A stretch of 64,000 bases of DNA from Malacoraja senta (lineage: Eukaryota): the NCBI GenBank assembly GCA_038087875.1, contig JAXLNO010004298.1:1-64000 (forward strand), given 5' to 3'. Position 1 is the first letter of the stretch; every line of letters begins with the position of its first letter. A model generated the notes under the pieces. That model searched no databases. It was not told where the DNA came from and saw nothing but the letters and a program-made list of their open reading frames with translations. Positions 1-64,000 of the stretch are shown here, in pieces. A program made the translations under genes and the position numbers.

Positions 1-270
1 ATTGCTGTACACATCTGTCTTGGTAGCCGGTATCTCAAATTGGATCGGTGCCCTCGTCTGCTCCTAATAGGTTTGGTGTAGGTTTGGTCATCTATGTCGA
101 GCTGACCATTTAACATTTTGTAAAAACAGGTCAAACGGTGAGCTTTACTTCTGTCTTCGAGAGGGTTCCACCCCGACCAGTGAATTCAGAAGTTTGGTAA
201 CACTCGCTTCTCTCTCATAGGTATTTGCAATAAATCGAACTGCCTGTGCATATTATTAGTAGAAACTAAG
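1..270 (-). mobile_element. CR1/L2-group LINE RT C-terminal fragment (copy of 12858-13130)
   Basis: Near-identical to 12858-13130, where the minus strand reads TCFYKMLNGQLDID...RSRRGH, typical of the LINE ORF2 region after the RT. Confidence 0.55.
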
Positions 271-665
271 AACTGCAGATAAAATGTGTAAGAAGGAACT
301 GCAGATGCAGAACCGAAGATAGACACAAAATGCTGGAGTAACTCAGGCAGCTTCTCTGGTGAAATGGAATAGGTGACATTTCAGGTCGAGACACTTCATC
401 CGGCTGAGAGTCGGGGAAGGGGAAACTAGAGGTATGGGAAGATGCAGAACAAGCAGAGCCTGCATCGATGATACAGGGTAGGTGGAGCCCATGGTGGACT
501 GGGGACGCGGTGATATCCAAGGAATACAAATGGTGAAATTTGCAAGAGGGTTAGGGTGGAAACGGAGAGAGAGGGGATGCAAGTTTGCTTTAAGTTAGAG
601 AAATCAATGTTTATACCGTTAGGTTGTAAGTTGTCCAAGCGAAATATGAGGTGCTCTTCCTCCAA
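270..665 (-). mobile_element. Penelope-like element 3' end
   Basis: Minus ORF 426..746 contains KLEEEHLIFRLDNLQPNGINIDFSN, the C-terminus of a GIY-YIG Penelope ORF, followed by the characteristic terminal repeat sequence. Confidence 0.65.
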
Positions 666-1304
666 TTTGCAGAGCGTCATCCGAGATGTCTTCATCTTTA
701 GGGAATGGTGGTTCACCTCTTCAGTCATAGATGAGGACCCTCGCATGTGTCTCCTCGGTATCCCAAAGCTCTGCTATTGCTCTTGCTCCCACTCTTCCCC
801 CCCCCTCCCCCCCACCTCTGGACTGCAGATGCTGGTTTATACCCCAGATGGACACCAAGTGCTGGAGTAACACCGTGGGTCAGGCGGCTTCTCCGAAGAA
901 AAAGGCTGCGTGGCTTTTCGGGATGGGGCCTTTTTTGAAACTGAATGTTGGGGAGGGTGTGAAGAACTGGAGGTGAGAAAAGACCATGATCATTTAGGAC
1001 CAGCCACAAATAACACATCGGATTGGCGCCGGGAAGGTCCATTGTTGGTTTGGGAAGGTGTGAATTAAAAACAAGCTATGTGGAGAGCTGAGGAACTGGT
1101 AAAATGACAAGGAAGGAGGGAGGGAGAGGGTGGAGTGTTAGTAGAAGTTATTTAATGTTAGAGAATTCAATGTTTAAGAAAAAATGAAAATACAGGAACC
1201 TTGCAAGAAATTCGTCCGACATTCTCGGAGGCTATACGTACATTCAATACTGTTTACAGAAATTACCCTCCTACCAGGGAGAGACCACCCAACCAGGAAC
1301 AATG

Positions 1305-2440
1305 ATTTTAAGATAGTCCCCTATAAGCTTAAGGAAGTCATTGTTCATCCCGTCTAGAAGGAGAAATAACTTTTACATACGCTTCCCTCTCCACCCCCCC
1401 CCCCCCCACCACCACCACCACCCTTCTTTCTCGTGTAACCAGTTCCACAGTTTTCCACATTGTTTGTCTCTTGAGATCACGCCTTCCCGAGCCAACAATG
1501 GGACCTGCCAGACAGGTCATTTAATTGATGCTCAAGTCAAGTCAAGTGAGTTTATTGTCATGTGTCCCTGATAGGACAATGAAATTCTTGCTTTGCTTCA
1601 GCACAACAGAACATAGTAGGCATTGACTACAAGGCATTCTATAAATATATACACACATGAATCAATATACTGATAAAGTGCAAATAACAGTATTGGCTAA
1701 TAAAGTTCAGTGTTATGTCCGAGCCAGGTTTAATAGCCTGATGGCCGTGGGGAAGTAGCTATTCCTGAACCTGGTCGTTGCAGTCTTCAGGCTCCTGTAC
1801 CTTCTACCTGAAGGTAATAGGGAGATGAGTGTGTGGCCAGGATGGTGTGGGTCCTTGATGTGTCTTGGTCTTTTCTCACCCCCAGCTCTTCACCCCCCCC
1901 CCTCCCCCCTCACCCCCAACCCCCAACCACCAACCCACCCCACCCAAAGAAGGCATTGCTGGAATGAAAGTAAATTGCGGGGAAAAACGAAGAATGCCAG
2001 AAAGGGCTTTTTTTCCCTTTTACACGGTGATTGTTTTTGCTTTGGAGGAAAAAAAATGCGGGTGAAGGCAGTGGTCACCATGTCGTTCAAAAGGCAACCG
2101 GATCTCTACTTTAAAGTGAAAATAATGAATTTCTAAAGGGAGAAGGATTGTATGGTACTCGAAAGGGGGGGGGGGGGTTGTGGACAAATATAATCGCTGC
2201 CTACAATTCCTTGCGAGTGGTGGCACTGAATGCGGACCTGGGGGTGACATGACCTCTACTTCCATGGGGACAGACCGTCTGAATGCGGACCTGGATGGAA
2301 ATGCAGCTCTTGCTTACAGCCCTGCCTCCCTCCCCCCCGCAACCCACATGCCAGATACAAAACCTTAACTTCTCCCTTGTCCTTCTCTCTGCGAGACCAA
2401 AGTCAACAGAGTGGCTACTTGGTAACAGCAATTTTGTCAC
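1305..2440. repeat. Degenerate repeat modules of the U1-linked spacer
   Basis: Blocks gagatcac.ccttcccgagccaacaatgggacctgcc (about 1473 and 11143), gcattgctggaatgaaagtaa (about 1955, 3072, 11300) and tataatcgctgcc (about 2188, 13560) recur. Confidence 0.7.
1530..1862 (-). mobile_element. Rex1/Babar-like LINE 3' fragment inserted in the spacer module
   Basis: tcaagtcaagtcaagtgagtttattg tail; the module ttaattgat|c.tggtcttttctcacccc, uninterrupted at about 11183, is split here. Confidence 0.5.
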
Positions 2441-2444
2441 TCGA

Positions 2445-2865
2445 AAGTCAAGTCAAGTCAAGTCAAGTCACATTTATTTATATAGCACATTTAAAAAACA
2501 ACTCTCGTTGGCCAAAGTGCTTTACATTTGTTATAAGAATAGTATAAACAAACAAACCACATACATATATACATGTAGCCCTCGCTCAAAGGACGTCACG
2601 AAAGGCTTGGGAGTACAGATACGTATTAAGTCTGGACTTAAAGGAGTCGATGGAGGGGGCAGTTCTGATGGGAAGGGGGATGCTGTTCCAGTCTAGGAGC
2701 TGCAACCGCAAAGGCGGTCGCCCCTGAGCTTATGCCTAGACCGCAGGATATTCAGCAACCCCAAGTTGGCCAATCTGAGGGACCTGGAGGTGGTGTGGTG
2801 GGTGAGCAGACTTTTAATGTAGGTGGGGGCAAGCCCATTGAGGGCTTTGTAGACATAGAGGGGAA
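2445..2865 (-). mobile_element. L2-clade LINE 3' fragment
   Basis: Minus ORF VYKALNGLAPTYIKSLLTHHTTSRSLR; (CAAGT)n tail at 2445-2470. Confidence 0.7.
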
Positions 2866-3210
2866 GGGAGAAAGGGAAAATGTTGCAGACGTGTAAAGTC
2901 ACCGTCTATCTGGAACGCTGTTTTCATTTCTTTGGGATTGGTGGCAACAATGGGACATGCCAGACAGGTCATTTAATTGATCCTGGTCTCCTGGTCTTTT
3001 CTCACTCCCAGCTCTTCGCCTCCCCCTCCCTCCCCCACCACCAGCATCCCACCCCACCCCACCCAAAGAAGGCATTGCTGGAATGAAAGTAATTGACAAA
3101 CAAAAAACGAAGGACGCCAGAAACGGCTTTTGTTTCCCTTTTACACAGCCATTGTTTTTGCTTTGGAGGAAAAAATATGTCGGTGCACGCAGAGGTCACA
3201 ATGTCGTTCA

Positions 3211-3831
3211 ACCATATAACCATATAACAATTACAGCATGGAAACAGGCCATCTCGGCCCTTCAAGTCCATGCCGAACACTTTTTCTCCCCTAGTCCCAT
3301 CTACCTGCACTCAGACCATAACCCTCCATTCCTTTCTCGTCCAAATACCCATCCAATCTATTTTTAAATGATAAAATCGAACCTGCCTCCACCACTTCCA
3401 CTGGAAGCTCATTCCACACAGCTACCACTCTCTGAGTAACGAAGTTCCCCCTAATGTTACCCCTAAACTTGTTTCCCTTAATTCTCAAGTCATGTCCTCT
3501 TGTTTGAATCTTCGCTACTCTCAATGGGAAAAGCTTATCCATGTCAACTCTGTCTATCCCTCTCATCATTTTAAAGACCTCTATCAAGTCGCCCCTTAAC
3601 CTTCTGCGCTCCAAAGAATAAAGACCTAACTTGTTCAGCCTTTCTCTGTAATTTAGTTGCTGAAACCCAGGCAACATTCTCGTAAATCTCCTCTGTACTC
3701 TCTCTATTTTGTTGACATCCTTCCTATAATTAGGCGACCAAAATTGTACTCCATACTCCAGAATTGGCCTCACCAATGCCTTGTACAATTTTAACATTAC
3801 ATCCCAACTTCGATACTCAATGCTCTGATTT
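3211..3831 (-). mobile_element. CR1 LINE A, 3' part
   Basis: ORF 3291..3797 LYKALVRPILEYGVQFWSP...WNELP; (CCATATAA)n tail at 3211-3230. Confidence 0.92.
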
Positions 3832-4352
3832 TTTTTTTTTATTATTATTTTTTTTTATTTTATTTATTAGAAGTACATTACATTACAACCAATTACACTA
3901 GTACTCATCACATATATCTTATTACAATTAATGTACTCCGTTTATTTTCTACACTAATAAAGGGAAAGGATAAGATTGAGAAAAAGAAGAAAGTGAAGGA
4001 AAAAAGTGAAGGTGTAAAGAACGTGACAACAAAAAAGACAAAAACAAAAGACAAAGACCCTATAAGAAAGAAATTAAACACAAAAGAAAAGAGTTAAGAA
4101 ATAGACCCTAAAAGAGAAGAAAAAAGAGAAAGAGGGAAAAGAGAAAAACTGATTTTTTTTTTGTAAGCATCAAGCAAATGGGACATACCAACTCTCCAAC
4201 TTTCATCCCCCATTACCTGACCTCAGTTTTTTTAGTACTTTTGCACCCTATGCTTGTAATAATTCTATAAATACAGACCACGTCAGGTGGAAGTGATCTG
4301 GTTTACCTGCCAGGAGTCTTATCTCTTCTAGGTGTAATGTTTCGAACATATT
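3832..4352 (-). mobile_element. L1/Tx1 element a: poly(A), 3' UTR and ORF2 end
   Basis: Poly-T plus ttattagaagtaca on plus; minus strand reads MFETLHLEEIRLL and continues WISN at 4970. Confidence 0.8.
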
Positions 4353-4366
4353 CGAACAGTTTCGAA

Positions 4367-4968
4367 CCAATTCTGGAGTATGGAGTACAATTTTGGTCGC
4401 CTAATTATAGGAAGGATGTCAACAAAATAGAGAGAGTACAGAGGAGATTTACTAGAATGTTGCCTGGGTTTCAGCAACTAAGTTACAGAGAAAGGTTGAA
4501 CAAGTTAGGTCTTTATTCTTTGGAGCGCAGAAGGTTAAGAGGGGACTTGATAGAGGTCTTTAAAATTATGAGCGGGTGAGACAGAGTGGACGTGGATAAG
4601 CTTTTCCCATTGAGAGTAGGGAAGATTCAAACAAGGGGACATGACTTGAGAATTAAGGGACAGAAGTTTAGGGGGAACATTAGGGGGAACTTCTTTACTC
4701 AGAGAGTGGTAGCTGTGTGGAATGAGCTTCCAGTGGAAGTGGTGGAGGCAGGTTCGATGTTATCCTTTAAAAATAGATTGGATGGGTATATGGACGGGAA
4801 AGGAATGGAGGGTTATGGTCGGAGTGCAGGTAGATGGGACTAGGGGGAAGTATTTATTTTTAATTAAAAAAAAAAAATTTTAAAAAAATTTAAATGTTCG
4901 GCACGGACTTGAGGGGCCGAGATGGCCTGTTTCCGTGCTGTTATGGTTATATGGTTATATGGTTATAT
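4367..4968 (+). mobile_element. CR1 LINE B (5'-truncated) inserted in L1-a
   Basis: ORFs 4337..4579 and 4586..4843; (GTTATATG)n tail; ATATT at both junctions (4348-4352 and 4965-4969). Confidence 0.92.
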
Positions 4969-5679
4969 TTGAAATCCACATGTTTATAGTTGGTATTGGA
5001 GCGTTTTTCCAGAATTTTAGGATTAACTTTTTTCCAGTTATTAACCCATCGTCTATTAATTTCTTTTGGAACACATTTAGTTCTGGACTATCTTCCGTTG
5101 TTCCGAAGATAATCCATTCTGCTTTGGGTATCAATTTAATTTTCAATAATTTTGTAAAAATTTCAAAAATTTCAATCCAAAATTTTTGAATTTTTGTACA
5201 GAAAACAAATGAGTGCGCTATAGTAGCTTCTTGAGATTGACATTTATCACAAATTGATGATACATTTGGGAATATTTTATTCATTTTAGTTTTAGAATAG
5301 TATAATCTATGTAAAAATTTTAATTGTATTAAAGTGTGTCTTACATTAATCGAACATTTATGCACGTTTAATAAATATTCATTCCACCTTTCCTTTGAAA
5401 TTTTAATAGCTAATTCTTGTTCCCAGTCTCTTCTAATACCATCCGTAGATGGTATTTCTACATTTAAAATAATATTATACAAATATGATATTAAGTTTGC
5501 TGATTCAGCTTTTATCTGCTTGCTTCATCCAATACATCTGTTGAGGTATTATGATGATCTTTTGTATATATTTTCAAATAGTCACATATTTGAAAATATT
5601 TAAAATGTTGATTATTTCCGACTTTATATTTTATTTGTAGTTGTTGGAATGATAGTAATTTTCCAGTTTCGTACAAGTC
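4969..5679 (-). mobile_element. L1/Tx1 element a, ORF2 C-terminal region
   Basis: ORF 4955..5482 QLKFLHRLYYSK...CDKCQ...H.F..C (Cys-rich domain). Confidence 0.88.
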
Positions 5680-7998
5680 TTTTTTTTAATTTTAAAAAAA
5701 AAATATTTTTATTTTATTAGAAGTACAATTGTATACAATCATATTTTCATAATACCTTTTATGTACAGCTTCTTATTTTAAAAAAAATTTGAAATAAAGA
5801 AGAAAAAGAAAAAAGTTAGATAATGAAAAATAGTAAAATGTGAGATATATAGTGTGTGAAAAAGAAAAATAAAGAATGAAAAAAGAAAGTTGAGAAAATA
5901 GAAGAAAGAGAATAAAAGAAGAGAAGAGAAGAAAAGAAAATAGAAGGAGATCATTTATAATCTTGACCATCCGCAGTCACGGATTAGCTTTTACACCTGT
6001 TTTGCACCATATGTTTCCAAAAAGACGACAAATGGAGACCAACTCGTTATGAATTGGTCAAATTTATCTATTAGGAGGAATCGCATTTCCTCAAGATTTG
6101 CGGTATCCAACATACTTGCAATCCACATTTTGAGCGTTGGTATTGGTGTATTTTTCCAAAATTTCAATATTAATTTTTTTGCTATTATTAAACCATAATT
6201 AAAAATTGACTTTTGAGATGAGCTCAATTTGTTCCCGTCTTCCATTACCCCAAATATAATCAATTCATTATTGGGTTCCATTTTTGTCTTAAATAGTTTT
6301 GTAAATATTTCAAAATATCACTCCAAAATCCATGAAGTTTTATACAAGAAACAAAAGAGTGTGTTATAGTTGCGTCTTGGGTTAAACATTTATCGCAAAT
6401 GGGCGATATATTTGGATAACATTTATTTAATCTTGTTTTTGAGTAATATAATCTATGTAAAATTTTAAATTGGATTAGGTTATGTCTTGCGATAATCGAA
6501 CATTTGTGAATGTATGTCAAATACTTTTCCCATGTAGCCTTCGTAATTTGTATCAATAATTCCCGTTCCCACTCTTCTCTAATTACCTCGGTCACAGGTA
6601 AATCTATATTTAAAATACTATTATATAAATATGATATTAATTTTTGTGTATCAGCTTTTATATTCATTACTTCTTCTAGTAAATCAGGAGTTCTTTTTTG
6701 ATATCCCTGTATGTATGTCTTCAAAAAATTACAAATCTGAAAATATTTAAAATAATGAGTGTTTTTCAGTTTAAATTTTAATTGTAATTGTTGAAATGAT
6801 AATAAATCTCCCATTTCATACATATCCCCGATCCTTTTAATTCCTAAACTTTCCCATTGATTATATATTTTATCCATCATAGATGGTTTAAATAAAGGAT
6901 TATTCGCTATCGGTGTTAACAATGATAGGTTTCTTAATTTTAAGGATAATTTTATTTGTTTCCATATTCTTATTGTATCTTGTATAATTGGGTTTTTCTT
7001 ATATATTGTATTGTTCAATTTTTTCGGGGAGAAGAGGATTGTTCCTATATTACAAGGATAACAATCCTCTTTCTCCATTTTTATCCATTCTGTCTGTTGA
7101 GTTGAACTATCCAACCAGTAAATTATATTCTTAATATGTATTGCCCAATAGTAATACAAAAAATTAGGGAGTGAAAGTCCCCCGACATCTTTTGGTTTAC
7201 ATAAGTGTTCTTTTTTAATTCTATGTGATTTATAATCCCAAACAAAATTAGTAATATTAGCGTTCAGTTTAGAAAAAAAATATTTTGGTACATATACTGG
7301 TATAGATTGAAATAGGTATAATAACTGTGGTAGGAAGCTCATTTTAATAGCATTTATTCTGCCTATTAATGATAAAGGGAGTGTTTTCCAAAATTTTATC
7401 ATTATATTAAGTTTATTTATTAAGGGTATAAAATTGGCATTGAATAAAGCTTTATGTTTTCTAGTAATCTGAATACCCAAATATTTGAATTTTTCTGTTG
7501 CTATTTTAAAGGGGAATTTCAATAAGTGTGTGGATTCTTGAGGTTTTAACGTCATGATTTCACTTTTATTCCAGTTTATTCTATATCCAGAAAAGGACCC
7601 AGATTCCTCTATTAAATTTAATAAATTTGGTATGCTCGTTTGTGAATTTGTTATATATAACAAAATATCGTCTGCATACAATGAAATTTTATTATTTGAG
7701 TCCCTAGTATTATAACCCTGAATATTCGGATGGCTTCTTATACTTTCAGCCAGAGGTTCTATCATAAGGGCAAATAGCAGGGGTGATAAAGCACATCCCT
7801 GCCTATTACCCCATGATAATTGAAATTTTTGAGATAACATGCTGTTAGTTAATATTCTTGCCATCGGTTTATCATATAATAATTTCACCCATGCAATAAA
7901 ATTCTCTCCCATATTAAATTTTTGTAATACTTTGTATAAATACTGCCATTCTACCTGATCAAATGCTTTCTCTGCGTCCAAAGAAATAATTGCTAAGT
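5680..7998 (-). mobile_element. L1/Tx1 element b (5'-truncated, RT plus Cys-rich domain), 9-bp TSD
   Basis: ORF 6260..7981 with DAEKAFD, GNRQGCALSPLLF and LYADDILLY; poly(A) at 5680; TSD GTACAAGTC at 5671-5679 and 7999-8007. Confidence 0.93.
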
Positions 7999-8398
7999 GT
8001 ACAAGTCACCGAACGTTTTATTTCCTAGTCTATCCCATTGTATGAAAGATTTGTCTGTAATAGAGGGATTGAATGAAGGGTTATTAATTATGGGAGATAA
8101 AAGTGATAAATTTCTTAATTTTAAATTTTGTTTTATTTGTTTCCAAGTTCTAATTGTGCTATGTATAATTGGGTTTTTATTATAATTTATGTTATTCAGT
8201 TTCATTGGTGAGAGAAGGATCGCTCCAATGATTCCAGAGGAGCAGTCCTCTCTCCCCATTACAATCCAGTCCACTTGCTGGGCAGAGTTGTCCATCAGTT
8301 GAATCATATTTTTAATATTTACTGACCAATAGTAATACATGAAATTAGGGAGTGCTAAGCCCCCTAATACTTTAGCTTTGTTCAAGTGTGTTCTTTGT
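7999..8398 (-). mobile_element. L1/Tx1 element a, 5'-truncated end
   Basis: ORF 7993..8385 ends TFGDLY and joins ETGKLLSFQQL at 5670 once L1-b is removed. Confidence 0.88.
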
Positions 8399-10532
8399 AT
8401 TTATAAAGGCCAGCACACCAAAAGCTTTCTTTACCACCCTATCTACATGAGATTCCACCTTCAGGGAACTATGCAGTTATACCTAGATCCCTCTGTTCAA
8501 CTGCATTCCTCAATTCGCTACCATTTACCATGTACGTCCTATTTTGATTTGTCCTGCCAAGATGTAGCACCTCACATTTATCAGCATTAAACTCCATCTG
8601 CCATCTTTCAGCCCACTCTTCCAAATGGCCTAAATCTTTCTGTAGACTTTGAACATCTACTTCATTATCCACAACACACCTATCTTAGTATCATCTGCAT
8701 ACTTACTAGTCCAATTTTCCACACCATCATCCAGATCATTGATGTACATGACAAACAACAGTGGACCCAACACAGACCCCTGAGGCACCCCACTAGTCAC
8801 CACCGGCCTCCAACCTGACAAACACCCATCCACCATTACTCTCTGGCATCTCCCATTCAGCCACTTTTGAATCCATCTTGCTACTCCACCATTAATACCC
8901 AACAATTGAATCTTCTTCACCAACCTTCCATGAGGAACATTGTCAAAAGCCTTACTGAAGTCCATATAGACAACATCCACTGCTTTACCCTCATCAATTT
9001 CCCTAGTAACCTCTTCGAAAAATTCAAGGTTAGTCAAACATGACCTTCCAGGCACAAATCCATGTTGACTGTTCTTAATCAGACCCTGTTTATCCAGATG
9101 CTTATATATATTATCCCTAAGTATCCTTTCCATTAATTTGCCCACCACTGACGTCAAACTAACAGGTCTATAATTGCTAGGTTTACTCTTAGAACCCTTT
9201 TTAAACAATGGAACAACATGCGCAGTACGACAATCCTCCGGCACTATTCCCGTTTCTAATGACATTTGAAATATTTCTGTCATAGCCCCTGCTATTTCTA
9301 CACTAACTTCCCTCAATGTCCTAGGGAATATCCTGTCAGGACCTGCAGACTTATCCGTTTCCATATTTTTCAAAAGTGCCCACACTTCCTCTTCTTTAAA
9401 TCTCATAGTTTCCATTGCTACTCTGCTCATTTCCCTTACCTCACATAATTCAATATCCTTCTCCTTGGTGAATACCGAAGAAAAGAAATTGTTCAATATC
9501 TCCCCCATCTCTTTTCGCTCAGCAGATAGCTGTCCACCCTGACTTTCTAATGGACCAATTTTATTCCTTGTTATCCTTTTGCTATTAATATAGCTGTAGA
9601 AACCCTTTGGGTTTACTTTCACCTTACTTGCCAAAGCAACCTCATATCTTCTTTTAGCTTTTCTAATTTATTTCTTAAGATTCTTTTTACATTCTTTATG
9701 CTCCTGCAGCTCCTCATTTACTCCATGCCGCCTATAATTATTGTAGATATCTCTCTTTTTCCGAACCAAGTGTCCAATTTCCCTTGAAAACCATGGTTCT
9801 TTCCAATTTTTACTATTTCCTTTCAACCGAACAGGGACATAAAGATTCTGTACTCTTAAAATTTCACCTTTAAATGTCCTCCATTTCTCTTCTACATCCT
9901 TCCCATAAAACAACATGTCCCAATTCACTCCTTTTAAATCCTTTCGCATCTCCTCAAAGTTAGCCTTTCTCCAGCCAAAAATCTCAACCTTAGGTCCAGT
10001 TCTGACCCTCTCCATAATTATATTGAAACTAATGGTATTGTGATCACTGGACCCAAAGTGCTCCCCAACGCATACCTCCGCCACCTGCCCTGTCTCATTT
10101 CATAAACAGGAGGTCCAGCACTGCCCCTTCTCTTGTAGGTACCTCTATGTATTGCTGCAAAAAACTATCCTGCACACATTTTACAAACTCAAAACCATCC
10201 AGCCCTTTTACAGAATGTGTTTCCCAGTCTATGTGTGGAAAATTGAAATCTCCCACAATCACTACCTTGTGTTACTACTAATATCTGCTTTCTCCTTACA
10301 TATTTGCTCTTCCAATTCTCGCTCTCCATTAGGCGGTCTATAATACAGACCTATAAGTGTTGCTACACCTTTCCCATTTCTCATTTCCACCCAAATAGCC
10401 TCCGTAGACGAGCCCTCTAATCTATCCTGCCAAAACACTGCTGTAATATCTTCCCTGACAAGCAATGCAACATCCCCACCTCTTGCCCCTCCAACTCATC
10501 ACACCTAAACCAACGAAATCCTGGAATATTTA
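8399..10532 (-). mobile_element. CR1 LINE A, 5' part (APE endonuclease plus RT, disrupted)
   Basis: ORFs 8657..9634 ([32 protein letters not shown]), 9668..10084 and 10262..10465; joins 3831 as ctgattt|ataaaggcc, as in the intact CR1 at about 44525. Confidence 0.93.
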
Positions 10533-11256
10533 CAAACGGCAACGGGATCTCTACTTTAAAATGTAGGTCGGGTTTCGACCCGAAACATGATCTGTGCATA
10601 TTCTCCAGAAATGCTGCCTGACCCGCTGAGTTACTCAAGCACTTAGTGTCTATCTTTTGTGTAAACCAGCATCTGCCCTTCCTTCTTATCTCAACCTGTT
10701 GCCTGGCCCGCTGTCTTACTCCATCACTTCGTGTTTTGATTTATAAATCTTAGGTCATTTTATAATCAGATAGGGAGTTCAAAACAGTGAAGGAATAGTC
10801 TACATATCTGTGGTTGTTAAATATTTAAAATAGGTATGTACTGTACACGAAAGGGAAGGTGCAGATGTGTAGAATCACCGTCTGAAGTGCGGGGGGGGGG
10901 GGGGGCGACAAGGAGAGTCGCTGATTTCATTTCTTTGGGATTGGTGGCCACCAAATGCGAATCTGGGGGAAACACGACCTTCACTTACATGAGGACAATG
11001 AGTTTAAGATAGTCCCATTTCAGTTTAAGGGAGTCATAGTTACCCCCGCCTAGAAGGAGAAGTAACCTCTACTTACATTCCTCCTCCCCCCTCTTCTTTC
11101 TCGTGTAACCAGTTCCACAGTTCTCCACATTGTTTGGCTCTTGAGATCACACCTTCCCGAGCCAACAATGGGACCTGCCATTTAATTGATCCTGGTCTTT
11201 TCTCACCCCCGGCTCTTCACCCCCCCCCCTCCCCCACCCACCACCCTCACCCTCCC

Positions 11257-11289
<33 letters not shown>

Positions 11290-11648
11290 AAAGAAGACAT
11301 TGCTGGAAAGAAAGTAATTCGATCGATCCCCTTCGATGGTGGGGAGCAAAGATCATCGAGCGAGTTGCCGAACCAGGCCATGTTGCAACCAGTCAATACG
11401 CTCTCTACTGCACACATGTGGAAGTTCAAGAGAACAATTCACATAATTCTTTGGGAACAATTTAGGGACAATTCACAGAAGCAAATTAATCTACAAACCT
11501 GCACGCCTACAGTATGTAGTGTGGGAAAGGGGTGATACCGGCGCCCACCCGGATAAAACGCACGCCGGTGACGGGTTGAGATAACAACGTAGTCCGAACG
11601 GAATCCGAGTCTGTGGCTCCAGCATATGCAGGGTTTTCATGCTTTAAT

Positions 11649-11668
11649 TCTATTTTTAATTTGTAAAC
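11649..11668 (-). terminator. snRNA 3' box-like element
   Basis: Minus strand GTTTACAAATTAAAAATAGA directly after the U1 3' end; AAAAATAGA fits AAARRYAGA. Confidence 0.6.
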
Positions 11669-11832
11669 CAGGGGAGAGCGCGAACGCAGTCCCCCACTAC
11701 CACAAATTTTGCAGTCGAGTATCCCGCATTTGGGGACATCGCAGGCGTCAGCACACCCGAAGTGCAATGGGATAGCCTCGTCCTGGGAGAACCTCCTTTT
11801 TGATCAAGGTCTCTCCCCTGCCAGGTAAGTAT
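11669..11832 (-). ncRNA. RNU1: U1 spliceosomal snRNA (164 nt)
   Basis: Minus strand ATACTTACCTGGCAGGGGAG...ATTGCAC (U1A loop)...AATTTGTGG (Sm site)...CGCGCTCTCCCCTG; full length. Confidence 0.97.
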
Positions 11833-11873
11833 GCTAGAATATCGTCGCTCTCTCACACCCAACCTCTACCATT

Positions 11874-11895
11874 ACTCTTTAATGTCAGTCCAAGC
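11874..11895 (-). promoter_or_regulatory. U1 proximal sequence element (PSE)
   Basis: Minus GGACTGACATTAAAGAGT; TAAAGAGT ends 41 nt upstream of +1, the expected PSE position. Confidence 0.6.
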
Positions 11896-12023
11896 CAAAA
11901 TTGTAAAATCTTACATTGCACTTGATTGCCGACAACAGGAAAAGGGACATAGTATCGCCCTTCATTTCTCGTTTCACACCTGATCTTTATCACATTTGCC
12001 CGTTTTTCCTCGCTGCTCGCTTC

Positions 12024-12031
12024 ATTTGCAT
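12024..12031 (-). promoter_or_regulatory. Octamer (distal sequence element) of the U1 promoter
   Basis: Perfect ATGCAAAT on minus at about -195; ACTACAA (possible ZNF143/SPH-associated motif) at 12075-12081. Confidence 0.75.
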
Positions 12032-12639
12032 TTCTTCCTTAAAAGGAAGCAGACTTTGCCGAATTGCTGCCGACTTGTAGTTACTGAGCATCGCCTCTGT
12101 GTGGCTCTGCTCCACCGCCGACGTTTCATTCACCGAAGTTGGATACAAACTCAGTTTGTATCTCAGTTTGGATACAAACTCAGTTTGGATACAAACTTGG
12201 ATACAGTAACTCAGCTGGTCAGGCAACATCTCTGGAGAGAAGGAATAGGCGACGTTTCAGGTCGAGACCCGACTTCAGACTGAGAGTCAGGGGAACGGGA
12301 AACAAGAGATATCCCCGTCGTGGTTGAGTTGTTTTTATGGAGATATAGGCGGTACATAGAGCAAATGAATGAAAGATTCGCAAAAGCGGGAGGAATCACA
12401 GAGAGGGCGCAGCGAGAGAGGGTGTTGCAGAACTCTCATTGGAGAGAGGAGGATGTCGTTGCGAATCCAATCCATCGCTCCTGCCCGCTCCGTGCCTCGG
12501 CACCCCACCAGGACACACAGAACCAAGGCCCTTAACGCCACCAGTAACGCAAGGTCACAGACTGTGGAACATGTCTCATCCTGTAATATCAAGGAACTTG
12601 GCTCTTGGTTCTTGGTCCTCCAAAATATTACAAATGGAA

Positions 12640-12742
12640 GTTAAACTGGAGGTGGCGGAAGGTGGACTTCAGGGCGACTACGGGAGTCAGTCGTTGATGT
12701 TCGCAATCGCCGAAATAAATCGCGAAGTGGGACAGGCCCTTT
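12640..12742. mobile_element. PIF/Harbinger-like MITE end
   Basis: Terminus aagtgggacaggcccttta, the same TIR as at 17672 and 57768. Confidence 0.5.
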
Positions 12743-12744
12743 AA

Positions 12745-13130
12745 GCAAAAAAAGATTCTTGGAAAAGAAGAGCTACCTTAAATTTAGTTGCGTCTGGTTG
12801 AGTAACTATGGTAGGGTGAAGACTATTCCATGCTTTAATTGTGCGGGGCGAGAATGAATTGCTGTACACATCTGTCTTGGTAGCCGGTATCTCAAATTGG
12901 ATCGGTGCCCTCGTCTGCTCCTAATAGGTTTGGTGTAGGATTGGTCATCTATGTCGAGCTGACCATTTAACATTTTGTAAAAACAGGTCAAACGGTGAGC
13001 TTTACTTCTGTCTTCGAGAGGGTTCCACCCCGACCAGTGAATTCAGAAGTTTGGTAACACTCGCTTCTCTCTCATAGGTATTTGCAATAAATCGAACTGC
13101 CTGTGCATATTATTAGTAGAAACTAAGAAC
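12745..13130 (-). mobile_element. CR1/L2-group LINE fragment
   Basis: ORF 12806..12991 TCFYKMLNGQLDID. Confidence 0.55.
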
Positions 13131-13134
13131 TGCA

Positions 13135-13525
13135 GATAAAATGTGTAAGAAGGAACTGCAGATGCAGAACCGAAGATAGACACAAAATGCTGGAGTAACT
13201 CAGGCAGCTTCTCTGGTGAAATGGAATAGGTGACATTTCAGGTCGAGACACTTCATCCGGCTGAGAGTCGGGGAAGGGGAAACTAGAGGTATGGGAAGAT
13301 GCAGAACAAGCAGAGCCTGCATCGATGATTCAGGGTAGGTGGAGCCCATGGTGGACTGGGGACGCGGTGATATCCAAGGAATACAAATGGTGAAATTTGC
13401 AAGAGGGTTAGGGTGGAAACGGAGAGAGGGGATGCAAGTTTGCTTTAAGTTAGAGAAATCAATGTTCATACCGTTAGGTTGTAAGTTGTCCAAGCGAAAT
13501 ATGAGGTGCAGTTCCTCCAATTTGC
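13135..13525 (-). mobile_element. Penelope-like 3' end
   Basis: ORF 13200..13559 KLEELHLIFRLDNLQPNGMNIDFSN. Confidence 0.65.
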
Positions 13526-15109
13526 AGTACAGTACCCGAAAGGAGGTGAAGGGGCACAAATATAATCGCTGCCTTCAATTCCTAGCGAGTGGTGGCCCTG
13601 GATGTGGACCTGGGGGTGACATGACCTCCACTTACATGGAGACACTTACAACCCACTTGCCAGATACACCACCAGAACTTCTCCCTTATCCCTCTCTCTG
13701 CAAGACCAAGTAAATAGAGTCACTTTTATTATCAGCAATTATGTCACTGTTAAAATGTAGGTCGGGTTTCGGCCCGAAACATGATCTGTGCATATTCTCC
13801 TGAATGCTGCCTGACCCGCTGAGTTACTCCAGCACTCAGTGTCTATCTTTTGTGTAAACCAGCATCTGCCCTTCTCTCTTACCTCAACATGTTGCCTGGC
13901 CCGCTGTCTTACTCCATCACTTTGTGTTTCGATTTATAAACCTTAGGTCATTTTATAATCAGTTAGGGAGTTGAAAACAGTGGAGGAATAGTCTAGACAA
14001 TAGGTGCAGGAGTGGGCCATTCGGCCCTTCGAGACAACAGCACCATGCACTGTGATCATGGCTGATCATCCACAATCAGTACCCTGTTCCTGCCTTCTCC
14101 CCATATCCCTTGACTGCTATCTTGAAGAGCTCGGTCTAACTGTTTTGAAAGCATCCAGAGAATTGAGTGTCTATCTTTGGTGTAAACCCTTCCTTCTCAT
14201 CTCAGCCTTTTGGCAGGCCAAAACTCCAACGTTTTGGGTTTTGATTAAAACATTGTCATTTTATAATCCATTTGGGAGTTCAAAATATGTAGGAAGGAAG
14301 TACAGATATTGGTTAATCTTTAAACCGAAGATAGACGCACAATGCTGGAGGAAATCAGCGGGACAGGCAGCCTATCTGGGGGAAGGAATCGACCCAGAGA
14401 CACTGCCTGTCCCGCTGAGTTACTCCAGCATTTTGTCTATCTTGGGGGTTCAAAACAGCGAAAATCCTCTGATTGGTGGTTGTTCATATTTTTAAATAGT
14501 TGTGTGCTGGACTCGAAAGGGAAAAACTTGCAGAGGAGCGGAATCACATCTACCTGGAATTGGTAGTGGTGGGGGAGGGGGGCACAAAGAAAATCGATAC
14601 TTTCATTTAGTTGCAAGTGGGGGCCTTGAATGCGGACCTGGGGGAAACACGACCCTCACTTACATAGACAGACAGTGTGGAGGAGGATGACCTGGGTGAA
14701 AATGCTCTTGCTTCCAGCCCCCCCCCCCCCCCCCGCAACCCACCCGCCAGATACAAAACCAGATGTTCTTCAAGATGGATTATAAAATGGCCTAATTTTG
14801 TTATCAAAACACAACGTGTTGGAGTAAGACAGCGGGCCAGGCAACAGGTTGCGATAAGAAGGAAGGGTTTACACCAAAGATAGACACTAAGTGCTGGAGT
14901 AACTCAGCAGGTCAGGCTGCATTTCTGGATAATATGGACAGATGATGTTTCGGGTCGAACCAAGACCAAATAAACAAAGAGTCGACTAGTTGCTATCAGC
15001 AGTTTTGTCACTTTTAAAATTTGGATATAAACATTAAGAATTTCACGTGCAGGAGCAACTCATCAACTTTCAACGTCTGAAATATATTTTCAAGAGATTT
15101 CTATAATAT

Positions 15110-15435
15110 TCTCCAATTTCAGGTAGTCCCTGCTTTGTCCTTCCTTCCCCTCCCCCTTTCCAGCTCTCCCACAGCCCACTGTCTCCGCCTCTTCCTTTCT
15201 TCTTCCGTGCCCCCACCACCATCCTCAACCAAAGATCACAGAGCGGAGCTTTTGCCCAAAGATACTAGAGGATCTTTTGCCCCCCCGTATCTTTGCTTTG
15301 CACATCAGTCTGAAGAAGGGTCTCGACCAGAAACGTCACACATTCCTTCGCTCCGTAGATGCTGCCTCACCCCGCTGAGTTTCTCCAGCTTTTTGTCTAC
15401 CTTCGATTGTTCCAGCATCTGCAGCTCCTTCTTAA
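15110..15435 (+). mobile_element. Penelope-like terminal repeat with hammerhead-like core
   Basis: ttctccaatttcaggtagtccc...CTGAAGAagggtctcgaccaGAAAcgtc (15310-15337). Confidence 0.6.
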
Positions 15436-15859
15436 ACAGAGAGTTGTATCATGTCATATGTTCCAAAACGGAACAGAAATTCTTACGTGTAGGAAGGAAC
15501 TGCAGATGCTGGTTTAAACCAAAGATACTAGAGGAGCTTTGGTTTAAACCGAAGATAGACTCAAAAACGCTGCAGTAACTCAGCGGGTCAGACAGTATAT
15601 ATATATTTTTTTAATTAGTGTTAATATTTAAATTCTCATCCTTAAACATGGCATTAACTGTGAAGCTTTGTTATACTTGCGCTGTGAATGTATCTAAACT
15701 GGTACACACGAAGGAACGCCTCGTACTCACGGAAAGGTCACCTGTACTGTGAGAACAAACTCAAAACAAAGTTACAACAAAACGAGAGGCCATTTGGCCC
15801 ATCATGTCGCTGTTGCGGGGGAAAATCAAGGCAATTTTCCAAAAGAAAATTCTTGCGTC

Positions 15860-16525
15860 GGACATTCTTGCTATTGTGGGAGTGCAGCGTAGGTTTACAA
15901 GGTTAATTCCCGGGATGGCGGGACTGTCATATGCTGAGAGAATGGAGCAGCTGGGCTTGTACAATCTGGAATTTAGAAGGAGAGGGGATCTTATTGAAAC
16001 ATATAAGATTATTAAGGGTTTGGACATGCTGGAGGGTTAGAGGTATACTGCACTGTATAGGCTATGCGTGGGAAAGCTGAGGAGTTTTGGCCCGGGCGAC
16101 GTCGCGCACAAAGTCCGGCACCCCATCCAACTCATGAACCGATGATCAGCCATGAGAAGGAGTGGTGGTGGTGGTGGTGTAGGCGGCATGGGAAGGTCGG
16201 AAGGTCGGCCCTTAATAATCTTATGTTTCAATAAGATCCCCTCTGATTCTTCTAAATTCCAGAGTGTACAAGCCCAGCCGCTCCATTCTCTCAGCATATG
16301 ATAGTCCCGCCATCCCGGGAATTAACCTTGTGAACCTACGCTGCACTCCCTCAATAGCAAGAACGTCCTTCCTCAAATTTGGAGACCAAAACTGCACACA
16401 ATACTCCAGGTGTGGTCTCACTAGGGCCCTGTACCACTGCAGAAGGACCTCTTTGCTCCAATACTCAACTCCTCTTGTTATGAAGGCCAACATGCCATTT
16501 GCTTTCTTCACTGCCTGCTGGAATC
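15860..16525. mobile_element. CR1 fragments in both orientations flanking an hAT-MITE fragment
   Basis: ORFs 15804..16040 (+) and 16221..16511 (-) RRFTRLIPGMAGLSY; MITE core at 16070-16210. Confidence 0.8.
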
Positions 16526-16626
16526 TATCTTAGTGGCCATCTTAGAGGAACAGACTTCTCCCTCCCTCCAAACCTCCCAACCCAAGTTTCCAATTCTGGG
16601 TGTGAGGACAGGAGACACAGAAGGAA

Positions 16627-17692
16627 TCTGATGGGCCTGTCGCACTTAAGCGACTGCAGGAGACTATGCGGCCGCCACATGTTCGCGGGTGGTTGCCAGG
16701 GAGTCGCCTTCATGGTCGTGAGAAGTTCCCGCATTCTGGGAACTGGTCGCGGCTTCATTATGGTCGCCGCGAATTTTTCAACATGTTGAAAAATCAGCGG
16801 CAACTAGAATGAAGCCACCCATGGAGAGCAGCGAGAATTCTCGTTCAGTAGGTGGGTCGCCAGGAGGTCCTAATGGGTTGCCAGGAGGTCGAAGGTTCTT
16901 GGAGGTTCCCGTAGGTTGTAGCCGGTGCTGACCGGTGAATTTCATTGGCTCATTGTGGGGAAAAAAGGTAAGCAGTAGTTTTCAGAACCTAAGGATAACC
17001 AACCGATAATGTTAAATGTCCGCCGAGCTTCACAGCCGTGTATCTCTGGCTTCTTAAAAGTTGTCTCCACTGCTACTCCCCCCTTTTGTAAAGGACTTGC
17101 TGTACACGGTGCTTTAGCCTTCTTTTTACAGCTCCAACCTTCCTGTTCATCGCAGTGTGTGTCTGTTTCACCTCAAGTATCTTTGAGCAGGATGCTTTCC
17201 CCAACCACCCCCATTAGAAGGCCACTATCTTCCATCGTTTCTACCCAGTGCTTGGTACTTACTTCCAGCAGCCACTGCTTGTCCTCCAGGATGCACCGAG
17301 CCGCAGCCTGATCCATGCCGGTCACCTGGGTGAATTCAGCAGAGACTCTCACGGCAGCTGCGGAACGCTTCTGACTCCTCCGACGGCCCGGGACTCTTGC
17401 ACTGAGGCTGCTCCATGGCTGGAGCTGCAGCGAGCGACTCGCCAGCCCCAGCTCCCCATCCGCATCTGTCCCCGCCGCTGCTTCTGCTTCCATCCCTCCC
17501 TCAGCCCCAGCTCTCCAACACCCGCAGCACCCGGTTGATGAGTTTTGACATTTTCGTTGATCACAGAATTACTCACGACAAGAGCATGAGAAATTTGTGA
17601 TCAGCGTGAGAATTTGGCCAAATGCGTGCTTCTCACACTCGAGTCGCCGGCAGTCGTCTAAAAGATCGCCCAAGTGGGACAGACCCATCAGA
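16627..17692. mobile_element. Harbinger-like non-autonomous element enclosing a host exon
   Basis: TIRs tctgatgggcctgtcgcactt (16627-16647) and aagtgggacagacccatcaga (17672-17692) match at 19 of 21 positions. Confidence 0.6.
17263..17493 (-). CDS. TDP2: TDP2-like first coding exon (UBA-like domain), 77 codons, orphan
   Basis: AEFTQVTGMDQAAARCILEDKQWLLE followed by the GTAAGT donor, phase 0; matches the TDP2 pattern EF..V...D.A.A.C.L....W..E; no downstream exons found. Confidence 0.6.
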
Positions 17693-17744
17693 GCTAGAGT
17701 GTTAAGCAGCCGGAGAAACTGAAGGGACGACCGTGTGTATTAGT

Positions 17745-18400
17745 GTGTGTTGGCCTTCATAGCAAGAGGATTTGAGTATAGGAGCAGGGAGGTTCTACTG
17801 CAGTTGTACAGGGTCTTGGTGAGACCACACCTGGAGTATTGCGTACAGTTTTGGTCTCCAAATCTGAGGAAGGACATTATAGCCATAGAGGGAGTACAGA
17901 GAAGGTTCACCAGACTGATTCCTGGGATGTCAGGACTTTCATATGAAGAAAGACTGGATAGACTTGGCTTATACTCGCTAGAATTTAGGAGATTGAGAGG
18001 GGATCTTATAGAAACGTACAAAATTCTTATGGGGTTGGACAGGCTAGATGCAGGAAGATTGTTCCCGATGTTGGGGAAGTCCAGGACAAGGGGTCACAGC
18101 TTAAGGATAAGGGGGAAATCCTTTAAGACCGAGATGAGGAAAAACTTTTTCACACAGAGAGTGGTGAATCTCTGGAACTCTCTGCCACAGAGGGTAGTTG
18201 AGGCCAGTTCATTGGCTATATTTAAGAGGGAGTTAGATGTGGCCCTTGTGGCTAAAGGGATCAGGGGGTATGGAGAGAAGGCAGGTACGGGATACTGAGT
18301 TGGATGATCAGCCATGATCATATTGAATGGCGGTGCAGGCTCGAAGGGCCGAATGGCCTACTCCTGCACCTATTTTCTATGTATCTACGTATCTATGTAT
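17745..18400 (+). mobile_element. CR1 LINE 3' end
   Basis: ORF 17747..18298; tail ctattttctatgt. Confidence 0.9.
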
Positions 18401-18621
18401 TAGGTGACTGAGTCAGGAAGAAAACGAGGGGACCCAGAAGATTTAATACACTTTTTTAAAATTTATTTTTCTCTCACTTATATTTGCTCTCATTTTATTT
18501 ACAGGCTCAATGAATGGGCTGTCAAGACGCGGAATTTAGACTTAAATCGAGTCTGTCGTCCATCTTTCTGCCCCTGAGCCCCGCTCCCGATGCGGTCCCG
18601 GGACCCCGACCCCCTTTTTTT

Positions 18622-19154
18622 TTACACGGCCGGATCGGGATCGGAGCAGATTCTCAGCCACTTGTTCTCGTCGCCGGTCCAGAAGAAAGGGTAGAGTTTC
18701 TCCGTGAATTTATTGCCGGCGTAGGTGTGGAGGTGCGACTTGGAGTCCGCGCTGTGAAAGGAAATGGTCCCCGGTTCGTAGTTGAGGCTGACCCGCACTC
18801 GCCCGGGGATGGGGTCGGCCGGGAGGGGGAACCCGGGTGAGGTGTTGACGTAGAAGCCGCCTCCAAACCGCCCGATGGTCCAGAATCCGTTCTCTGGGAC
18901 CACCCCCACCCACCCTCTCCTCTCCACCGACTCGGTGGCGACTCCCAGGCTCCAGATCTGGTTCTCCGCCACCTCCACCTCCCAGTGACGCCGCCCCGAG
19001 GTGAACCCCTCCGACCCCAGCACGCACGCCCACTCGGTGAACCTCTTGTCGGTGTCGGCCACGCTGCTCCAGGTCCCGCTCAGCCTCACGCTCCTCCGAT
19101 CCGCGGACACTTCCAGTCTCGGATTTGCCGTCTCCGGGTCCAGGCTCACGGAGG
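18622..19154 (-). CDS. TRIM-like gene, terminal B30.2 (PRY-SPRY) exon
   Basis: Acceptor ttcccag, phase 1; SVSLDPETANPRL...CVLGSEGFTSGRRHWEVEV...LYPFF, open to TAA. Confidence 0.92.
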
Positions 19155-19399
19155 CTGGGAAGGTGGAGAAAGGAGAAACTCAGAGATATTTCAATAGAAC
19201 CCGAAACATCACCAATTCCTTCTCTCCAGAGATGCTGCCTGTCCCGCTGAGTTACTCAAGCATTTAGGGGTGGGAGATTGCAACCTTCATGTGGTCCGCC
19301 CTGTTTCGACGAATGCACAATCAATTAAGATCAAATAGAACAAGTTGTCCAACAACTTCTGGCTGCGCACGCCATACGCCAGACGACGACTCACGCATT

Positions 19400-21395
19400 T
19401 ATAGACAATAGGTGCCGGAGTAGGCCATTCAGCCCTTCGAGCCAGCACCGCCATTCAATGTGATCATGGCAGATCATCCACGATCAGTACCCCGTTCCTG
19501 CCTTCTCCCCATATCCCTTGACTCCACTATCTTTAAGAGCTCTATCTAATTCTCTGAGGCAGAGAATTACACACACTCAAAATGCTGTGTTCCTCAACTC
19601 TGTTCTAATTGGCTTAGCCCTTATTCTTAAACAGTGGCCCCTGGTTCTGGACTCCCCCTACATCAGGAACATGTTTCCTGCCTCTGGCGTGTCCAAACCC
19701 TTAACAATCTTATATGTTTCAATAAGATGCCCTCTCATCCTTCTAAACTCCAGAGTATACAAGCCCAGCCGCTCCATTCTATCAGCATATGACAGTCCCG
19801 CCATCCCGGGAATTAACCTCGTGAACCTACACTGCACTCCCTCAATAGCAAGAATGTACCTCAAGTTTGGAGACCAAACAGCACACAATACTCCATGTGT
19901 AGTCTCACTAGGGCCCTGTACAACTGCAGGAGGACTTCTTTGCTCCTATACTCGATTCGTCTTGCTATGAAGGCCAACATGAAGTGACTGATGAACAGTG
20001 ACCGATGCATGGGCAATGCAGTTTAATGTGGATAAATATGAGGTTATCCACTTTGGTAGCAAAAACAAGAAGGCAGATTATTACCTAAATGGTGTCAAGT
20101 TGGGAAAAGGGGAAGTACAACGGATCTGGGGGGTCCTTGTTCATCAGTCAATGAAAGTAAGCATGCAGGTACAGCAGGCAGTGAAGAAAGCGAATGGCAT
20201 GTTGGCCTTCATAACAAGAGGAGTTGCGTTTAGGAGCAAAGAGGTCCTTCTCCAGTTTTGTAGGACCCTAGTGAGACCACACCTGGAGTATTGTGTGCAG
20301 TTTGGTCTCCAAATTTGAGAAAGGACATACTTGCTATTGAGGGAGTGCAGCGTAGGTTCACAAGGATAATTCCCGGGTTGGCGGGACTGCCACATGCTGA
20401 GAGAATGGAGCGGCTGGGCTTGTATACTCTGGAATTTTAAAGGATGAGAGGGGACCTTATTGAAACATACAAGATTATTAAGGATTTGGACACGCTAGAG
20501 GCAGGAAACATGTTCCTGATGTTGGGGAGTCCAGAAACAGGGGCCACTGTTTCAGAATAAGGGGTAAGGCTTTTAGAACAGAGATGAGGAAACACTTTTT
20601 CTCACAGAGATTTGTGAGTCTGTGGAATTCTCTGCCTCAGAGGGGGGTGGAGGCCGGTTTTCTGAATGCTTTCAAGAGAGAGTTAGATTGAGCTCTTAAA
20701 GATCTGGGAGAAGGCAGGAACGGGGTACTGATTGTGGATGACCAGCCAGGATCAACATTGAATGGCGTTGCTGGCTCGAAGGGCCGAAGGGCCTACTGCA
20801 TGTATTGTCTATTGTCTAAAGTTCCTGTGCACTGTGAATGGTTCATGTAACCATGTATTGTCTTTCCGCTGAGTGGTTAAAATGCAACAAAAGCTTGTAG
20901 CTCAATAGACATTAGGTACAGGAATAGGCCATTCGGCCCTTCGAGCCAGCACCGCCATTCAAGGTGATCATGGCTGACAATCAGATCCACAATCAGTACC
21001 CCGTTCCTGCCTTCTCCCCATATCCCATGACTCCGCTATCTTTAAGAGCCCTATCTAGCTCTCTCTTGAAATTATCCAGAGAACCGGCTTCCACCGCCCT
21101 CTGAGGCAGAGAATTCCACAGACTCGCCACTCTCAGTGTGAAAAGGTGTTTCCTAATCTCCGTTCTAAATGGCTTACCCCTTATTCTTAAACAGTGGCCC
21201 CTGTTTCTGGGACTCCCCCAACATCGGGAAACATGTTTCCTGCCTCTAGGCGTGTCCAAACCGTTAATAATCTTATATGTTTCAATAAGATCCCTTCTCA
21301 TCCTTCTAAATTCCAGAGTATACAAGCCCAGCCGCTCCATTCTCTCAGCATACGACAGTCCCGCCATCCCAGGAATTAACCTTGTGAACCTCGGT
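19400..21395. mobile_element. Cluster of three CR1 fragments (-, +, -) in the TRIM intron
   Basis: ORFs 19658..19888, 19998..20318 and 20993..21406; attgtct tails. Confidence 0.85.
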
Positions 21396-21452
21396 ACAGG
21401 TGACAATGAGCTGAACTCAAAGCGAAGATAAAGGAATGTGAGAGGGCGTTAC

Positions 21453-21577
21453 CAGGGTTAAGAGCGTCGAGCATCTCACTCCAAACTGTCTTCAAGAAAG
21501 GTCCTCTGAATTCCATCCTGGCAGAATATACGGGACACATTCGATGTTCAGTTCTTTCTAATCCGCTCTGTCTTGAT
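21453..21577 (-). CDS. TRIM-like gene, penultimate exon (125 nt, phase 2 to 1)
   Basis: ttgcag|...EFRGPFLKTVWSEMLDALNP G|gtaacg; G+CC makes Ala joining the B30.2 exon, as in fish and shark TRIMs. Confidence 0.8.
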
Positions 21578-21591
21578 CTGCAAATATTAAG

Positions 21592-22065
21592 NNNNNNNNN
21601 NNNNNNNNNNNNNNNNNNNNNNNNNNNNNNNNNNNNNNNNNNNNNNNNNNNNNNNNNNNNNNNNNNNNNNNNNNNNNNNNNNNNNNNNNNNNNNNNNNNN
21701 NNNNNNNNNNNNNNNNNNNNNNNNNNNNNNNNNNNNNNNNNNNNNNNNNNNNNNNNNNNNNNNNNNNNNNNNNNNNNNNNNNNNNNNNNNNNNNNNNNNN
21801 NNNNNNNNNNNNNNNNNNNNNNNNNNNNNNNNNNNNNNNNNNNNNNNNNNNNNNNNNNNNNNNNNNNNNNNNNNNNNNNNNNNNNNNNNNNNNNNNNNNN
21901 NNNNNNNNNNNNNNNNNNNNNNNNNNNNNNNNNNNNNNNNNNNNNNNNNNNNNNNNNNNNNNNNNNNNNNNNNNNNNNNNNNNNNNNNNNNNNNNNNNNN
22001 NNNNNNNNNNNNNNNNNNNNNNNNNNNNNNNNNNNNNNNNNNNNNNNNNNNNNNNNNNNNNNNNT
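21592..22065. other. Assembly gap (474 N)
   Basis: Run of N. Confidence 1.
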
Positions 22066-22186
22066 GTGTGTGTCTCTGTGCTTGTCTCTGTGCCTGTCTG
22101 TGTGTATGTGTGTCTGTCTGTGTGTGTGTGTCTCTGTGTCTGTGTGTATCTGTGTGTGTGTGTGTGTGTGTGTGCGTCTGTGTTTC
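22066..22186. repeat. (TG)n-rich microsatellite island between gaps
   Basis: Imperfect TG/TC dinucleotide run. Confidence 0.9.
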
Positions 22187-22588
22187 NNNNNNNNNNNNNN
22201 NNNNNNNNNNNNNNNNNNNNNNNNNNNNNNNNNNNNNNNNNNNNNNNNNNNNNNNNNNNNNNNNNNNNNNNNNNNNNNNNNNNNNNNNNNNNNNNNNNNN
22301 NNNNNNNNNNNNNNNNNNNNNNNNNNNNNNNNNNNNNNNNNNNNNNNNNNNNNNNNNNNNNNNNNNNNNNNNNNNNNNNNNNNNNNNNNNNNNNNNNNNN
22401 NNNNNNNNNNNNNNNNNNNNNNNNNNNNNNNNNNNNNNNNNNNNNNNNNNNNNNNNNNNNNNNNNNNNNNNNNNNNNNNNNNNNNNNNNNNNNNNNNNNN
22501 NNNNNNNNNNNNNNNNNNNNNNNNNNNNNNNNNNNNNNNNNNNNNNNNNNNNNNNNNNNNNNNNNNNNNNNNNNNNNNNNNNNNNNNN
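22187..22588. other. Assembly gap (402 N)
   Basis: Run of N. Confidence 1.
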
Positions 22589-22613
22589 TGACCTCGCTCC
22601 CCGCCTGTTACAG

Positions 22614-22697
22614 ACCCGCACCACCACGACCTGTACCTCAGCTCCAACAACTACCTGGCCTTCCTCAACAACGAGAGGGACAATCCCAATGCCACAG
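22614..22697 (+). CDS. PPT2: Palmitoyl-protein thioesterase 2, internal exon (84 nt)
   Basis: cag|(D)PHHHDLYLSSNNYLAFLNNERDNPNAT|gtaacg; resembles PPT2 DPHHDDLYLNASSFLALIN. Confidence 0.9.
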
Positions 22698-22915
22698 GTA
22701 ACGCAGAGAAGCGACACCCCGCTACACCGTACACCACATAGACACTGCCGTAGAGTGGTACAGCGCGGACACAGGCCCTTCGGCCCATCTTGCCCACACC
22801 GCCCAACATGTCCCAGCTGCACTAGTCCCGCCTGCCTGTGCTCGGTTCATATCCCTCCAAACCTGTCATCCCCATGTACCTGTCACTGCCCGGTGAGAAT
22901 GAGGATTAGTGGTAC

Positions 22916-23410
22916 TAGGGTTGCCAACTCTCTAATTCCCAAATAAGGGACAAAAGGTCAAAATACGGGACAAATTCCCGAAAGGCAATTCGTTGACCGA
23001 CTCGGCCGTGTCTGGGTGAATGATGAGTTGGCCCCGGGTGCTGGACTGCACACAAAGACCAGCCGGCGGGCCAGCTGAGGAGTTTTGGCCCGGGGGCCGC
23101 GCGCAAAGTCCGGCACCCTGTCCAACTCACGATGAACCGATGATCGGCCGTGAGAAGGAGGGGTCGGCGGTAAGCGAAGGTCCGGACAGTTGGCCGGGCT
23201 GCCGACCGACCGATGGGGCCACGGCCGAGGCGCTGCTGCTGCTGCTGCTGCACTCCATGGGCTGCACTACGTCGGGACGGGTGAGGCGGGGGCCGGACAC
23301 GACGCTCCGACACAACAGTCCCCTCGACCCGAGTAGTAGCAGTCAAATACGGGACAAGGGCGGTCCCGTGCGGGACCAAACCAACTTAGCCCAAAATACG
23401 GGATGTCCCT
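22916..23410. mobile_element. hAT-like MITE (TAGGGTTGCCA TIR family)
   Basis: Starts tagggttgcca; GC-rich core shared with 38974-39473, 43451-43910, 48525-48980, 52329-53005 and 53578-54050. Confidence 0.7.
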
Positions 23411-23529
23411 AGTAGCATCTCACTGTTTTGGGAATAAGGGGGCGGGGAGAGGGGGGGGAGTAACAGTGACTGACTCTCCGCAGAGCAAGACCCCAGGGGA
23501 TGTTGAGGACACTGCGGGCCAATACCCCG

Positions 23530-23760
23530 CTAGGTGGCGCAGCGGTAGAGTTGCTGCCTCACAGCGGCTGAGACCCGGGTTCCATCCTGACTTGTCGGCG
23601 CGGAGTTTTCAGGTGATCTCTACCCCCCCGTGGACCAGTTTGGGTTTACTCCAGGTTCCCTGGTTTCCCCACGCACTTCGAAGACCTGCAGGGTTTGTCA
23701 GCTGGTTGGCTTCGGATATAAACTGTAAATTGTCCCAGAGTGTGTGTAGGATCTCCGACC
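23530..23760 (+). mobile_element. HE1-like V-SINE
   Basis: tRNA-like head gtggcgcagcggtagagttgctgcc and a V-domain-like body. Confidence 0.7.
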
Positions 23761-23818
23761 AATAACCCCCCCCCCCTCCCCACCCACTCGTGACGTCTCT
23801 TGTCCTACTCTTCACCAG

Positions 23819-23903
23819 AATGGAAGAATAATTTCCTCAGGCTCCATCAACTGGTTCTCATCGGTGGGCCCGACGATGGTGTGATCACCCCCTGGCAGTC
23901 AAG
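23819..23903 (+). CDS. PPT2: PPT2 internal exon (85 nt)
   Basis: ccag|[27 protein letters not shown]|gtagga; [13 protein letters not shown] is a PPT2 hallmark. Confidence 0.95.
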
Positions 23904-23914
23904 GTAGGAATTAC

Positions 23915-24190
23915 ACCCCCTATCTCCCTCCCCCTATCTCCCTCCCCCTCTCCCCCCCTCCTCTCACCCCCCTCTCCACACTCCCCTCTCCACACTCCCC
24001 TCTCCACACCCCCCTCTCCCACCCCCCTCTCCCCACCCCGCTCTCTCCCCCCGCTTCCCCCCCCTCTTTCCCCCCCTCTCCCCCTCCCTCTCCCCCCCAC
24101 ACCCCCCTCTCTCCCCGCCCTCTCCACTGTCCCCGGCCGATGTCTGCTTGCCATTTCCTGACTCTCGCTCTCTCTCTCTCTCTCTCCTTT
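23915..24190. repeat. C/T-rich low-complexity tract
   Basis: Imperfect ccccctctcc repeats filling the intron. Confidence 0.85.
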
Positions 24191-24196
24191 TTCCAG

Positions 24197-24251
24197 CCAC
24201 TTTGGGTTTTACAACGAGAATGAGACGGTGTTGGAGATGAAGAAGCAACTG
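24197..24251 (+). CDS. PPT2: PPT2 penultimate exon (55 nt)
   Basis: ttccag|(S)HFGFYNENETVLEMKKQL|gtgagt. Confidence 0.93.
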
Positions 24252-24407
24252 GTGAGTTCTCGTCCTCAGCGGTGGGGGGGGGGGAGGGGCGAGGCGTTGG
24301 GGAGGGTGGGCACTGGCTGGTGAAAGTGAAATCCCTGACGGTTCTGTTGCCTGATAACAGATGGGAAGAAATTGGGAATTCTCCTCTTTCCCTGGGACCA
24401 GCCAGCT

Positions 24408-24960
24408 CAGTCACGGTGGCGCAGCGGTAGAGTTGCTGCCTTACAGCGAATGGATCGCCGGAGACCCGGATTCCATCCCGACTACGGGTTCTGTCTGGAC
24501 GGAGTATGTGCCTTCTCCCCGTGGCCTGCGTGGGTTTTCTCCCAGATCTTCGTGTTTCCTCGCACATTCCAAAGACGTACAGGTTTGTAGGGTGGTACAC
24601 AAAAATGCTGGAGAAACTCAGCGGGTGCAGCAGCATCTATGGAGCGAAGGAATAGGTAACGTTTCGGGCCGAAACCCTTCTTCAGACTGAAAGAAGGGTT
24701 TCGGCCCGAAACGTTACCTATTTCCTTCGCTCCATAGATGCTGCTGCACCCGCTGAGTTTCTCCAGCATTTTTGTGTACCTTCGATTTTCCAGCATCTGC
24801 AGTTCCTTCTTTAACAGGTTTGTAGGGTAATTGGCTTGGTAAATGTAAAAATTGTCCCTAGTGGGTGAAGGATGGTATTAGTGTGCGGGGATCGCTGGTC
24901 GGCGCAGACATGGTGGGCCGAAGGGCCTGTTTCTGAGCTGGATGTCTAAACTAAACCAAA
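24408..24960 (+). mobile_element. HE1-like V-SINE interrupted by a palindromic insert
   Basis: SINE head at 24410; tail ends ctaaactaaac at about 24955. Confidence 0.8.
24594..24813. mobile_element. Palindromic Penelope-derived insert with 15-bp TSD
   Basis: Inverted arms 24594-24685 and 24687-24780; TSD acaggtttgtagggt at 24579-24593 and 24814-24828. Confidence 0.8.
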
Positions 24961-25234
24961 CCTGGGTGCTATCTACAGAGTTTGTACGTTCTCCCAGTGA
25001 TCACGTGGGTTTTCTCCAGGTGCTCCAGTATCCTCCCAAACTCCAAACACATACAGGTTTGTGGGTTAAAAATATTTAATTGTGCCCAGCATGTTGGATA
25101 GTATAACTGGTCGCCGCGGACTCGTTGGGCTGAAGGGCCTGTTTGCGCTCTGCACCTCTGGAGTCAAGTCTGGCGGAGTAGACTCGATGGGCCGAATGGC
25201 CTAATTCTTCCCCTGTATGTTATGGTTCTAACCA

Positions 25235-26636
25235 ATGTTACCACCAGGTGGTGCTTCGATGGCAACCTCGCCTACAGTCTGTCTGATTTTTTGTCTTTTT
25301 TTTTGTTCTTTTTTGGTTGTTTTAAAAGTTTGTGTTAATGTTCTCTGGTTTGTTTTATGTGGGGTGGGGGGGGGGGAGGTAAGGAGAAACTTTTTTTCAA
25401 TCTCTTACCTTGCCGGAGATGCGATTGTTTTCCGGATCGTATCTCCGGTCGCCCTGCGGCCTAACATCGATGGAGCTGGAGGCCTCGCTCGGGACGAGAA
25501 CCAGGGGCCACAGTTTAAGAATAAGGGGTGAGCCATTTAGAACGGAGACGAGGAAACACTTTTTCTCACAGAGAGTTGTGAGTCTGTGGAATTCTCTGCC
25601 TCAGAGGGCGGTGGAGGCCAGTTCTCTGGATGCTTTCAATAGAGAGCTAGACAGGGCTCTTAAAAATAGCGGAGTCAGGGGATATGGGGAGAAGGCAGGA
25701 ACGGGGTACTGATTGGGGATGATCAGCCATGATCACATTGAATGGCGGTGCTGGCTCAAAGGGCCGAATGGCCTACTCCTGCACCTATTGTCTATTGACT
25801 GACTTTGAGCCCCACCGCGGGGCCGTGGACTTACCCTCGGAGCCTGCGATCCCTTGCCTGGGATCGACGCTCCCAACCGCGGCCTTCGGATTTCACCTTC
25901 GTGGAGCTCGCAGTCTCGGGTAGAGACCGATGTCGGGAAGCTCCAAAAGCCGCACGGCGTTCGCATAGCCCTGAGCCGGGGTAGATTGCCCGGCGCGGGG
26001 GAGCTGAGATTCCCCCCCCCCCCCCCCCCACCTGATGCACGAGCTTGATCGCCCTGACGAGGAGGCCCCAAACACCGCCGGCTACGGGAGTGAGATTGTC
26101 CCGTCATCGGAATGCTCGAGGCCCCCCGACGTCTGGAGGACAAAGAAGGGAAGATATTGAACTTTTTTTTTCCGGCTTTCATCACAGTAAGGAATGTTGA
26201 GGAGTCACTGTGGTGGATGTTTATGTTAAAATGTGTTTTGTGTGTTCTATTGCTTTTTATTGGTATGACTGTATGGCGAATCAAAATCTTAGAATAAAGG
26301 GGAGGCCATTTAAGACTGAGGTGAGAAAGAAAATTTCACCCAGAGAGTTGTGAATTTGTGGAATTCCCTGCTACAGAGGGCAGTGGTGGCCAAATCACTG
26401 GATGGATTTAAGAGAGAGTTAGATAGAGCTCTAGGGGCTATGGAGTCAAGGGATATGGGGAGAAGGCAGGCACGGGTTATTGATTGGGGATGATCAGCCA
26501 TGATCACAATGAATGGCGGTGCTGGCTTGAAGGGCTGATTGGCCTCCTCCTGCACCTATTTTCTATGTTTCTATGTAAAATCCTCATGTGTTGCAAAACA
26601 TACTTGGCTAATAAAGTATGATTATGATTATGATTG
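25235..26636 (+). mobile_element. Non-autonomous retroposon with (ATGATT)n tail, interrupted by two CR1 3' ends (about 25490-25800 and 26290-26575)
   Basis: aataaagtatgattatgattatgatt tail at 26610-26636; body resumes on both sides of the CR1 pieces. Confidence 0.5.
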
Positions 26637-26654
26637 TTCCCTTCTTCCGCCAAG

Positions 26655-26800
26655 ATTTACCGCAAGGACACGTTTGGCCTGAAGACGATGGATGCCCGCA
26701 AGGCTATCACCACCTTCACGATGACCAACGTACATCACACGGAATGGCACTCCAACAAGACGGTGTGTTTGAGAAGTGCATCGTCAAGTGGCTCACGTAG
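26655..26800 (+). pseudogene. PPT2: PPT2 last exon with a 2-nt (TG) insertion
   Basis: ccaag|IYRKDTFGLKTMDARKAI...HTEWHSNKTV, then a frameshift to FEKCIVKWLT*; 146 nt instead of the in-frame 144. Confidence 0.8.
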
Positions 26801-27007
26801 ATACCACGGGCGGGAGAGAGGGATGGAGGGAGGTCCAAGGCTCCAGAGCAACCCCCAAACCAAACTCAACTCAACCCCACCCAACCCAACCCAACCCCCC
26901 AATGAACTGTCCTCTGCAGGTGGGAAGAGCGAACTGCAAAGCAGGAGACCTTCCCTGAAGAAGGGGCCCAGACCCAAAAACGTCACCTGTCCACGTTCTC
27001 CAGAGAT

Positions 27008-27280
27008 GGGCGGCACAGTGGCGCAGCTGCTTCGTTGTAGCTCCAGAGACCCGGGTTCGATCCTGACCTCGGGTGCTGTCTGCATGTGGAGTTTGCACGT
27101 TCTCCCCGTGACACGTGGTTTCAACCGGGTGCTCCGGTTTCCTCCCACATTCCAAAGACGTACAAATTTGTGGGTTATTTGGCTTCTGTAAATTGTCCCC
27201 ATGGTGTTAGTTACAAGGAGTGCACGGGGTCTGCACGGACACGGTGGGTCGAAGGGCCTATTTCCATGCTGAATCTCTAA
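27008..27280 (+). mobile_element. HE1-like V-SINE
   Basis: ggcacagtggcgcagc...ggagtttgcacgttctccccgtg. Confidence 0.8.
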
Positions 27281-27319
27281 GCTTAACTAACAGGAAGCTA
27301 AAACTGACTTGTGCTGGAA

Positions 27320-27655
27320 AAAAAGGCAGAAAGTGCTGGCATAATTCAGCGGGTCAGGCAGCATCTCTGGAGAACATGGACAGGTGACGTTTCGGGTCGG
27401 GACCCTTCTTCGGACTGACTTGGGTTGATGTGCAGGAAGGAACTGCAGATGCTCGTTTAAAAGTGAAAAGCTGGAGTAACTCAGCGGGACCGGCAGCACC
27501 TCTGGAGAGAAGGAATGGATGACTTTTCGGGTCGAGACAACTTCTTCGGACTCAAATGGGTGACGAAGGTCTGAAGAAGTTGTCTCGACCCGAAACGTCA
27601 CCCATCCCTTCTCTCCAGAGATGCTGCCTGTCCCGCTGAGTTGCTCCAGCTTTCA
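27320..27655. mobile_element. Cluster of Penelope-like terminal repeats in alternating orientation
   Basis: Three gctgcctg.cccgctgagtt units; hammerhead-like core CTGAAGA 27571-27577 and GAAACGTC 27592-27599. Confidence 0.6.
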
Positions 27656-27882
27656 GTCTCCATCTTCGACTTGTGTTGATAATGGACCAGTCGCAGGCAC
27701 TTTTCCACGCTCCACCCAAGTCAGACTCCCGTGGACTAGTCCGATTAGCGGCATCTGGTAAATACTCCCTTGATGCCTCCTGTCCATTCCTCCAAGACTG
27801 GTCCTCTCCCTCCCCGACCCATCTCTGCGATCTTCACCAAGTGAATGCAAACCTTCAGAATTTCCTTCAATCCCGTTGAATG

Positions 27883-28448
27883 CCTGGGCGGAAATCCTGG
27901 GGGGGGGGGGACCTGTAACCCCCCAAGTTTTGAGAGGTGGGGGACAATCACCCCCCCCCCCCCCCATGTTTTGTGACTTGGGCGCTACAGCCAGTTCCAG
28001 GTCAGCTCGCCTGCCCCGGGACTAACTGCAGTTCCCAGATTGGCTCGCCTGCCCCGGGTCTGGCTGTAACGCCCAGGTCAGCTCGCCTGCCCCGGGACTG
28101 GCTGTCGCCAGGTCGTTCGCCTGCCCGGGACTGGCTGTAGCGTCCAGGTCAGCTCGCCTGCCCCGGGTCTGGCTGTCGCCAGGTCGTTCGCCTGCCTGGG
28201 ACTGGCTGTAGCGTCCAGGTCAGCTCGCCTGCCCCGGGTCTGGCTGTAAAGCCCATGTTGCCTGCGTGCCCCGGGACTCGCTGAAGTTTCCAGGTCGTGA
28301 AAGCTAATTGGGAAAAAAAATACGCCTGTAGGCCAGATGATTTCGGGTTATGGGCCGAATCTGGCCTGTCGGCCATAGGTTGTCGACCCCCTGGCTTCTT
28401 TGTCCCCCCCCCCCCCCCAACATGTTTTAAAAGCGATTTCCGCCCATG
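27883..28448. mobile_element. Non-autonomous DNA transposon with internal minisatellite
   Basis: TIR c.tgggcggaaatc / gatttccgcccatg; about 8 copies of caggtcagctcgcctgccccggg.ctggctgt at 27995-28285; related end at 33340-33410. Confidence 0.6.
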
Positions 28449-29552
28449 CCTTGAACGAGTTTGGTTCGGTTCTGCTCACTTGAGAACCCCCCTCTTTTTC
28501 TAACACAGTGTTAAATAATTTCCAAGGGAACTTTTGAAGGGAAGATAAGATGTTTTCTATATCAAAGCTTTTAAAATCATATTCAAAGTAATAATTTTTG
28601 AGGAATGAGTGAGTTTTTAAGGATGAAATATTTGTGACTGTTGCCTTTTATATGGAGAAATAATAATAATAATAATATTCAAGCTAGGACAATTTTGGGC
28701 AGTAAATGTCATGATATATACCTCAGGAATGAGAAGCAGTGGGTTTTGGCGATGGGGGAGGGAGGGGGGGGGAGGAAATTGTGGAATTTTCTCAGTCGGG
28801 AAGGGAGGCAGCAGGAATTGAACAGGAGTTGATTTCTCCCGGGCAAACCCATGACATTTGCAGGGCGAGGATGATGGACCAGAGGTTCCATTGCCGACCC
28901 CAGCCGTTACTGGAAATTCCAGAAGAAAATATCCGGGTCTATTTTTTGGAAGAGAAAAAAATAAGGTATGAGTCGGTTAAGAAAGTTTCCCCTCTGCTTT
29001 GTATCGTTAGCAAGGAGTGAAATTCTCACGGATAATGGGATTTTTGTTTTTGTTTTGCAGTCTTTCCTTCTGGTTTCTCTCCGATCTCTTGGAATTGTAC
29101 CGGGTGGGATTCTGTTGCTCTTTTGGTTTTCCCCCTTGAAATAATACTTTAGAGGTTGGGAATACTTTAGAGGGTTCCGTTAAACCCTCGTCGGGCGTAT
29201 CTTGGTACGCCAGGGCGTATCTTCACCTCGACTACAAGGAACTGCAGATGCTGGTTTACAACAAAAATAAAAAAGACTCAAAGTGCTGGAGTAACACAAA
29301 GGGCCAGGCAGCATCTCCGGAGAACATGCATGGCCGTCACTTCGGGTCGAGATAGCTGCTTTTGACCTGAAACATCACCTTTCCATGTTCTCCAGGTATG
29401 TGGCCTGACTCGCTGAGGTATTTCAGCATTTTGGCTCTTTCTTGTTTGGTAAACCAGCATCTGCAGTTCCAAAAAAGACACCCAGTGCCGGAGTAACTTA
29501 GCAGGTCAGGCAGCATCTCTGGGGAACATGGATGGGTGACTTCTTCTTCTGT

Positions 29553-29990
29553 CGTGTGCCTTTTAGACCTGCAGCTCCGTTGAGGCGAGCCTGGCCAACG
29601 TGTCATCGTCCAGGTCAATCAGACCTCGTTCATCATTCGGTGGCCGGTGTTTGGGGCAACTGGTGACTATGTGCTCCACTGTCTGTGTTGGGTCCCCACA
29701 CTCGCAGGAGGCGCTGTCCATGAGGCCCCACCTCTTCATCGCTACTCCATAGCGTCCGACGCCTGTCCTCAAGTGGTTGAGGGTTGTCCACTGCTTTCGG
29801 GGCAGGTCCTGGCCAGGGACGTCCATGGGGTCATCGATGTAATGGTGTAGCCTAGATGGTTCCGCTGACTTTCACTGGTCTCTCCATCTCGTCTTGACCC
29901 AGGCGGCCTTAGAAGCGTCAGCCGGTGTTGTGCAGAGCAGCTCTTGGGCTTGCATGGCAAAACCAGATGGGCGATGTTTTGGATAGATAG
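29553..29990 (-). mobile_element. Vingi/RTE-X-like LINE C-terminal fragments
   Basis: WTTLNHLRTGVGRYG...WGL...CECG...QTVEHIVTSCP (CCHC-type end). Confidence 0.6.
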
Positions 29991-30064
29991 CTTGTTTTGC
30001 CCTCAAGACATCACCAATCCATGTTCTCCAGAGATGCTGCCTGACCTGCTGAGTAACTCCAGCA

Positions 30065-31195
30065 CTTTGTGTCAATAGACAATAGAACCTACACTGCCTC
30101 AATAGCAAGGATGTCCTTCCTCAAATTAGGAGAACAAAACTGCACAAGATACTCCAGATGTGGTCTCACCAGGGCCCTGTACAACTGCAGAAGGACTTCT
30201 TTACTCCTCTACTCAAATCTCCTCATTATGAAGGCCAACATGCCATTAGCTTTCTTCACTGCCTGTTGTACCTGCATGTTTACTTTCAGTGACTGGTGTA
30301 CAAGGACACCCAGGTCTCGTTCGACTTTCCTTTTTCCTCATCTGACACCATTGAGATAATAATCTGCCTCCTTGTTCTTGCTGCCAAAGTGGATAACCTC
30401 ACATTTATCTACATTATTATACTACATCTGCCATGCATCTGCCCACTCACCCAACCTGTCCAAATCACACTGCCTACCTCTTGCCCAGCAACCCTGGGCA
30501 TGTTCTTACCCAAGTTCTGGGTAAGAATTCTCATCTCTTCCCATTTCCTTCCGTTGCGAGGAGCAGACACGGGCACGGTGGCGCAGCGGCAGAGTTGCTG
30601 CCCCACAGCACCAGGGACCCGGGTTCGATCCTGACCAGGGGTGCTGTCTGTACAGAGTTTGCACCTTCACCCTGTGACCTTTCGTGGGTTTCCTCCGGGT
30701 GCTCCGGTTTCCTCCCACACTCAATAGTCAATTGGTGCAGGAGTAGGCCATTCGGCCCTTTGAGCCGAATGACCTTTAATATGATGATGGCTGATCATTC
30801 CCAATCAGTACCCCGTTCCTGCCTTCTCCCAATATCCCCTGACTCCGCTATCTTTAAGAGCCCTATCCAGCTCTCTCTTGAAAGTATCCAGAGAACCGGC
30901 CTCCACCACCCTCTGAGGCAGAGAATTCCACAGACTCATAACTCTCTGTGTGAAAAGGTGTTTCCTCGTCTCCGTTCTAAATGGCTTACCCCTTATTCTT
31001 AAACTGCGGCCCTGGTTCTGGACTCCCCCAACATCGGGAACATTGCACTCTGAAGATGTGCAAGCTTGTAGGTTAATTGGCTTCCTCTAAATTGTCCCTA
31101 GTGTGTAGGATAGAACTAGTATACGGGTGATTATTGATCGGCATGGACTCAGTGGGCCAAAGTGCCTGTTTCCACGCTGTATCTCTAAACTAATA
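30065..31195. mobile_element. CR1 fragments (minus) and a V-SINE split by a CR1 tail
   Basis: CR1 at 30065-30480 and 30730-31045; SINE at 30570-30730 resuming at 31050-31195. Confidence 0.75.
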
Positions 31196-32189
31196 TTAAC
31201 AGTGGGAATGCCTGCACTCAGAACTTAGTAAAATATTTTTGGATAATGAAACTGTTGTGTATAAATAAGGGATAGAAAAAAAATCTTGGGTATTTAATTT
31301 ATTGATTTTGAGTATGACCTAAATCAGTATCAAAGCATGATGACCTCCCAATGTAATGGGAGGTTTGGTACAGCTGTGACATCTATCTATTGACGATGAC
31401 TTCATGACTTCCCCAGACAGGGGATCAGTTTGTCTCCATTTGGTGATGGGTTGTGCCTGTTGCTTGGACAAGACCAACTGTGACCAGGTGGAAAAATGTA
31501 TGGAGTGGGGTCACCATTATCTCCAGCAGAAAGGATAATGTGCGGTGAGATATTGAGTCTGGGCAGTCAGGTATTAAACAAAAAATAATAATACAACCAC
31601 ATGTGACAATTGCCAAACAAGTCAGCTTCTGCGTCACGAGTTATCGTTTGTTTTGACTTTTTCGAGGATTGTTTTGCACATTATTTCAACGTTGCATCAT
31701 GCTGTTATTGTCCAATAAAGTTATTTTAAAGGACAAGAAGGAGTCTGGTGCCTGTGAATCTTACTTAATGAGCTGGGTCTTTCCGCTGCGGCCACTGAAG
31801 GTAAATGCTCGTTCCTGGCAGGGCTGTGGAGTCGATTCCCAAAACGCCCGACTCAGTCTCCGATGCCTTGAGTTCTTGTGTATCCGACTCCAACACGACT
31901 CCGTCACGCACAGCTCTTTCTTGGGGCCGAGCGTGCATGCGCGAGGCTTCGGCCGTGGGCCCTGTGGACAGTAACATCGGGAGCTGACCTGGTTGGTGAC
32001 CGACTCCGAACTCCAGCAACAGCAGCTTCGTCCGCCCCAAAACCATTGTGCTTGATCGGCCCGTTCGCGGGGCCTTTCATTGCCCGGCGCGGCTTAAAAC
32101 CGGCTGCGGGGTCTTCAACATCGGGAGCCTCGATCGCCTCGACGCAGAAATTTGACCGTGGGGCGGTGGAAGATCCCGCGGCTGTATAA

Positions 32190-33005
32190 TGTGGATAAAT
32201 GTGAGGTTATCCACTTTGGTGGCAAAAACAGGAAAGTAGACTATTATCTAAATGGTGGCCGATTAGGAAAAGGGGAGATGCAACGAGACCTGGGTGTCAT
32301 GGTAAAAACCAGTCATTGAAAGTAGGCATGCAGGTGTAGCAGGCAGTGAAGAAAGCGAATGGTATGTTAGCATTCATAGCACAAGGATTTGAGTATAGGA
32401 GCAGGGAGGTTCTACTGCAGTTGTACAGGGTCTTGGTGAGACCACACCTGGAGTATTGCGTACAGTTTTGGTCTCCAAATCTGAGGAAAGACATTCTTGC
32501 CATAGAGGGAGTACAGAGAAGGTTCGCCAGACTGATTCCTGGGATGTCAGGACTTTCATATGAAAAAAGACTGGATAGACTCGGCTTGTACTCGCTAGAA
32601 TTTAGAAGATTGAGGGGGGATCTTATAGAAACTTACAAAATTCTTAAGGGGTTTGGACAGGCTAGATGCAGGAAGATTGTTCCCGATGTTGGGGAAGTCC
32701 AGGACAAGGGGTCACAGTTTAAGGATAAAGGGGAAATCCTTTAGGACCGAGATGAGAAAAACATTTTTCACACAGAGAGTGGTGAATCTCTGGAACTCTC
32801 TGCCACAGAAGGTAGTTGAGGCCAGTTCATTGGCTATAGTTAAGAGGGAGTTAGATGTGGCCCTTGTGGCTAAAGAGATCAGGGGGTATGGAGAGAAGGC
32901 AGGTACAGGATACTGAGTAGGAATATCAGCCATGATCATATTGAATGGCGGTGCAGGCTCGAAGGGCCGAATGGCCACTCCTGCACCTATTTTCTATGTT
33001 TCTAT
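32190..33005 (+). mobile_element. CR1 LINE 3' end
   Basis: ORFs 32346..32744 and 32653..32916; ctatgtttcta tail. Confidence 0.9.
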
Positions 33006-33874
33006 TTTAAGCCGCGCCGGGCGATGAAAGGCCCCTCGAACGGGCCGATTCAAGCTCAGCTCTATTATCTTTGCTCCACCAGGACGTCTCCCTCCTCCAA
33101 TCACCGCGCTCTATCCACAGTCCCAGCCCCCCTACTTACGCCTCTGACCGACACCTCCCTCCTCCAATCATTGCGCTGAATCATCATGTCCCGCCCCCCC
33201 CCATTGCCTGCTGACCGACGTCTCTCTCGTCCAATCAGCGCCCTCGATCATCAGTCCCACCCCACTGTCTCGCGGAAAGCTGAGATTTTTAAAATATTTG
33301 TATTCACCGAATTTTAAAATCCGGATTACAAAACATCGGGGGGAATTGTCCCCCACCTCTCAAAACATGAGGGGGATGCGTCCCATCCCCCCGGGATTTC
33401 CGCCCATGGCTAAATATGACATCGCTAAATATGCTAAATAGATGTCGCTGTATAATAAATTTCAAATATGAAATTAAACAAAATGACTCACAAATGCATT
33501 TACATATGATTAGCCTATTTATCACTATTTCCCTCGGAACCCCTGGTGACCTCTTGCGGAACCCTCGCGTTCCGGGGAACCCCGGTTGAGTAACACTGCT
33601 GTGGACGGCTGGATTGTAAACATAGTTATTGTTCTTCATCTCTCCACATCATCGTCTGCACCTCTCGTTTCCCTTATCTGAAGAAGTGTCTTGACCCGAA
33701 ACATCACCCATTCCTTCTCTCCAGTGATGCTACCTGTCCCGCCGAGTTACTCCAGCCTTTTGTGTCTATCTTCGGTCTAAACCAGCATCTGGAGTTCCTT
33801 CCTACACTTCCCTTTGAATGGACAGCGTGCAAACTATTTAGCTTTTCACTGCACCTCGGTACTCGTAACAATAA

Positions 33875-34490
33875 GACTTGTTAGGACTGGAGGGTGTGAG
33901 CTTTAGGGAGAGGTTAAGTAGGCTGGGTCTCTATTCCATGGAGCGCAGGAGGATGAGGGGAGGTCTTACAGAGGTGTACAAAATCATAAGAGGAATAGAT
34001 CGGGTAGATGCACAGCCTTTTACCCCATGTTTAAGAAAGAACTGCAGATGCTGGAAAAATCGAAGGGAGACACAAAATGCTGGAGAAACTCAGCGGGCGA
34101 GGCAGCATCTATGGAGCGAAGGGATACGTGATGTTTCGGGTCGAGACTTCAGAGTGAACTAAGTGTGTCTACCTTCGAATCTCTTACCCAGAGTAGGGGA
34201 ATCGAGGACCAGATGACATAGGTTCAAGGTGAAGGGGAAAAGATTGAATAGGAATCCGAGGGGTAACTTTTTTCACACAGAGGGTGGTGGGTGTATGGAA
34301 CAAGCTGCCAAAGGAGGTAGTTGAGGCTGGGACTATCCCATCGTTTAAGAAACAGTTAGACAGATACATGGATAGGACAGGTTTGGAGGGATATGGACCA
34401 AGCGCAGACAAGTGGGACTAGAGTAGCTGGGACATTGTTGGCCGGTGAGGGCAAGTTGGGACGAAGGGCCTGTTTCCACACACCATCACT
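33875..34490 (+). mobile_element. CR1 3' end with an embedded Penelope-like repeat
   Basis: ORF 33878..34162 LSRLGLYSMERRRMRGGL; insert at about 34035-34180. Confidence 0.7.
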
Positions 34491-34539
34491 CTATTGCTCA
34501 ATGAACAATAAACGAAACTAAAATCGTCCAACCCCTCGC

Positions 34540-34960
34540 TGCCCTCCACGCCCTTTCATTGCGTCCCAAAATTTGGAAAAGGGTTTATTTTTACAGGAGT
34601 GAGTGGCTGCTGTTCCGATTTTAACTCGGGCACGTTGGAGGAGCGGGCCCGGGGAGGTGGGGACGACTCAACGGGTGAGTGAGACTCCTGGACAACTCCC
34701 AGCCGCTGGGACAAAGCGATCGCTCCACCTTCATTGCACCTTAGCGGAGACTGGGTGGAATGTGGAAGTTGTCCCGTTGTCCCGGCCCGTTGTCCCGGCC
34801 CGGCCCACAGCCCCCCGGGGTGCGGCTGGGACCGAGGCCAGGGTTGGTTTCCCGGGGCCGGAGTGGCTCGTTTGCCCGCTTGGGAGAGCGTGGGGGGGCC
34901 GGTGCGGGTCAGGGAAGGTCTAGCCGGCGGCCGGGAGAGTTGGTCGTTCACTGGGATCGC
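34540..34960 (+). promoter_or_regulatory. GC-rich putative promoter and non-coding first exon of the BTN-like gene
   Basis: Unique CpG-rich segment with donor acgg|gtgagt at 34675, about 2.2 kb upstream of the leader exon. Confidence 0.35.
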
Positions 34961-35604
34961 CATGCAGCGTGTAAACAGACCCTTCGGCCCAACGTGCCCC
35001 TTCTACTCTAGTCCCACCTGCCTGCGCTTGGTCCATATCCCTCAAAACCTGTTCTATCCATGTACCCGTTTCTTCAACGTTGGGATAGTCCCAGCCTCAA
35101 CTACCTCCTCTGGCAGCTTGTTCCATACATCCACTACCCTCTGTGTGGAAAAGACCTGTTCGTTCCCAGCGCCTTCGGCCGGGAATGTCGCTGCTAGGCC
35201 GACCATGCAAAGAAAAGATTAAATCCCCTTCTCATTCCCACAGACGGACACAAAATGATGGAGTAACTCTCAGCGGGACAGGCAGGCAGCATCTCTGGAG
35301 AGAAGGGGTGGGTGGCGTTTCTGGTCCAGACCCTTCTTCAGACTCTGCTTCGGACTCAAATGGGTGACGAAGGTCTGAAGAAGTTGTCTCGACCCGAAAC
35401 GTCACCTATCCCTTCTCTCCAGAGATGCTGCCTGTCCCGCGTTGTGACTCCAGCATTTTGTGTCTCTCTTCGGTGTAAACCAGCATCTGTAGTTCCTTCC
35501 TACAATTAACTCAGTGTTTGGAGAGAGTGTAGAGATACTGCGTGGAAACAGGCCCTTCGGCCCATCGAGTCCACGCTGACCACCGATCACCCATTCACAC
35601 TAGT

Positions 35605-35945
35605 ACATAGAAACATAGAAACATAGAAAATAGGTGCAGGAGTAGGCCATTCGGCCCTTCGAGCCTGCACCGCCATTCAATATGATCATGGCTGATCATC
35701 CAACTCAGTATCCTGTACCTGCCTTCTCTCCATACCCCCTAATCCCTTTAGCCACAAGGGCCACATCTAACCCCCTCTTAAATATAGCCAATGAACTGGG
35801 CTTAACTACCTTCTGTGGCAGAGAATTCCACAGATTCACCACTCTCTGTGTGAAAAATATTTTTCTCATCTCGGTCCTAAAAGACTTCCCCCTTATCCTT
35901 AAACTGTGACCCCTTGTTCTGGACTTCCCCAACATCGGGAACAAT
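35605..35945 (-). mobile_element. CR1 3' end
   Basis: ORF 35705..35944; (ACATAGAA)n tail. Confidence 0.85.
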
Positions 35946-36957
35946 GGTATCCCACTTACTTATCCTCCACCTATACGTAGAAACATAGAAAATGGGTGCA
36001 GGAGTAGGCCATTCGGCCCTTCGAGCCAGCATCGCCATTCAATATGATCATGGCTGATCATCCAAAATCAGTAGCCCGTTCCTGCCTTCTCCCCATATCC
36101 CTTGATTCTTTTAGCCGCTAAGAGCTAAATCTAACATTCTCTGGAAAACATCCAGTGAATTGGACTCCACTGCATTCTGTGGCAGATTCACTGATCAATC
36201 CAATGACTTTATCCAGAGGCTGGCAGGAGAACAGGACTCGGTTGTGCTGAACAATCTCCGTGCGTTAAGAGAAATCTAGAAAAAGCCTAAGGGCGATAGA
36301 GGAGGAGGAAGGTTTTGACTGGGGTGGGGTGAATTAAATCAGGCGAGCAGAGACTTGTAGCAGACAAACTGTCTGTGTGGTTGGAGCCTGAGGCTTATCT
36401 CTACAAATACTGTTTTGTCAAAACAAGGAACTGCAGATACTGTCTAACACACAAAAGAATACAAAGTGCTGGAGTAACATAGAAACATAGACAATAGGTG
36501 CAGGAGTAGGCCATTCGGCCCTTCGAGCCTGCACCGCCATTCAATACGATCATGGCTGATCATCCAAGAACGGGGATGATCAGCCATGATCACATTGAAT
36601 GGCGGTGCTGGCTCAAAGGGCCGAATGGCCTCCTCCTGCACCTATTGTCTATATCACTGGATTCCTTTAGCCCAAAGAACTAAATCACTCGGGACAATTT
36701 ACAGAGGGCCAATTAACCGACAAACCCGCATGTTTTGGGGATGTGAAGGAAACCGGAGCACCCGGAGGAAACCCACGTGGTCACAGGGATAAACTCTACA
36801 CACACAGACAGCACCTGACATCAGGATCAAACCTTGTCTCTGGCGATGTGAGGTCGCGGCTTTACCAGCTGCGCGATTGTGCTGTCGTTAATAGATGCAT
36901 TAAAAGATATATATATTCTCTTTGCAGGTGAAACAGTTCAATTATTTCATTCCAGTG

Positions 36958-37012
36958 ATGAAGGGAAGATGCTGCTGTCTTGTGCTTGTACTCGTTCAAG
37001 CAGTTATGATGG
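36958..37012 (+). CDS. BTN/B7-like gene, signal-peptide exon
   Basis: Acceptor tttgcag at 36927; MKGRCCCLVLVLVQAVMM G|gtaagc, phase 1, in frame with the IgV exon. Confidence 0.7.
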
Positions 37013-37029
37013 GTAAGCAAATGAAAGTT

Positions 37030-37905
37030 CTCTTTAGTTTAGTTTGGAGAAACAGGCGCACATTAACACTGTCCTACACCCACTAGGGACAGTAATCGAC
37101 AAACCTGTACAAACCGAAGATCTCGGAGAAAACCCACGCAGGTCACGGGGAGAACGTACAAACTCCGTACAGACAGCACCCGCAGTCTCCGGCGCTGCAA
37201 GCGCTGTAGCTGTAAAGCAGCAACTCTACCGCTGCGCCAACGTGGTCACATTACGGACTAGTACAGTAGCGCAGTAGTGTTGCTGCCTCACAGCGCCAGA
37301 GACCTGGGTTCGATCCTGGCCACGGCGGCTGTCTAAACGGAGTTTGTACGTTCTCCCCAAGAACGTGTGGGTTTTCTGCAGGTGCTCCAGTTTCATGACA
37401 CCTTCCAAAGACGTGCAGGTGCAAACTCGGTACCGAAAGCACCCGCAGTTAGGATCGAACCCAGATCTCTGGCGCTCCAAAGGCAGCAACATCTCCACTG
37501 CGCCACCATGCCGCCCAAAATGCAGAAAAGAGGAACTGCAGATGCTGGTTAATACAAATAAGGACACAGAGTGCTGGAGTAACTTAGCATGTCAGGCAGC
37601 ATCTCTGGAGAACTCTAAAAATGGAATTAGTTAAGTTTAGTTTCGAACGGAATCGGGCACTTTGGCCCACACTCTAATACTATCCTATACAAACCAGGGA
37701 CAATTTACAATGACACCAAGCCAGCTAACCTACAAAGCTGTACGTCTTTGGAGTGTGGGAGGAGACCGGAGCTCCCGGAGAAAACCAACACGGTCGCGAG
37801 GAGGAGTTACAAACTCCGTACAGGCAGCACCCGTAGTCAGGGTCGAACTCTGGGTCTCTGGCGCTGTGAGGCAGCAAATCTAACGCTGCGCCACCATGCC
37901 CGCTC
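37030..37905. mobile_element. Four V-SINE fragments in alternating orientation plus a Penelope end
   Basis: Repeated ggagtttgtacgttctcccc / gggagaacgtacaaactcc cores. Confidence 0.75.
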
Positions 37906-38009
37906 CTAAGTACTCTGGTTAATACGGAAGATAGACACAAGATGCTGGAGTAACTCAGCGGGATAGGCAGCACCTCTGGAGAGAAGGAATGGTTGACGTT
38001 TCTGGTCAA

Positions 38010-38385
38010 TAGACAATAGGTGCATGTGTACGCCATTCGGCCCTTCGAGCCAGCACCGCCATTCAATGTGATCATGGCTGATCATCCCCAATCAGTACCC
38101 GTTCCTGCCTTCTCCCCATATCCTCTGACTCCGCTATCTTTAAGAGCCCTGTCTAGCTCTCTTTTGAAAGTATCCAGAGAACCGGCCTCCACCTCCCTCT
38201 GAGGCAGAGAATTCCACAGACTCACAATTCTCTGTGAGAAAAAGTGTTTCCTCATCTCCGTTCTAAATGGCTTACCCCTTATTCTCAAACTGTGGCCCCT
38301 GGTTCTGGACTCCCCCAACATCGGGAACATGTTTCCTGCCTCTAGCGTGTCCAAACCTTAATAATCTTATATGTTTCAATAAGAT
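38010..38385 (-). mobile_element. CR1 3' end
   Basis: ORF 38082..38354. Confidence 0.85.
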
Positions 38386-38508
38386 AATGTTTCCTCTGAC
38401 TCCTTTTTCTCCAGAGACGCTGCCCGTTAATACTGTGTTTTGTGTCTATCTTCGGTGTAAGCCAGTTCCTTTACTACACACTTTGTTTAACATGTTGCCT
38501 TTCACCAG

Positions 38509-38850
38509 GGGAAGCCAATTTCATTTCACATGAAAGGCCCTTCCACGGCACAGTGGGTGGCGATGTCGTCTTGGAGTGCATGTTGAGACCAGTTACAGCC
38601 CTGAAGGAATTGGAGGTGAGATGGTTTAATTCGGGGACGCTGGTACATTTGTACATCGGCGGTCAGGATCGACCTGACGCGCAGGACGAGGCGTATCGAG
38701 GGAGGACGGAACTCTTTCACAAAGAGTTTTACCGCGGAAATGCCTCACTTAAACTGAAGCGGATTAAAGTCTCAGACGGTGGCATGTACACCTGTTCCAC
38801 CAGGACCGCCACCACCTACCTGCAGATGGGGCTGTATCTGGTTGTTGAAG
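38509..38850 (+). CDS. Butyrophilin/B7-like IgV exon V1 (342 nt, phase 1-1)
   Basis: GDVVLEC...EVRWF...VHLY.GGQD...QDEAYRGRTELF...GNASLKL..IKVSD.G.YTC; ag/gt boundaries. Confidence 0.93.
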
Positions 38851-38973
38851 GTGAGTCCCACCTGTGGGAAACTATTTTGGGCCTCATACCTGAGGAAAGG
38901 TGTGCTGGAGTTGGAGAGGGTCCAGGGGGGGTTTACGGGAATGATTGGGTTAACGTACGATGAGCGTTTGACG

Positions 38974-39473
38974 TAGGGTCGCCAACTTCCTCACTCCCAA
39001 ATAAGGGACAAAAGTTCAAAATAAGGGACAAATTTCCGACGGCAATTTGTTGACCGACTCGGCCGTGGCTGGGTGAATGATGAGTTGGCCCCGGGTGCTG
39101 GACTGCACACAAAGCCCAGTCGGCGGGCCAGCTGAGGAGTATTGGCCCGGCACCGCGAGCACAGTCCGGCGCCCCGTCCAATGCATGAACCAATGATCGG
39201 CCATGAGAAGGAGGGGTGGTGGTGGTGACGGCAGTAAGCGAAGGTCCGAAGGTCGGACAGCTGGCCGGGCCACCGACCGACGAGGCCACGGGCGAGGCGC
39301 TGCTGCTGCTGCACTCCATGGGCTGCACTACGTGGGGATGGGTGAGGCGGAGCCGGACACGGCGCTCCGACCCGACAGTCCCTCCGACCCGAGTAGTCGC
39401 AGTCAAATACGGGACAATGGCGGTCGCGTTATGGACAAACCAATTTAGCCCGAAATACGAGTTGGCAACCCTA
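38974..39473. mobile_element. hAT-like MITE
   Basis: tagggtcgcca ... tggcaacccta TIRs. Confidence 0.8.
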
Positions 39474-39749
39474 GAGAGAGTCCAGGGGAGGTTTACGAGA
39501 ATGATCCCCGGAATAATTAACGTACGATGAGCATTTGACGGCACTGGGCGTCCACTCACTGGAGTTTCAGAAGGATGAGGGGACACCTCATTGAAACTTG
39601 CCGAACTTACAGTAGCGGGCGAGTCCAGAGCCACATGGCGCAGCCTGGACGTATCTTTAGAAAGGAGAAGAGGAGGAAATTCTTTTGTCAGAGGGTGTTG
39701 AATCTGTGGAATTGATTCCCACAGATGGCTGTGGAGGTCAAGAGAGAGT

Positions 39750-40490
39750 CAATAGACAATAGACAATATGTGCAGGCGTAGGCCATTCGGCCCTTGGAGC
39801 CAGCACCGCCATTCAATGTGATCATGGCTGATCATCCACAATCAGTACCCCGTTCCTGCCTTCTTCCCATATCCCTTAACTCCGCTATCTTTAAGAGCTC
39901 TGTCTAGCTCTCTCCTGAAAGCATCCAGAGAACCGACCTCCACCGCCCTCTGAGGCAGAGAATTCCACAGACCACTCTCTGTGTGAAAAAGTGTTTCCTC
40001 ATCTTCGTTCTAAATGGCTTAGCCCTTATTCTTAAACTGTGGCCCCCGGTTCTCGACTCCCCCAACATCGGGAACATGTTTCCTCCCCCTAGCGTGTCCA
40101 AACCCTGAATGATCTTATATGTTTCAATAAGATGCCCTCTCATCCTTCTAAACTCCAGAGTGTACAAGCCCAGCCGTTCCATTCTCTCAGCATATGACAG
40201 TCCCACCATCTTGGGAATTAACCTTGTAAACCTACGCTGCAGTCCCTCAATAGCAATAATGTCCTTCCTCAAATTAGAGGACCAAAACTGCACACAATAC
40301 TCCAGATGTGGTCCCACTAGGGCCCTCTACAACTGCAGAAGGACCTCTTTGCTCCTATACTCAACTCCTCTTGTTATGAGGGCCAACATGCCATTCGCTT
40401 TCTTCACTGCCTGCTGTACCTGCATGCTTACTTTCATTAACTGATGAACAAGGACCCCCCAGATCCCGTTGTACTTCCCCTTTTCCCAAC
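39750..40490 (-). mobile_element. CR1 3' end
   Basis: ORF 39904..40317. Confidence 0.87.
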
Positions 40491-40949
40491 TTAAGTGTCA
40501 AGAGTCAAGAGTGTTTTATTGTCATATGTCACAGAACAATGAAATGTTTACTTGCTCCAGCACAACAGAATATGTGAACATAGTACTCTGTAAACAATAT
40601 AATACAAATAACAATATGACAGTTCAGTGTGTATATACACATACTCACAAATACACATATATATAGATCATATATATATATATATATATGGACACGCACA
40701 CATACGTAAATACAAAAAAAATAGAATAGTGCAATAATAACAATAATAGTCAAAGGTCAATTCAATGGACATTTATAAGGCAGAGATTGACAGATCTTGA
40801 TTAGTAAGAGTGCCTGGCGTTAAGGGGAGTAGGCAGGAGAATGGGGTTGAGAGGGAGAGATAGATCAGCCATGATTGAATGGTGAAGTGGACTTGATGGG
40901 CCAGGTGGCTTAATTCTGCTCCGATAAGTTATGAATTTATTAATCCTCA

Positions 40950-41700
40950 AGTCAACTTTATTTGTCACATACACATTAAAGATGTACAGTGGAATGAAAG
41001 TGGCAATGCCTGCGGATTGTGCAAAAACTACAGAACAGAACAGAACAGAACCAGTATTTACATTAAAAAAAGAAGACACAACAGTATTTACATCCTGGTG
41101 AGATCAGAGTTTACAGTCCTGATGGCCTGTGCGAAGAAACTCCGTCTCATCCTCTCAGTTTTCGCAGCGTGACAGCGGAGGCGCTTGCCCGACCGTAGCA
41201 GCTGGAACAGTCCGTTGCTGGGGGGGTAGAGGTCCCCCATAATATTGCTGGCTCTGGATCTGCACCTTCTGGTGTATAGGTCCTGCAGGGGGGGGGGGGA
41301 GTGTAGTTCCCATAGTGCGTTCGGCCGAATGCACTACTCTCTGCACAGCCTTCTTGTCCTGGGCAGAGATGTTCCCAAACCAGATTGTGATGTTGCCAGA
41401 CAGGATGCTTTCTACAGCCCCAGAGATGAAGGACTGAAGGATCCTCAGAGAGACTCTGAATTTCCTCAGCTGCCTGAGGTGGTAAAGGTGCTGCCTTGCC
41501 TTACTCACCAGTGCGGCAGTGTGTGTTGTCCATGTCAGATCCTCTGTGATGTGGACTCCCAGGTATTTAAAGCAGCTCACCCTATCCACAGTGGTCCCAT
41601 TTATCCCCAGTGGCGTGTACGTCCTTGGATGTTGTGTCGTTCTAAAGTCCACAATCAGCTCCTTAGTTTTAGTGACATTCAAGAGGAGGCTGTTGAGGAG
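40950..41700 (-). mobile_element. Rex1/Babar LINE 3' fragment
   Basis: ORF 41155..41682 NVTKTKELIVDFR...KYLGVHITEDLTW...VESIL; tail tcaagtcaactttatt. Confidence 0.85.
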
Positions 41701-43068
41701 GCTGTCATCCCCAAACAGTACCCCGTTCTTGTCTTCTCCCCATATCCCCTGACTCCGCTATTTTTAAGAGCTCTATCTAGCTCTCTCTTGAAAGTATCCA
41801 GAGAACCGGCCTCCACCGCCCTCTGAGGCAGAGAATTCCACAGACACTTTCTCTGTGTGAAAAAATGTTTCCTCATCTCCGTTCTAAATGGCTTACCCCT
41901 TATTCTTAAACTGTGGCCCCTGGTTCTGGACTCCCCCAACATCGGGAAATAAAGTGACGAGTGGAAAGGATTGGGGATGTGCAAAGATTGGGGAGGTGTG
42001 GGGGGGAGGGGGGGGGGAGAGGAGTCAGTCTCAGTCTACCCCACAACAGAAGGGGGAGGTGTTGTGCACAGAAACTGGATAGACTCGGCTTGTACTCGCT
42101 GGAATTTAGAAGATTGAGGGGGGATCTTATAGAAACATACAAAATTCTTAAGGGGTTGGACAGGCTAGATGCAGGAAGATTGTTCCCAATGTTGGGGAAG
42201 TCCAGAACAAGGGGGTCACAGTTTAAGGATAAGGGGGAAGTCTTTTTGGACCGAGATGAGAAAATTTGTTTTCACACAGAGAGTGGTGAAGCTGTGGAAT
42301 TCTCTGCCACAGAAAGTAGTTGAGGCCAGTTCATTGGCTATATTTAAGAGGGAGTTAGATGTGGCCCTTGTGGCTAAAGGGATCGGGGGGTATGGAGAGA
42401 AGGCAGGTACAGGATACTGAGTTGGATGATCAGCCATGATCATATTGAATGGCTCGAAGGGCCGAATGGCCTACTCCTGCACCTATTTTCTATGTTTCTA
42501 TGTTTTAATGAAACATAGACAATAGGTGCAGGATTAGGCCATTCGGCCCATCGAGCCAGCACCGCCATTTAATATGATCATGGCTGATCATCTAAAATCA
42601 GTTCCCCCTTCCTGCTTTTTCTCCCATATCCCTTGATTCCTTAAGGGAACCTCAGGAGATTCCATCAGGATTCAAGAGATTACTTAAGGAATCAAGAGAT
42701 TCCTTGATGAATCAAGGATTCCTTAAAGAATCAAGGGCTATGCACCCATAAGCAGCACCCCTAGTCGGGATCGAACCCGGGTCTCTGGCGCTGTGAGGCA
42801 GCAACTCTATGGCTGCGCCACCGTGACCGCTCCTGAGTACTCCAGTTAATTCGGAAGATAGGCACAAAATGCTGGAGTAACTCAGCGGGACAGGCAGCAT
42901 CCCTGGAGGATAGGAATGGTTGACGTTTCGGGTCGAGAGCCTTCTTCAGACTCCTTTTTCCCCAGAGGCGCTGCCTGTCCCGCTAGGTCACTACAGTTTT
43001 TTGTGTCTATCTTCGGTGTAAGCCAGTTCCTTCCTGCACACTTTGTTTAATATGTTGCCTTTCTCCAG

Positions 43069-43410
43069 GGGAACCCCATGTTATTTCGCCAAGAAGTCTC
43101 TTCACCGGCGTAGTGGGTGATGATGTCCTCTTGGAGTGCAGATTGCAACCAGTTACAGCCCTGAAGGAATTGGAGGTGAGATGGTTTACATCGAGGTCGC
43201 TGGTACATTTGTACACCGGCGGTCAGGATCGACCTGACGCGCAGGACGAGGCTTATCGAGGGAGGACGGAACTGTTTCCGGAAGAGTTTCACCGCGGAGA
43301 TGCCTCACTTAAACTGAAGCAGATTAAAGTCTCAGATGTTGGCACGTACACCTGTTCCACCTGGACCAACACCTCCCACCTGGAGATGACGCTGTATCTG
43401 GATGTTGAAG
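43069..43410 (+). CDS. BTN/B7-like IgV exon V2 (342 nt)
   Basis: ctccag|GG EPHVISPRSLFTGVVGDDVLLEC...YTCSTWTNTSHLEMTLYLDVE G|gtgagt. Confidence 0.93.
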
Positions 43411-43904
43411 GTGAGTCCCACTTGTGGTAAACCTTTTTGGGCCCCATACCTTGGGTTGCCAACTGTTCCATATTAGCCGGGACATCCCGTATACTGAGCT
43501 AAATTGGTTTGTCCTGTACGGGACCGCTCTTGTCGTGTACTTGACTGCAAGTACTCGGGTCGAGGGGACTGTCGGGTCGGAGCGACGCGTCCGGCCCCGT
43601 GTCACCTGTCCCGACGTAGTGCAGCCCATGGAGTGCAGCAGCAGCGCCTCGCCGGTGGCCCTGTCGTTCGGTGGCCCAGTCAGCTGTCCGAACCTTCGGA
43701 CCTTCGCTTACCACCGACACCACCACCACCCCTTCTTCTCGTGGCCGATCATCGGTTCGTGAGTTGGATGGGGTGCCGGACTTTGCACGCGATGTCGCGT
43801 GCGCGGCCCAAAACTCCTCAGCTGGCCCGCCGGCTGGGCTTTGTGTGCAGTCCAGCACTCAGGGCCAACTCATCATTCACCCAGCCACAGCCGAGTCGGT
43901 CAAC

Positions 43905-45290
43905 CATATAACCATATAACCATATAACAATTACAGCACGGAAACAGGCCATCTCGACCCTTCTAGTCCGTGCCGAACACGTATTCTCCCCTAGTCCCAT
44001 ATACCTGCGATCAGACCATAACCCTCCATTCCTTTCCAGTCCATATAACTATCCAATTTATTTTTAAATGATAAAAACGAACCTGCCTCCACCACCTTCA
44101 CAGGAAGCTCATTCCACACAGCCACCACTCTCTGAGTAAAGAAGTTCCCCCTCATGTTACCCCTAAACTTCTGTCCCTTAATTCTCAAGTCATGTCCCCT
44201 TGTTTGAATCTTCCCTACTCTCAGTGGGAAAAGCTTATCCACGTCAACTCTGTCTATCCCTCTCATCATTTTAAAGACCTCTATCAAGTCCCCCCTTAAC
44301 CTTCTGCGCTCCAAAGAATAAAGCCCTAACTTGTTCAACCTTTCTCTGTAACTTAGTTGCTGAAACCCAGGCAACATTCTAGTAAATCTCCTCTGTACTC
44401 TCTCTATTTTGTTGACATCCTTCCTATAATTAGGCGACCAAAATTGTACACCATACTCCAGAATTGGCCTCACCAATGCCTTGTACAATTTTAACATTAC
44501 ATCCCAACTTCTATACTCAATGCTCTGATTTATAAAAGCCAGCACACCAAAAGCTTTCTTTACCACCCTATCTACATGAGATTCCACTTTCAGGGAACTG
44601 TGCACAGTTATTCCAAGATCCCTCTGTTCACCTGCATTCTTCAATTCCCTACCATTTACCATGTACATCCTATTTTGATTTGTCCTGCCAAGATGTAGCA
44701 CGTCACACTTATCAGCATTAAACTCCATCTACCATCTTTCAGCCCACTCTTCCAACCGGCATAAATCTCTCTGTAGACTTTGAAAATCTACTTCATTATC
44801 CACAGCCCCACCTATCTTAGTATCATCTGCATACTTACTAATCCAATTTTCCACACCATCATCCAGATCATTGATGTACATGACAAACAACAGTGGACCC
44901 AACACAGATCCCTGTGGCACCCCACTAGTCACTGGACTCCAACCTGACAAACAACCATCCACCATTACTCTCTGGCATCTCCCATTCAGCCACTGTTGAA
45001 TCCATCTTGCTACTCCACCATTAATACCCAACCATTGAACATTCTTAACCAACCTTCCGTGAGGAACCTTGTCAAAGGCCTTACTGAAGTCCATATATAC
45101 AACATCCACGGCTTTACCCTCATCAATTTCCCGAGTAACCTCTTAAAAAAATTCAAGAAGATTAGTCAAACATGACCTTCCAGGCACAAATCCATGTTGA
45201 CTGTTCCTAATCAGCCCCTGTTTATCCAGATGCTTATATATATTATCTCTAAGTATCCTTTCCATTAATTTGCCCACCACTGACGTCAAC
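43905..45290 (-). mobile_element. CR1 LINE, RT C-terminal half
   Basis: ORFs 43991..44728 and 44729..45109 ([21 protein letters not shown]); (CCATATAA)n tail. Confidence 0.93.
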
Positions 45291-45544
45291 GAATTGCCGT
45301 CGGGAATTTATCCCGCATTTTGACCTTTTGTCCCTTATTTGGGAGTGAGAAAGTTGTCAACCCTACATCAAACGCTCATTGTATGTTAATCCAATCATTC
45401 CGGAGATCATTCTCATAAACTGGCTTAATTCTGCTCTTATAAATTATGAATTTGTTAATCCTCAGGAGATTTTGTGCCTCTGTGTCTCTGTCGCTGTGTT
45501 TCTGTGTCTGTATCTTTGTGTCTTTTTGTCTCTGTGTCTTTGTC

Positions 45545-45860
45545 TATAATTTAAATTTAGAGATACAGCGCGGAAACAGGCCCTTCGGCCCACCGGGTCC
45601 ACGCCGACCAGCGATCTCCGCACATTAACATCATCCTACACCCACTGGGGATATTTTTTTTACATTTACCAAGCCAACTAACCTACAAACCTGTAGGTTT
45701 TGGAGTGTGGGAGGAAACTGAAGATCTCAGAGAAAACCCACGCAGGTCATGGGGAGAATGTACAAATTCCGTACAGACAGCACCCGTAGTGGGGATGGAA
45801 CCCGGGTCTCCAGCGCTGCATTCGCTGTAAGGCAGCAACTCTACCGCTGGGCCACCGTGA
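45545..45860 (-). mobile_element. HE1-like V-SINE
   Basis: Reverse-complement SINE body with head at about 45860. Confidence 0.75.
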
Positions 45861-45955
45861 TCGCCCTGCCTCTGTCTCTGTTTTTCTGTCTCTATGACCC
45901 GACGAATCCATGTCCCTACGAGTCTCTGACCTCATCTCCCTGTGACTCTGAGTAG

Positions 45956-46237
45956 GTTTTGGACTCCAGCCCTGGATCCGCCTGGAAGAACGCACCGCTC
46001 AAGGAGTGCGTGTGGTGTGCACGTCCGAAGGATGGTATCCCCAGCCGGAGATACGGTGGCAGGATGGGAGCGGACGGGACGTGACCGCGTGGTCTAACAC
46101 TTGGTTCAGAGAGGCCTCCAGCGGGCTGATCACTGTCCACAGCTACATCTTTGTCAGGAACGATTCCGTGAACAGTTATTCCTGTTCCGTGGGAGGTCAG
46201 TCATGGCGGACAAAAAAGGCCCATGTTCAGATATCAG
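45956..46237 (+). CDS. BTN/B7-like IgC exon (282 nt, phase 1-1)
   Basis: gtag|G FGLQPWIRL...VRVVCTSEGWYPQPEIRWQDG...YSCSV...AHVQIS G|gtacgt. Confidence 0.92.
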
Positions 46238-48142
46238 GTACGTCAGTGAATGGAAATCATTCCACCTTCGGTTGACACAGGGTCGCAACAACTGCCTCTC
46301 GAGGGTAGACAAAAATGCTGAAGAAACTCAGCGGGTGAGGCAGCATCTATGGAACAAAGGAAATAGGTGCCGTTTCGGGTCGAGACCCTTCTTCAGACTG
46401 ATGTGAGGGTGGGGGGGGGGAGGGCGGAGACAGTGGGCTGACGGAGAGCTGGGAAGGGGACGAGAAAGCAGGGACTACCTGAAATTGGAGAAGTCAATGT
46501 TCATACCGCTGAGGTGCAAACTGCTCAAGCGAAATATGAGGTGCTGCTCCTCAGTATAACTGCCTCTCGAGTATAATTATCTTAATTTAAATGATAATCT
46601 CAGATAGGATACGATACAACTTTATTTACTCCAGGAGGGAAATTGATCTGCCAACAGTCCTAAAAGCACAAAATACATTAAACATGAAAATAGACAATAA
46701 ACAATAGACAATAGGTGCAGGAGGAGGCCATTCGGCCCTTCTAGCCAGCACCGCCATTCAATGTGTTCATGGCTGATCATCCCCAAACAGTACCCCGTTC
46801 CTGCCTTCTCCCCATATCCCCTGACTCCGCTATCTTTAAGAGCTCTATCTAGCTCTCTCTTGAAAGTATCCAGAGAACCGGCCACCACCGCCCTCTGAGA
46901 CAGAGAATTCCACAGACACTTTCTCTGTGTGAAAAAATGTTTCCTCATCTCCATTCTAAATGGCTTACCCCTTATTCTTAAACTGTGGCCCCTGGTTCTG
47001 GACTCCCCCAACATCGGGAAATAAAGTGACGAGTGGAAAGGATTGGGGATGTGCAAAGATTGGGGAGGTGTGGGGGGGGGGGGGGGAGGGGAGAGGAGTC
47101 AGTCTCAGTCTACCCCACGACAGAAGGGGGAGGAGTTGTGCACAGAAACTGGATAGACTCGGCTTGTACTCGCTGGAATTTAGAAGATTGAGGGGGGATC
47201 TTATAGAAACGTACAAAATTCTTAAGGGGTTGGACAGGCTAGATGCAGGAAGATTGTTCCCGATGTTGGGGAAGTCCAGAACAAGGGGTCACAGTTTAAG
47301 GATAAGGGGGAAGTCTTTTTGGACCGAGATGAGAAAATTTGTTTTCACACAGAGAGTGGTGAATCTGTGGGATTCTCTGCCACAGAAAGTAGTTGAGGCC
47401 AGTTCATTGGCTATATTTAAGAGGGAGTTAGATGTGGCCCTTGTGGCTAAAGGGATCGTGGGGTATGGAGAGAAGGCAGGTACAGGATACTGAGTTGGAT
47501 GATCAGCCATGATCATATTGAATGGCTCGAAGGGCCGAATGGCCTACTCCTGCACCTATTTTCTATGTTTCTATGTTTTAATGAAACATAGACAATAGGT
47601 GCAGGATTAGACCATTCGGCCCATCGAGCCAGCACTGCCATTTAATATGATCATGGCTGATCATCTAAAATAAGTACCCACTTCCTGCTTTTTCTCCCAT
47701 ATCCCTTGATTCCTTAAGGGAACCTCAGGAGATTCTGTCAGGATTCAAGAGATTACTTAAGGAATCAAGAGATTCCTTGATGAATCAAGGATTCCTTAAA
47801 GAATCAAGGGCTATGCACCCATAGGCAGCACCCCTAGTCGGGATCGAACCCGGGTCTCTGGCGCTGTGAGGCAGCAACTCTATGGCTGCGCCACCGTGAC
47901 CGCTCCTGAGTACTCCAGTTAATTCGGAAGATAGGCACAAAATGCTGGAGTAACTCAGCGGGACAGGCAGCATCCCTGGAGGATAGGAATGGTTGACGTT
48001 TCGGGTCGAGAGCCTTCTTCAGACTCCTTTTTCCCCAGAGGCGCTGCCTGTCCCGCTAGGTCACTACAGTTTTTTGTGTCTATCTTCGGTGTAAGCCAGT
48101 TCCTTCCTGCACACTTTGTTTAATATGTTGCCTTTCCTCCAG

Positions 48143-48484
48143 GGGAACCCCATGTTATTTCGCCAAGAAGTCTCTTCACCGGCGTAGTGGGTGATGATGT
48201 CCTCTTGGAGTGCAGATTGCAACCAGTTACAGCCCTGAAGGAATTGGAGGTGAGATGGTTTACATCGAGGTCGCTGGTACATTTGTACACCGGCGGTCAG
48301 GATCGACCTGACGCGCAGGACGAGGCTTATCGAGGGAGGACGGAACTGTTTCCGGAAGAGTTTCACCGCGGAAATGCCTCACTTAAACTGAAGCGGATTA
48401 AAGTCTCAGATGTTGGCATGTACACCTGTTCCACCTCGACCAACACCTCCCACCTGCAGATGGCGCTGTATCTGGATGTTGATG
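48143..48484 (+). CDS. BTN/B7-like IgV exon V3 (342 nt)
   Basis: Duplicate of V2 with 7 substitutions; intact splice sites. Confidence 0.92.
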
Positions 48485-48977
48485 GTGAGTCCCACTTGTG
48501 GTAAACCTTTTTGGGCCCCATACCTCGGGTCGCCAACTGTTCCATATTAGCCGGGACATCCCGTATACTGAGCTAAATTGGTTTGTCCTGTACGGGACCG
48601 CTCTTGTCGTGTACTTGACTGCAAGTACTCGGGTCGAGGGGACTGTCGGGTCGGAGCGACGCGTCCGGCCCCGTGTCACCTGTCCCGACGTAGTGCAGCC
48701 CATGGAGTGCAGCAGCAGCGCCTCGCCGGTGGCCCTGTCGTTCGGTGGCCCAGTCAGCTGTCCGAACCTTCGGACCTTCGCTTACCACCGACACCACCAC
48801 CACCCCTCCTTCTCGTGGCCGATCATCGGTTCGTGAGTTGGATGGGGTGCCGGACTTTGCATGCGATGTCGCGTGCCCGGGCCAAAACTCCTCAGCTGGC
48901 CCGCCGGCTGGGCTTTGTGTGCAGTCCAGCACTCAGGGCCAACTCATCATTCACCCAGCCACAGCCGAGTCGGTCAA

Positions 48978-50362
48978 CCATATAACCATATAACCATATA
49001 ACAATTACAGCACGGAAACAGGCCATCTCGACCCTTCTAGTCCGTGCCGAACACGTATTCTCCCCTAGTCCCATATACCTGCGATCAGACCATAACCCTC
49101 CATTCCTTTCCCGTCCATATAACTATCCAATTTATTTTTAAATGATAAAAACGAACCTGCCTCCACCACCTTCACTGGAAGCTCATTCCACACAGCCACC
49201 ACTCTCTGAGTAAAGAAGTTCCCCCTCATGTTACCCCTAAACTTCTGTCCCTTAATTCTCAAGTCATGTCCCCTTGTTTGAATCTTCCCTACTCTCAGTG
49301 GGAAAAGCTTATCCACGTCAACTCTGTCTATCCCTCTCATCATTTTAAAGACCTCTATCAAGTCCCCCCTTAACCTTCTGCGCTCCAAAGAATAAAGCCC
49401 TAACTTGTTCAACCTTTCTCTGTAACTTAGTTGCTGAAACCCAGGCAACATTCTAGTAAATCTCCTCTGTACTCTCTCTATTTTGTTGACATCCTTCCTA
49501 TAATTAGGCGACCAAAATTGTACACCATACTCCAGAATTGGCCTCACCAATGCCTTGTACAATTTTAACAATACATCCCAACTTCTATACTCAATGCTCT
49601 GATTTATAAAAGCCAGCACACCAAAAGCTTTCTTTACCACCCTATCTACATGAGATTCCACTTTCAGGGAACTGTGCACAGTTATTCCAAGGTCCCTCTG
49701 TTCACCTGCATTCTTCAATTCCCTACCATTTACCATGTACGTCCTATTTTGATTTGTCCTGCCAAGATGTAGCACCTCACACTTATCAGCATTAAACTCC
49801 ATCTACCATCTTTCAGCCCACTCTTCCAACCGGCATAAATCTCTCTGTAGACTTTGAAAATCTACTTCATTATCCACAGCCCCACCTATCTTAGTATCAT
49901 CTGCATACTTACTAATCCAATTTACCACACCATCATCCAGATCATTGATGTACATGACAAACAACAGTGGACCCAACACAGATCCCTGTGGCACCCCACT
50001 AGTCACCGGCCTCCAACCTGACAAACAACCATCCACCATTACTCTCTGGCATCTCCCATTCAGCCACTGTTGAATCCATCTTGCTACTCCACCATTAATA
50101 CCCAACCATTGAACATTCTTAACCAACCTTCCGTGAGGAACCTTGTCAAAGGTCTTACTGAAGTCCATATATACAACATCCACGGCTTTACCCTCATCAA
50201 TTTCCCGAGTAACCTCTTAAAAAAATTCAAGAAGATTAGTCAAACATGACCTTCCAGGCACAAATCCATGTTGACTGTTCCTAATCAGCCCCTGTTTATC
50301 CAGATGCTTATATATATTATCTCTAAGTATCCTTTCCATTAATTTGCCCACCACTGACGTCA
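48978..50362 (-). mobile_element. CR1 LINE (duplicate of 43905-45290)
   Basis: ORFs 49065..49802 and 49803..50183. Confidence 0.93.
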
Positions 50363-50797
50363 ACGAATTGCCGTCGGGAATTTATCCCGCATTTTGACCT
50401 TTTGTCCCTTATTTGGAAGTGAGAAAGTTGTCAACCCTACATCAAACGCTCATTGTATGTTAACCCAATCATTCCGGAGATCATTCTCGTAAACTGGCTT
50501 AATTCTGTTCTTATAAATTATGGATTTGTTAATCCTCAGGAGATTTTGTGCCTCTGTGTCTCTGTCGCTGTGTTTCTGTGTCTGTATCTTAGTGTCTTTT
50601 TGTCTCTGTGTCTTTGTCTATAATTTAATTTTAGAGATACAGCGCAGAAACAGGCCCTTCGGCCCACCAGGTCCACGCCGACCAGCGATCCCCGCACATT
50701 AACATCATCCTACACCCACTGGGGATATTTTTTTTACATTTACCAAGCCAACTAACCTACAAACCTATAGGTTTTGGAGTGTGGGAGGAAACTGAAG

Positions 50798-50997
50798 NNN
50801 NNNNNNNNNNNNNNNNNNNNNNNNNNNNNNNNNNNNNNNNNNNNNNNNNNNNNNNNNNNNNNNNNNNNNNNNNNNNNNNNNNNNNNNNNNNNNNNNNNNN
50901 NNNNNNNNNNNNNNNNNNNNNNNNNNNNNNNNNNNNNNNNNNNNNNNNNNNNNNNNNNNNNNNNNNNNNNNNNNNNNNNNNNNNNNNNNNNNNNNNN
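50798..50997. other. Assembly gap (200 N)
   Basis: Run of N. Confidence 1.
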
Positions 50998-51141
50998 AAA
51001 GATGTAAAGACAACCACATATACACACACATATACTCACACATATACTCACGTACAAGATCAGACTTTTAATAAGTAAATGATGATTAGGACTTGTTGAT
51101 CATCTAAGTGATGGACCTAAAGTTTTCTGATTGTATTACAG

Positions 51142-51242
51142 TTCATTGTTGGTGAGGATGGATCCTGTGGTGTAATCTACGAACAATCTTGTGGTGAGGG
51201 TCCACCCATTGCTGCCATATTGGACCACGTTCTAGATTATTG
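51142..51242 (+). CDS. CRAT-like: Carnitine O-acetyltransferase-like exon (101 nt); catalytic His position is Gln
   Basis: tacag|FIVGEDGSCGVIYEQSCGEGPPIAAILDHVLDY|gtaaga, versus CRAT FIVAEDGSCGLVYEHAAAEGPP. Confidence 0.92.
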
Positions 51243-51319
51243 GTAAGATTTTCTTCTTATAGAGTCCGCACACAAGATTAGAAGCTGTTCAGCCAGGCAC
51301 ATCTCGGCATCTGCTACAA

Positions 51320-51720
51320 TGGAGGGGATCTTATTGAAACATATAAGACTATTAAGGGTTTGGACATGCGAGAGGCAGGAAACATGTTCCCGATGTTGGG
51401 GGAGTCCAGAACCAGGGGCCACAGTTTAAGAATAAAGGGCAAGCCATTTAGAACGGAGATGAGGAAACACTTTTTCACACAGAGAGTTGTGAGTCTGTGG
51501 AATTCTCTGCCTCAGAGGGCGGTGGAGGCCGGTTCTCTGGATACTTTCAAGAGAGAGCTAGATAGGGCTCTTGAAGATAGCGGAGTCGGGGGATATGGGG
51601 AGAAGGCTGGAACGGGGTACTGATTGTGGATGATCAGCCATGATCACATTGAATGGCGGTGCTGGCTTGAAGGGCCAAATGGCCTACTCCTACACGTATT
51701 GTCTATTGTCTACCACTGCG
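51320..51720 (+). mobile_element. CR1 3' end
   Basis: ORF 51360..51623. Confidence 0.85.
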
Positions 51721-52114
51721 CGGACGCAGTGGGGCTGAAGGCCCTGTTTCCGCGCTGTATCAATAAACTAAATTGGTCACCTTTTCCATCTTGCATGTAT
51801 AATTGTAACTCTTTCAAAAAAATGGTGCACTGCACATTGAATATAGAAAACTTATATATGTAGAAAAATACCACCAAGATAAAAAGACAAAAAGAAAAAG
51901 AAAAAAGGAAAAAACAATACCCAGCTAAACTAAAGGAAAAAAAATGGAAAAAAATAAAAAAAATAAAAATAAAAACAAAATAAACAAAAACAAAGCAAAG
52001 CAAAACAGAATCTGAACTGAGAATTTCATCAATTTAAATCTGTGAAGTTTAAATATGGTTTAATAAGTATCATCCCTGATTCAACATCTTTACTTCATAC
52101 TTTGCCTTGTGTAG

Positions 52115-52234
52115 CAAGGACCCGGATACAGTTCGAGCTCCAATGATTCCTCTGCCGCTACCCAAGAAACTTTATTTTTACATCACTCCAGAGATAAAGT
52201 GGGATATTGAGCACGCAAAACGGAACCTGGACAT
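52115..52234 (+). CDS. CRAT-like: CRAT-like exon (120 nt)
   Basis: gtag|KDPDTVRAPMIPLPLPKKLYFYITPEIKWDIEHAKRNLD|gtgagt. Confidence 0.92.
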
Positions 52235-52328
52235 GTGAGTATTATTGTGGCTACTTGTGTGAATCAGCTCGACTACATACAGGTGTCTAACAAAGGCCCA
52301 GTATTTAACTCCTAAAGTATGTCAGTCA

Positions 52329-53005
52329 TAGGGTTGCCAACTGTCCCGTATTAGCCGGGACATTTCAAGAGAGAGTCGCTTTCAAGAGAGAGCTAGATAG
52401 GGCTCTTAAAAATAGCGGAGTCAGGGGATATGGGGAGAAGGCAGGAATGGGGTACTGATTGGGGATGATCAGCCATGATCACATTGAATGGCGGTGCTGG
52501 CTCGAAGGGCCTATTGGCCTACTATTGTCTATTGTCTATTGACATCCTGTATTTTGGGCTAAATTGGTTTGTCCCGCACGGGACCGCCCTTGTCCCGTAT
52601 TTGACTGCTACTACTCGGGTCGAGGGGACTGTCGGGTCGGAGCGCCGCGTCTGGCCCCGCCTCACCCGTCCCAACGTAGTGCAGCCCATGGAGTGCAGCA
52701 GCAGCGCCTCGCCGGTGGCCCCATTGGTCGGTCGGCAGCCCGGCCAGATGTCCGACCTTCGGACCTTCGCTTACCACCACCACCCCTCCTTTTCATGGCC
52801 GATCATCGGTTCATGAGTTGGATGGGGCGCCGGACTTTGCGGCCCCCGGGCCAAAACTCCTCAGCTGGCCCGCCGACTGGGCTTTGTGTGTAGTCGGTGG
52901 GCCTCGGCCAGCCACGGCCGAGTCGGGCAACGAATTGCCGTCTGGGAATTTGTCCCGTATTTTGACCTTTTGCCCCGTATTTGGGAGTGAGAAAGTTGGC
53001 AACCC
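52329..53005. mobile_element. hAT-like MITE with a nested CR1 tail
   Basis: tagggttgcca at 52329, tggcaacccta at about 52997; CR1 tail at 52365-52545. Confidence 0.75.
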
Positions 53006-53114
53006 TAATGAGTCATTCAGCAGAAACTACATCATCATAGAAAATAGAAAGGTGTAGCACAGGAACAGGCCCTTCGGCCCACATTGTCTGTACCGAACAT
53101 GATGCCAAGACCAA

Positions 53115-53415
53115 GGGGCGGCACAGAGGCGCAACAGTAGAATCGCAGCATCACAGCGGCAGAGACACAGGTTCAATCCAGACTATGGGTGCTGTCTGTG
53201 AGGAGTTTGTACATTCTCCCTGTGACCAGCGTAGGTTTTCTCCGGTTTCCTCCCGCACTCCAAAGTCATGCAGGTGTGTATGTTAATTGGCTCTGGTATA
53301 ATTGTTCAATTGTCCCAAGTGTGTTGGTTAGTGCTAGTGTATGGGGTGATGGCTGGTTGGCGGGGACTCGGTGGGCTGAAGGGCCTGTTTCCGCGCTGTA
53401 TCTCTAAACTCTAAA
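53115..53415 (+). mobile_element. HE1-like V-SINE
   Basis: SINE head, V-domain-like body and ctaaact tail. Confidence 0.7.
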
Positions 53416-53439
53416 ATTGAAACGATGTCTCTGTTCCAG

Positions 53440-53562
53440 TTTAGTCAACGACCTGGACATCAGCTGCTTCACGTACAGAAACTTTGGAAAAGACTTCCCC
53501 AAAAAACATGGCATAAGCCCGGACTCGTTTGTCCAGATGGCTCTTCAGTTGGCCTACTTCAG
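53440..53562 (+). CDS. CRAT-like: CRAT-like exon (123 nt)
   Basis: ttccag|VNDLDISCFTYRNFGKDFPKKHGISPDSFVQMALQLAYF|gtatgt. Confidence 0.95.
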
Positions 53563-53577
53563 GTATGTACTCTGGGA

Positions 53578-54475
53578 AGGGTTGCCAACTCTCTCACTCC
53601 CAAATAAGGGACAGAAGGTCAAAATACGGGACAAATTCCCAACGGCAATTCATTGACTGACTCGGCCGTGGCTGGGTGAATGATGAGTTGGCCCGAGTGC
53701 TGGACTGCACACAAAGACCAGCCGGCTGGGCCAGCTGAGAAGTTTTGGCCCGGGGGCCGCGCGCAAAGTCCAGCACTCCATCCAACTCATGAACCGATGA
53801 TCGACCATGAGAAGGAAGGGTGGTGGTGGTGTCGGCGGTAAGCGAAGGTCCGAAGGTCCGACAGCTTGCCGGGCTGCCGACCGACGGGGCCACGGGCGAG
53901 GCGCTGCTGCTGCTGCAATCCATGGGCTGTACTACGTCGGGACGGGTGAGGCGGGGCCGGACGCGGTGCTCTGACCCGACAGTCCCCTCGATCAGTCAAA
54001 TACAGGGCAAGGGCAGTCCCGTACGGGACAAACAAATTTAGCCCAAAATATAGATACATAGATACATAGAAAATAGGTGCAGGAGTAGGCCATTCGGCCC
54101 TTCGAGCCTGCACCGTCATTCAATATGATCATGGCTGATCATCCAACTCAGTATCCCGTACCTGCCTTCTCTCCATACCCCCTGTTCCCTTTAGCCACAA
54201 GGGCCACATCTAACTCCCTCTTAAATATAGCCAATGAACTGGCCTCAACTACCCTCTGTGGCAGAGAGTTCCAGAGATTCACCACTCTCTGTGTGAAAAA
54301 GTTTTTCCTCATCTCGGTCTTAAAGGATTTCCCTTTATCCTTAAGCTGTGACCCCTTGTCCTGGACTTCCCCAACATCGGGAACAATCTTCCTGCATCTA
54401 GCCTGTCCAACCCCATAAGAATTTTGTACGTTTCTATAAGATCCCCTCTCAATCTCCTAAATTCTAGCGAGATAT
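53578..54475. mobile_element. hAT-like MITE followed by a CR1 3' end (minus)
   Basis: agggttgcca at 53578; CR1 tail (ATAGAAA/ATAGATAC) from about 54050. Confidence 0.75.
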
Positions 54476-54824
54476 GGGATGTCCCGGCTCTGTGTTCGAA
54501 TATTTGTCCCCTCAGCTTGTAACATTCCTCTTATTATCCAGGCTGCACAAACTCCCGAGGTAGAGAATTCCAGGGTTTCACCACTCTCTGTGAAAATAAA
54601 GTTCTACGCAGCACTGTTTTAAAATGAGTGGTCCTAATATTGTTGTAGATCAAACAGTATTGCTGATTTGATCCATCTGGTTTTGCTGCTGATGACCTGA
54701 TCCATAATCCATATCACGTTTCCCATACCACTGCCAGCTCGTGCATGCACAGCCATGTGGAGTTTTAGATTTAACTTACATTCAGAGCCTCCAGTACTCA
54801 TCTCGATGGCCTCTGTATGTATAT

Positions 54825-55320
54825 ATTCTTGCTATTGAGGGAGTGCAGCGTAGGTTCACAAGGTTAATTCCCAGAATGGTGGGACTGTCATATGCTGAGA
54901 GAATGGAGCGGCTGGGCTTGTATACTCTGGAATTTAGAAGGATGAGAGGGGATCCTATTGAGACATAGAAGATTATTAAGGGTTTGGACACGCTGGAGGC
55001 AGGAAACATGTTCCCGATGTTGGGGGAGTCCAGAACCAGGGGCCACAGTTTAAGAATAAGGGGTAAGCCATTTAGAACGGAGATGAGGAAACACTTTTTC
55101 ACACACAGAGTGGTGGGTCTGTGGAATTCTCTGCCTCAGAGGGCGGTGGAGGCTGGTTCTCTGGATACATTCAAGAGAGAGCTAGATAGGGCTCTTAAAG
55201 AGGGATATGGGGAGAAGGCAGGAACGGGGTACTGATTGGAGATGATCAGCCATGATCACATTGAATGGTGGTGCTGGCTCGAAGGGCCAAATGGCCTATT
55301 GTCTATTGTCTATTGTGTAC
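54825..55320 (+). mobile_element. CR1 3' end
   Basis: ORFs 54741..54968 and 54984..55235. Confidence 0.85.
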
Positions 55321-55425
55321 AAATTAAAGTACTTTTGAGTTGGAGTGAAGCTGGGATCACTGCCTTATGGCCCTTTTATAGTCTTTTCCCCTATTATATT
55401 CTTTTCTCTTTGCGACCACTTTTAG

Positions 55426-55561
55426 AATGTACAAGGAGCTGTGTTCTGCTTGCGAGACTGTTTCACTGAGGAACTTTCATTTGGGGCGCACAGATGTGGT
55501 ACGATCCTCGTCCACAGATTCCTTGGAGTTTGTGGAAAGCATGGACAATGAAAAAATTGAG
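55426..55561 (+). CDS. CRAT-like: CRAT-like exon (136 nt)
   Basis: tttag|MYKELCSACETVSLRNFHLGRTDVVRSSSTDSLEFVESMDNEKIE|gtaatt. Confidence 0.93.
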
Positions 55562-55619
55562 GTAATTCGTCCTTGGAAGTTCACAAGAAATATAACGTCT
55601 CCCCAACAACTAACTTGAC

Positions 55620-56530
55620 GAGGATGTTGCCAGGACTCGAGGGTGTGAGCTACAGGGAGAGGTTGAGCAGGCTGTGGACTCTATTCCTTGGAGCGCAGGA
55701 GGATGAGGGGTGATCTTATAGAGATGTATAAAATCATGAGAGGAATAGATCGTGTTGACGCACACAGTCTCTTGCCCAGAGTAGGCGAATCGAGGACCAG
55801 AGGACATGCAGTACCTTTAAGGTGAAGGGCGAAAGATTTAATAGGAATCTGAGGGGTGACTTTTTCACATAAAGGGTGGTGGGTGTGTGGAACAAGCTGC
55901 CAGAGGACGTAGTTGAGGCTGGGACTATTGCAACAAAAAAAAAACGATTATAAATGTACATGGATAGGACAGGTAGACACAATGCTGGAGTAACTCAGCG
56001 GGACAGGCAGCATCTCTGGAGAGAAGGAATGGGTGACATTTCGGGTCGAGACCCTTCTTCAGACTGAAATTTGGATAGGACAGGTTTGGAGGGATATGGA
56101 GCAAACACAGGCGGGTGGGACTAGTGTAGATGGGGCATGTAGGTCATCGTGGGCAAGTTGGGCCAAATGAGCCTGTTTCCACGCTGTATGACTCGATGAC
56201 TAACATTGTCTATTTTTAAGTCATTGACCATGGTGGCACAGTTGTGAGCTGGCTCACAGCGCCAGATACCGGGTTCGATCCTGACCTCGGGTGCTGTGTG
56301 TGCAGAGTTTGCACGTTCTCCCCGTGACCGGGTGGGTTTTCTCTGGGTGCTCCGGTTTCCTCCCACATCCCGAAGACGTGTGGGTTTGTAGGTTAATTGT
56401 CTCATTTAAATTTCCCCTAGTGTGTAAGATGCGGAACTGGGATAACTTAGAACTAGTGTGAATCGATGGTCGGTGTGGACTTGGTGGGCCGAAGGGCCTG
56501 TTTCCATGCTGTATCTGTAAACTAAACTAA
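55620..56530 (+). mobile_element. CR1 3' end with a Penelope insert, then a V-SINE
   Basis: CR1 at 55620-56200; SINE at 56228-56530. Confidence 0.7.
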
Positions 56531-56680
56531 AGAGGCCAGCATTACTGCTCTGATCAGCTTTTACAGTCAGCAACGAGACATTTAGTTCTAAAACAAATAA
56601 TAGCAAATATTTTTTTTTCCAACAGTATTGCGTTTCACTATAATTAACACTGTATCGTTCCACCCCCCTCACCCTCTCAG

Positions 56681-56743
56681 GCAAACCAGAAGGTTGCGGC
56701 ATTGAGGAGAGCTATTGACTGCCACAGCGCATACACCGACATG
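56681..56743 (+). CDS. CRAT-like: CRAT-like exon (63 nt)
   Basis: ctctcag|ANQKVAALRRAIDCHSAYTDM|gtaagg. Confidence 0.9.
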
Positions 56744-56814
56744 GTAAGGAAAGATCAGGGTGACCTGCACAAAGTGCTGGAGTAACACAACGGATCCGGC
56801 AGTGTCTCTCCAGT

Positions 56815-57325
56815 AGGTTTACAAGGTTAATCCCCGGGATGGCGGGACTGTCATATGCTGAGAGAATTGAGCGGCTGGGCTTGTATACTCTGGAGTTTAG
56901 AAGGATGAGAGGGAATCTTATTGAAACATATAAAGTTATTAAGGGTTTGGACACGCTAGAGGCAGGAAATGTGTTCCCGATGTTGGGGGAGTCCAGAACC
57001 AGGGGAATGTGAGCAGGGAAAGATTTAATGTGAACCTGTGCATAATTAAGAATAGGGAGTAAGACATTTAGAACGGAGATGAGAAAACACTTTTTCACAC
57101 AGAGTTGTGAGTTTATGGAATTCTCTGCCTCAGAGGCCGGTTCTCTGGATACTTTCAATAGAGAGCTTGATAGGGTTCTTAAAGATAGCGGAGTCAGGGG
57201 ATATGGGGAGAAGGCAGGAACGGGGTACTGATTGGGGATGATCAGCCATGATCACATTGAATGGCTGTGCTGGCTCGAAGGGCTGAATGGCCTACTCCTG
57301 CACCTATTGTCTATTGCCTATTGTC
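56815..57325 (+). mobile_element. CR1 3' end
   Basis: ttaatccccgggatggcgggactgtcatatg...attgtctattg. Confidence 0.85.
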
Positions 57326-57386
57326 AAAATCTTGTATAAACCTGCAACTGCGGCCCTCAAATAAATCTGTTTTGTTCTCCTCACAG

Positions 57387-57524
57387 ACACTGAAAGGCTT
57401 GGCAATTGACAGGCACCTGTTGGGCCTGAAGCTGCAGGCTATCGAGGAAGGGCTGAGCGTGCCAGAAATCTTCATGGACACATCGTTCGCCGTGGCCACT
57501 CACTGGAGGCTCTCGACGGGACAG
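57387..57524 (+). CDS. CRAT-like: CRAT-like exon (138 nt)
   Basis: cacag|TLKGLAIDRHLLGLKLQAIEEGLSVPEIFMDTSFAVATHWRLSTGQ|gtcaag. Confidence 0.95.
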
Positions 57525-57555
57525 GTCAAGCCATGTCAACTTTATTTGTCACGAA

Positions 57556-57785
57556 AGGGCCCGTCCCACTTGCCGAATTCTTTTCGGCGACTGCTGGCGT
57601 CGTATCAGTGTCGCCGAAAGATTTTGAACATTTCAAAATCCAGCAACGACAAAAAGAATGTTGCGACACTTGAAAAATCACCTCGTGTCAATACGTAATC
57701 GCGCCACAAATTTTTCGGTGGCCTGATACGTCAGTCAATGATGCCGGCAGTCGCCGAAAAAAATCACCAAGTGGGACAGGCCCAT
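57556..57785. mobile_element. Harbinger-like MITE
   Basis: gggcccgtcccactt ... aagtgggacaggccc TIRs. Confidence 0.7.
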
Positions 57786-57829
57786 TGCACATACAAGATG
57801 TACAGTGAAATGAAACAATGAGATGTACA

Positions 57830-59085
57830 ATGCCTGCGGTGCTGGCTCGAAGGGTCAAATGGCCTACTGCTGCAACTATTGTCTATTGATTGTGCAAAAG
57901 AACAGAACAGAACCGAACCAGTATTTACATTAAAAAAAAAAAAGATTTTAAGTATTTACAGTATTTATGCCCTAGTGAGATCAGAGTTTACAGTCCTGAT
58001 GGCCTGTGGGAAGAAACTCCGTCTCATTCTCTCTGTTTTCGCAGAGTGACAGCGGAGGCGCTTGCCTGACCGTAGCAGCTGGAACAGTCTGTTGCTGGGG
58101 TGGTAGGGGTCCCCCATAATGTTGCTGGCTCTGGATCTGCACCTCCTGGTGTATAGGTCCTGCAGGGGGGGGGGCAGTGTAGTTCCCGTGGTGTGTTCGG
58201 CCGAACGCACTACTCTCTGCAGAGCCTTCCTGTCCCATCTGCCTAACCAGATAGAGATGTTTTCGGTCAGGATACTTTCTACAGCACCAGAGTAGAAGGA
58301 TTGAAAGATTCTCAGAGAAACTCCTGGTTCAGGACTCCCCCAACATTGGGAACATGTTTCCTGCCTCTAGCGTGTCCAAACCCTTAATTTGGTCCATATC
58401 CCTCCAAACTCGTCACTTGCATCTGGGGTTTTTCGTTGCAATTTGGTAAAAAGAAATGGTGCTGAATTCAGGTGCGGTACCTAATTATATGTTGAACGTC
58501 CTTCTGCAGTTGTACAGGGCCCTAGTATGACCACACCTGGAGTATTGTGTGCAGTTTTGGTCGCCTAATTTGAGGAAGGACATTCTTGCTATTGAGGGTG
58601 TGCAGCGTAGGTTTACAAGGTTGATTCCCGGGATGGCGGGACTGTCATATGCTGAGAGAATTGAACGGCTGGGCTTGTATACGCTGGAATTTAGAAGGAT
58701 GAGAGGGAATCTTATTGAAACATATAAGATTATTAAGGGTTTGGACACGCTAGAGGCAGGAAACATGTTCCGAATGTTGGAGAAGTCCAGAACCAGGGCC
58801 ACAGTTTAATAATAAGGGGTAAGCCATTTAGAACGGAGATGAGGAAACACACTTTCACACAGAGTTGTGAGTCTGTGGAATTCTCTGCCGAGAGGGTGGT
58901 GGAGGCCGGTTCTCTGGATACTTTCAGGAGAGAGCGAGATAGGGCTCTTAAAGACAGCGGAGTCGGGGGATATGGGGAGAAGGCAGGAACGGGGTAATGA
59001 TTGTGGATGATCAGCCGTGATCACATTGAATGGCGGTGCTGGCTCGAAGGGCCGAATGGCCTACTCCTGCACCTATTGTCTATTG
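57830..59085. mobile_element. Rex1 fragment (minus, 57830-58320) and CR1 fragments (58320-59085)
   Basis: ORF 57965..58210 LFQLLRSGKRLR...SFFPQAIR; ORF 58549..58809. Confidence 0.8.
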
Positions 59086-59124
59086 AATGGGTGTTCTTAA
59101 TGTGAGACCCTTTCCCTTTCACAG

Positions 59125-59340
59125 GTCTCCGCCAGAGCTGACTGTGTGATGTGCTTCGGCCCAATGGAGCCAGACGGATATGGGGTCTGGTACAACCCTT
59201 TGGAAGATCACATCAATTTCTCCGTCTCTGCCTTCAACTGCTGTGAGGAGACGAACGCGGAATGGTTCTCCAAGTCGCTGGAGACGGCCCTCTCCGACAT
59301 GCACAGCTTGGTCTTGGGAGCAACCGGTCAGACCGCGTAG
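59125..59340 (+). CDS. CRAT-like: CRAT-like terminal exon (216 nt)
   Basis: cacag|VSARADCVMCFGPMEPDGYGVWYNPLEDHINFSVSAFNCCEETNA...GATGQTA*. Confidence 0.95.
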   Translation, partial: VSARADCVMCFGPMEPDGYGVWYNPLEDHINFSVSAFNCCEETNAEWFSKSLETALSDMHSLVLGATGQTA

Positions 59341-60169
59341 GGGGACCGGTCAGGAAGAGGCCGTCCGCTATACAAAGAGAGCAATGAGAGGTCTCCTCTG
59401 CAATATGAACTAATATGATCGTCAGGCTGATGGATGTTAGTTCCAGATGATCCTGCAACTGAACTGATAGTTGGTGCAAACACACACACAACAATGCAGG
59501 AAGATGTTTACAACTACAAATCTGCTTTCATAGGTCAAAGTGTAATACATTTGTTCCCCCAATATGATTCTTCCTCTTGCCTATGGCGTGCACAGCCTAA
59601 AGTTGTCAGACAACTTGTTCTATTTGATCTTACTTGATTGTGCACGCCAGGTTGATTGCATTCGTCGAAACAAGGCGGACCACGTGAAGGTTTGAATCCC
59701 CCCCCCCCCCCCCCCAATACGAATGATGAACCCGAAGTCGTCAAAGGTATTTTATCTGTTACAAATGAGGTGTGCTCGTGAGGTTGCGAGAGATTTATTA
59801 ACTAGATTGGACTTCCTTTCATAAGTGGCAACTTCTCCGGCAACTCGCCTGATTCCACTGCATAGGACACTACACGCGTGCAATATACCTGTTACAACCA
59901 TGCATTAGCTGCAATTATTTGCGATTTATCGTCTTTGCACAGGCATTTTCGCATTCTCTAATGGCCTCTTTCATTCAGAGTCCAGTGAAGCTCTAATTTA
60001 GCATTGTTCCCCAATCGATAACACTCATATCTGGAATCATTTCTATCTCTATCACCACCCTTCACTCCAAAGATCTGGCCTGTTTCCCATTTAATAATGT
60101 TCATTATCTTGAACTATTTCTATCATTAATTACCGTGCATCGTTCGTCCCTTCTTCAGACTTGCTAAAG

Positions 60170-60660
60170 ATATCTCGTTTTCACACCTTTCCCTTCCATA
60201 TCTCTGGTTTCCCTCTCCCCTGACTCTCAGTCTGAAGAAGGGTCTAGACCCGAAATGTCGCCCGTTCCTTCTATCCAGAGATGCCGCCTATCCCGCTGAG
60301 TCACTCCAGCATTTTTTGTGTGTCTATGTTCGATTTTGAACCAGCATCTGCAGTTCCTTCCTGCACATTTTGTCTGGAGGGAAGGAATGGGTGACGTCTC
60401 GGGTCGAGACCCTTCAGACTAGGTCTGCTCAGGGTCGGGACCCGAATTGTCACCTATTCCTTCTCTCCAGTGACGCTGCCTGTCCCGCTGAGTTACTCCA
60501 GCATTTCCTGTCTATCTGCCCCAGCAGAGCTGGCCGTGGCAGAGCAAGGATGGACCGGGTGCGACGGGCCACAGTGCACGTCGGTCCCGCTGAGTTACTC
60601 CAGCATTTTGTGTCTATCTTCAGCGTAAACCAGCATCTGCAGTTCCTTCCTCCTTACTGC
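60170..60660. mobile_element. Cluster of Penelope-like terminal repeats
   Basis: Three units; core CTGAAGAagggtctagacccGAAA at 60232-60255. Confidence 0.6.
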
Positions 60661-60819
60661 AAAGATCTAGTGTGTTCCCTAATCAATAATGTTTATATCT
60701 TGAATGCATTTGATATCCATCGCTAATCACTACCCATTGTTCATCCCTTAGAATAAGGATCTGGTCTGTTCCCTAATCAATGATGCTCATATGTTGATTC
60801 ATTTCTATGTCTACCAACA

Positions 60820-61130
60820 CTGTGTGCAGCGGTAGAACTATTGCCTTACAGCATCAGAGACCCGGGTTCGATCCTGACTACGGGTGCTGTCTGTACGGAG
60901 TTTATACGTTCTCCCCGTGACCAGTGTGGGTGTTCTCCGAGATCTTTGGTTTCCAAACCACACTCCAAAGACGTCCAGGGCTTGTAGTTTAATTGGCTCA
61001 GTGTATATGTAAAATGGTCACTGGCCTGTGTACGGTAGTGTTAATGTGTGGTGATGGCAGGTCAGTGCGGACCTGGTGGGCCAAAGGGCCTGTTTTCTTC
61101 ACTGTATCTCTAAATTGAACTAAGCTAAAC
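60820..61130 (+). mobile_element. HE1-like V-SINE
   Basis: gcagcggtagaact...gacccgggttcgatcctgactacgggtgctgtctgtacggag. Confidence 0.8.
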
Positions 61131-61614
61131 CACCACCAACCATTGTTCATCCCTTGGTATAAGGATCTGGATTGTGACAAATTGTCACAATCCCTTGGTA
61201 TAAGGATCTGGATTGTCACAACTGTTACTTTGTAGATTAAACAGCTTCCAATATTCATCTTGTGCATCTTGGCTTAGATTTTTCAAGTTCCATCTCAAAG
61301 ATGGTGGAAAATAGTCGCCATTCGCAAAGATAAATATTTCATTTACTTTGCTTGTTGGAGATTTCCTGCAAATATTCGAGTTGAATGCCAGATCGAGCTC
61401 TCTTTGTCTTTAAGGTTTGTGAATTTTATTAGCAAGAAATGGTGAGATGTAACAGCCTTTAAAATAAATTACTTCATGTAACTGATCTTTTATTGCTACT
61501 AATTTCAACAATTTTGTTAAAAAATTAAGTTTTGTTGCTTGAGGCATTAATATGCAGAGGGATCTTGGGGGTCCAAGTCCATAACTCCCTGAAAGTGACA
61601 ACTTTGAGGTTTAG

Positions 61615-62310
61615 CTGGGAAGGGTGCAGAGAAGATTTCCGAGGATGTTGCTGGGACTCGAAGGCCTGAGCTGCAGGGAGAGTTTGAGCATGCCAGGACT
61701 TTGTTCCTTGGAGTGCAGGAGGAAGTGGGGTGATCTTATAGAGGTGAGGGGAATAGATTTTTGGGACGCGCTAGAGGCAGGAAACATGTTCCCGATGTTG
61801 GGGGAGTCCAGAACCAGGGGCCACACTGTTTAAGAATAAGGGGTAAGCGATTTAGAACGGAGGTGAAGAAACACTTTTTCACACAGGGAGTTGTGAGTCT
61901 GTGGAGTTCTCTGCCTCAGAGGGCGTTGGAGGCCGATTTTTTAGGTGCTTTCAAGAGAGAGCTAGATAGGGCTCTTAAAGATAGCAGAGTCAGGGGATAT
62001 GGGGAGAAGGCAGGAACGGGGTACTGATTGTGGATGATCACATTGAATGGCGGTGCTGGCTCGAATAGCCTACTCCTGCACCTATTGTCTATTGAATCTG
62101 AGAGGTAGCTTTTTCACACAAGGCGTGGTGGGTGTATGGAACAAGCTGCCAGAGGAGGTAGTTGAGGCTGGGACTATCCCAACGTTTAAGAAACAGATGG
62201 TTTGGAGGGATATGGACCCAAGCTCCGCTCTAAGATATTTGATTGCGACCAAGCGCAGGCAAGTGGGACTAGTGTAGCTGGGACATGTTGGCCGGTGTGG
62301 GCAGATTAAG
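61615..62310 (+). mobile_element. Mosaic of CR1 3' fragments
   Basis: ORFs 61624..61833, 61761..62027 and 62047..62277. Confidence 0.8.
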
Positions 62311-62984
62311 CCGGACTCGGCTTAATCTAACCCAGAATTAATCTCTTTTTTAGTTTCACTCTCTCCGCTCCGCCCATGCATGCTCCATTTTTGCGGAAAC
62401 GCAACTCTGTGTTAATCTCCTCACCCGACGGTCGCCCTTCTCGTCCCGTGAGGGTCTCGGTTGAAGAAGCGGTCCCTCTGAGCCCGGTTACAGACTCGGG
62501 GGGTAGGGACCCCCGAACGAGGGAGGAGCTGAAGCGGCTTGACCAGGTGAGCGACGCTCGGGGACAAAGCGATCGCTGCCCCCTGTTTGCCGGCGAGGAG
62601 TCGGTGGAAGGGACCCCCCCCCCCCCCCCCGTTGCCCCTGCCCGGTCGGTCCACAGCCCCCGCGGGGTGCGCCACGGGTCGTTGCCCCTTGAGAGAATCT
62701 GGAGGGACACAAGGAACTTTTACAACTTGCCAACATGTCCCAGCTACACTAGTCCCACCTGCCTGCGCTTGGTCCATATCCCTGCTGCAAACCTGTCCTG
62801 TCCATGTACCTGTCTGTTTCTTTAACGTTGGGATATAGTCCCAGCCACAATGAATGGCGGTGCGGGCTCCAAGGGCCAAATGGCCTCCTGCACCTATTTT
62901 CGATGTTTGTCCCAACTTCCATATCAATACACGGACATGACTCCAGCACTTTGTGTCTTTTCCTGGCAAGCGATAGGAGGTGTG

Positions 62985-63138
62985 GGTGGGGGTGATGGTG
63001 GGGTGAGGGTATTGGTTGGGGTGAGGGTGGGAGTGGGGGTGGGGTTATGGGTGAGGGTGCGGGTGAGTGAGGGTGGGGCTGGGAGTGTGGGTGAGGGTGA
63101 GGGTGGGGGTGAAGGTGGGGCATGAGGGTGGGGGGGGG
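62985..63138. repeat. G-rich (GGGTGA)-like low-complexity repeat
   Basis: Many GGG runs with TGA/TG spacers. Confidence 0.8.
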
Positions 63139-63239
63139 GAGTTGATTAATAAATGGGAAGAAGAAAGACCCGAAATGAAAAAGACAGAGGGTGAAATAAG
63201 ATATGGGAAGAAGAGGTGTGGGTTGTGAACCCAGCGAGA

Positions 63240-63750
63240 GTCAAGTCAACTTTATTTGACACATATACAAGATGTACAGTGAAATGAAAGTGGCAATGCC
63301 TGCGGATTGTGCAAAAAACAACAGAACAACAGAACAGAACTGAACCAGTATTTACATTTAAATAAAAAGACACAACAGTATTTACGCCCTGGTGAGATCA
63401 GAGTTTACAGTCCTGATGGCCTGTGGGAAGAAACTCCGTCTCATCCTCTCTGTTTTCGCAGCGTGACAGCGGAGGCGCTTGCCTGACCGTAGCAGCTGGA
63501 ACAGTCCGTTGCTGGGGTGGTAGGGGTCCCCCATAATGTTGCTGGCTCTGGATCTGCACCTCCTGGTGTATAGGTCCTGCAGGGGGGTGAGTGTAGTTCC
63601 CATGGTGCATTCGGCCGAACGCACTACTCTCTGCAGAGCCTTCCTGTCCTGGGCAGAGCTGTTCCCAAACCAGATCGAGATGTTGCCGTACAGGATGCTT
63701 TCTACAGCACCAGAGTAGAAGGACTGAAGGATCCTCGGAGAGACTTATCC
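63240..63750 (-). mobile_element. Rex1/Babar 3' fragment
   Basis: ORF 63382..63624; tail tcaagtcaactttatt. Confidence 0.82.
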
Positions 63751-63899
63751 TCAGAAAGGATTATAGGTGGAAGGGGGTCAGGAGGTGGTGGGAGAGGAAG
63801 GTGAGAAATGGGTTCAAATCCAGGTGAAGCACAGAGAAAAGAGGAGGGGGGAGGGGGGGGAGGTGGGAGGAAGAAATGGGAGATATTTGTTGGCTAATT

Positions 63900-64000
63900 T
63901 CATAGAACACTTGTGCTTGGCCCACCAAGACCTGCTGGATCTCCCGGTTGCCAGCCATTTTAACTCCCCTTCCCATTCCCACATTGACCTTTCTGTCCTG
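63900..64000 (+). mobile_element. Penelope-like GIY-YIG fragment running off the window
   Basis: Plus strand reads PVASHFNSPSHSHIDLSVL. Confidence 0.55.

What the first reader, a model, noticed from the sequence alone, without database searches (positions are those of the whole stretch)
51142..59340. Intact CRAT-like gene with a remodelled active site: candidate pseudoenzyme
Seen: six consecutive exons with canonical splice sites, CRAT-like sizes (101/120/123/136/63/138/216 pattern) and no stops or frameshifts. However, YEH becomes YEQ (CAA, 51184-51186), TYESAS becomes ACETVS (TGC, 51 nt-scale site 55451-55453) and STS becomes STG (57519-57521). RTD, DRHL and VM.F are retained. Known: in carnitine acyltransferases His343 is the catalytic base, Tyr452/Ser454/Thr465/Arg518 bind carnitine, and Ser554 of the STS motif stabilises the transition state (human/mouse numbering from memory). 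Inference: three independent catalytic or substrate residues changed in an otherwise conserved frame fit a catalytically dead acyl-CoA or carnitine sensor or scaffold, or a changed chemistry, better than random decay. This may be an undescribed function in an immune-gene neighbourhood.
Basis: partly seen in the sequence, partly recalled or inferred. Interest (0 to 1): 0.75.

Follow-up and report, generated by a model that had tools for sequence, protein, structure and literature searches.

The report
CRAT paralogue without its catalytic histidine
The window holds the last seven exons of a skate's cratb gene, an old and strongly conserved sister of carnitine acetyltransferase that is expressed in related skates and lost its catalytic histidine and two other key residues before sharks and bony fishes split, so it probably no longer works as that enzyme, although databases and papers treat it as one.

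Summary
Seven AG/GT-bounded exons (51142-59340, +) give an open 897-nt frame of 298 codons plus a stop. Against solved CrAT structures it reads YEQ for YEH (His343), ACETVS for TYESAS (Tyr452Cys, Ser454Thr) and STG for STS (Ser554Gly).

It is neither a private oddity nor decay. The stretch is exons 8-14 of 14 of the skate orthologue of "carnitine O-acetyltransferase b/-like" (cratb). A 200-N gap cuts it 144 nt upstream of exon 8, and codons 1-333 are not in the window.

The cratb clade is monophyletic and sister to true CRAT. It occurs in elasmobranchs, coelacanth, lungfish, amphibians, squamates, turtles and ray-finned fishes. Across it:
- Gly554 is invariant.
- Tyr452 is almost never kept.
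- Gln343 is ancestral (74 of 92 sequences), with at least four reversions to His, for example in Cypriniformes.
- No member ends in the peroxisomal -[AS]KL.

CoA-binding Lys419 and Lys423, Thr465 and Arg518 are kept, as is the CrAT fold. dN/dS among skates is 0.04-0.05. Intronless transcripts exist in related skates.

Best reading: a mitochondrial CoA/acyl-CoA-binding pseudoenzyme, or less likely an enzyme with altered chemistry. The butyrophilin-like neighbours look incidental. No paper in the searchable library mentions the lost histidine.

The parts
50798..50997 (.). 200-N assembly gap that cuts the gene inside the intron before exon 8. The seven 5' coding exons (codons 1-333) are missing from the window.
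   Evidence: In Amblyraja (L002) exon 7 lies 1.7 kb upstream of exon 8.
51142..51242 (+). cratb exon 8 (101 nt). It holds the active-site strand ...GVIYEQSCGEGPP, with Gln (CAA 51184-51186) in place of the catalytic His343. Glu347 is kept.
52115..52234 (+). cratb exon 9 (120 nt)
53440..53562 (+). cratb exon 10 (123 nt). It holds FGKDFPKKHGISPD, which keeps the CoA 3'-phosphate lysines Lys419 and Lys423, and Asp430.
55426..55561 (+). cratb exon 11 (136 nt). It reads ACETVS in place of TYESAS: Tyr452>Cys (TGC 55451-55453) and Ser454>Thr, with Glu453 kept. The RTD motif with Thr465 is kept.
56681..56743 (+). cratb exon 12 (63 nt)
57387..57524 (+). cratb exon 13 (138 nt). DRHLLGL keeps Arg518. STGQ stands in place of STSQ: Ser554>Gly (GGA 57519-57521).
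59125..59340 (+). cratb exon 14 (216 nt, stop TAG 59338-59340). VMCFGP keeps Met564 and Phe566. The C-terminus ...GQTA has no peroxisomal -[AS]KL signal.
59341..59500 (+). Start of the 3' UTR; it can be aligned with the 3' UTR of the related skate transcript L001.
   Evidence: printed UTRs; collinear with L002

Best explanation
The stretch is exons 8-14 of the 14 coding exons of the skate orthologue of cratb ('carnitine O-acetyltransferase b/-like'). cratb is a paralogue of CRAT that arose before the split of cartilaginous and bony vertebrates. Shown: the protein keeps the full CrAT two-domain fold and the CoA-binding lysines Lys419 and Lys423. It keeps Asp430 and Glu453 in skates, Thr465, Arg518 and the small acyl pocket (Met564, Phe566). 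It has lost the general base His343 (now Gln), Ser554 of the STS motif (now Gly, in every clade member) and the carnitine-carboxylate ligand Tyr452 (now Cys). It has also lost the peroxisomal C-terminal signal. Its N-terminus is basic and free of acidic residues. It is under strong purifying selection and is transcribed and correctly spliced in related skates. Inferred: the protein is imported into mitochondria, still binds CoA or short acyl-CoA (and perhaps an anionic ligand at Arg518), and does not transfer acetyl groups to carnitine at a useful rate. On this reading it acts as a non-catalytic binder, sensor or regulator of the acetyl-CoA/CoA pool, in the way CPT1C is thought to have become a sensor within the same family. 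The identity and clade-wide remodelling part of this statement is about 0.97 certain. The 'catalytically dead binder' part carries the confidence given.
For: Identity:
- The window protein nests among skate cratb sequences, 98% identical to Amblyraja and Leucoraja. The cratb clade of 34 rows has SH-aLRT 100; the CRAT clade has 91.
- Window 51027-64000 is collinear with the A. radiata cratb locus.
- NCBI names include 'carnitine O-acetyltransferase b [Leucoraja erinacea]'.

Remodelled site:
- The substitutions align residue for residue with solved CrAT.
- In 32 cratb versus 17 CRAT sequences, position 343 is Q29/A1/H2 versus H17. Position 452 is C25/A3/T3/S1 versus Y17. Position 554 is G32 versus S17.
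- K419, K423, T465, W102, Y107, E347, T553 and Q555 are 32/32 kept; R518 and M564 are 31/32.
- A wider census of 92 non-redundant cratb sequences gives Q74, H13, A2, P1 and 2 not read at position 343.
- No cratb sequence ends in -[AS]KL, whereas nearly all vertebrate CRAT sequences do.

Constraint:
- Window versus L001: 30 synonymous and 6 non-synonymous differences, omega 0.05.
- Window versus Amblyraja: 30 and 5, omega 0.042.
- Shark-gar identity is 64% for cratb.

Expression:
- Logan contig L001 (2207 nt) carries an intronless 631-codon ORF.
- Many further 2.1-2.3 kb Logan contigs carry the same protein cluster.

Fold:
- The AlphaFold model of Leucoraja cratb has pLDDT 81 and pTM 0.83.
- Its best PDB match is human CrAT 1nm8: TM 0.90/0.96, rmsd 1.8 A.
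- The Pfam PF00755 match has E 1e-191.

Role of residues:
- H343 is the general base, K419/K423 bind the CoA 3'-phosphate, and D430-E453 shape the pantetheine site (PMC11852590).
- The catalytic His is crucial in CPT1 (PMC6092487).
- From my own memory, unverified here: Ser554 stabilises the transition state, Tyr452/Ser454/Thr465/Arg518 bind the carnitine carboxylate, and a His-to-Gln change inactivates choline acetyltransferase.
Against: No activity or binding measurement exists, so loss of catalysis is inferred from residues alone. Most of the substrate tunnel is conserved (Thr465, Arg518, Phe566, Met564, Trp102, Tyr107, Glu347), which would also fit a working enzyme with a changed acceptor. 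Position 343 has returned to His at least four times (Cypriniformes, Paramormyrops, Aldrovandia and one unnamed transcript). This could mean catalysis is still selectable. Position 343 also tolerates Ala and Pro, and position 452 tolerates Cys, Ala, Thr, Ser and Asn, so neither new residue is itself essential. Mitochondrial targeting rests only on N-terminal composition and low pLDDT for residues 1-33. The 5' half of the gene is not in the window.
Confidence: 0.55

Rival explanations
1. cratb is still an enzyme, but with altered chemistry or a different acceptor. The CoA site and tunnel are used, and the acceptor needs no general base (for example an amine or a thiol) or uses another residue such as the ancestral Cys452. 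Alternatively it hydrolyses acyl-CoA or acylcarnitine.
For: The CoA-binding lysines and most tunnel residues are kept. There are 22 sites fixed differently in cratb and CRAT, and the cratb stem branch is long (0.41 versus 0.09), as expected for a shift of function. Cys452 is present in 25 of 32 sampled members. His has returned repeatedly at position 343. Purifying selection is very strong.
Against: No new His, Asp or Glu candidate base appears among the clade-specific fixed sites. Cys452 is replaced by Ala or Thr in squamates, by Ser in turtles and gar, and by Asn in a frog and a lungfish, so it cannot be a universal nucleophile. Ser554 is gone in all members.
Confidence: 0.3
2. cratb is an ordinary carnitine acetyltransferase, as annotated and as assumed in fish papers, and Gln343 is tolerated.
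For: Databases name it carnitine O-acetyltransferase b. Tilapia papers treat XM_005457163 (cratb) as CAT or as a peroxisome-pathway enzyme (PMC11050330 and PMC11463132). Cypriniform cratb does carry His.
Against: All 63 canonical vertebrate CRAT sequences keep YEH/TYESA/STS, and the invertebrate relatives whose motifs could be read keep His343, Tyr452 and Ser554. Literature identifies the His as the general base. Three catalytic or substrate residues are changed together, and even the His-bearing cratb sequences lack Tyr452 and Ser554.
Confidence: 0.1
3. The window copy is a truncated, decaying duplicate, or the substitutions are assembly or sequencing errors.
For: Only the 3' half of the gene is present, directly after a gap, with unrelated butyrophilin-like and LINE sequence upstream.
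Against: The frame is open, all splice sites are canonical, and omega is 0.04-0.05. The same CAA, TGC and GGA codons occur in Amblyraja genomic DNA and in an independent transcript. Run X19 holds 100% of the sampled exon-8 words, though it may be the assembly's own sample. From 51027 onward the window is collinear with the Amblyraja locus. A 200-N run is probably a conventional scaffold gap of unknown size (my reading, not checked).
Confidence: 0.04

Closest known systems
CRAT / CrAT, carnitine O-acetyltransferase (EC 2.3.1.7; PDB 1nm8, 1ndb, 2h3p)
   Same: Pfam PF00755 over the whole length. About 59-60% identity. Same two-domain fold (TM 0.90/0.96). Same exon pattern. Keeps Lys419, Lys423, Thr465, Arg518, Met564 and Phe566.
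   Different: His343>Gln, Tyr452>Cys, Ser454>Thr and Ser554>Gly. No C-terminal -[AS]KL peroxisomal signal. It forms a separate clade with a long stem branch and evolves faster than CRAT between the same species (for example gar-Anolis identity 67.5% versus 81.3%).
cratb / 'carnitine O-acetyltransferase b' as annotated in fishes (e.g. zebrafish, tilapia, Leucoraja XP_055521752.1)
   Same: This is that gene: the window protein is 98% identical to the Leucoraja and Amblyraja products and syntenic with the Amblyraja locus. Lack of a PTS1 in zebrafish Cratb is already noted (PMC8919083).
   Different: The literature found treats it as a normal acetyltransferase. Loss of the catalytic His, Tyr452 and Ser554 is not mentioned in any paper of the searchable library. 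Cypriniform cratb sequences carry a secondary His, and zebrafish is a cypriniform although its own sequence was not examined here; this may have hidden the change.
CPT1C, the brain paralogue of carnitine palmitoyltransferase 1
   Same: A member of the same superfamily. Its transferase activity is about 100-fold lower than that of other CPT1s (PMC6092487). It is widely thought (my own knowledge) to have moved towards a sensing or regulatory role, which sets a precedent for the function proposed here.
   Different: CPT1C keeps its catalytic His470, is a membrane protein of the ER, and is restricted to mammals. cratb has lost the His, looks like a soluble matrix protein, and was not seen in mammals.
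ChAT, choline O-acetyltransferase
   Same: Next-closest solved fold (TM 0.87, about 40% identity). It shows that acceptor specificity in this family changes through residues at the carnitine-carboxylate site.
   Different: From my own knowledge, ChAT keeps the catalytic His and the Ser of the STS motif, and changes Thr465 and Arg518, which cratb keeps.

Membership tests
Choline/carnitine O-acyltransferase superfamily (Pfam PF00755) | Significant full-length match to the Carn_acyltransf profile | tested here: met
   Leucoraja orthologue E 1e-191 over profile positions 1-573 of 574. Four of the window's own exons each match with E between 5e-5 and 9e-11.
Choline/carnitine O-acyltransferase superfamily (Pfam PF00755) | Two-domain CrAT fold | tested here: met
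   model of orthologue P0284 (98% identical to the window part), pTM 0.83. Best match is 1nm8, TM 0.90/0.96, rmsd 1.8 A.
Catalytically competent carnitine acetyltransferase (EC 2.3.1.7) | Catalytic general base His343 in the YEH motif | tested here: not met
   Gln (CAA) in the window, in Amblyraja, in transcript L001 and in 74 of 92 clade members.
Catalytically competent carnitine acetyltransferase (EC 2.3.1.7) | Ser554 of the STS motif (transition-state stabilisation; role recalled from memory) | tested here: not met
   Gly in the window and in 32 of 32 sampled cratb sequences.
Catalytically competent carnitine acetyltransferase (EC 2.3.1.7) | Carnitine-carboxylate ligands Tyr452, Ser454, Thr465 and Arg518 | tested here: inconclusive
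   Tyr452>Cys and Ser454>Thr, with Thr465 and Arg518 kept.
Catalytically competent carnitine acetyltransferase (EC 2.3.1.7) | CoA-binding residues Lys419, Lys423, Asp430 and Glu453 | tested here: met
   with roles from PMC11852590. All four are present in the window. In teleost cratb, Asp430 is often Asn and Glu453 is often Asp.
Catalytically competent carnitine acetyltransferase (EC 2.3.1.7) | Measured acetyl transfer between CoA and carnitine | not testable with these tools
   Needs a recombinant protein assay.
cratb orthogroup (vertebrate CRAT paralogue) | Falls inside the cratb clade, apart from CRAT, on a tree rooted with invertebrate sequences | tested here: met
   cratb clade SH-aLRT 100. 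The window row sits in a starred 4-row skate set.
cratb orthogroup (vertebrate CRAT paralogue) | Collinear with an annotated cratb locus | tested here: met
   window 51027-64000 matches L002 42743-59431 (A. radiata), with all seven exon boundaries conserved.
cratb orthogroup (vertebrate CRAT paralogue) | Signature of Gly554, non-Tyr452 and no C-terminal -[AS]KL | tested here: met
Pseudoenzyme (conserved, expressed, catalytically inactive homologue) | Loss of essential catalytic residue(s) | tested here: met
Pseudoenzyme (conserved, expressed, catalytically inactive homologue) | Purifying selection and long-term retention | tested here: met
   (omega 0.04-0.05). (retained from elasmobranchs to teleosts, squamates and turtles).
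Pseudoenzyme (conserved, expressed, catalytically inactive homologue) | Expression | tested here: inconclusive
   Spliced full-length transcripts exist in related skates. RNA runs of relatives hold exon words.
Pseudoenzyme (conserved, expressed, catalytically inactive homologue) | Demonstrated lack of catalytic activity | not testable with these tools
   Needs biochemistry.

The most novel reading that the evidence does not exclude
cratb is a mitochondrial pseudoenzyme, or an enzyme of new chemistry, found across jawed vertebrates and about 450 My old. It uses the CrAT fold to bind or sense CoA/acetyl-CoA rather than to make acetylcarnitine. No orthologue was seen in birds, crocodilians or mammals, and the one frog copy seen looks degenerate. 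It has been mistaken for a second carnitine acetyltransferase in fish metabolism studies. The repeated return of His343 in some teleosts would then mark lineages that regained, or re-tuned, catalysis.
Probability: 0.55. Interest if true: 0.7.

Novelty: new variant of a known kind. Interest (0 to 1): 0.6.

Why it matters
Carnitine acetyltransferase buffers the mitochondrial acetyl-CoA/CoA ratio, and its family already contains one member (CPT1C) that drifted from catalysis to sensing. A second, much older and far more widespread case would matter for three reasons.

- Fish, reptile and amphibian studies and pathway annotations that count cratb as CAT activity would need correcting.
- It would give the pseudoenzyme field a clean natural experiment. 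Gln, His, Ala and Pro all occur at the base position, Gly554 is invariant, and there are lineages with secondary His.
- It would raise the question of what mitochondrial function was dispensable in mammals and birds.

It is directly testable with standard assays in species that carry the Gln form (medaka, tilapia, salmon, gar, skate) against cypriniforms that carry His.

Tried and rejected
- 5' half of the gene: tblastn with two full-length skate orthologues against the whole window found nothing upstream of 51124. The gene cannot be called intact here.
I did not resend it. A word-index search shows only that run X19 holds all sampled words of exon 8. X19 may be the assembly's own sample.
- Primary mutagenesis and structure papers on CrAT (S554A, H343): these are not held. 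PMID 16870616 was not found, and searches for His343/Ser554/S554A returned nothing. The roles of Ser554 and Tyr452 therefore rest on my memory plus a review.
- Literature on a catalytically dead CRAT paralogue: searches for cratb, 'carnitine O-acetyltransferase b', '-like' and pseudoenzyme terms found only uses of the name.
- Lineage-specific young duplicate: rejected by the tree and the census.
- Cys452 as a new universal nucleophile: rejected, because squamates, turtles, gar and others lack it.
- A functional link to the immune-type neighbours: no evidence. The V-set/C2-set exons lie across the gap.
- Not attempted: clade-wide codon models, a cyclostome search, and synteny to date the duplication to the 2R events.

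Full report
**1. What is in the sequence**

Positions 51142-59340 (+) hold seven exons of 101, 120, 123, 136, 63, 138 and 216 nt. Each is preceded by AG, and all but the last are followed by GT. Joined, they give 897 nt in one open frame ending in TAG.

Four of the exons each match Pfam PF00755, Carn_acyltransf. Their best hits among solved structures are mouse and human carnitine acetyltransferase. In those alignments:
- YEH reads YEQ (Gln, CAA 51184-51186).
- TYESAS reads ACETVS (Cys, TGC 55451-55453; Ser454 becomes Thr).
- STSQ reads STGQ (Gly, GGA 57519-57521).
- RTD (Thr465), DRHL (Arg518), FGK/FPK (Lys419, Lys423), SPD (Asp430), Glu347 and VMCFGP (Met564, Phe566) are kept.

The exon count is seven, not six.

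**2. The gene is cut by an assembly gap**

Full-length skate orthologues have 631 residues. tblastn places only residues about 334-631 in the window and finds nothing for residues 1-333 in the 50.8 kb upstream.

A 200-N run (50798-50997) lies 144 nt before the first exon. From 51027 to 64000 the window is collinear with the Amblyraja radiata locus L002, positions 42743-59431. In L002 the gene has 14 coding exons over 42 kb, and exon 7 lies 1.7 kb upstream of exon 8.

The window therefore holds exons 8-14. What lies upstream of the gap is unrelated sequence. It contains tandemly duplicated butyrophilin-like IgV exons (Pfam V-set), a butyrophilin-type Ig-C exon (C2-set_3, E 1e-16), and ORFs that read like LINE reverse transcriptase, a reading made by eye. 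'Intact' therefore cannot be affirmed for the whole gene from this window. A scaffold join is the simplest explanation.

In Amblyraja a V-set/C2-set/PRY-SPRY gene lies about 9.5 kb downstream of cratb. Butyrophilin-like neighbours are thus real in skates, but I found nothing that ties them to this gene.

**3. What gene it is**

An exhaustive phmmer search with the last exon, followed by a search with a shark orthologue, recovered a family named 'carnitine O-acetyltransferase-like' or 'carnitine O-acetyltransferase b'. Members include:
- cartilaginous fishes: Chiloscyllium, Stegostoma, Narcine, Mobula, Pristis, Rhinoraja, Leucoraja erinacea (XP_055521752.1) and Amblyraja radiata;
- lobe-finned fishes: Latimeria and Protopterus;
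- amphibians: a caecilian, salamanders and one frog (a LOW QUALITY model);
- reptiles: many squamates and turtles;
- ray-finned fishes: Polypterus, paddlefish, sturgeon, gar, bowfin and many teleosts.

The window's 298 residues differ at five positions from each of Leucoraja and Amblyraja. It comes from another skate.

On a maximum-likelihood tree rooted with invertebrate sequences, the 34 cratb-type rows form one clade (SH-aLRT 100). That clade is sister to the 17 true CRAT rows (SH-aLRT 91). Within it the branching broadly follows the species tree, and its stem is long (0.41 versus 0.09 changes per site). The duplication therefore predates the split of cartilaginous and bony vertebrates.

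Searches seeded with shark and Anolis members returned no bird, crocodilian or mammalian orthologue. The only mammalian hit was a canonical CRAT.

**4. The remodelled site is a clade character, not a local accident**

A motif census separates 63 canonical vertebrate CRAT sequences, all YEH/TYESA/STS and ending in -[AS]KL, from the cratb type. In an alignment numbered on a 626-residue CRAT whose His is residue 343:

| Position | cratb (32 sequences) | CRAT (17 sequences) |
|---|---|---|
| 343 | Gln 29, Ala 1, His 2 | His 17 |
| 452 | Cys 25, Ala 3, Thr 3, Ser 1 | Tyr 17 |
| 554 | Gly 32 | Ser 17 |

Lys419, Lys423, Thr465, Trp102, Tyr107, Glu347, Thr553 and Gln555 are unchanged in all 32 cratb sequences. 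Arg518 and Met564 are unchanged in 31.

Twenty-two positions are fixed differently in the two clades. None of them offers an obvious replacement base.

A wider sample adds nuance. Among 92 non-redundant cratb sequences, position 343 is Gln in 74, His in 13, Ala in 2 and Pro in 1; two could not be read. The His-bearing sequences are all sampled Cypriniformes, Paramormyrops, Aldrovandia and one unnamed transcript. The Ala-bearing ones are a salamander and Mastacembelus; the Pro-bearing one is Prochilodus. The tree needs at least four Gln/His changes. Gln is found in elasmobranchs, coelacanth, lungfish, caecilian, squamates, turtles, bichir, paddlefish, gar, bowfin and most teleosts, so it is the ancestral state and His is secondary.

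Gly554 and the absence of Tyr452 persist even where His has returned. One turtle, Carettochelys, is the only exception at position 452. In teleosts the Asp430-Glu453 pair often becomes Asn and Asp.

**5. Is it alive?**

Transcript contig L001 (Logan, SRR13269368) is 2207 nt long and carries an uninterrupted 631-codon ORF. The window's joined exons align to its last 897 coding nt without a gap. They differ at 36 positions, 30 synonymous and 6 non-synonymous (dN 0.0086, dS 0.172, omega 0.05).

| Comparison | Synonymous | Non-synonymous | omega |
|---|---|---|---|
| Window vs L001 | 30 | 6 | 0.050 |
| Window vs Amblyraja genomic exons | 30 | 5 | 0.042 |
| Amblyraja vs L001 | 16 | 3 | 0.049 |

All three sequences carry the same CAA, TGC and GGA codons, and the splice sites are conserved. 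Many more 2.1-2.3 kb Logan contigs encode the same protein cluster.

Between the same species pairs, cratb is less conserved than CRAT but still clearly constrained. Gar-Anolis identity is 67.5% versus 81.3%, and shark-gar identity is 64% versus 78%.

I could not test expression in the window's own species.

**6. Fold and targeting**

An AlphaFold2 model of the Leucoraja orthologue has mean pLDDT 81 and pTM 0.83. It superposes on human CrAT 1nm8 with TM 0.90/0.96 and rmsd 1.8 A. ChAT, COT and CPT2 follow in that order.

Residues 1-33 are of low confidence. The first 40 residues hold six Arg or Lys and no Asp or Glu. This is typical of a mitochondrial presequence, but that is an inference. No clade member has the peroxisomal -[AS]KL ending. 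The same absence has been noted for zebrafish Cratb (PMC8919083).

**7. How it most likely works**

His343 is the general base that takes the proton from carnitine's 3-OH or from the CoA thiol. Lys419 and Lys423 hold the 3'-phosphate of CoA, and Asp430-Glu453 shape the pantetheine site (PMC11852590). The equivalent His is crucial in CPT1 (PMC6092487).

From my own knowledge, not verified here:
- Ser554 helps stabilise the transition state.
- Tyr452, Ser454 and Thr465 hydrogen-bond the carnitine carboxylate, and Arg518 provides its counter-charge.
- Replacing the catalytic His of choline acetyltransferase with Gln gives inactive enzyme.

The pattern is a preserved CoA site and a preserved fold, with the base and Ser554 gone and the carboxylate site half dismantled. 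This points to a protein that still binds CoA or short acyl-CoA but does not make acetylcarnitine efficiently. I commit to a mitochondrial, non-catalytic CoA/acyl-CoA-binding regulator or sensor (confidence 0.55).

The main rival (0.3) is a working enzyme with a different acceptor or chemistry. The conserved tunnel, the many clade-specific fixed sites and the recurrent return of His all favour it. An ordinary CAT (0.1) and a decaying or artefactual copy (0.04) are unlikely.

**8. Novelty**

The gene is annotated and named. What the searchable literature does not contain is any mention that it lacks the catalytic histidine, Tyr452 and Ser554. Fish papers use it as 'CAT' or place it in the peroxisome pathway.

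It meets the sequence and fold criteria of the carnitine/choline acyltransferase superfamily. It fails two residue criteria for a competent EC 2.3.1.7 enzyme. I therefore file it as a new variant of a known kind. The scan's earlier notes on this genome did not cover it.

Noticed in passing
window 43113-43430, 48187-48504 (+); 46006-46275 (+): Two near-identical butyrophilin-like IgV exons (Pfam V-set, E 4.5e-10) and a butyrophilin-type Ig-C exon (C2-set_3, E 1.2e-16). They sit in a tandem duplication of about 5 kb (43.0-44.7 kb matches 48.1-49.8 kb), upstream of the gap. In Amblyraja a V-set/C2-set/PRY-SPRY gene lies downstream of cratb (L002 from 61980).
   Followed up: partly
window 43991-45109 and 49065-50183 (-): Duplicated ORFs of 245 and 126 aa that read like LINE reverse-transcriptase fragments. 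The 245-aa ORF had no Pfam match at E<=0.01. Each copy sits inside one unit of the butyrophilin-like duplication.
   Followed up: no
window 51319-51708, 54825-55298, 56800-57330, 58498-59085 and many other places; L002 throughout: One interspersed repeat of about 400-600 nt fills the cratb introns in both the window and Amblyraja (85-93% identical copies, both orientations). Many copies end in ...GGCCTACTCCTGCACCTATTGTCTATTG.
   Followed up: no
Proteins P0311, P0313-P0318, P0321, P0324, P0326 (Cypriniformes and unnamed transcripts), P0168 (Paramormyrops), P0179 (Aldrovandia), P0362: cratb in these teleosts carries His again at position 343 while keeping Cys452 and Gly554. At least four independent Gln-to-His changes are needed on the tree. 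The salamander P0277 and Mastacembelus have Ala in that tree, as does axolotl P0310 in the motif census; Prochilodus has Pro.
   Followed up: partly
Protein P0032 (Anomaloglossus baeobatrachus, 'LOW QUALITY PROTEIN'): The only frog cratb-like sequence seen lacks the whole active-site strand, has Gly in place of Arg518 (DGAIL for DRHLL) and sits on a very long branch (1.31). Xenopus returned only CRAT. cratb may be decaying or lost in anurans.
   Followed up: no
Teleost cratb sequences in the alignment: The CoA-site pair Asp430-Glu453 often changes together to Asn430 and Asp453 in teleost cratb (10 of 32 sampled sequences), and Ser454 becomes Met or Ile in some. This looks like coupled remodelling of the pantetheine and carnitine junction.
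   Followed up: partly
Protein P0001 (575 aa, top hit): A carnitine-acyltransferase-like protein in which the segment matching the last exon is repeated five times in tandem. Its source is unknown. It could be a gene-model or assembly artefact, or a real tandem exon amplification.
   Followed up: no
window 21592-22064, 22187-22588: Two further N runs (473 and 402 nt) in the upstream part of the window. The assembly is fragmented here as well.
   Followed up: no
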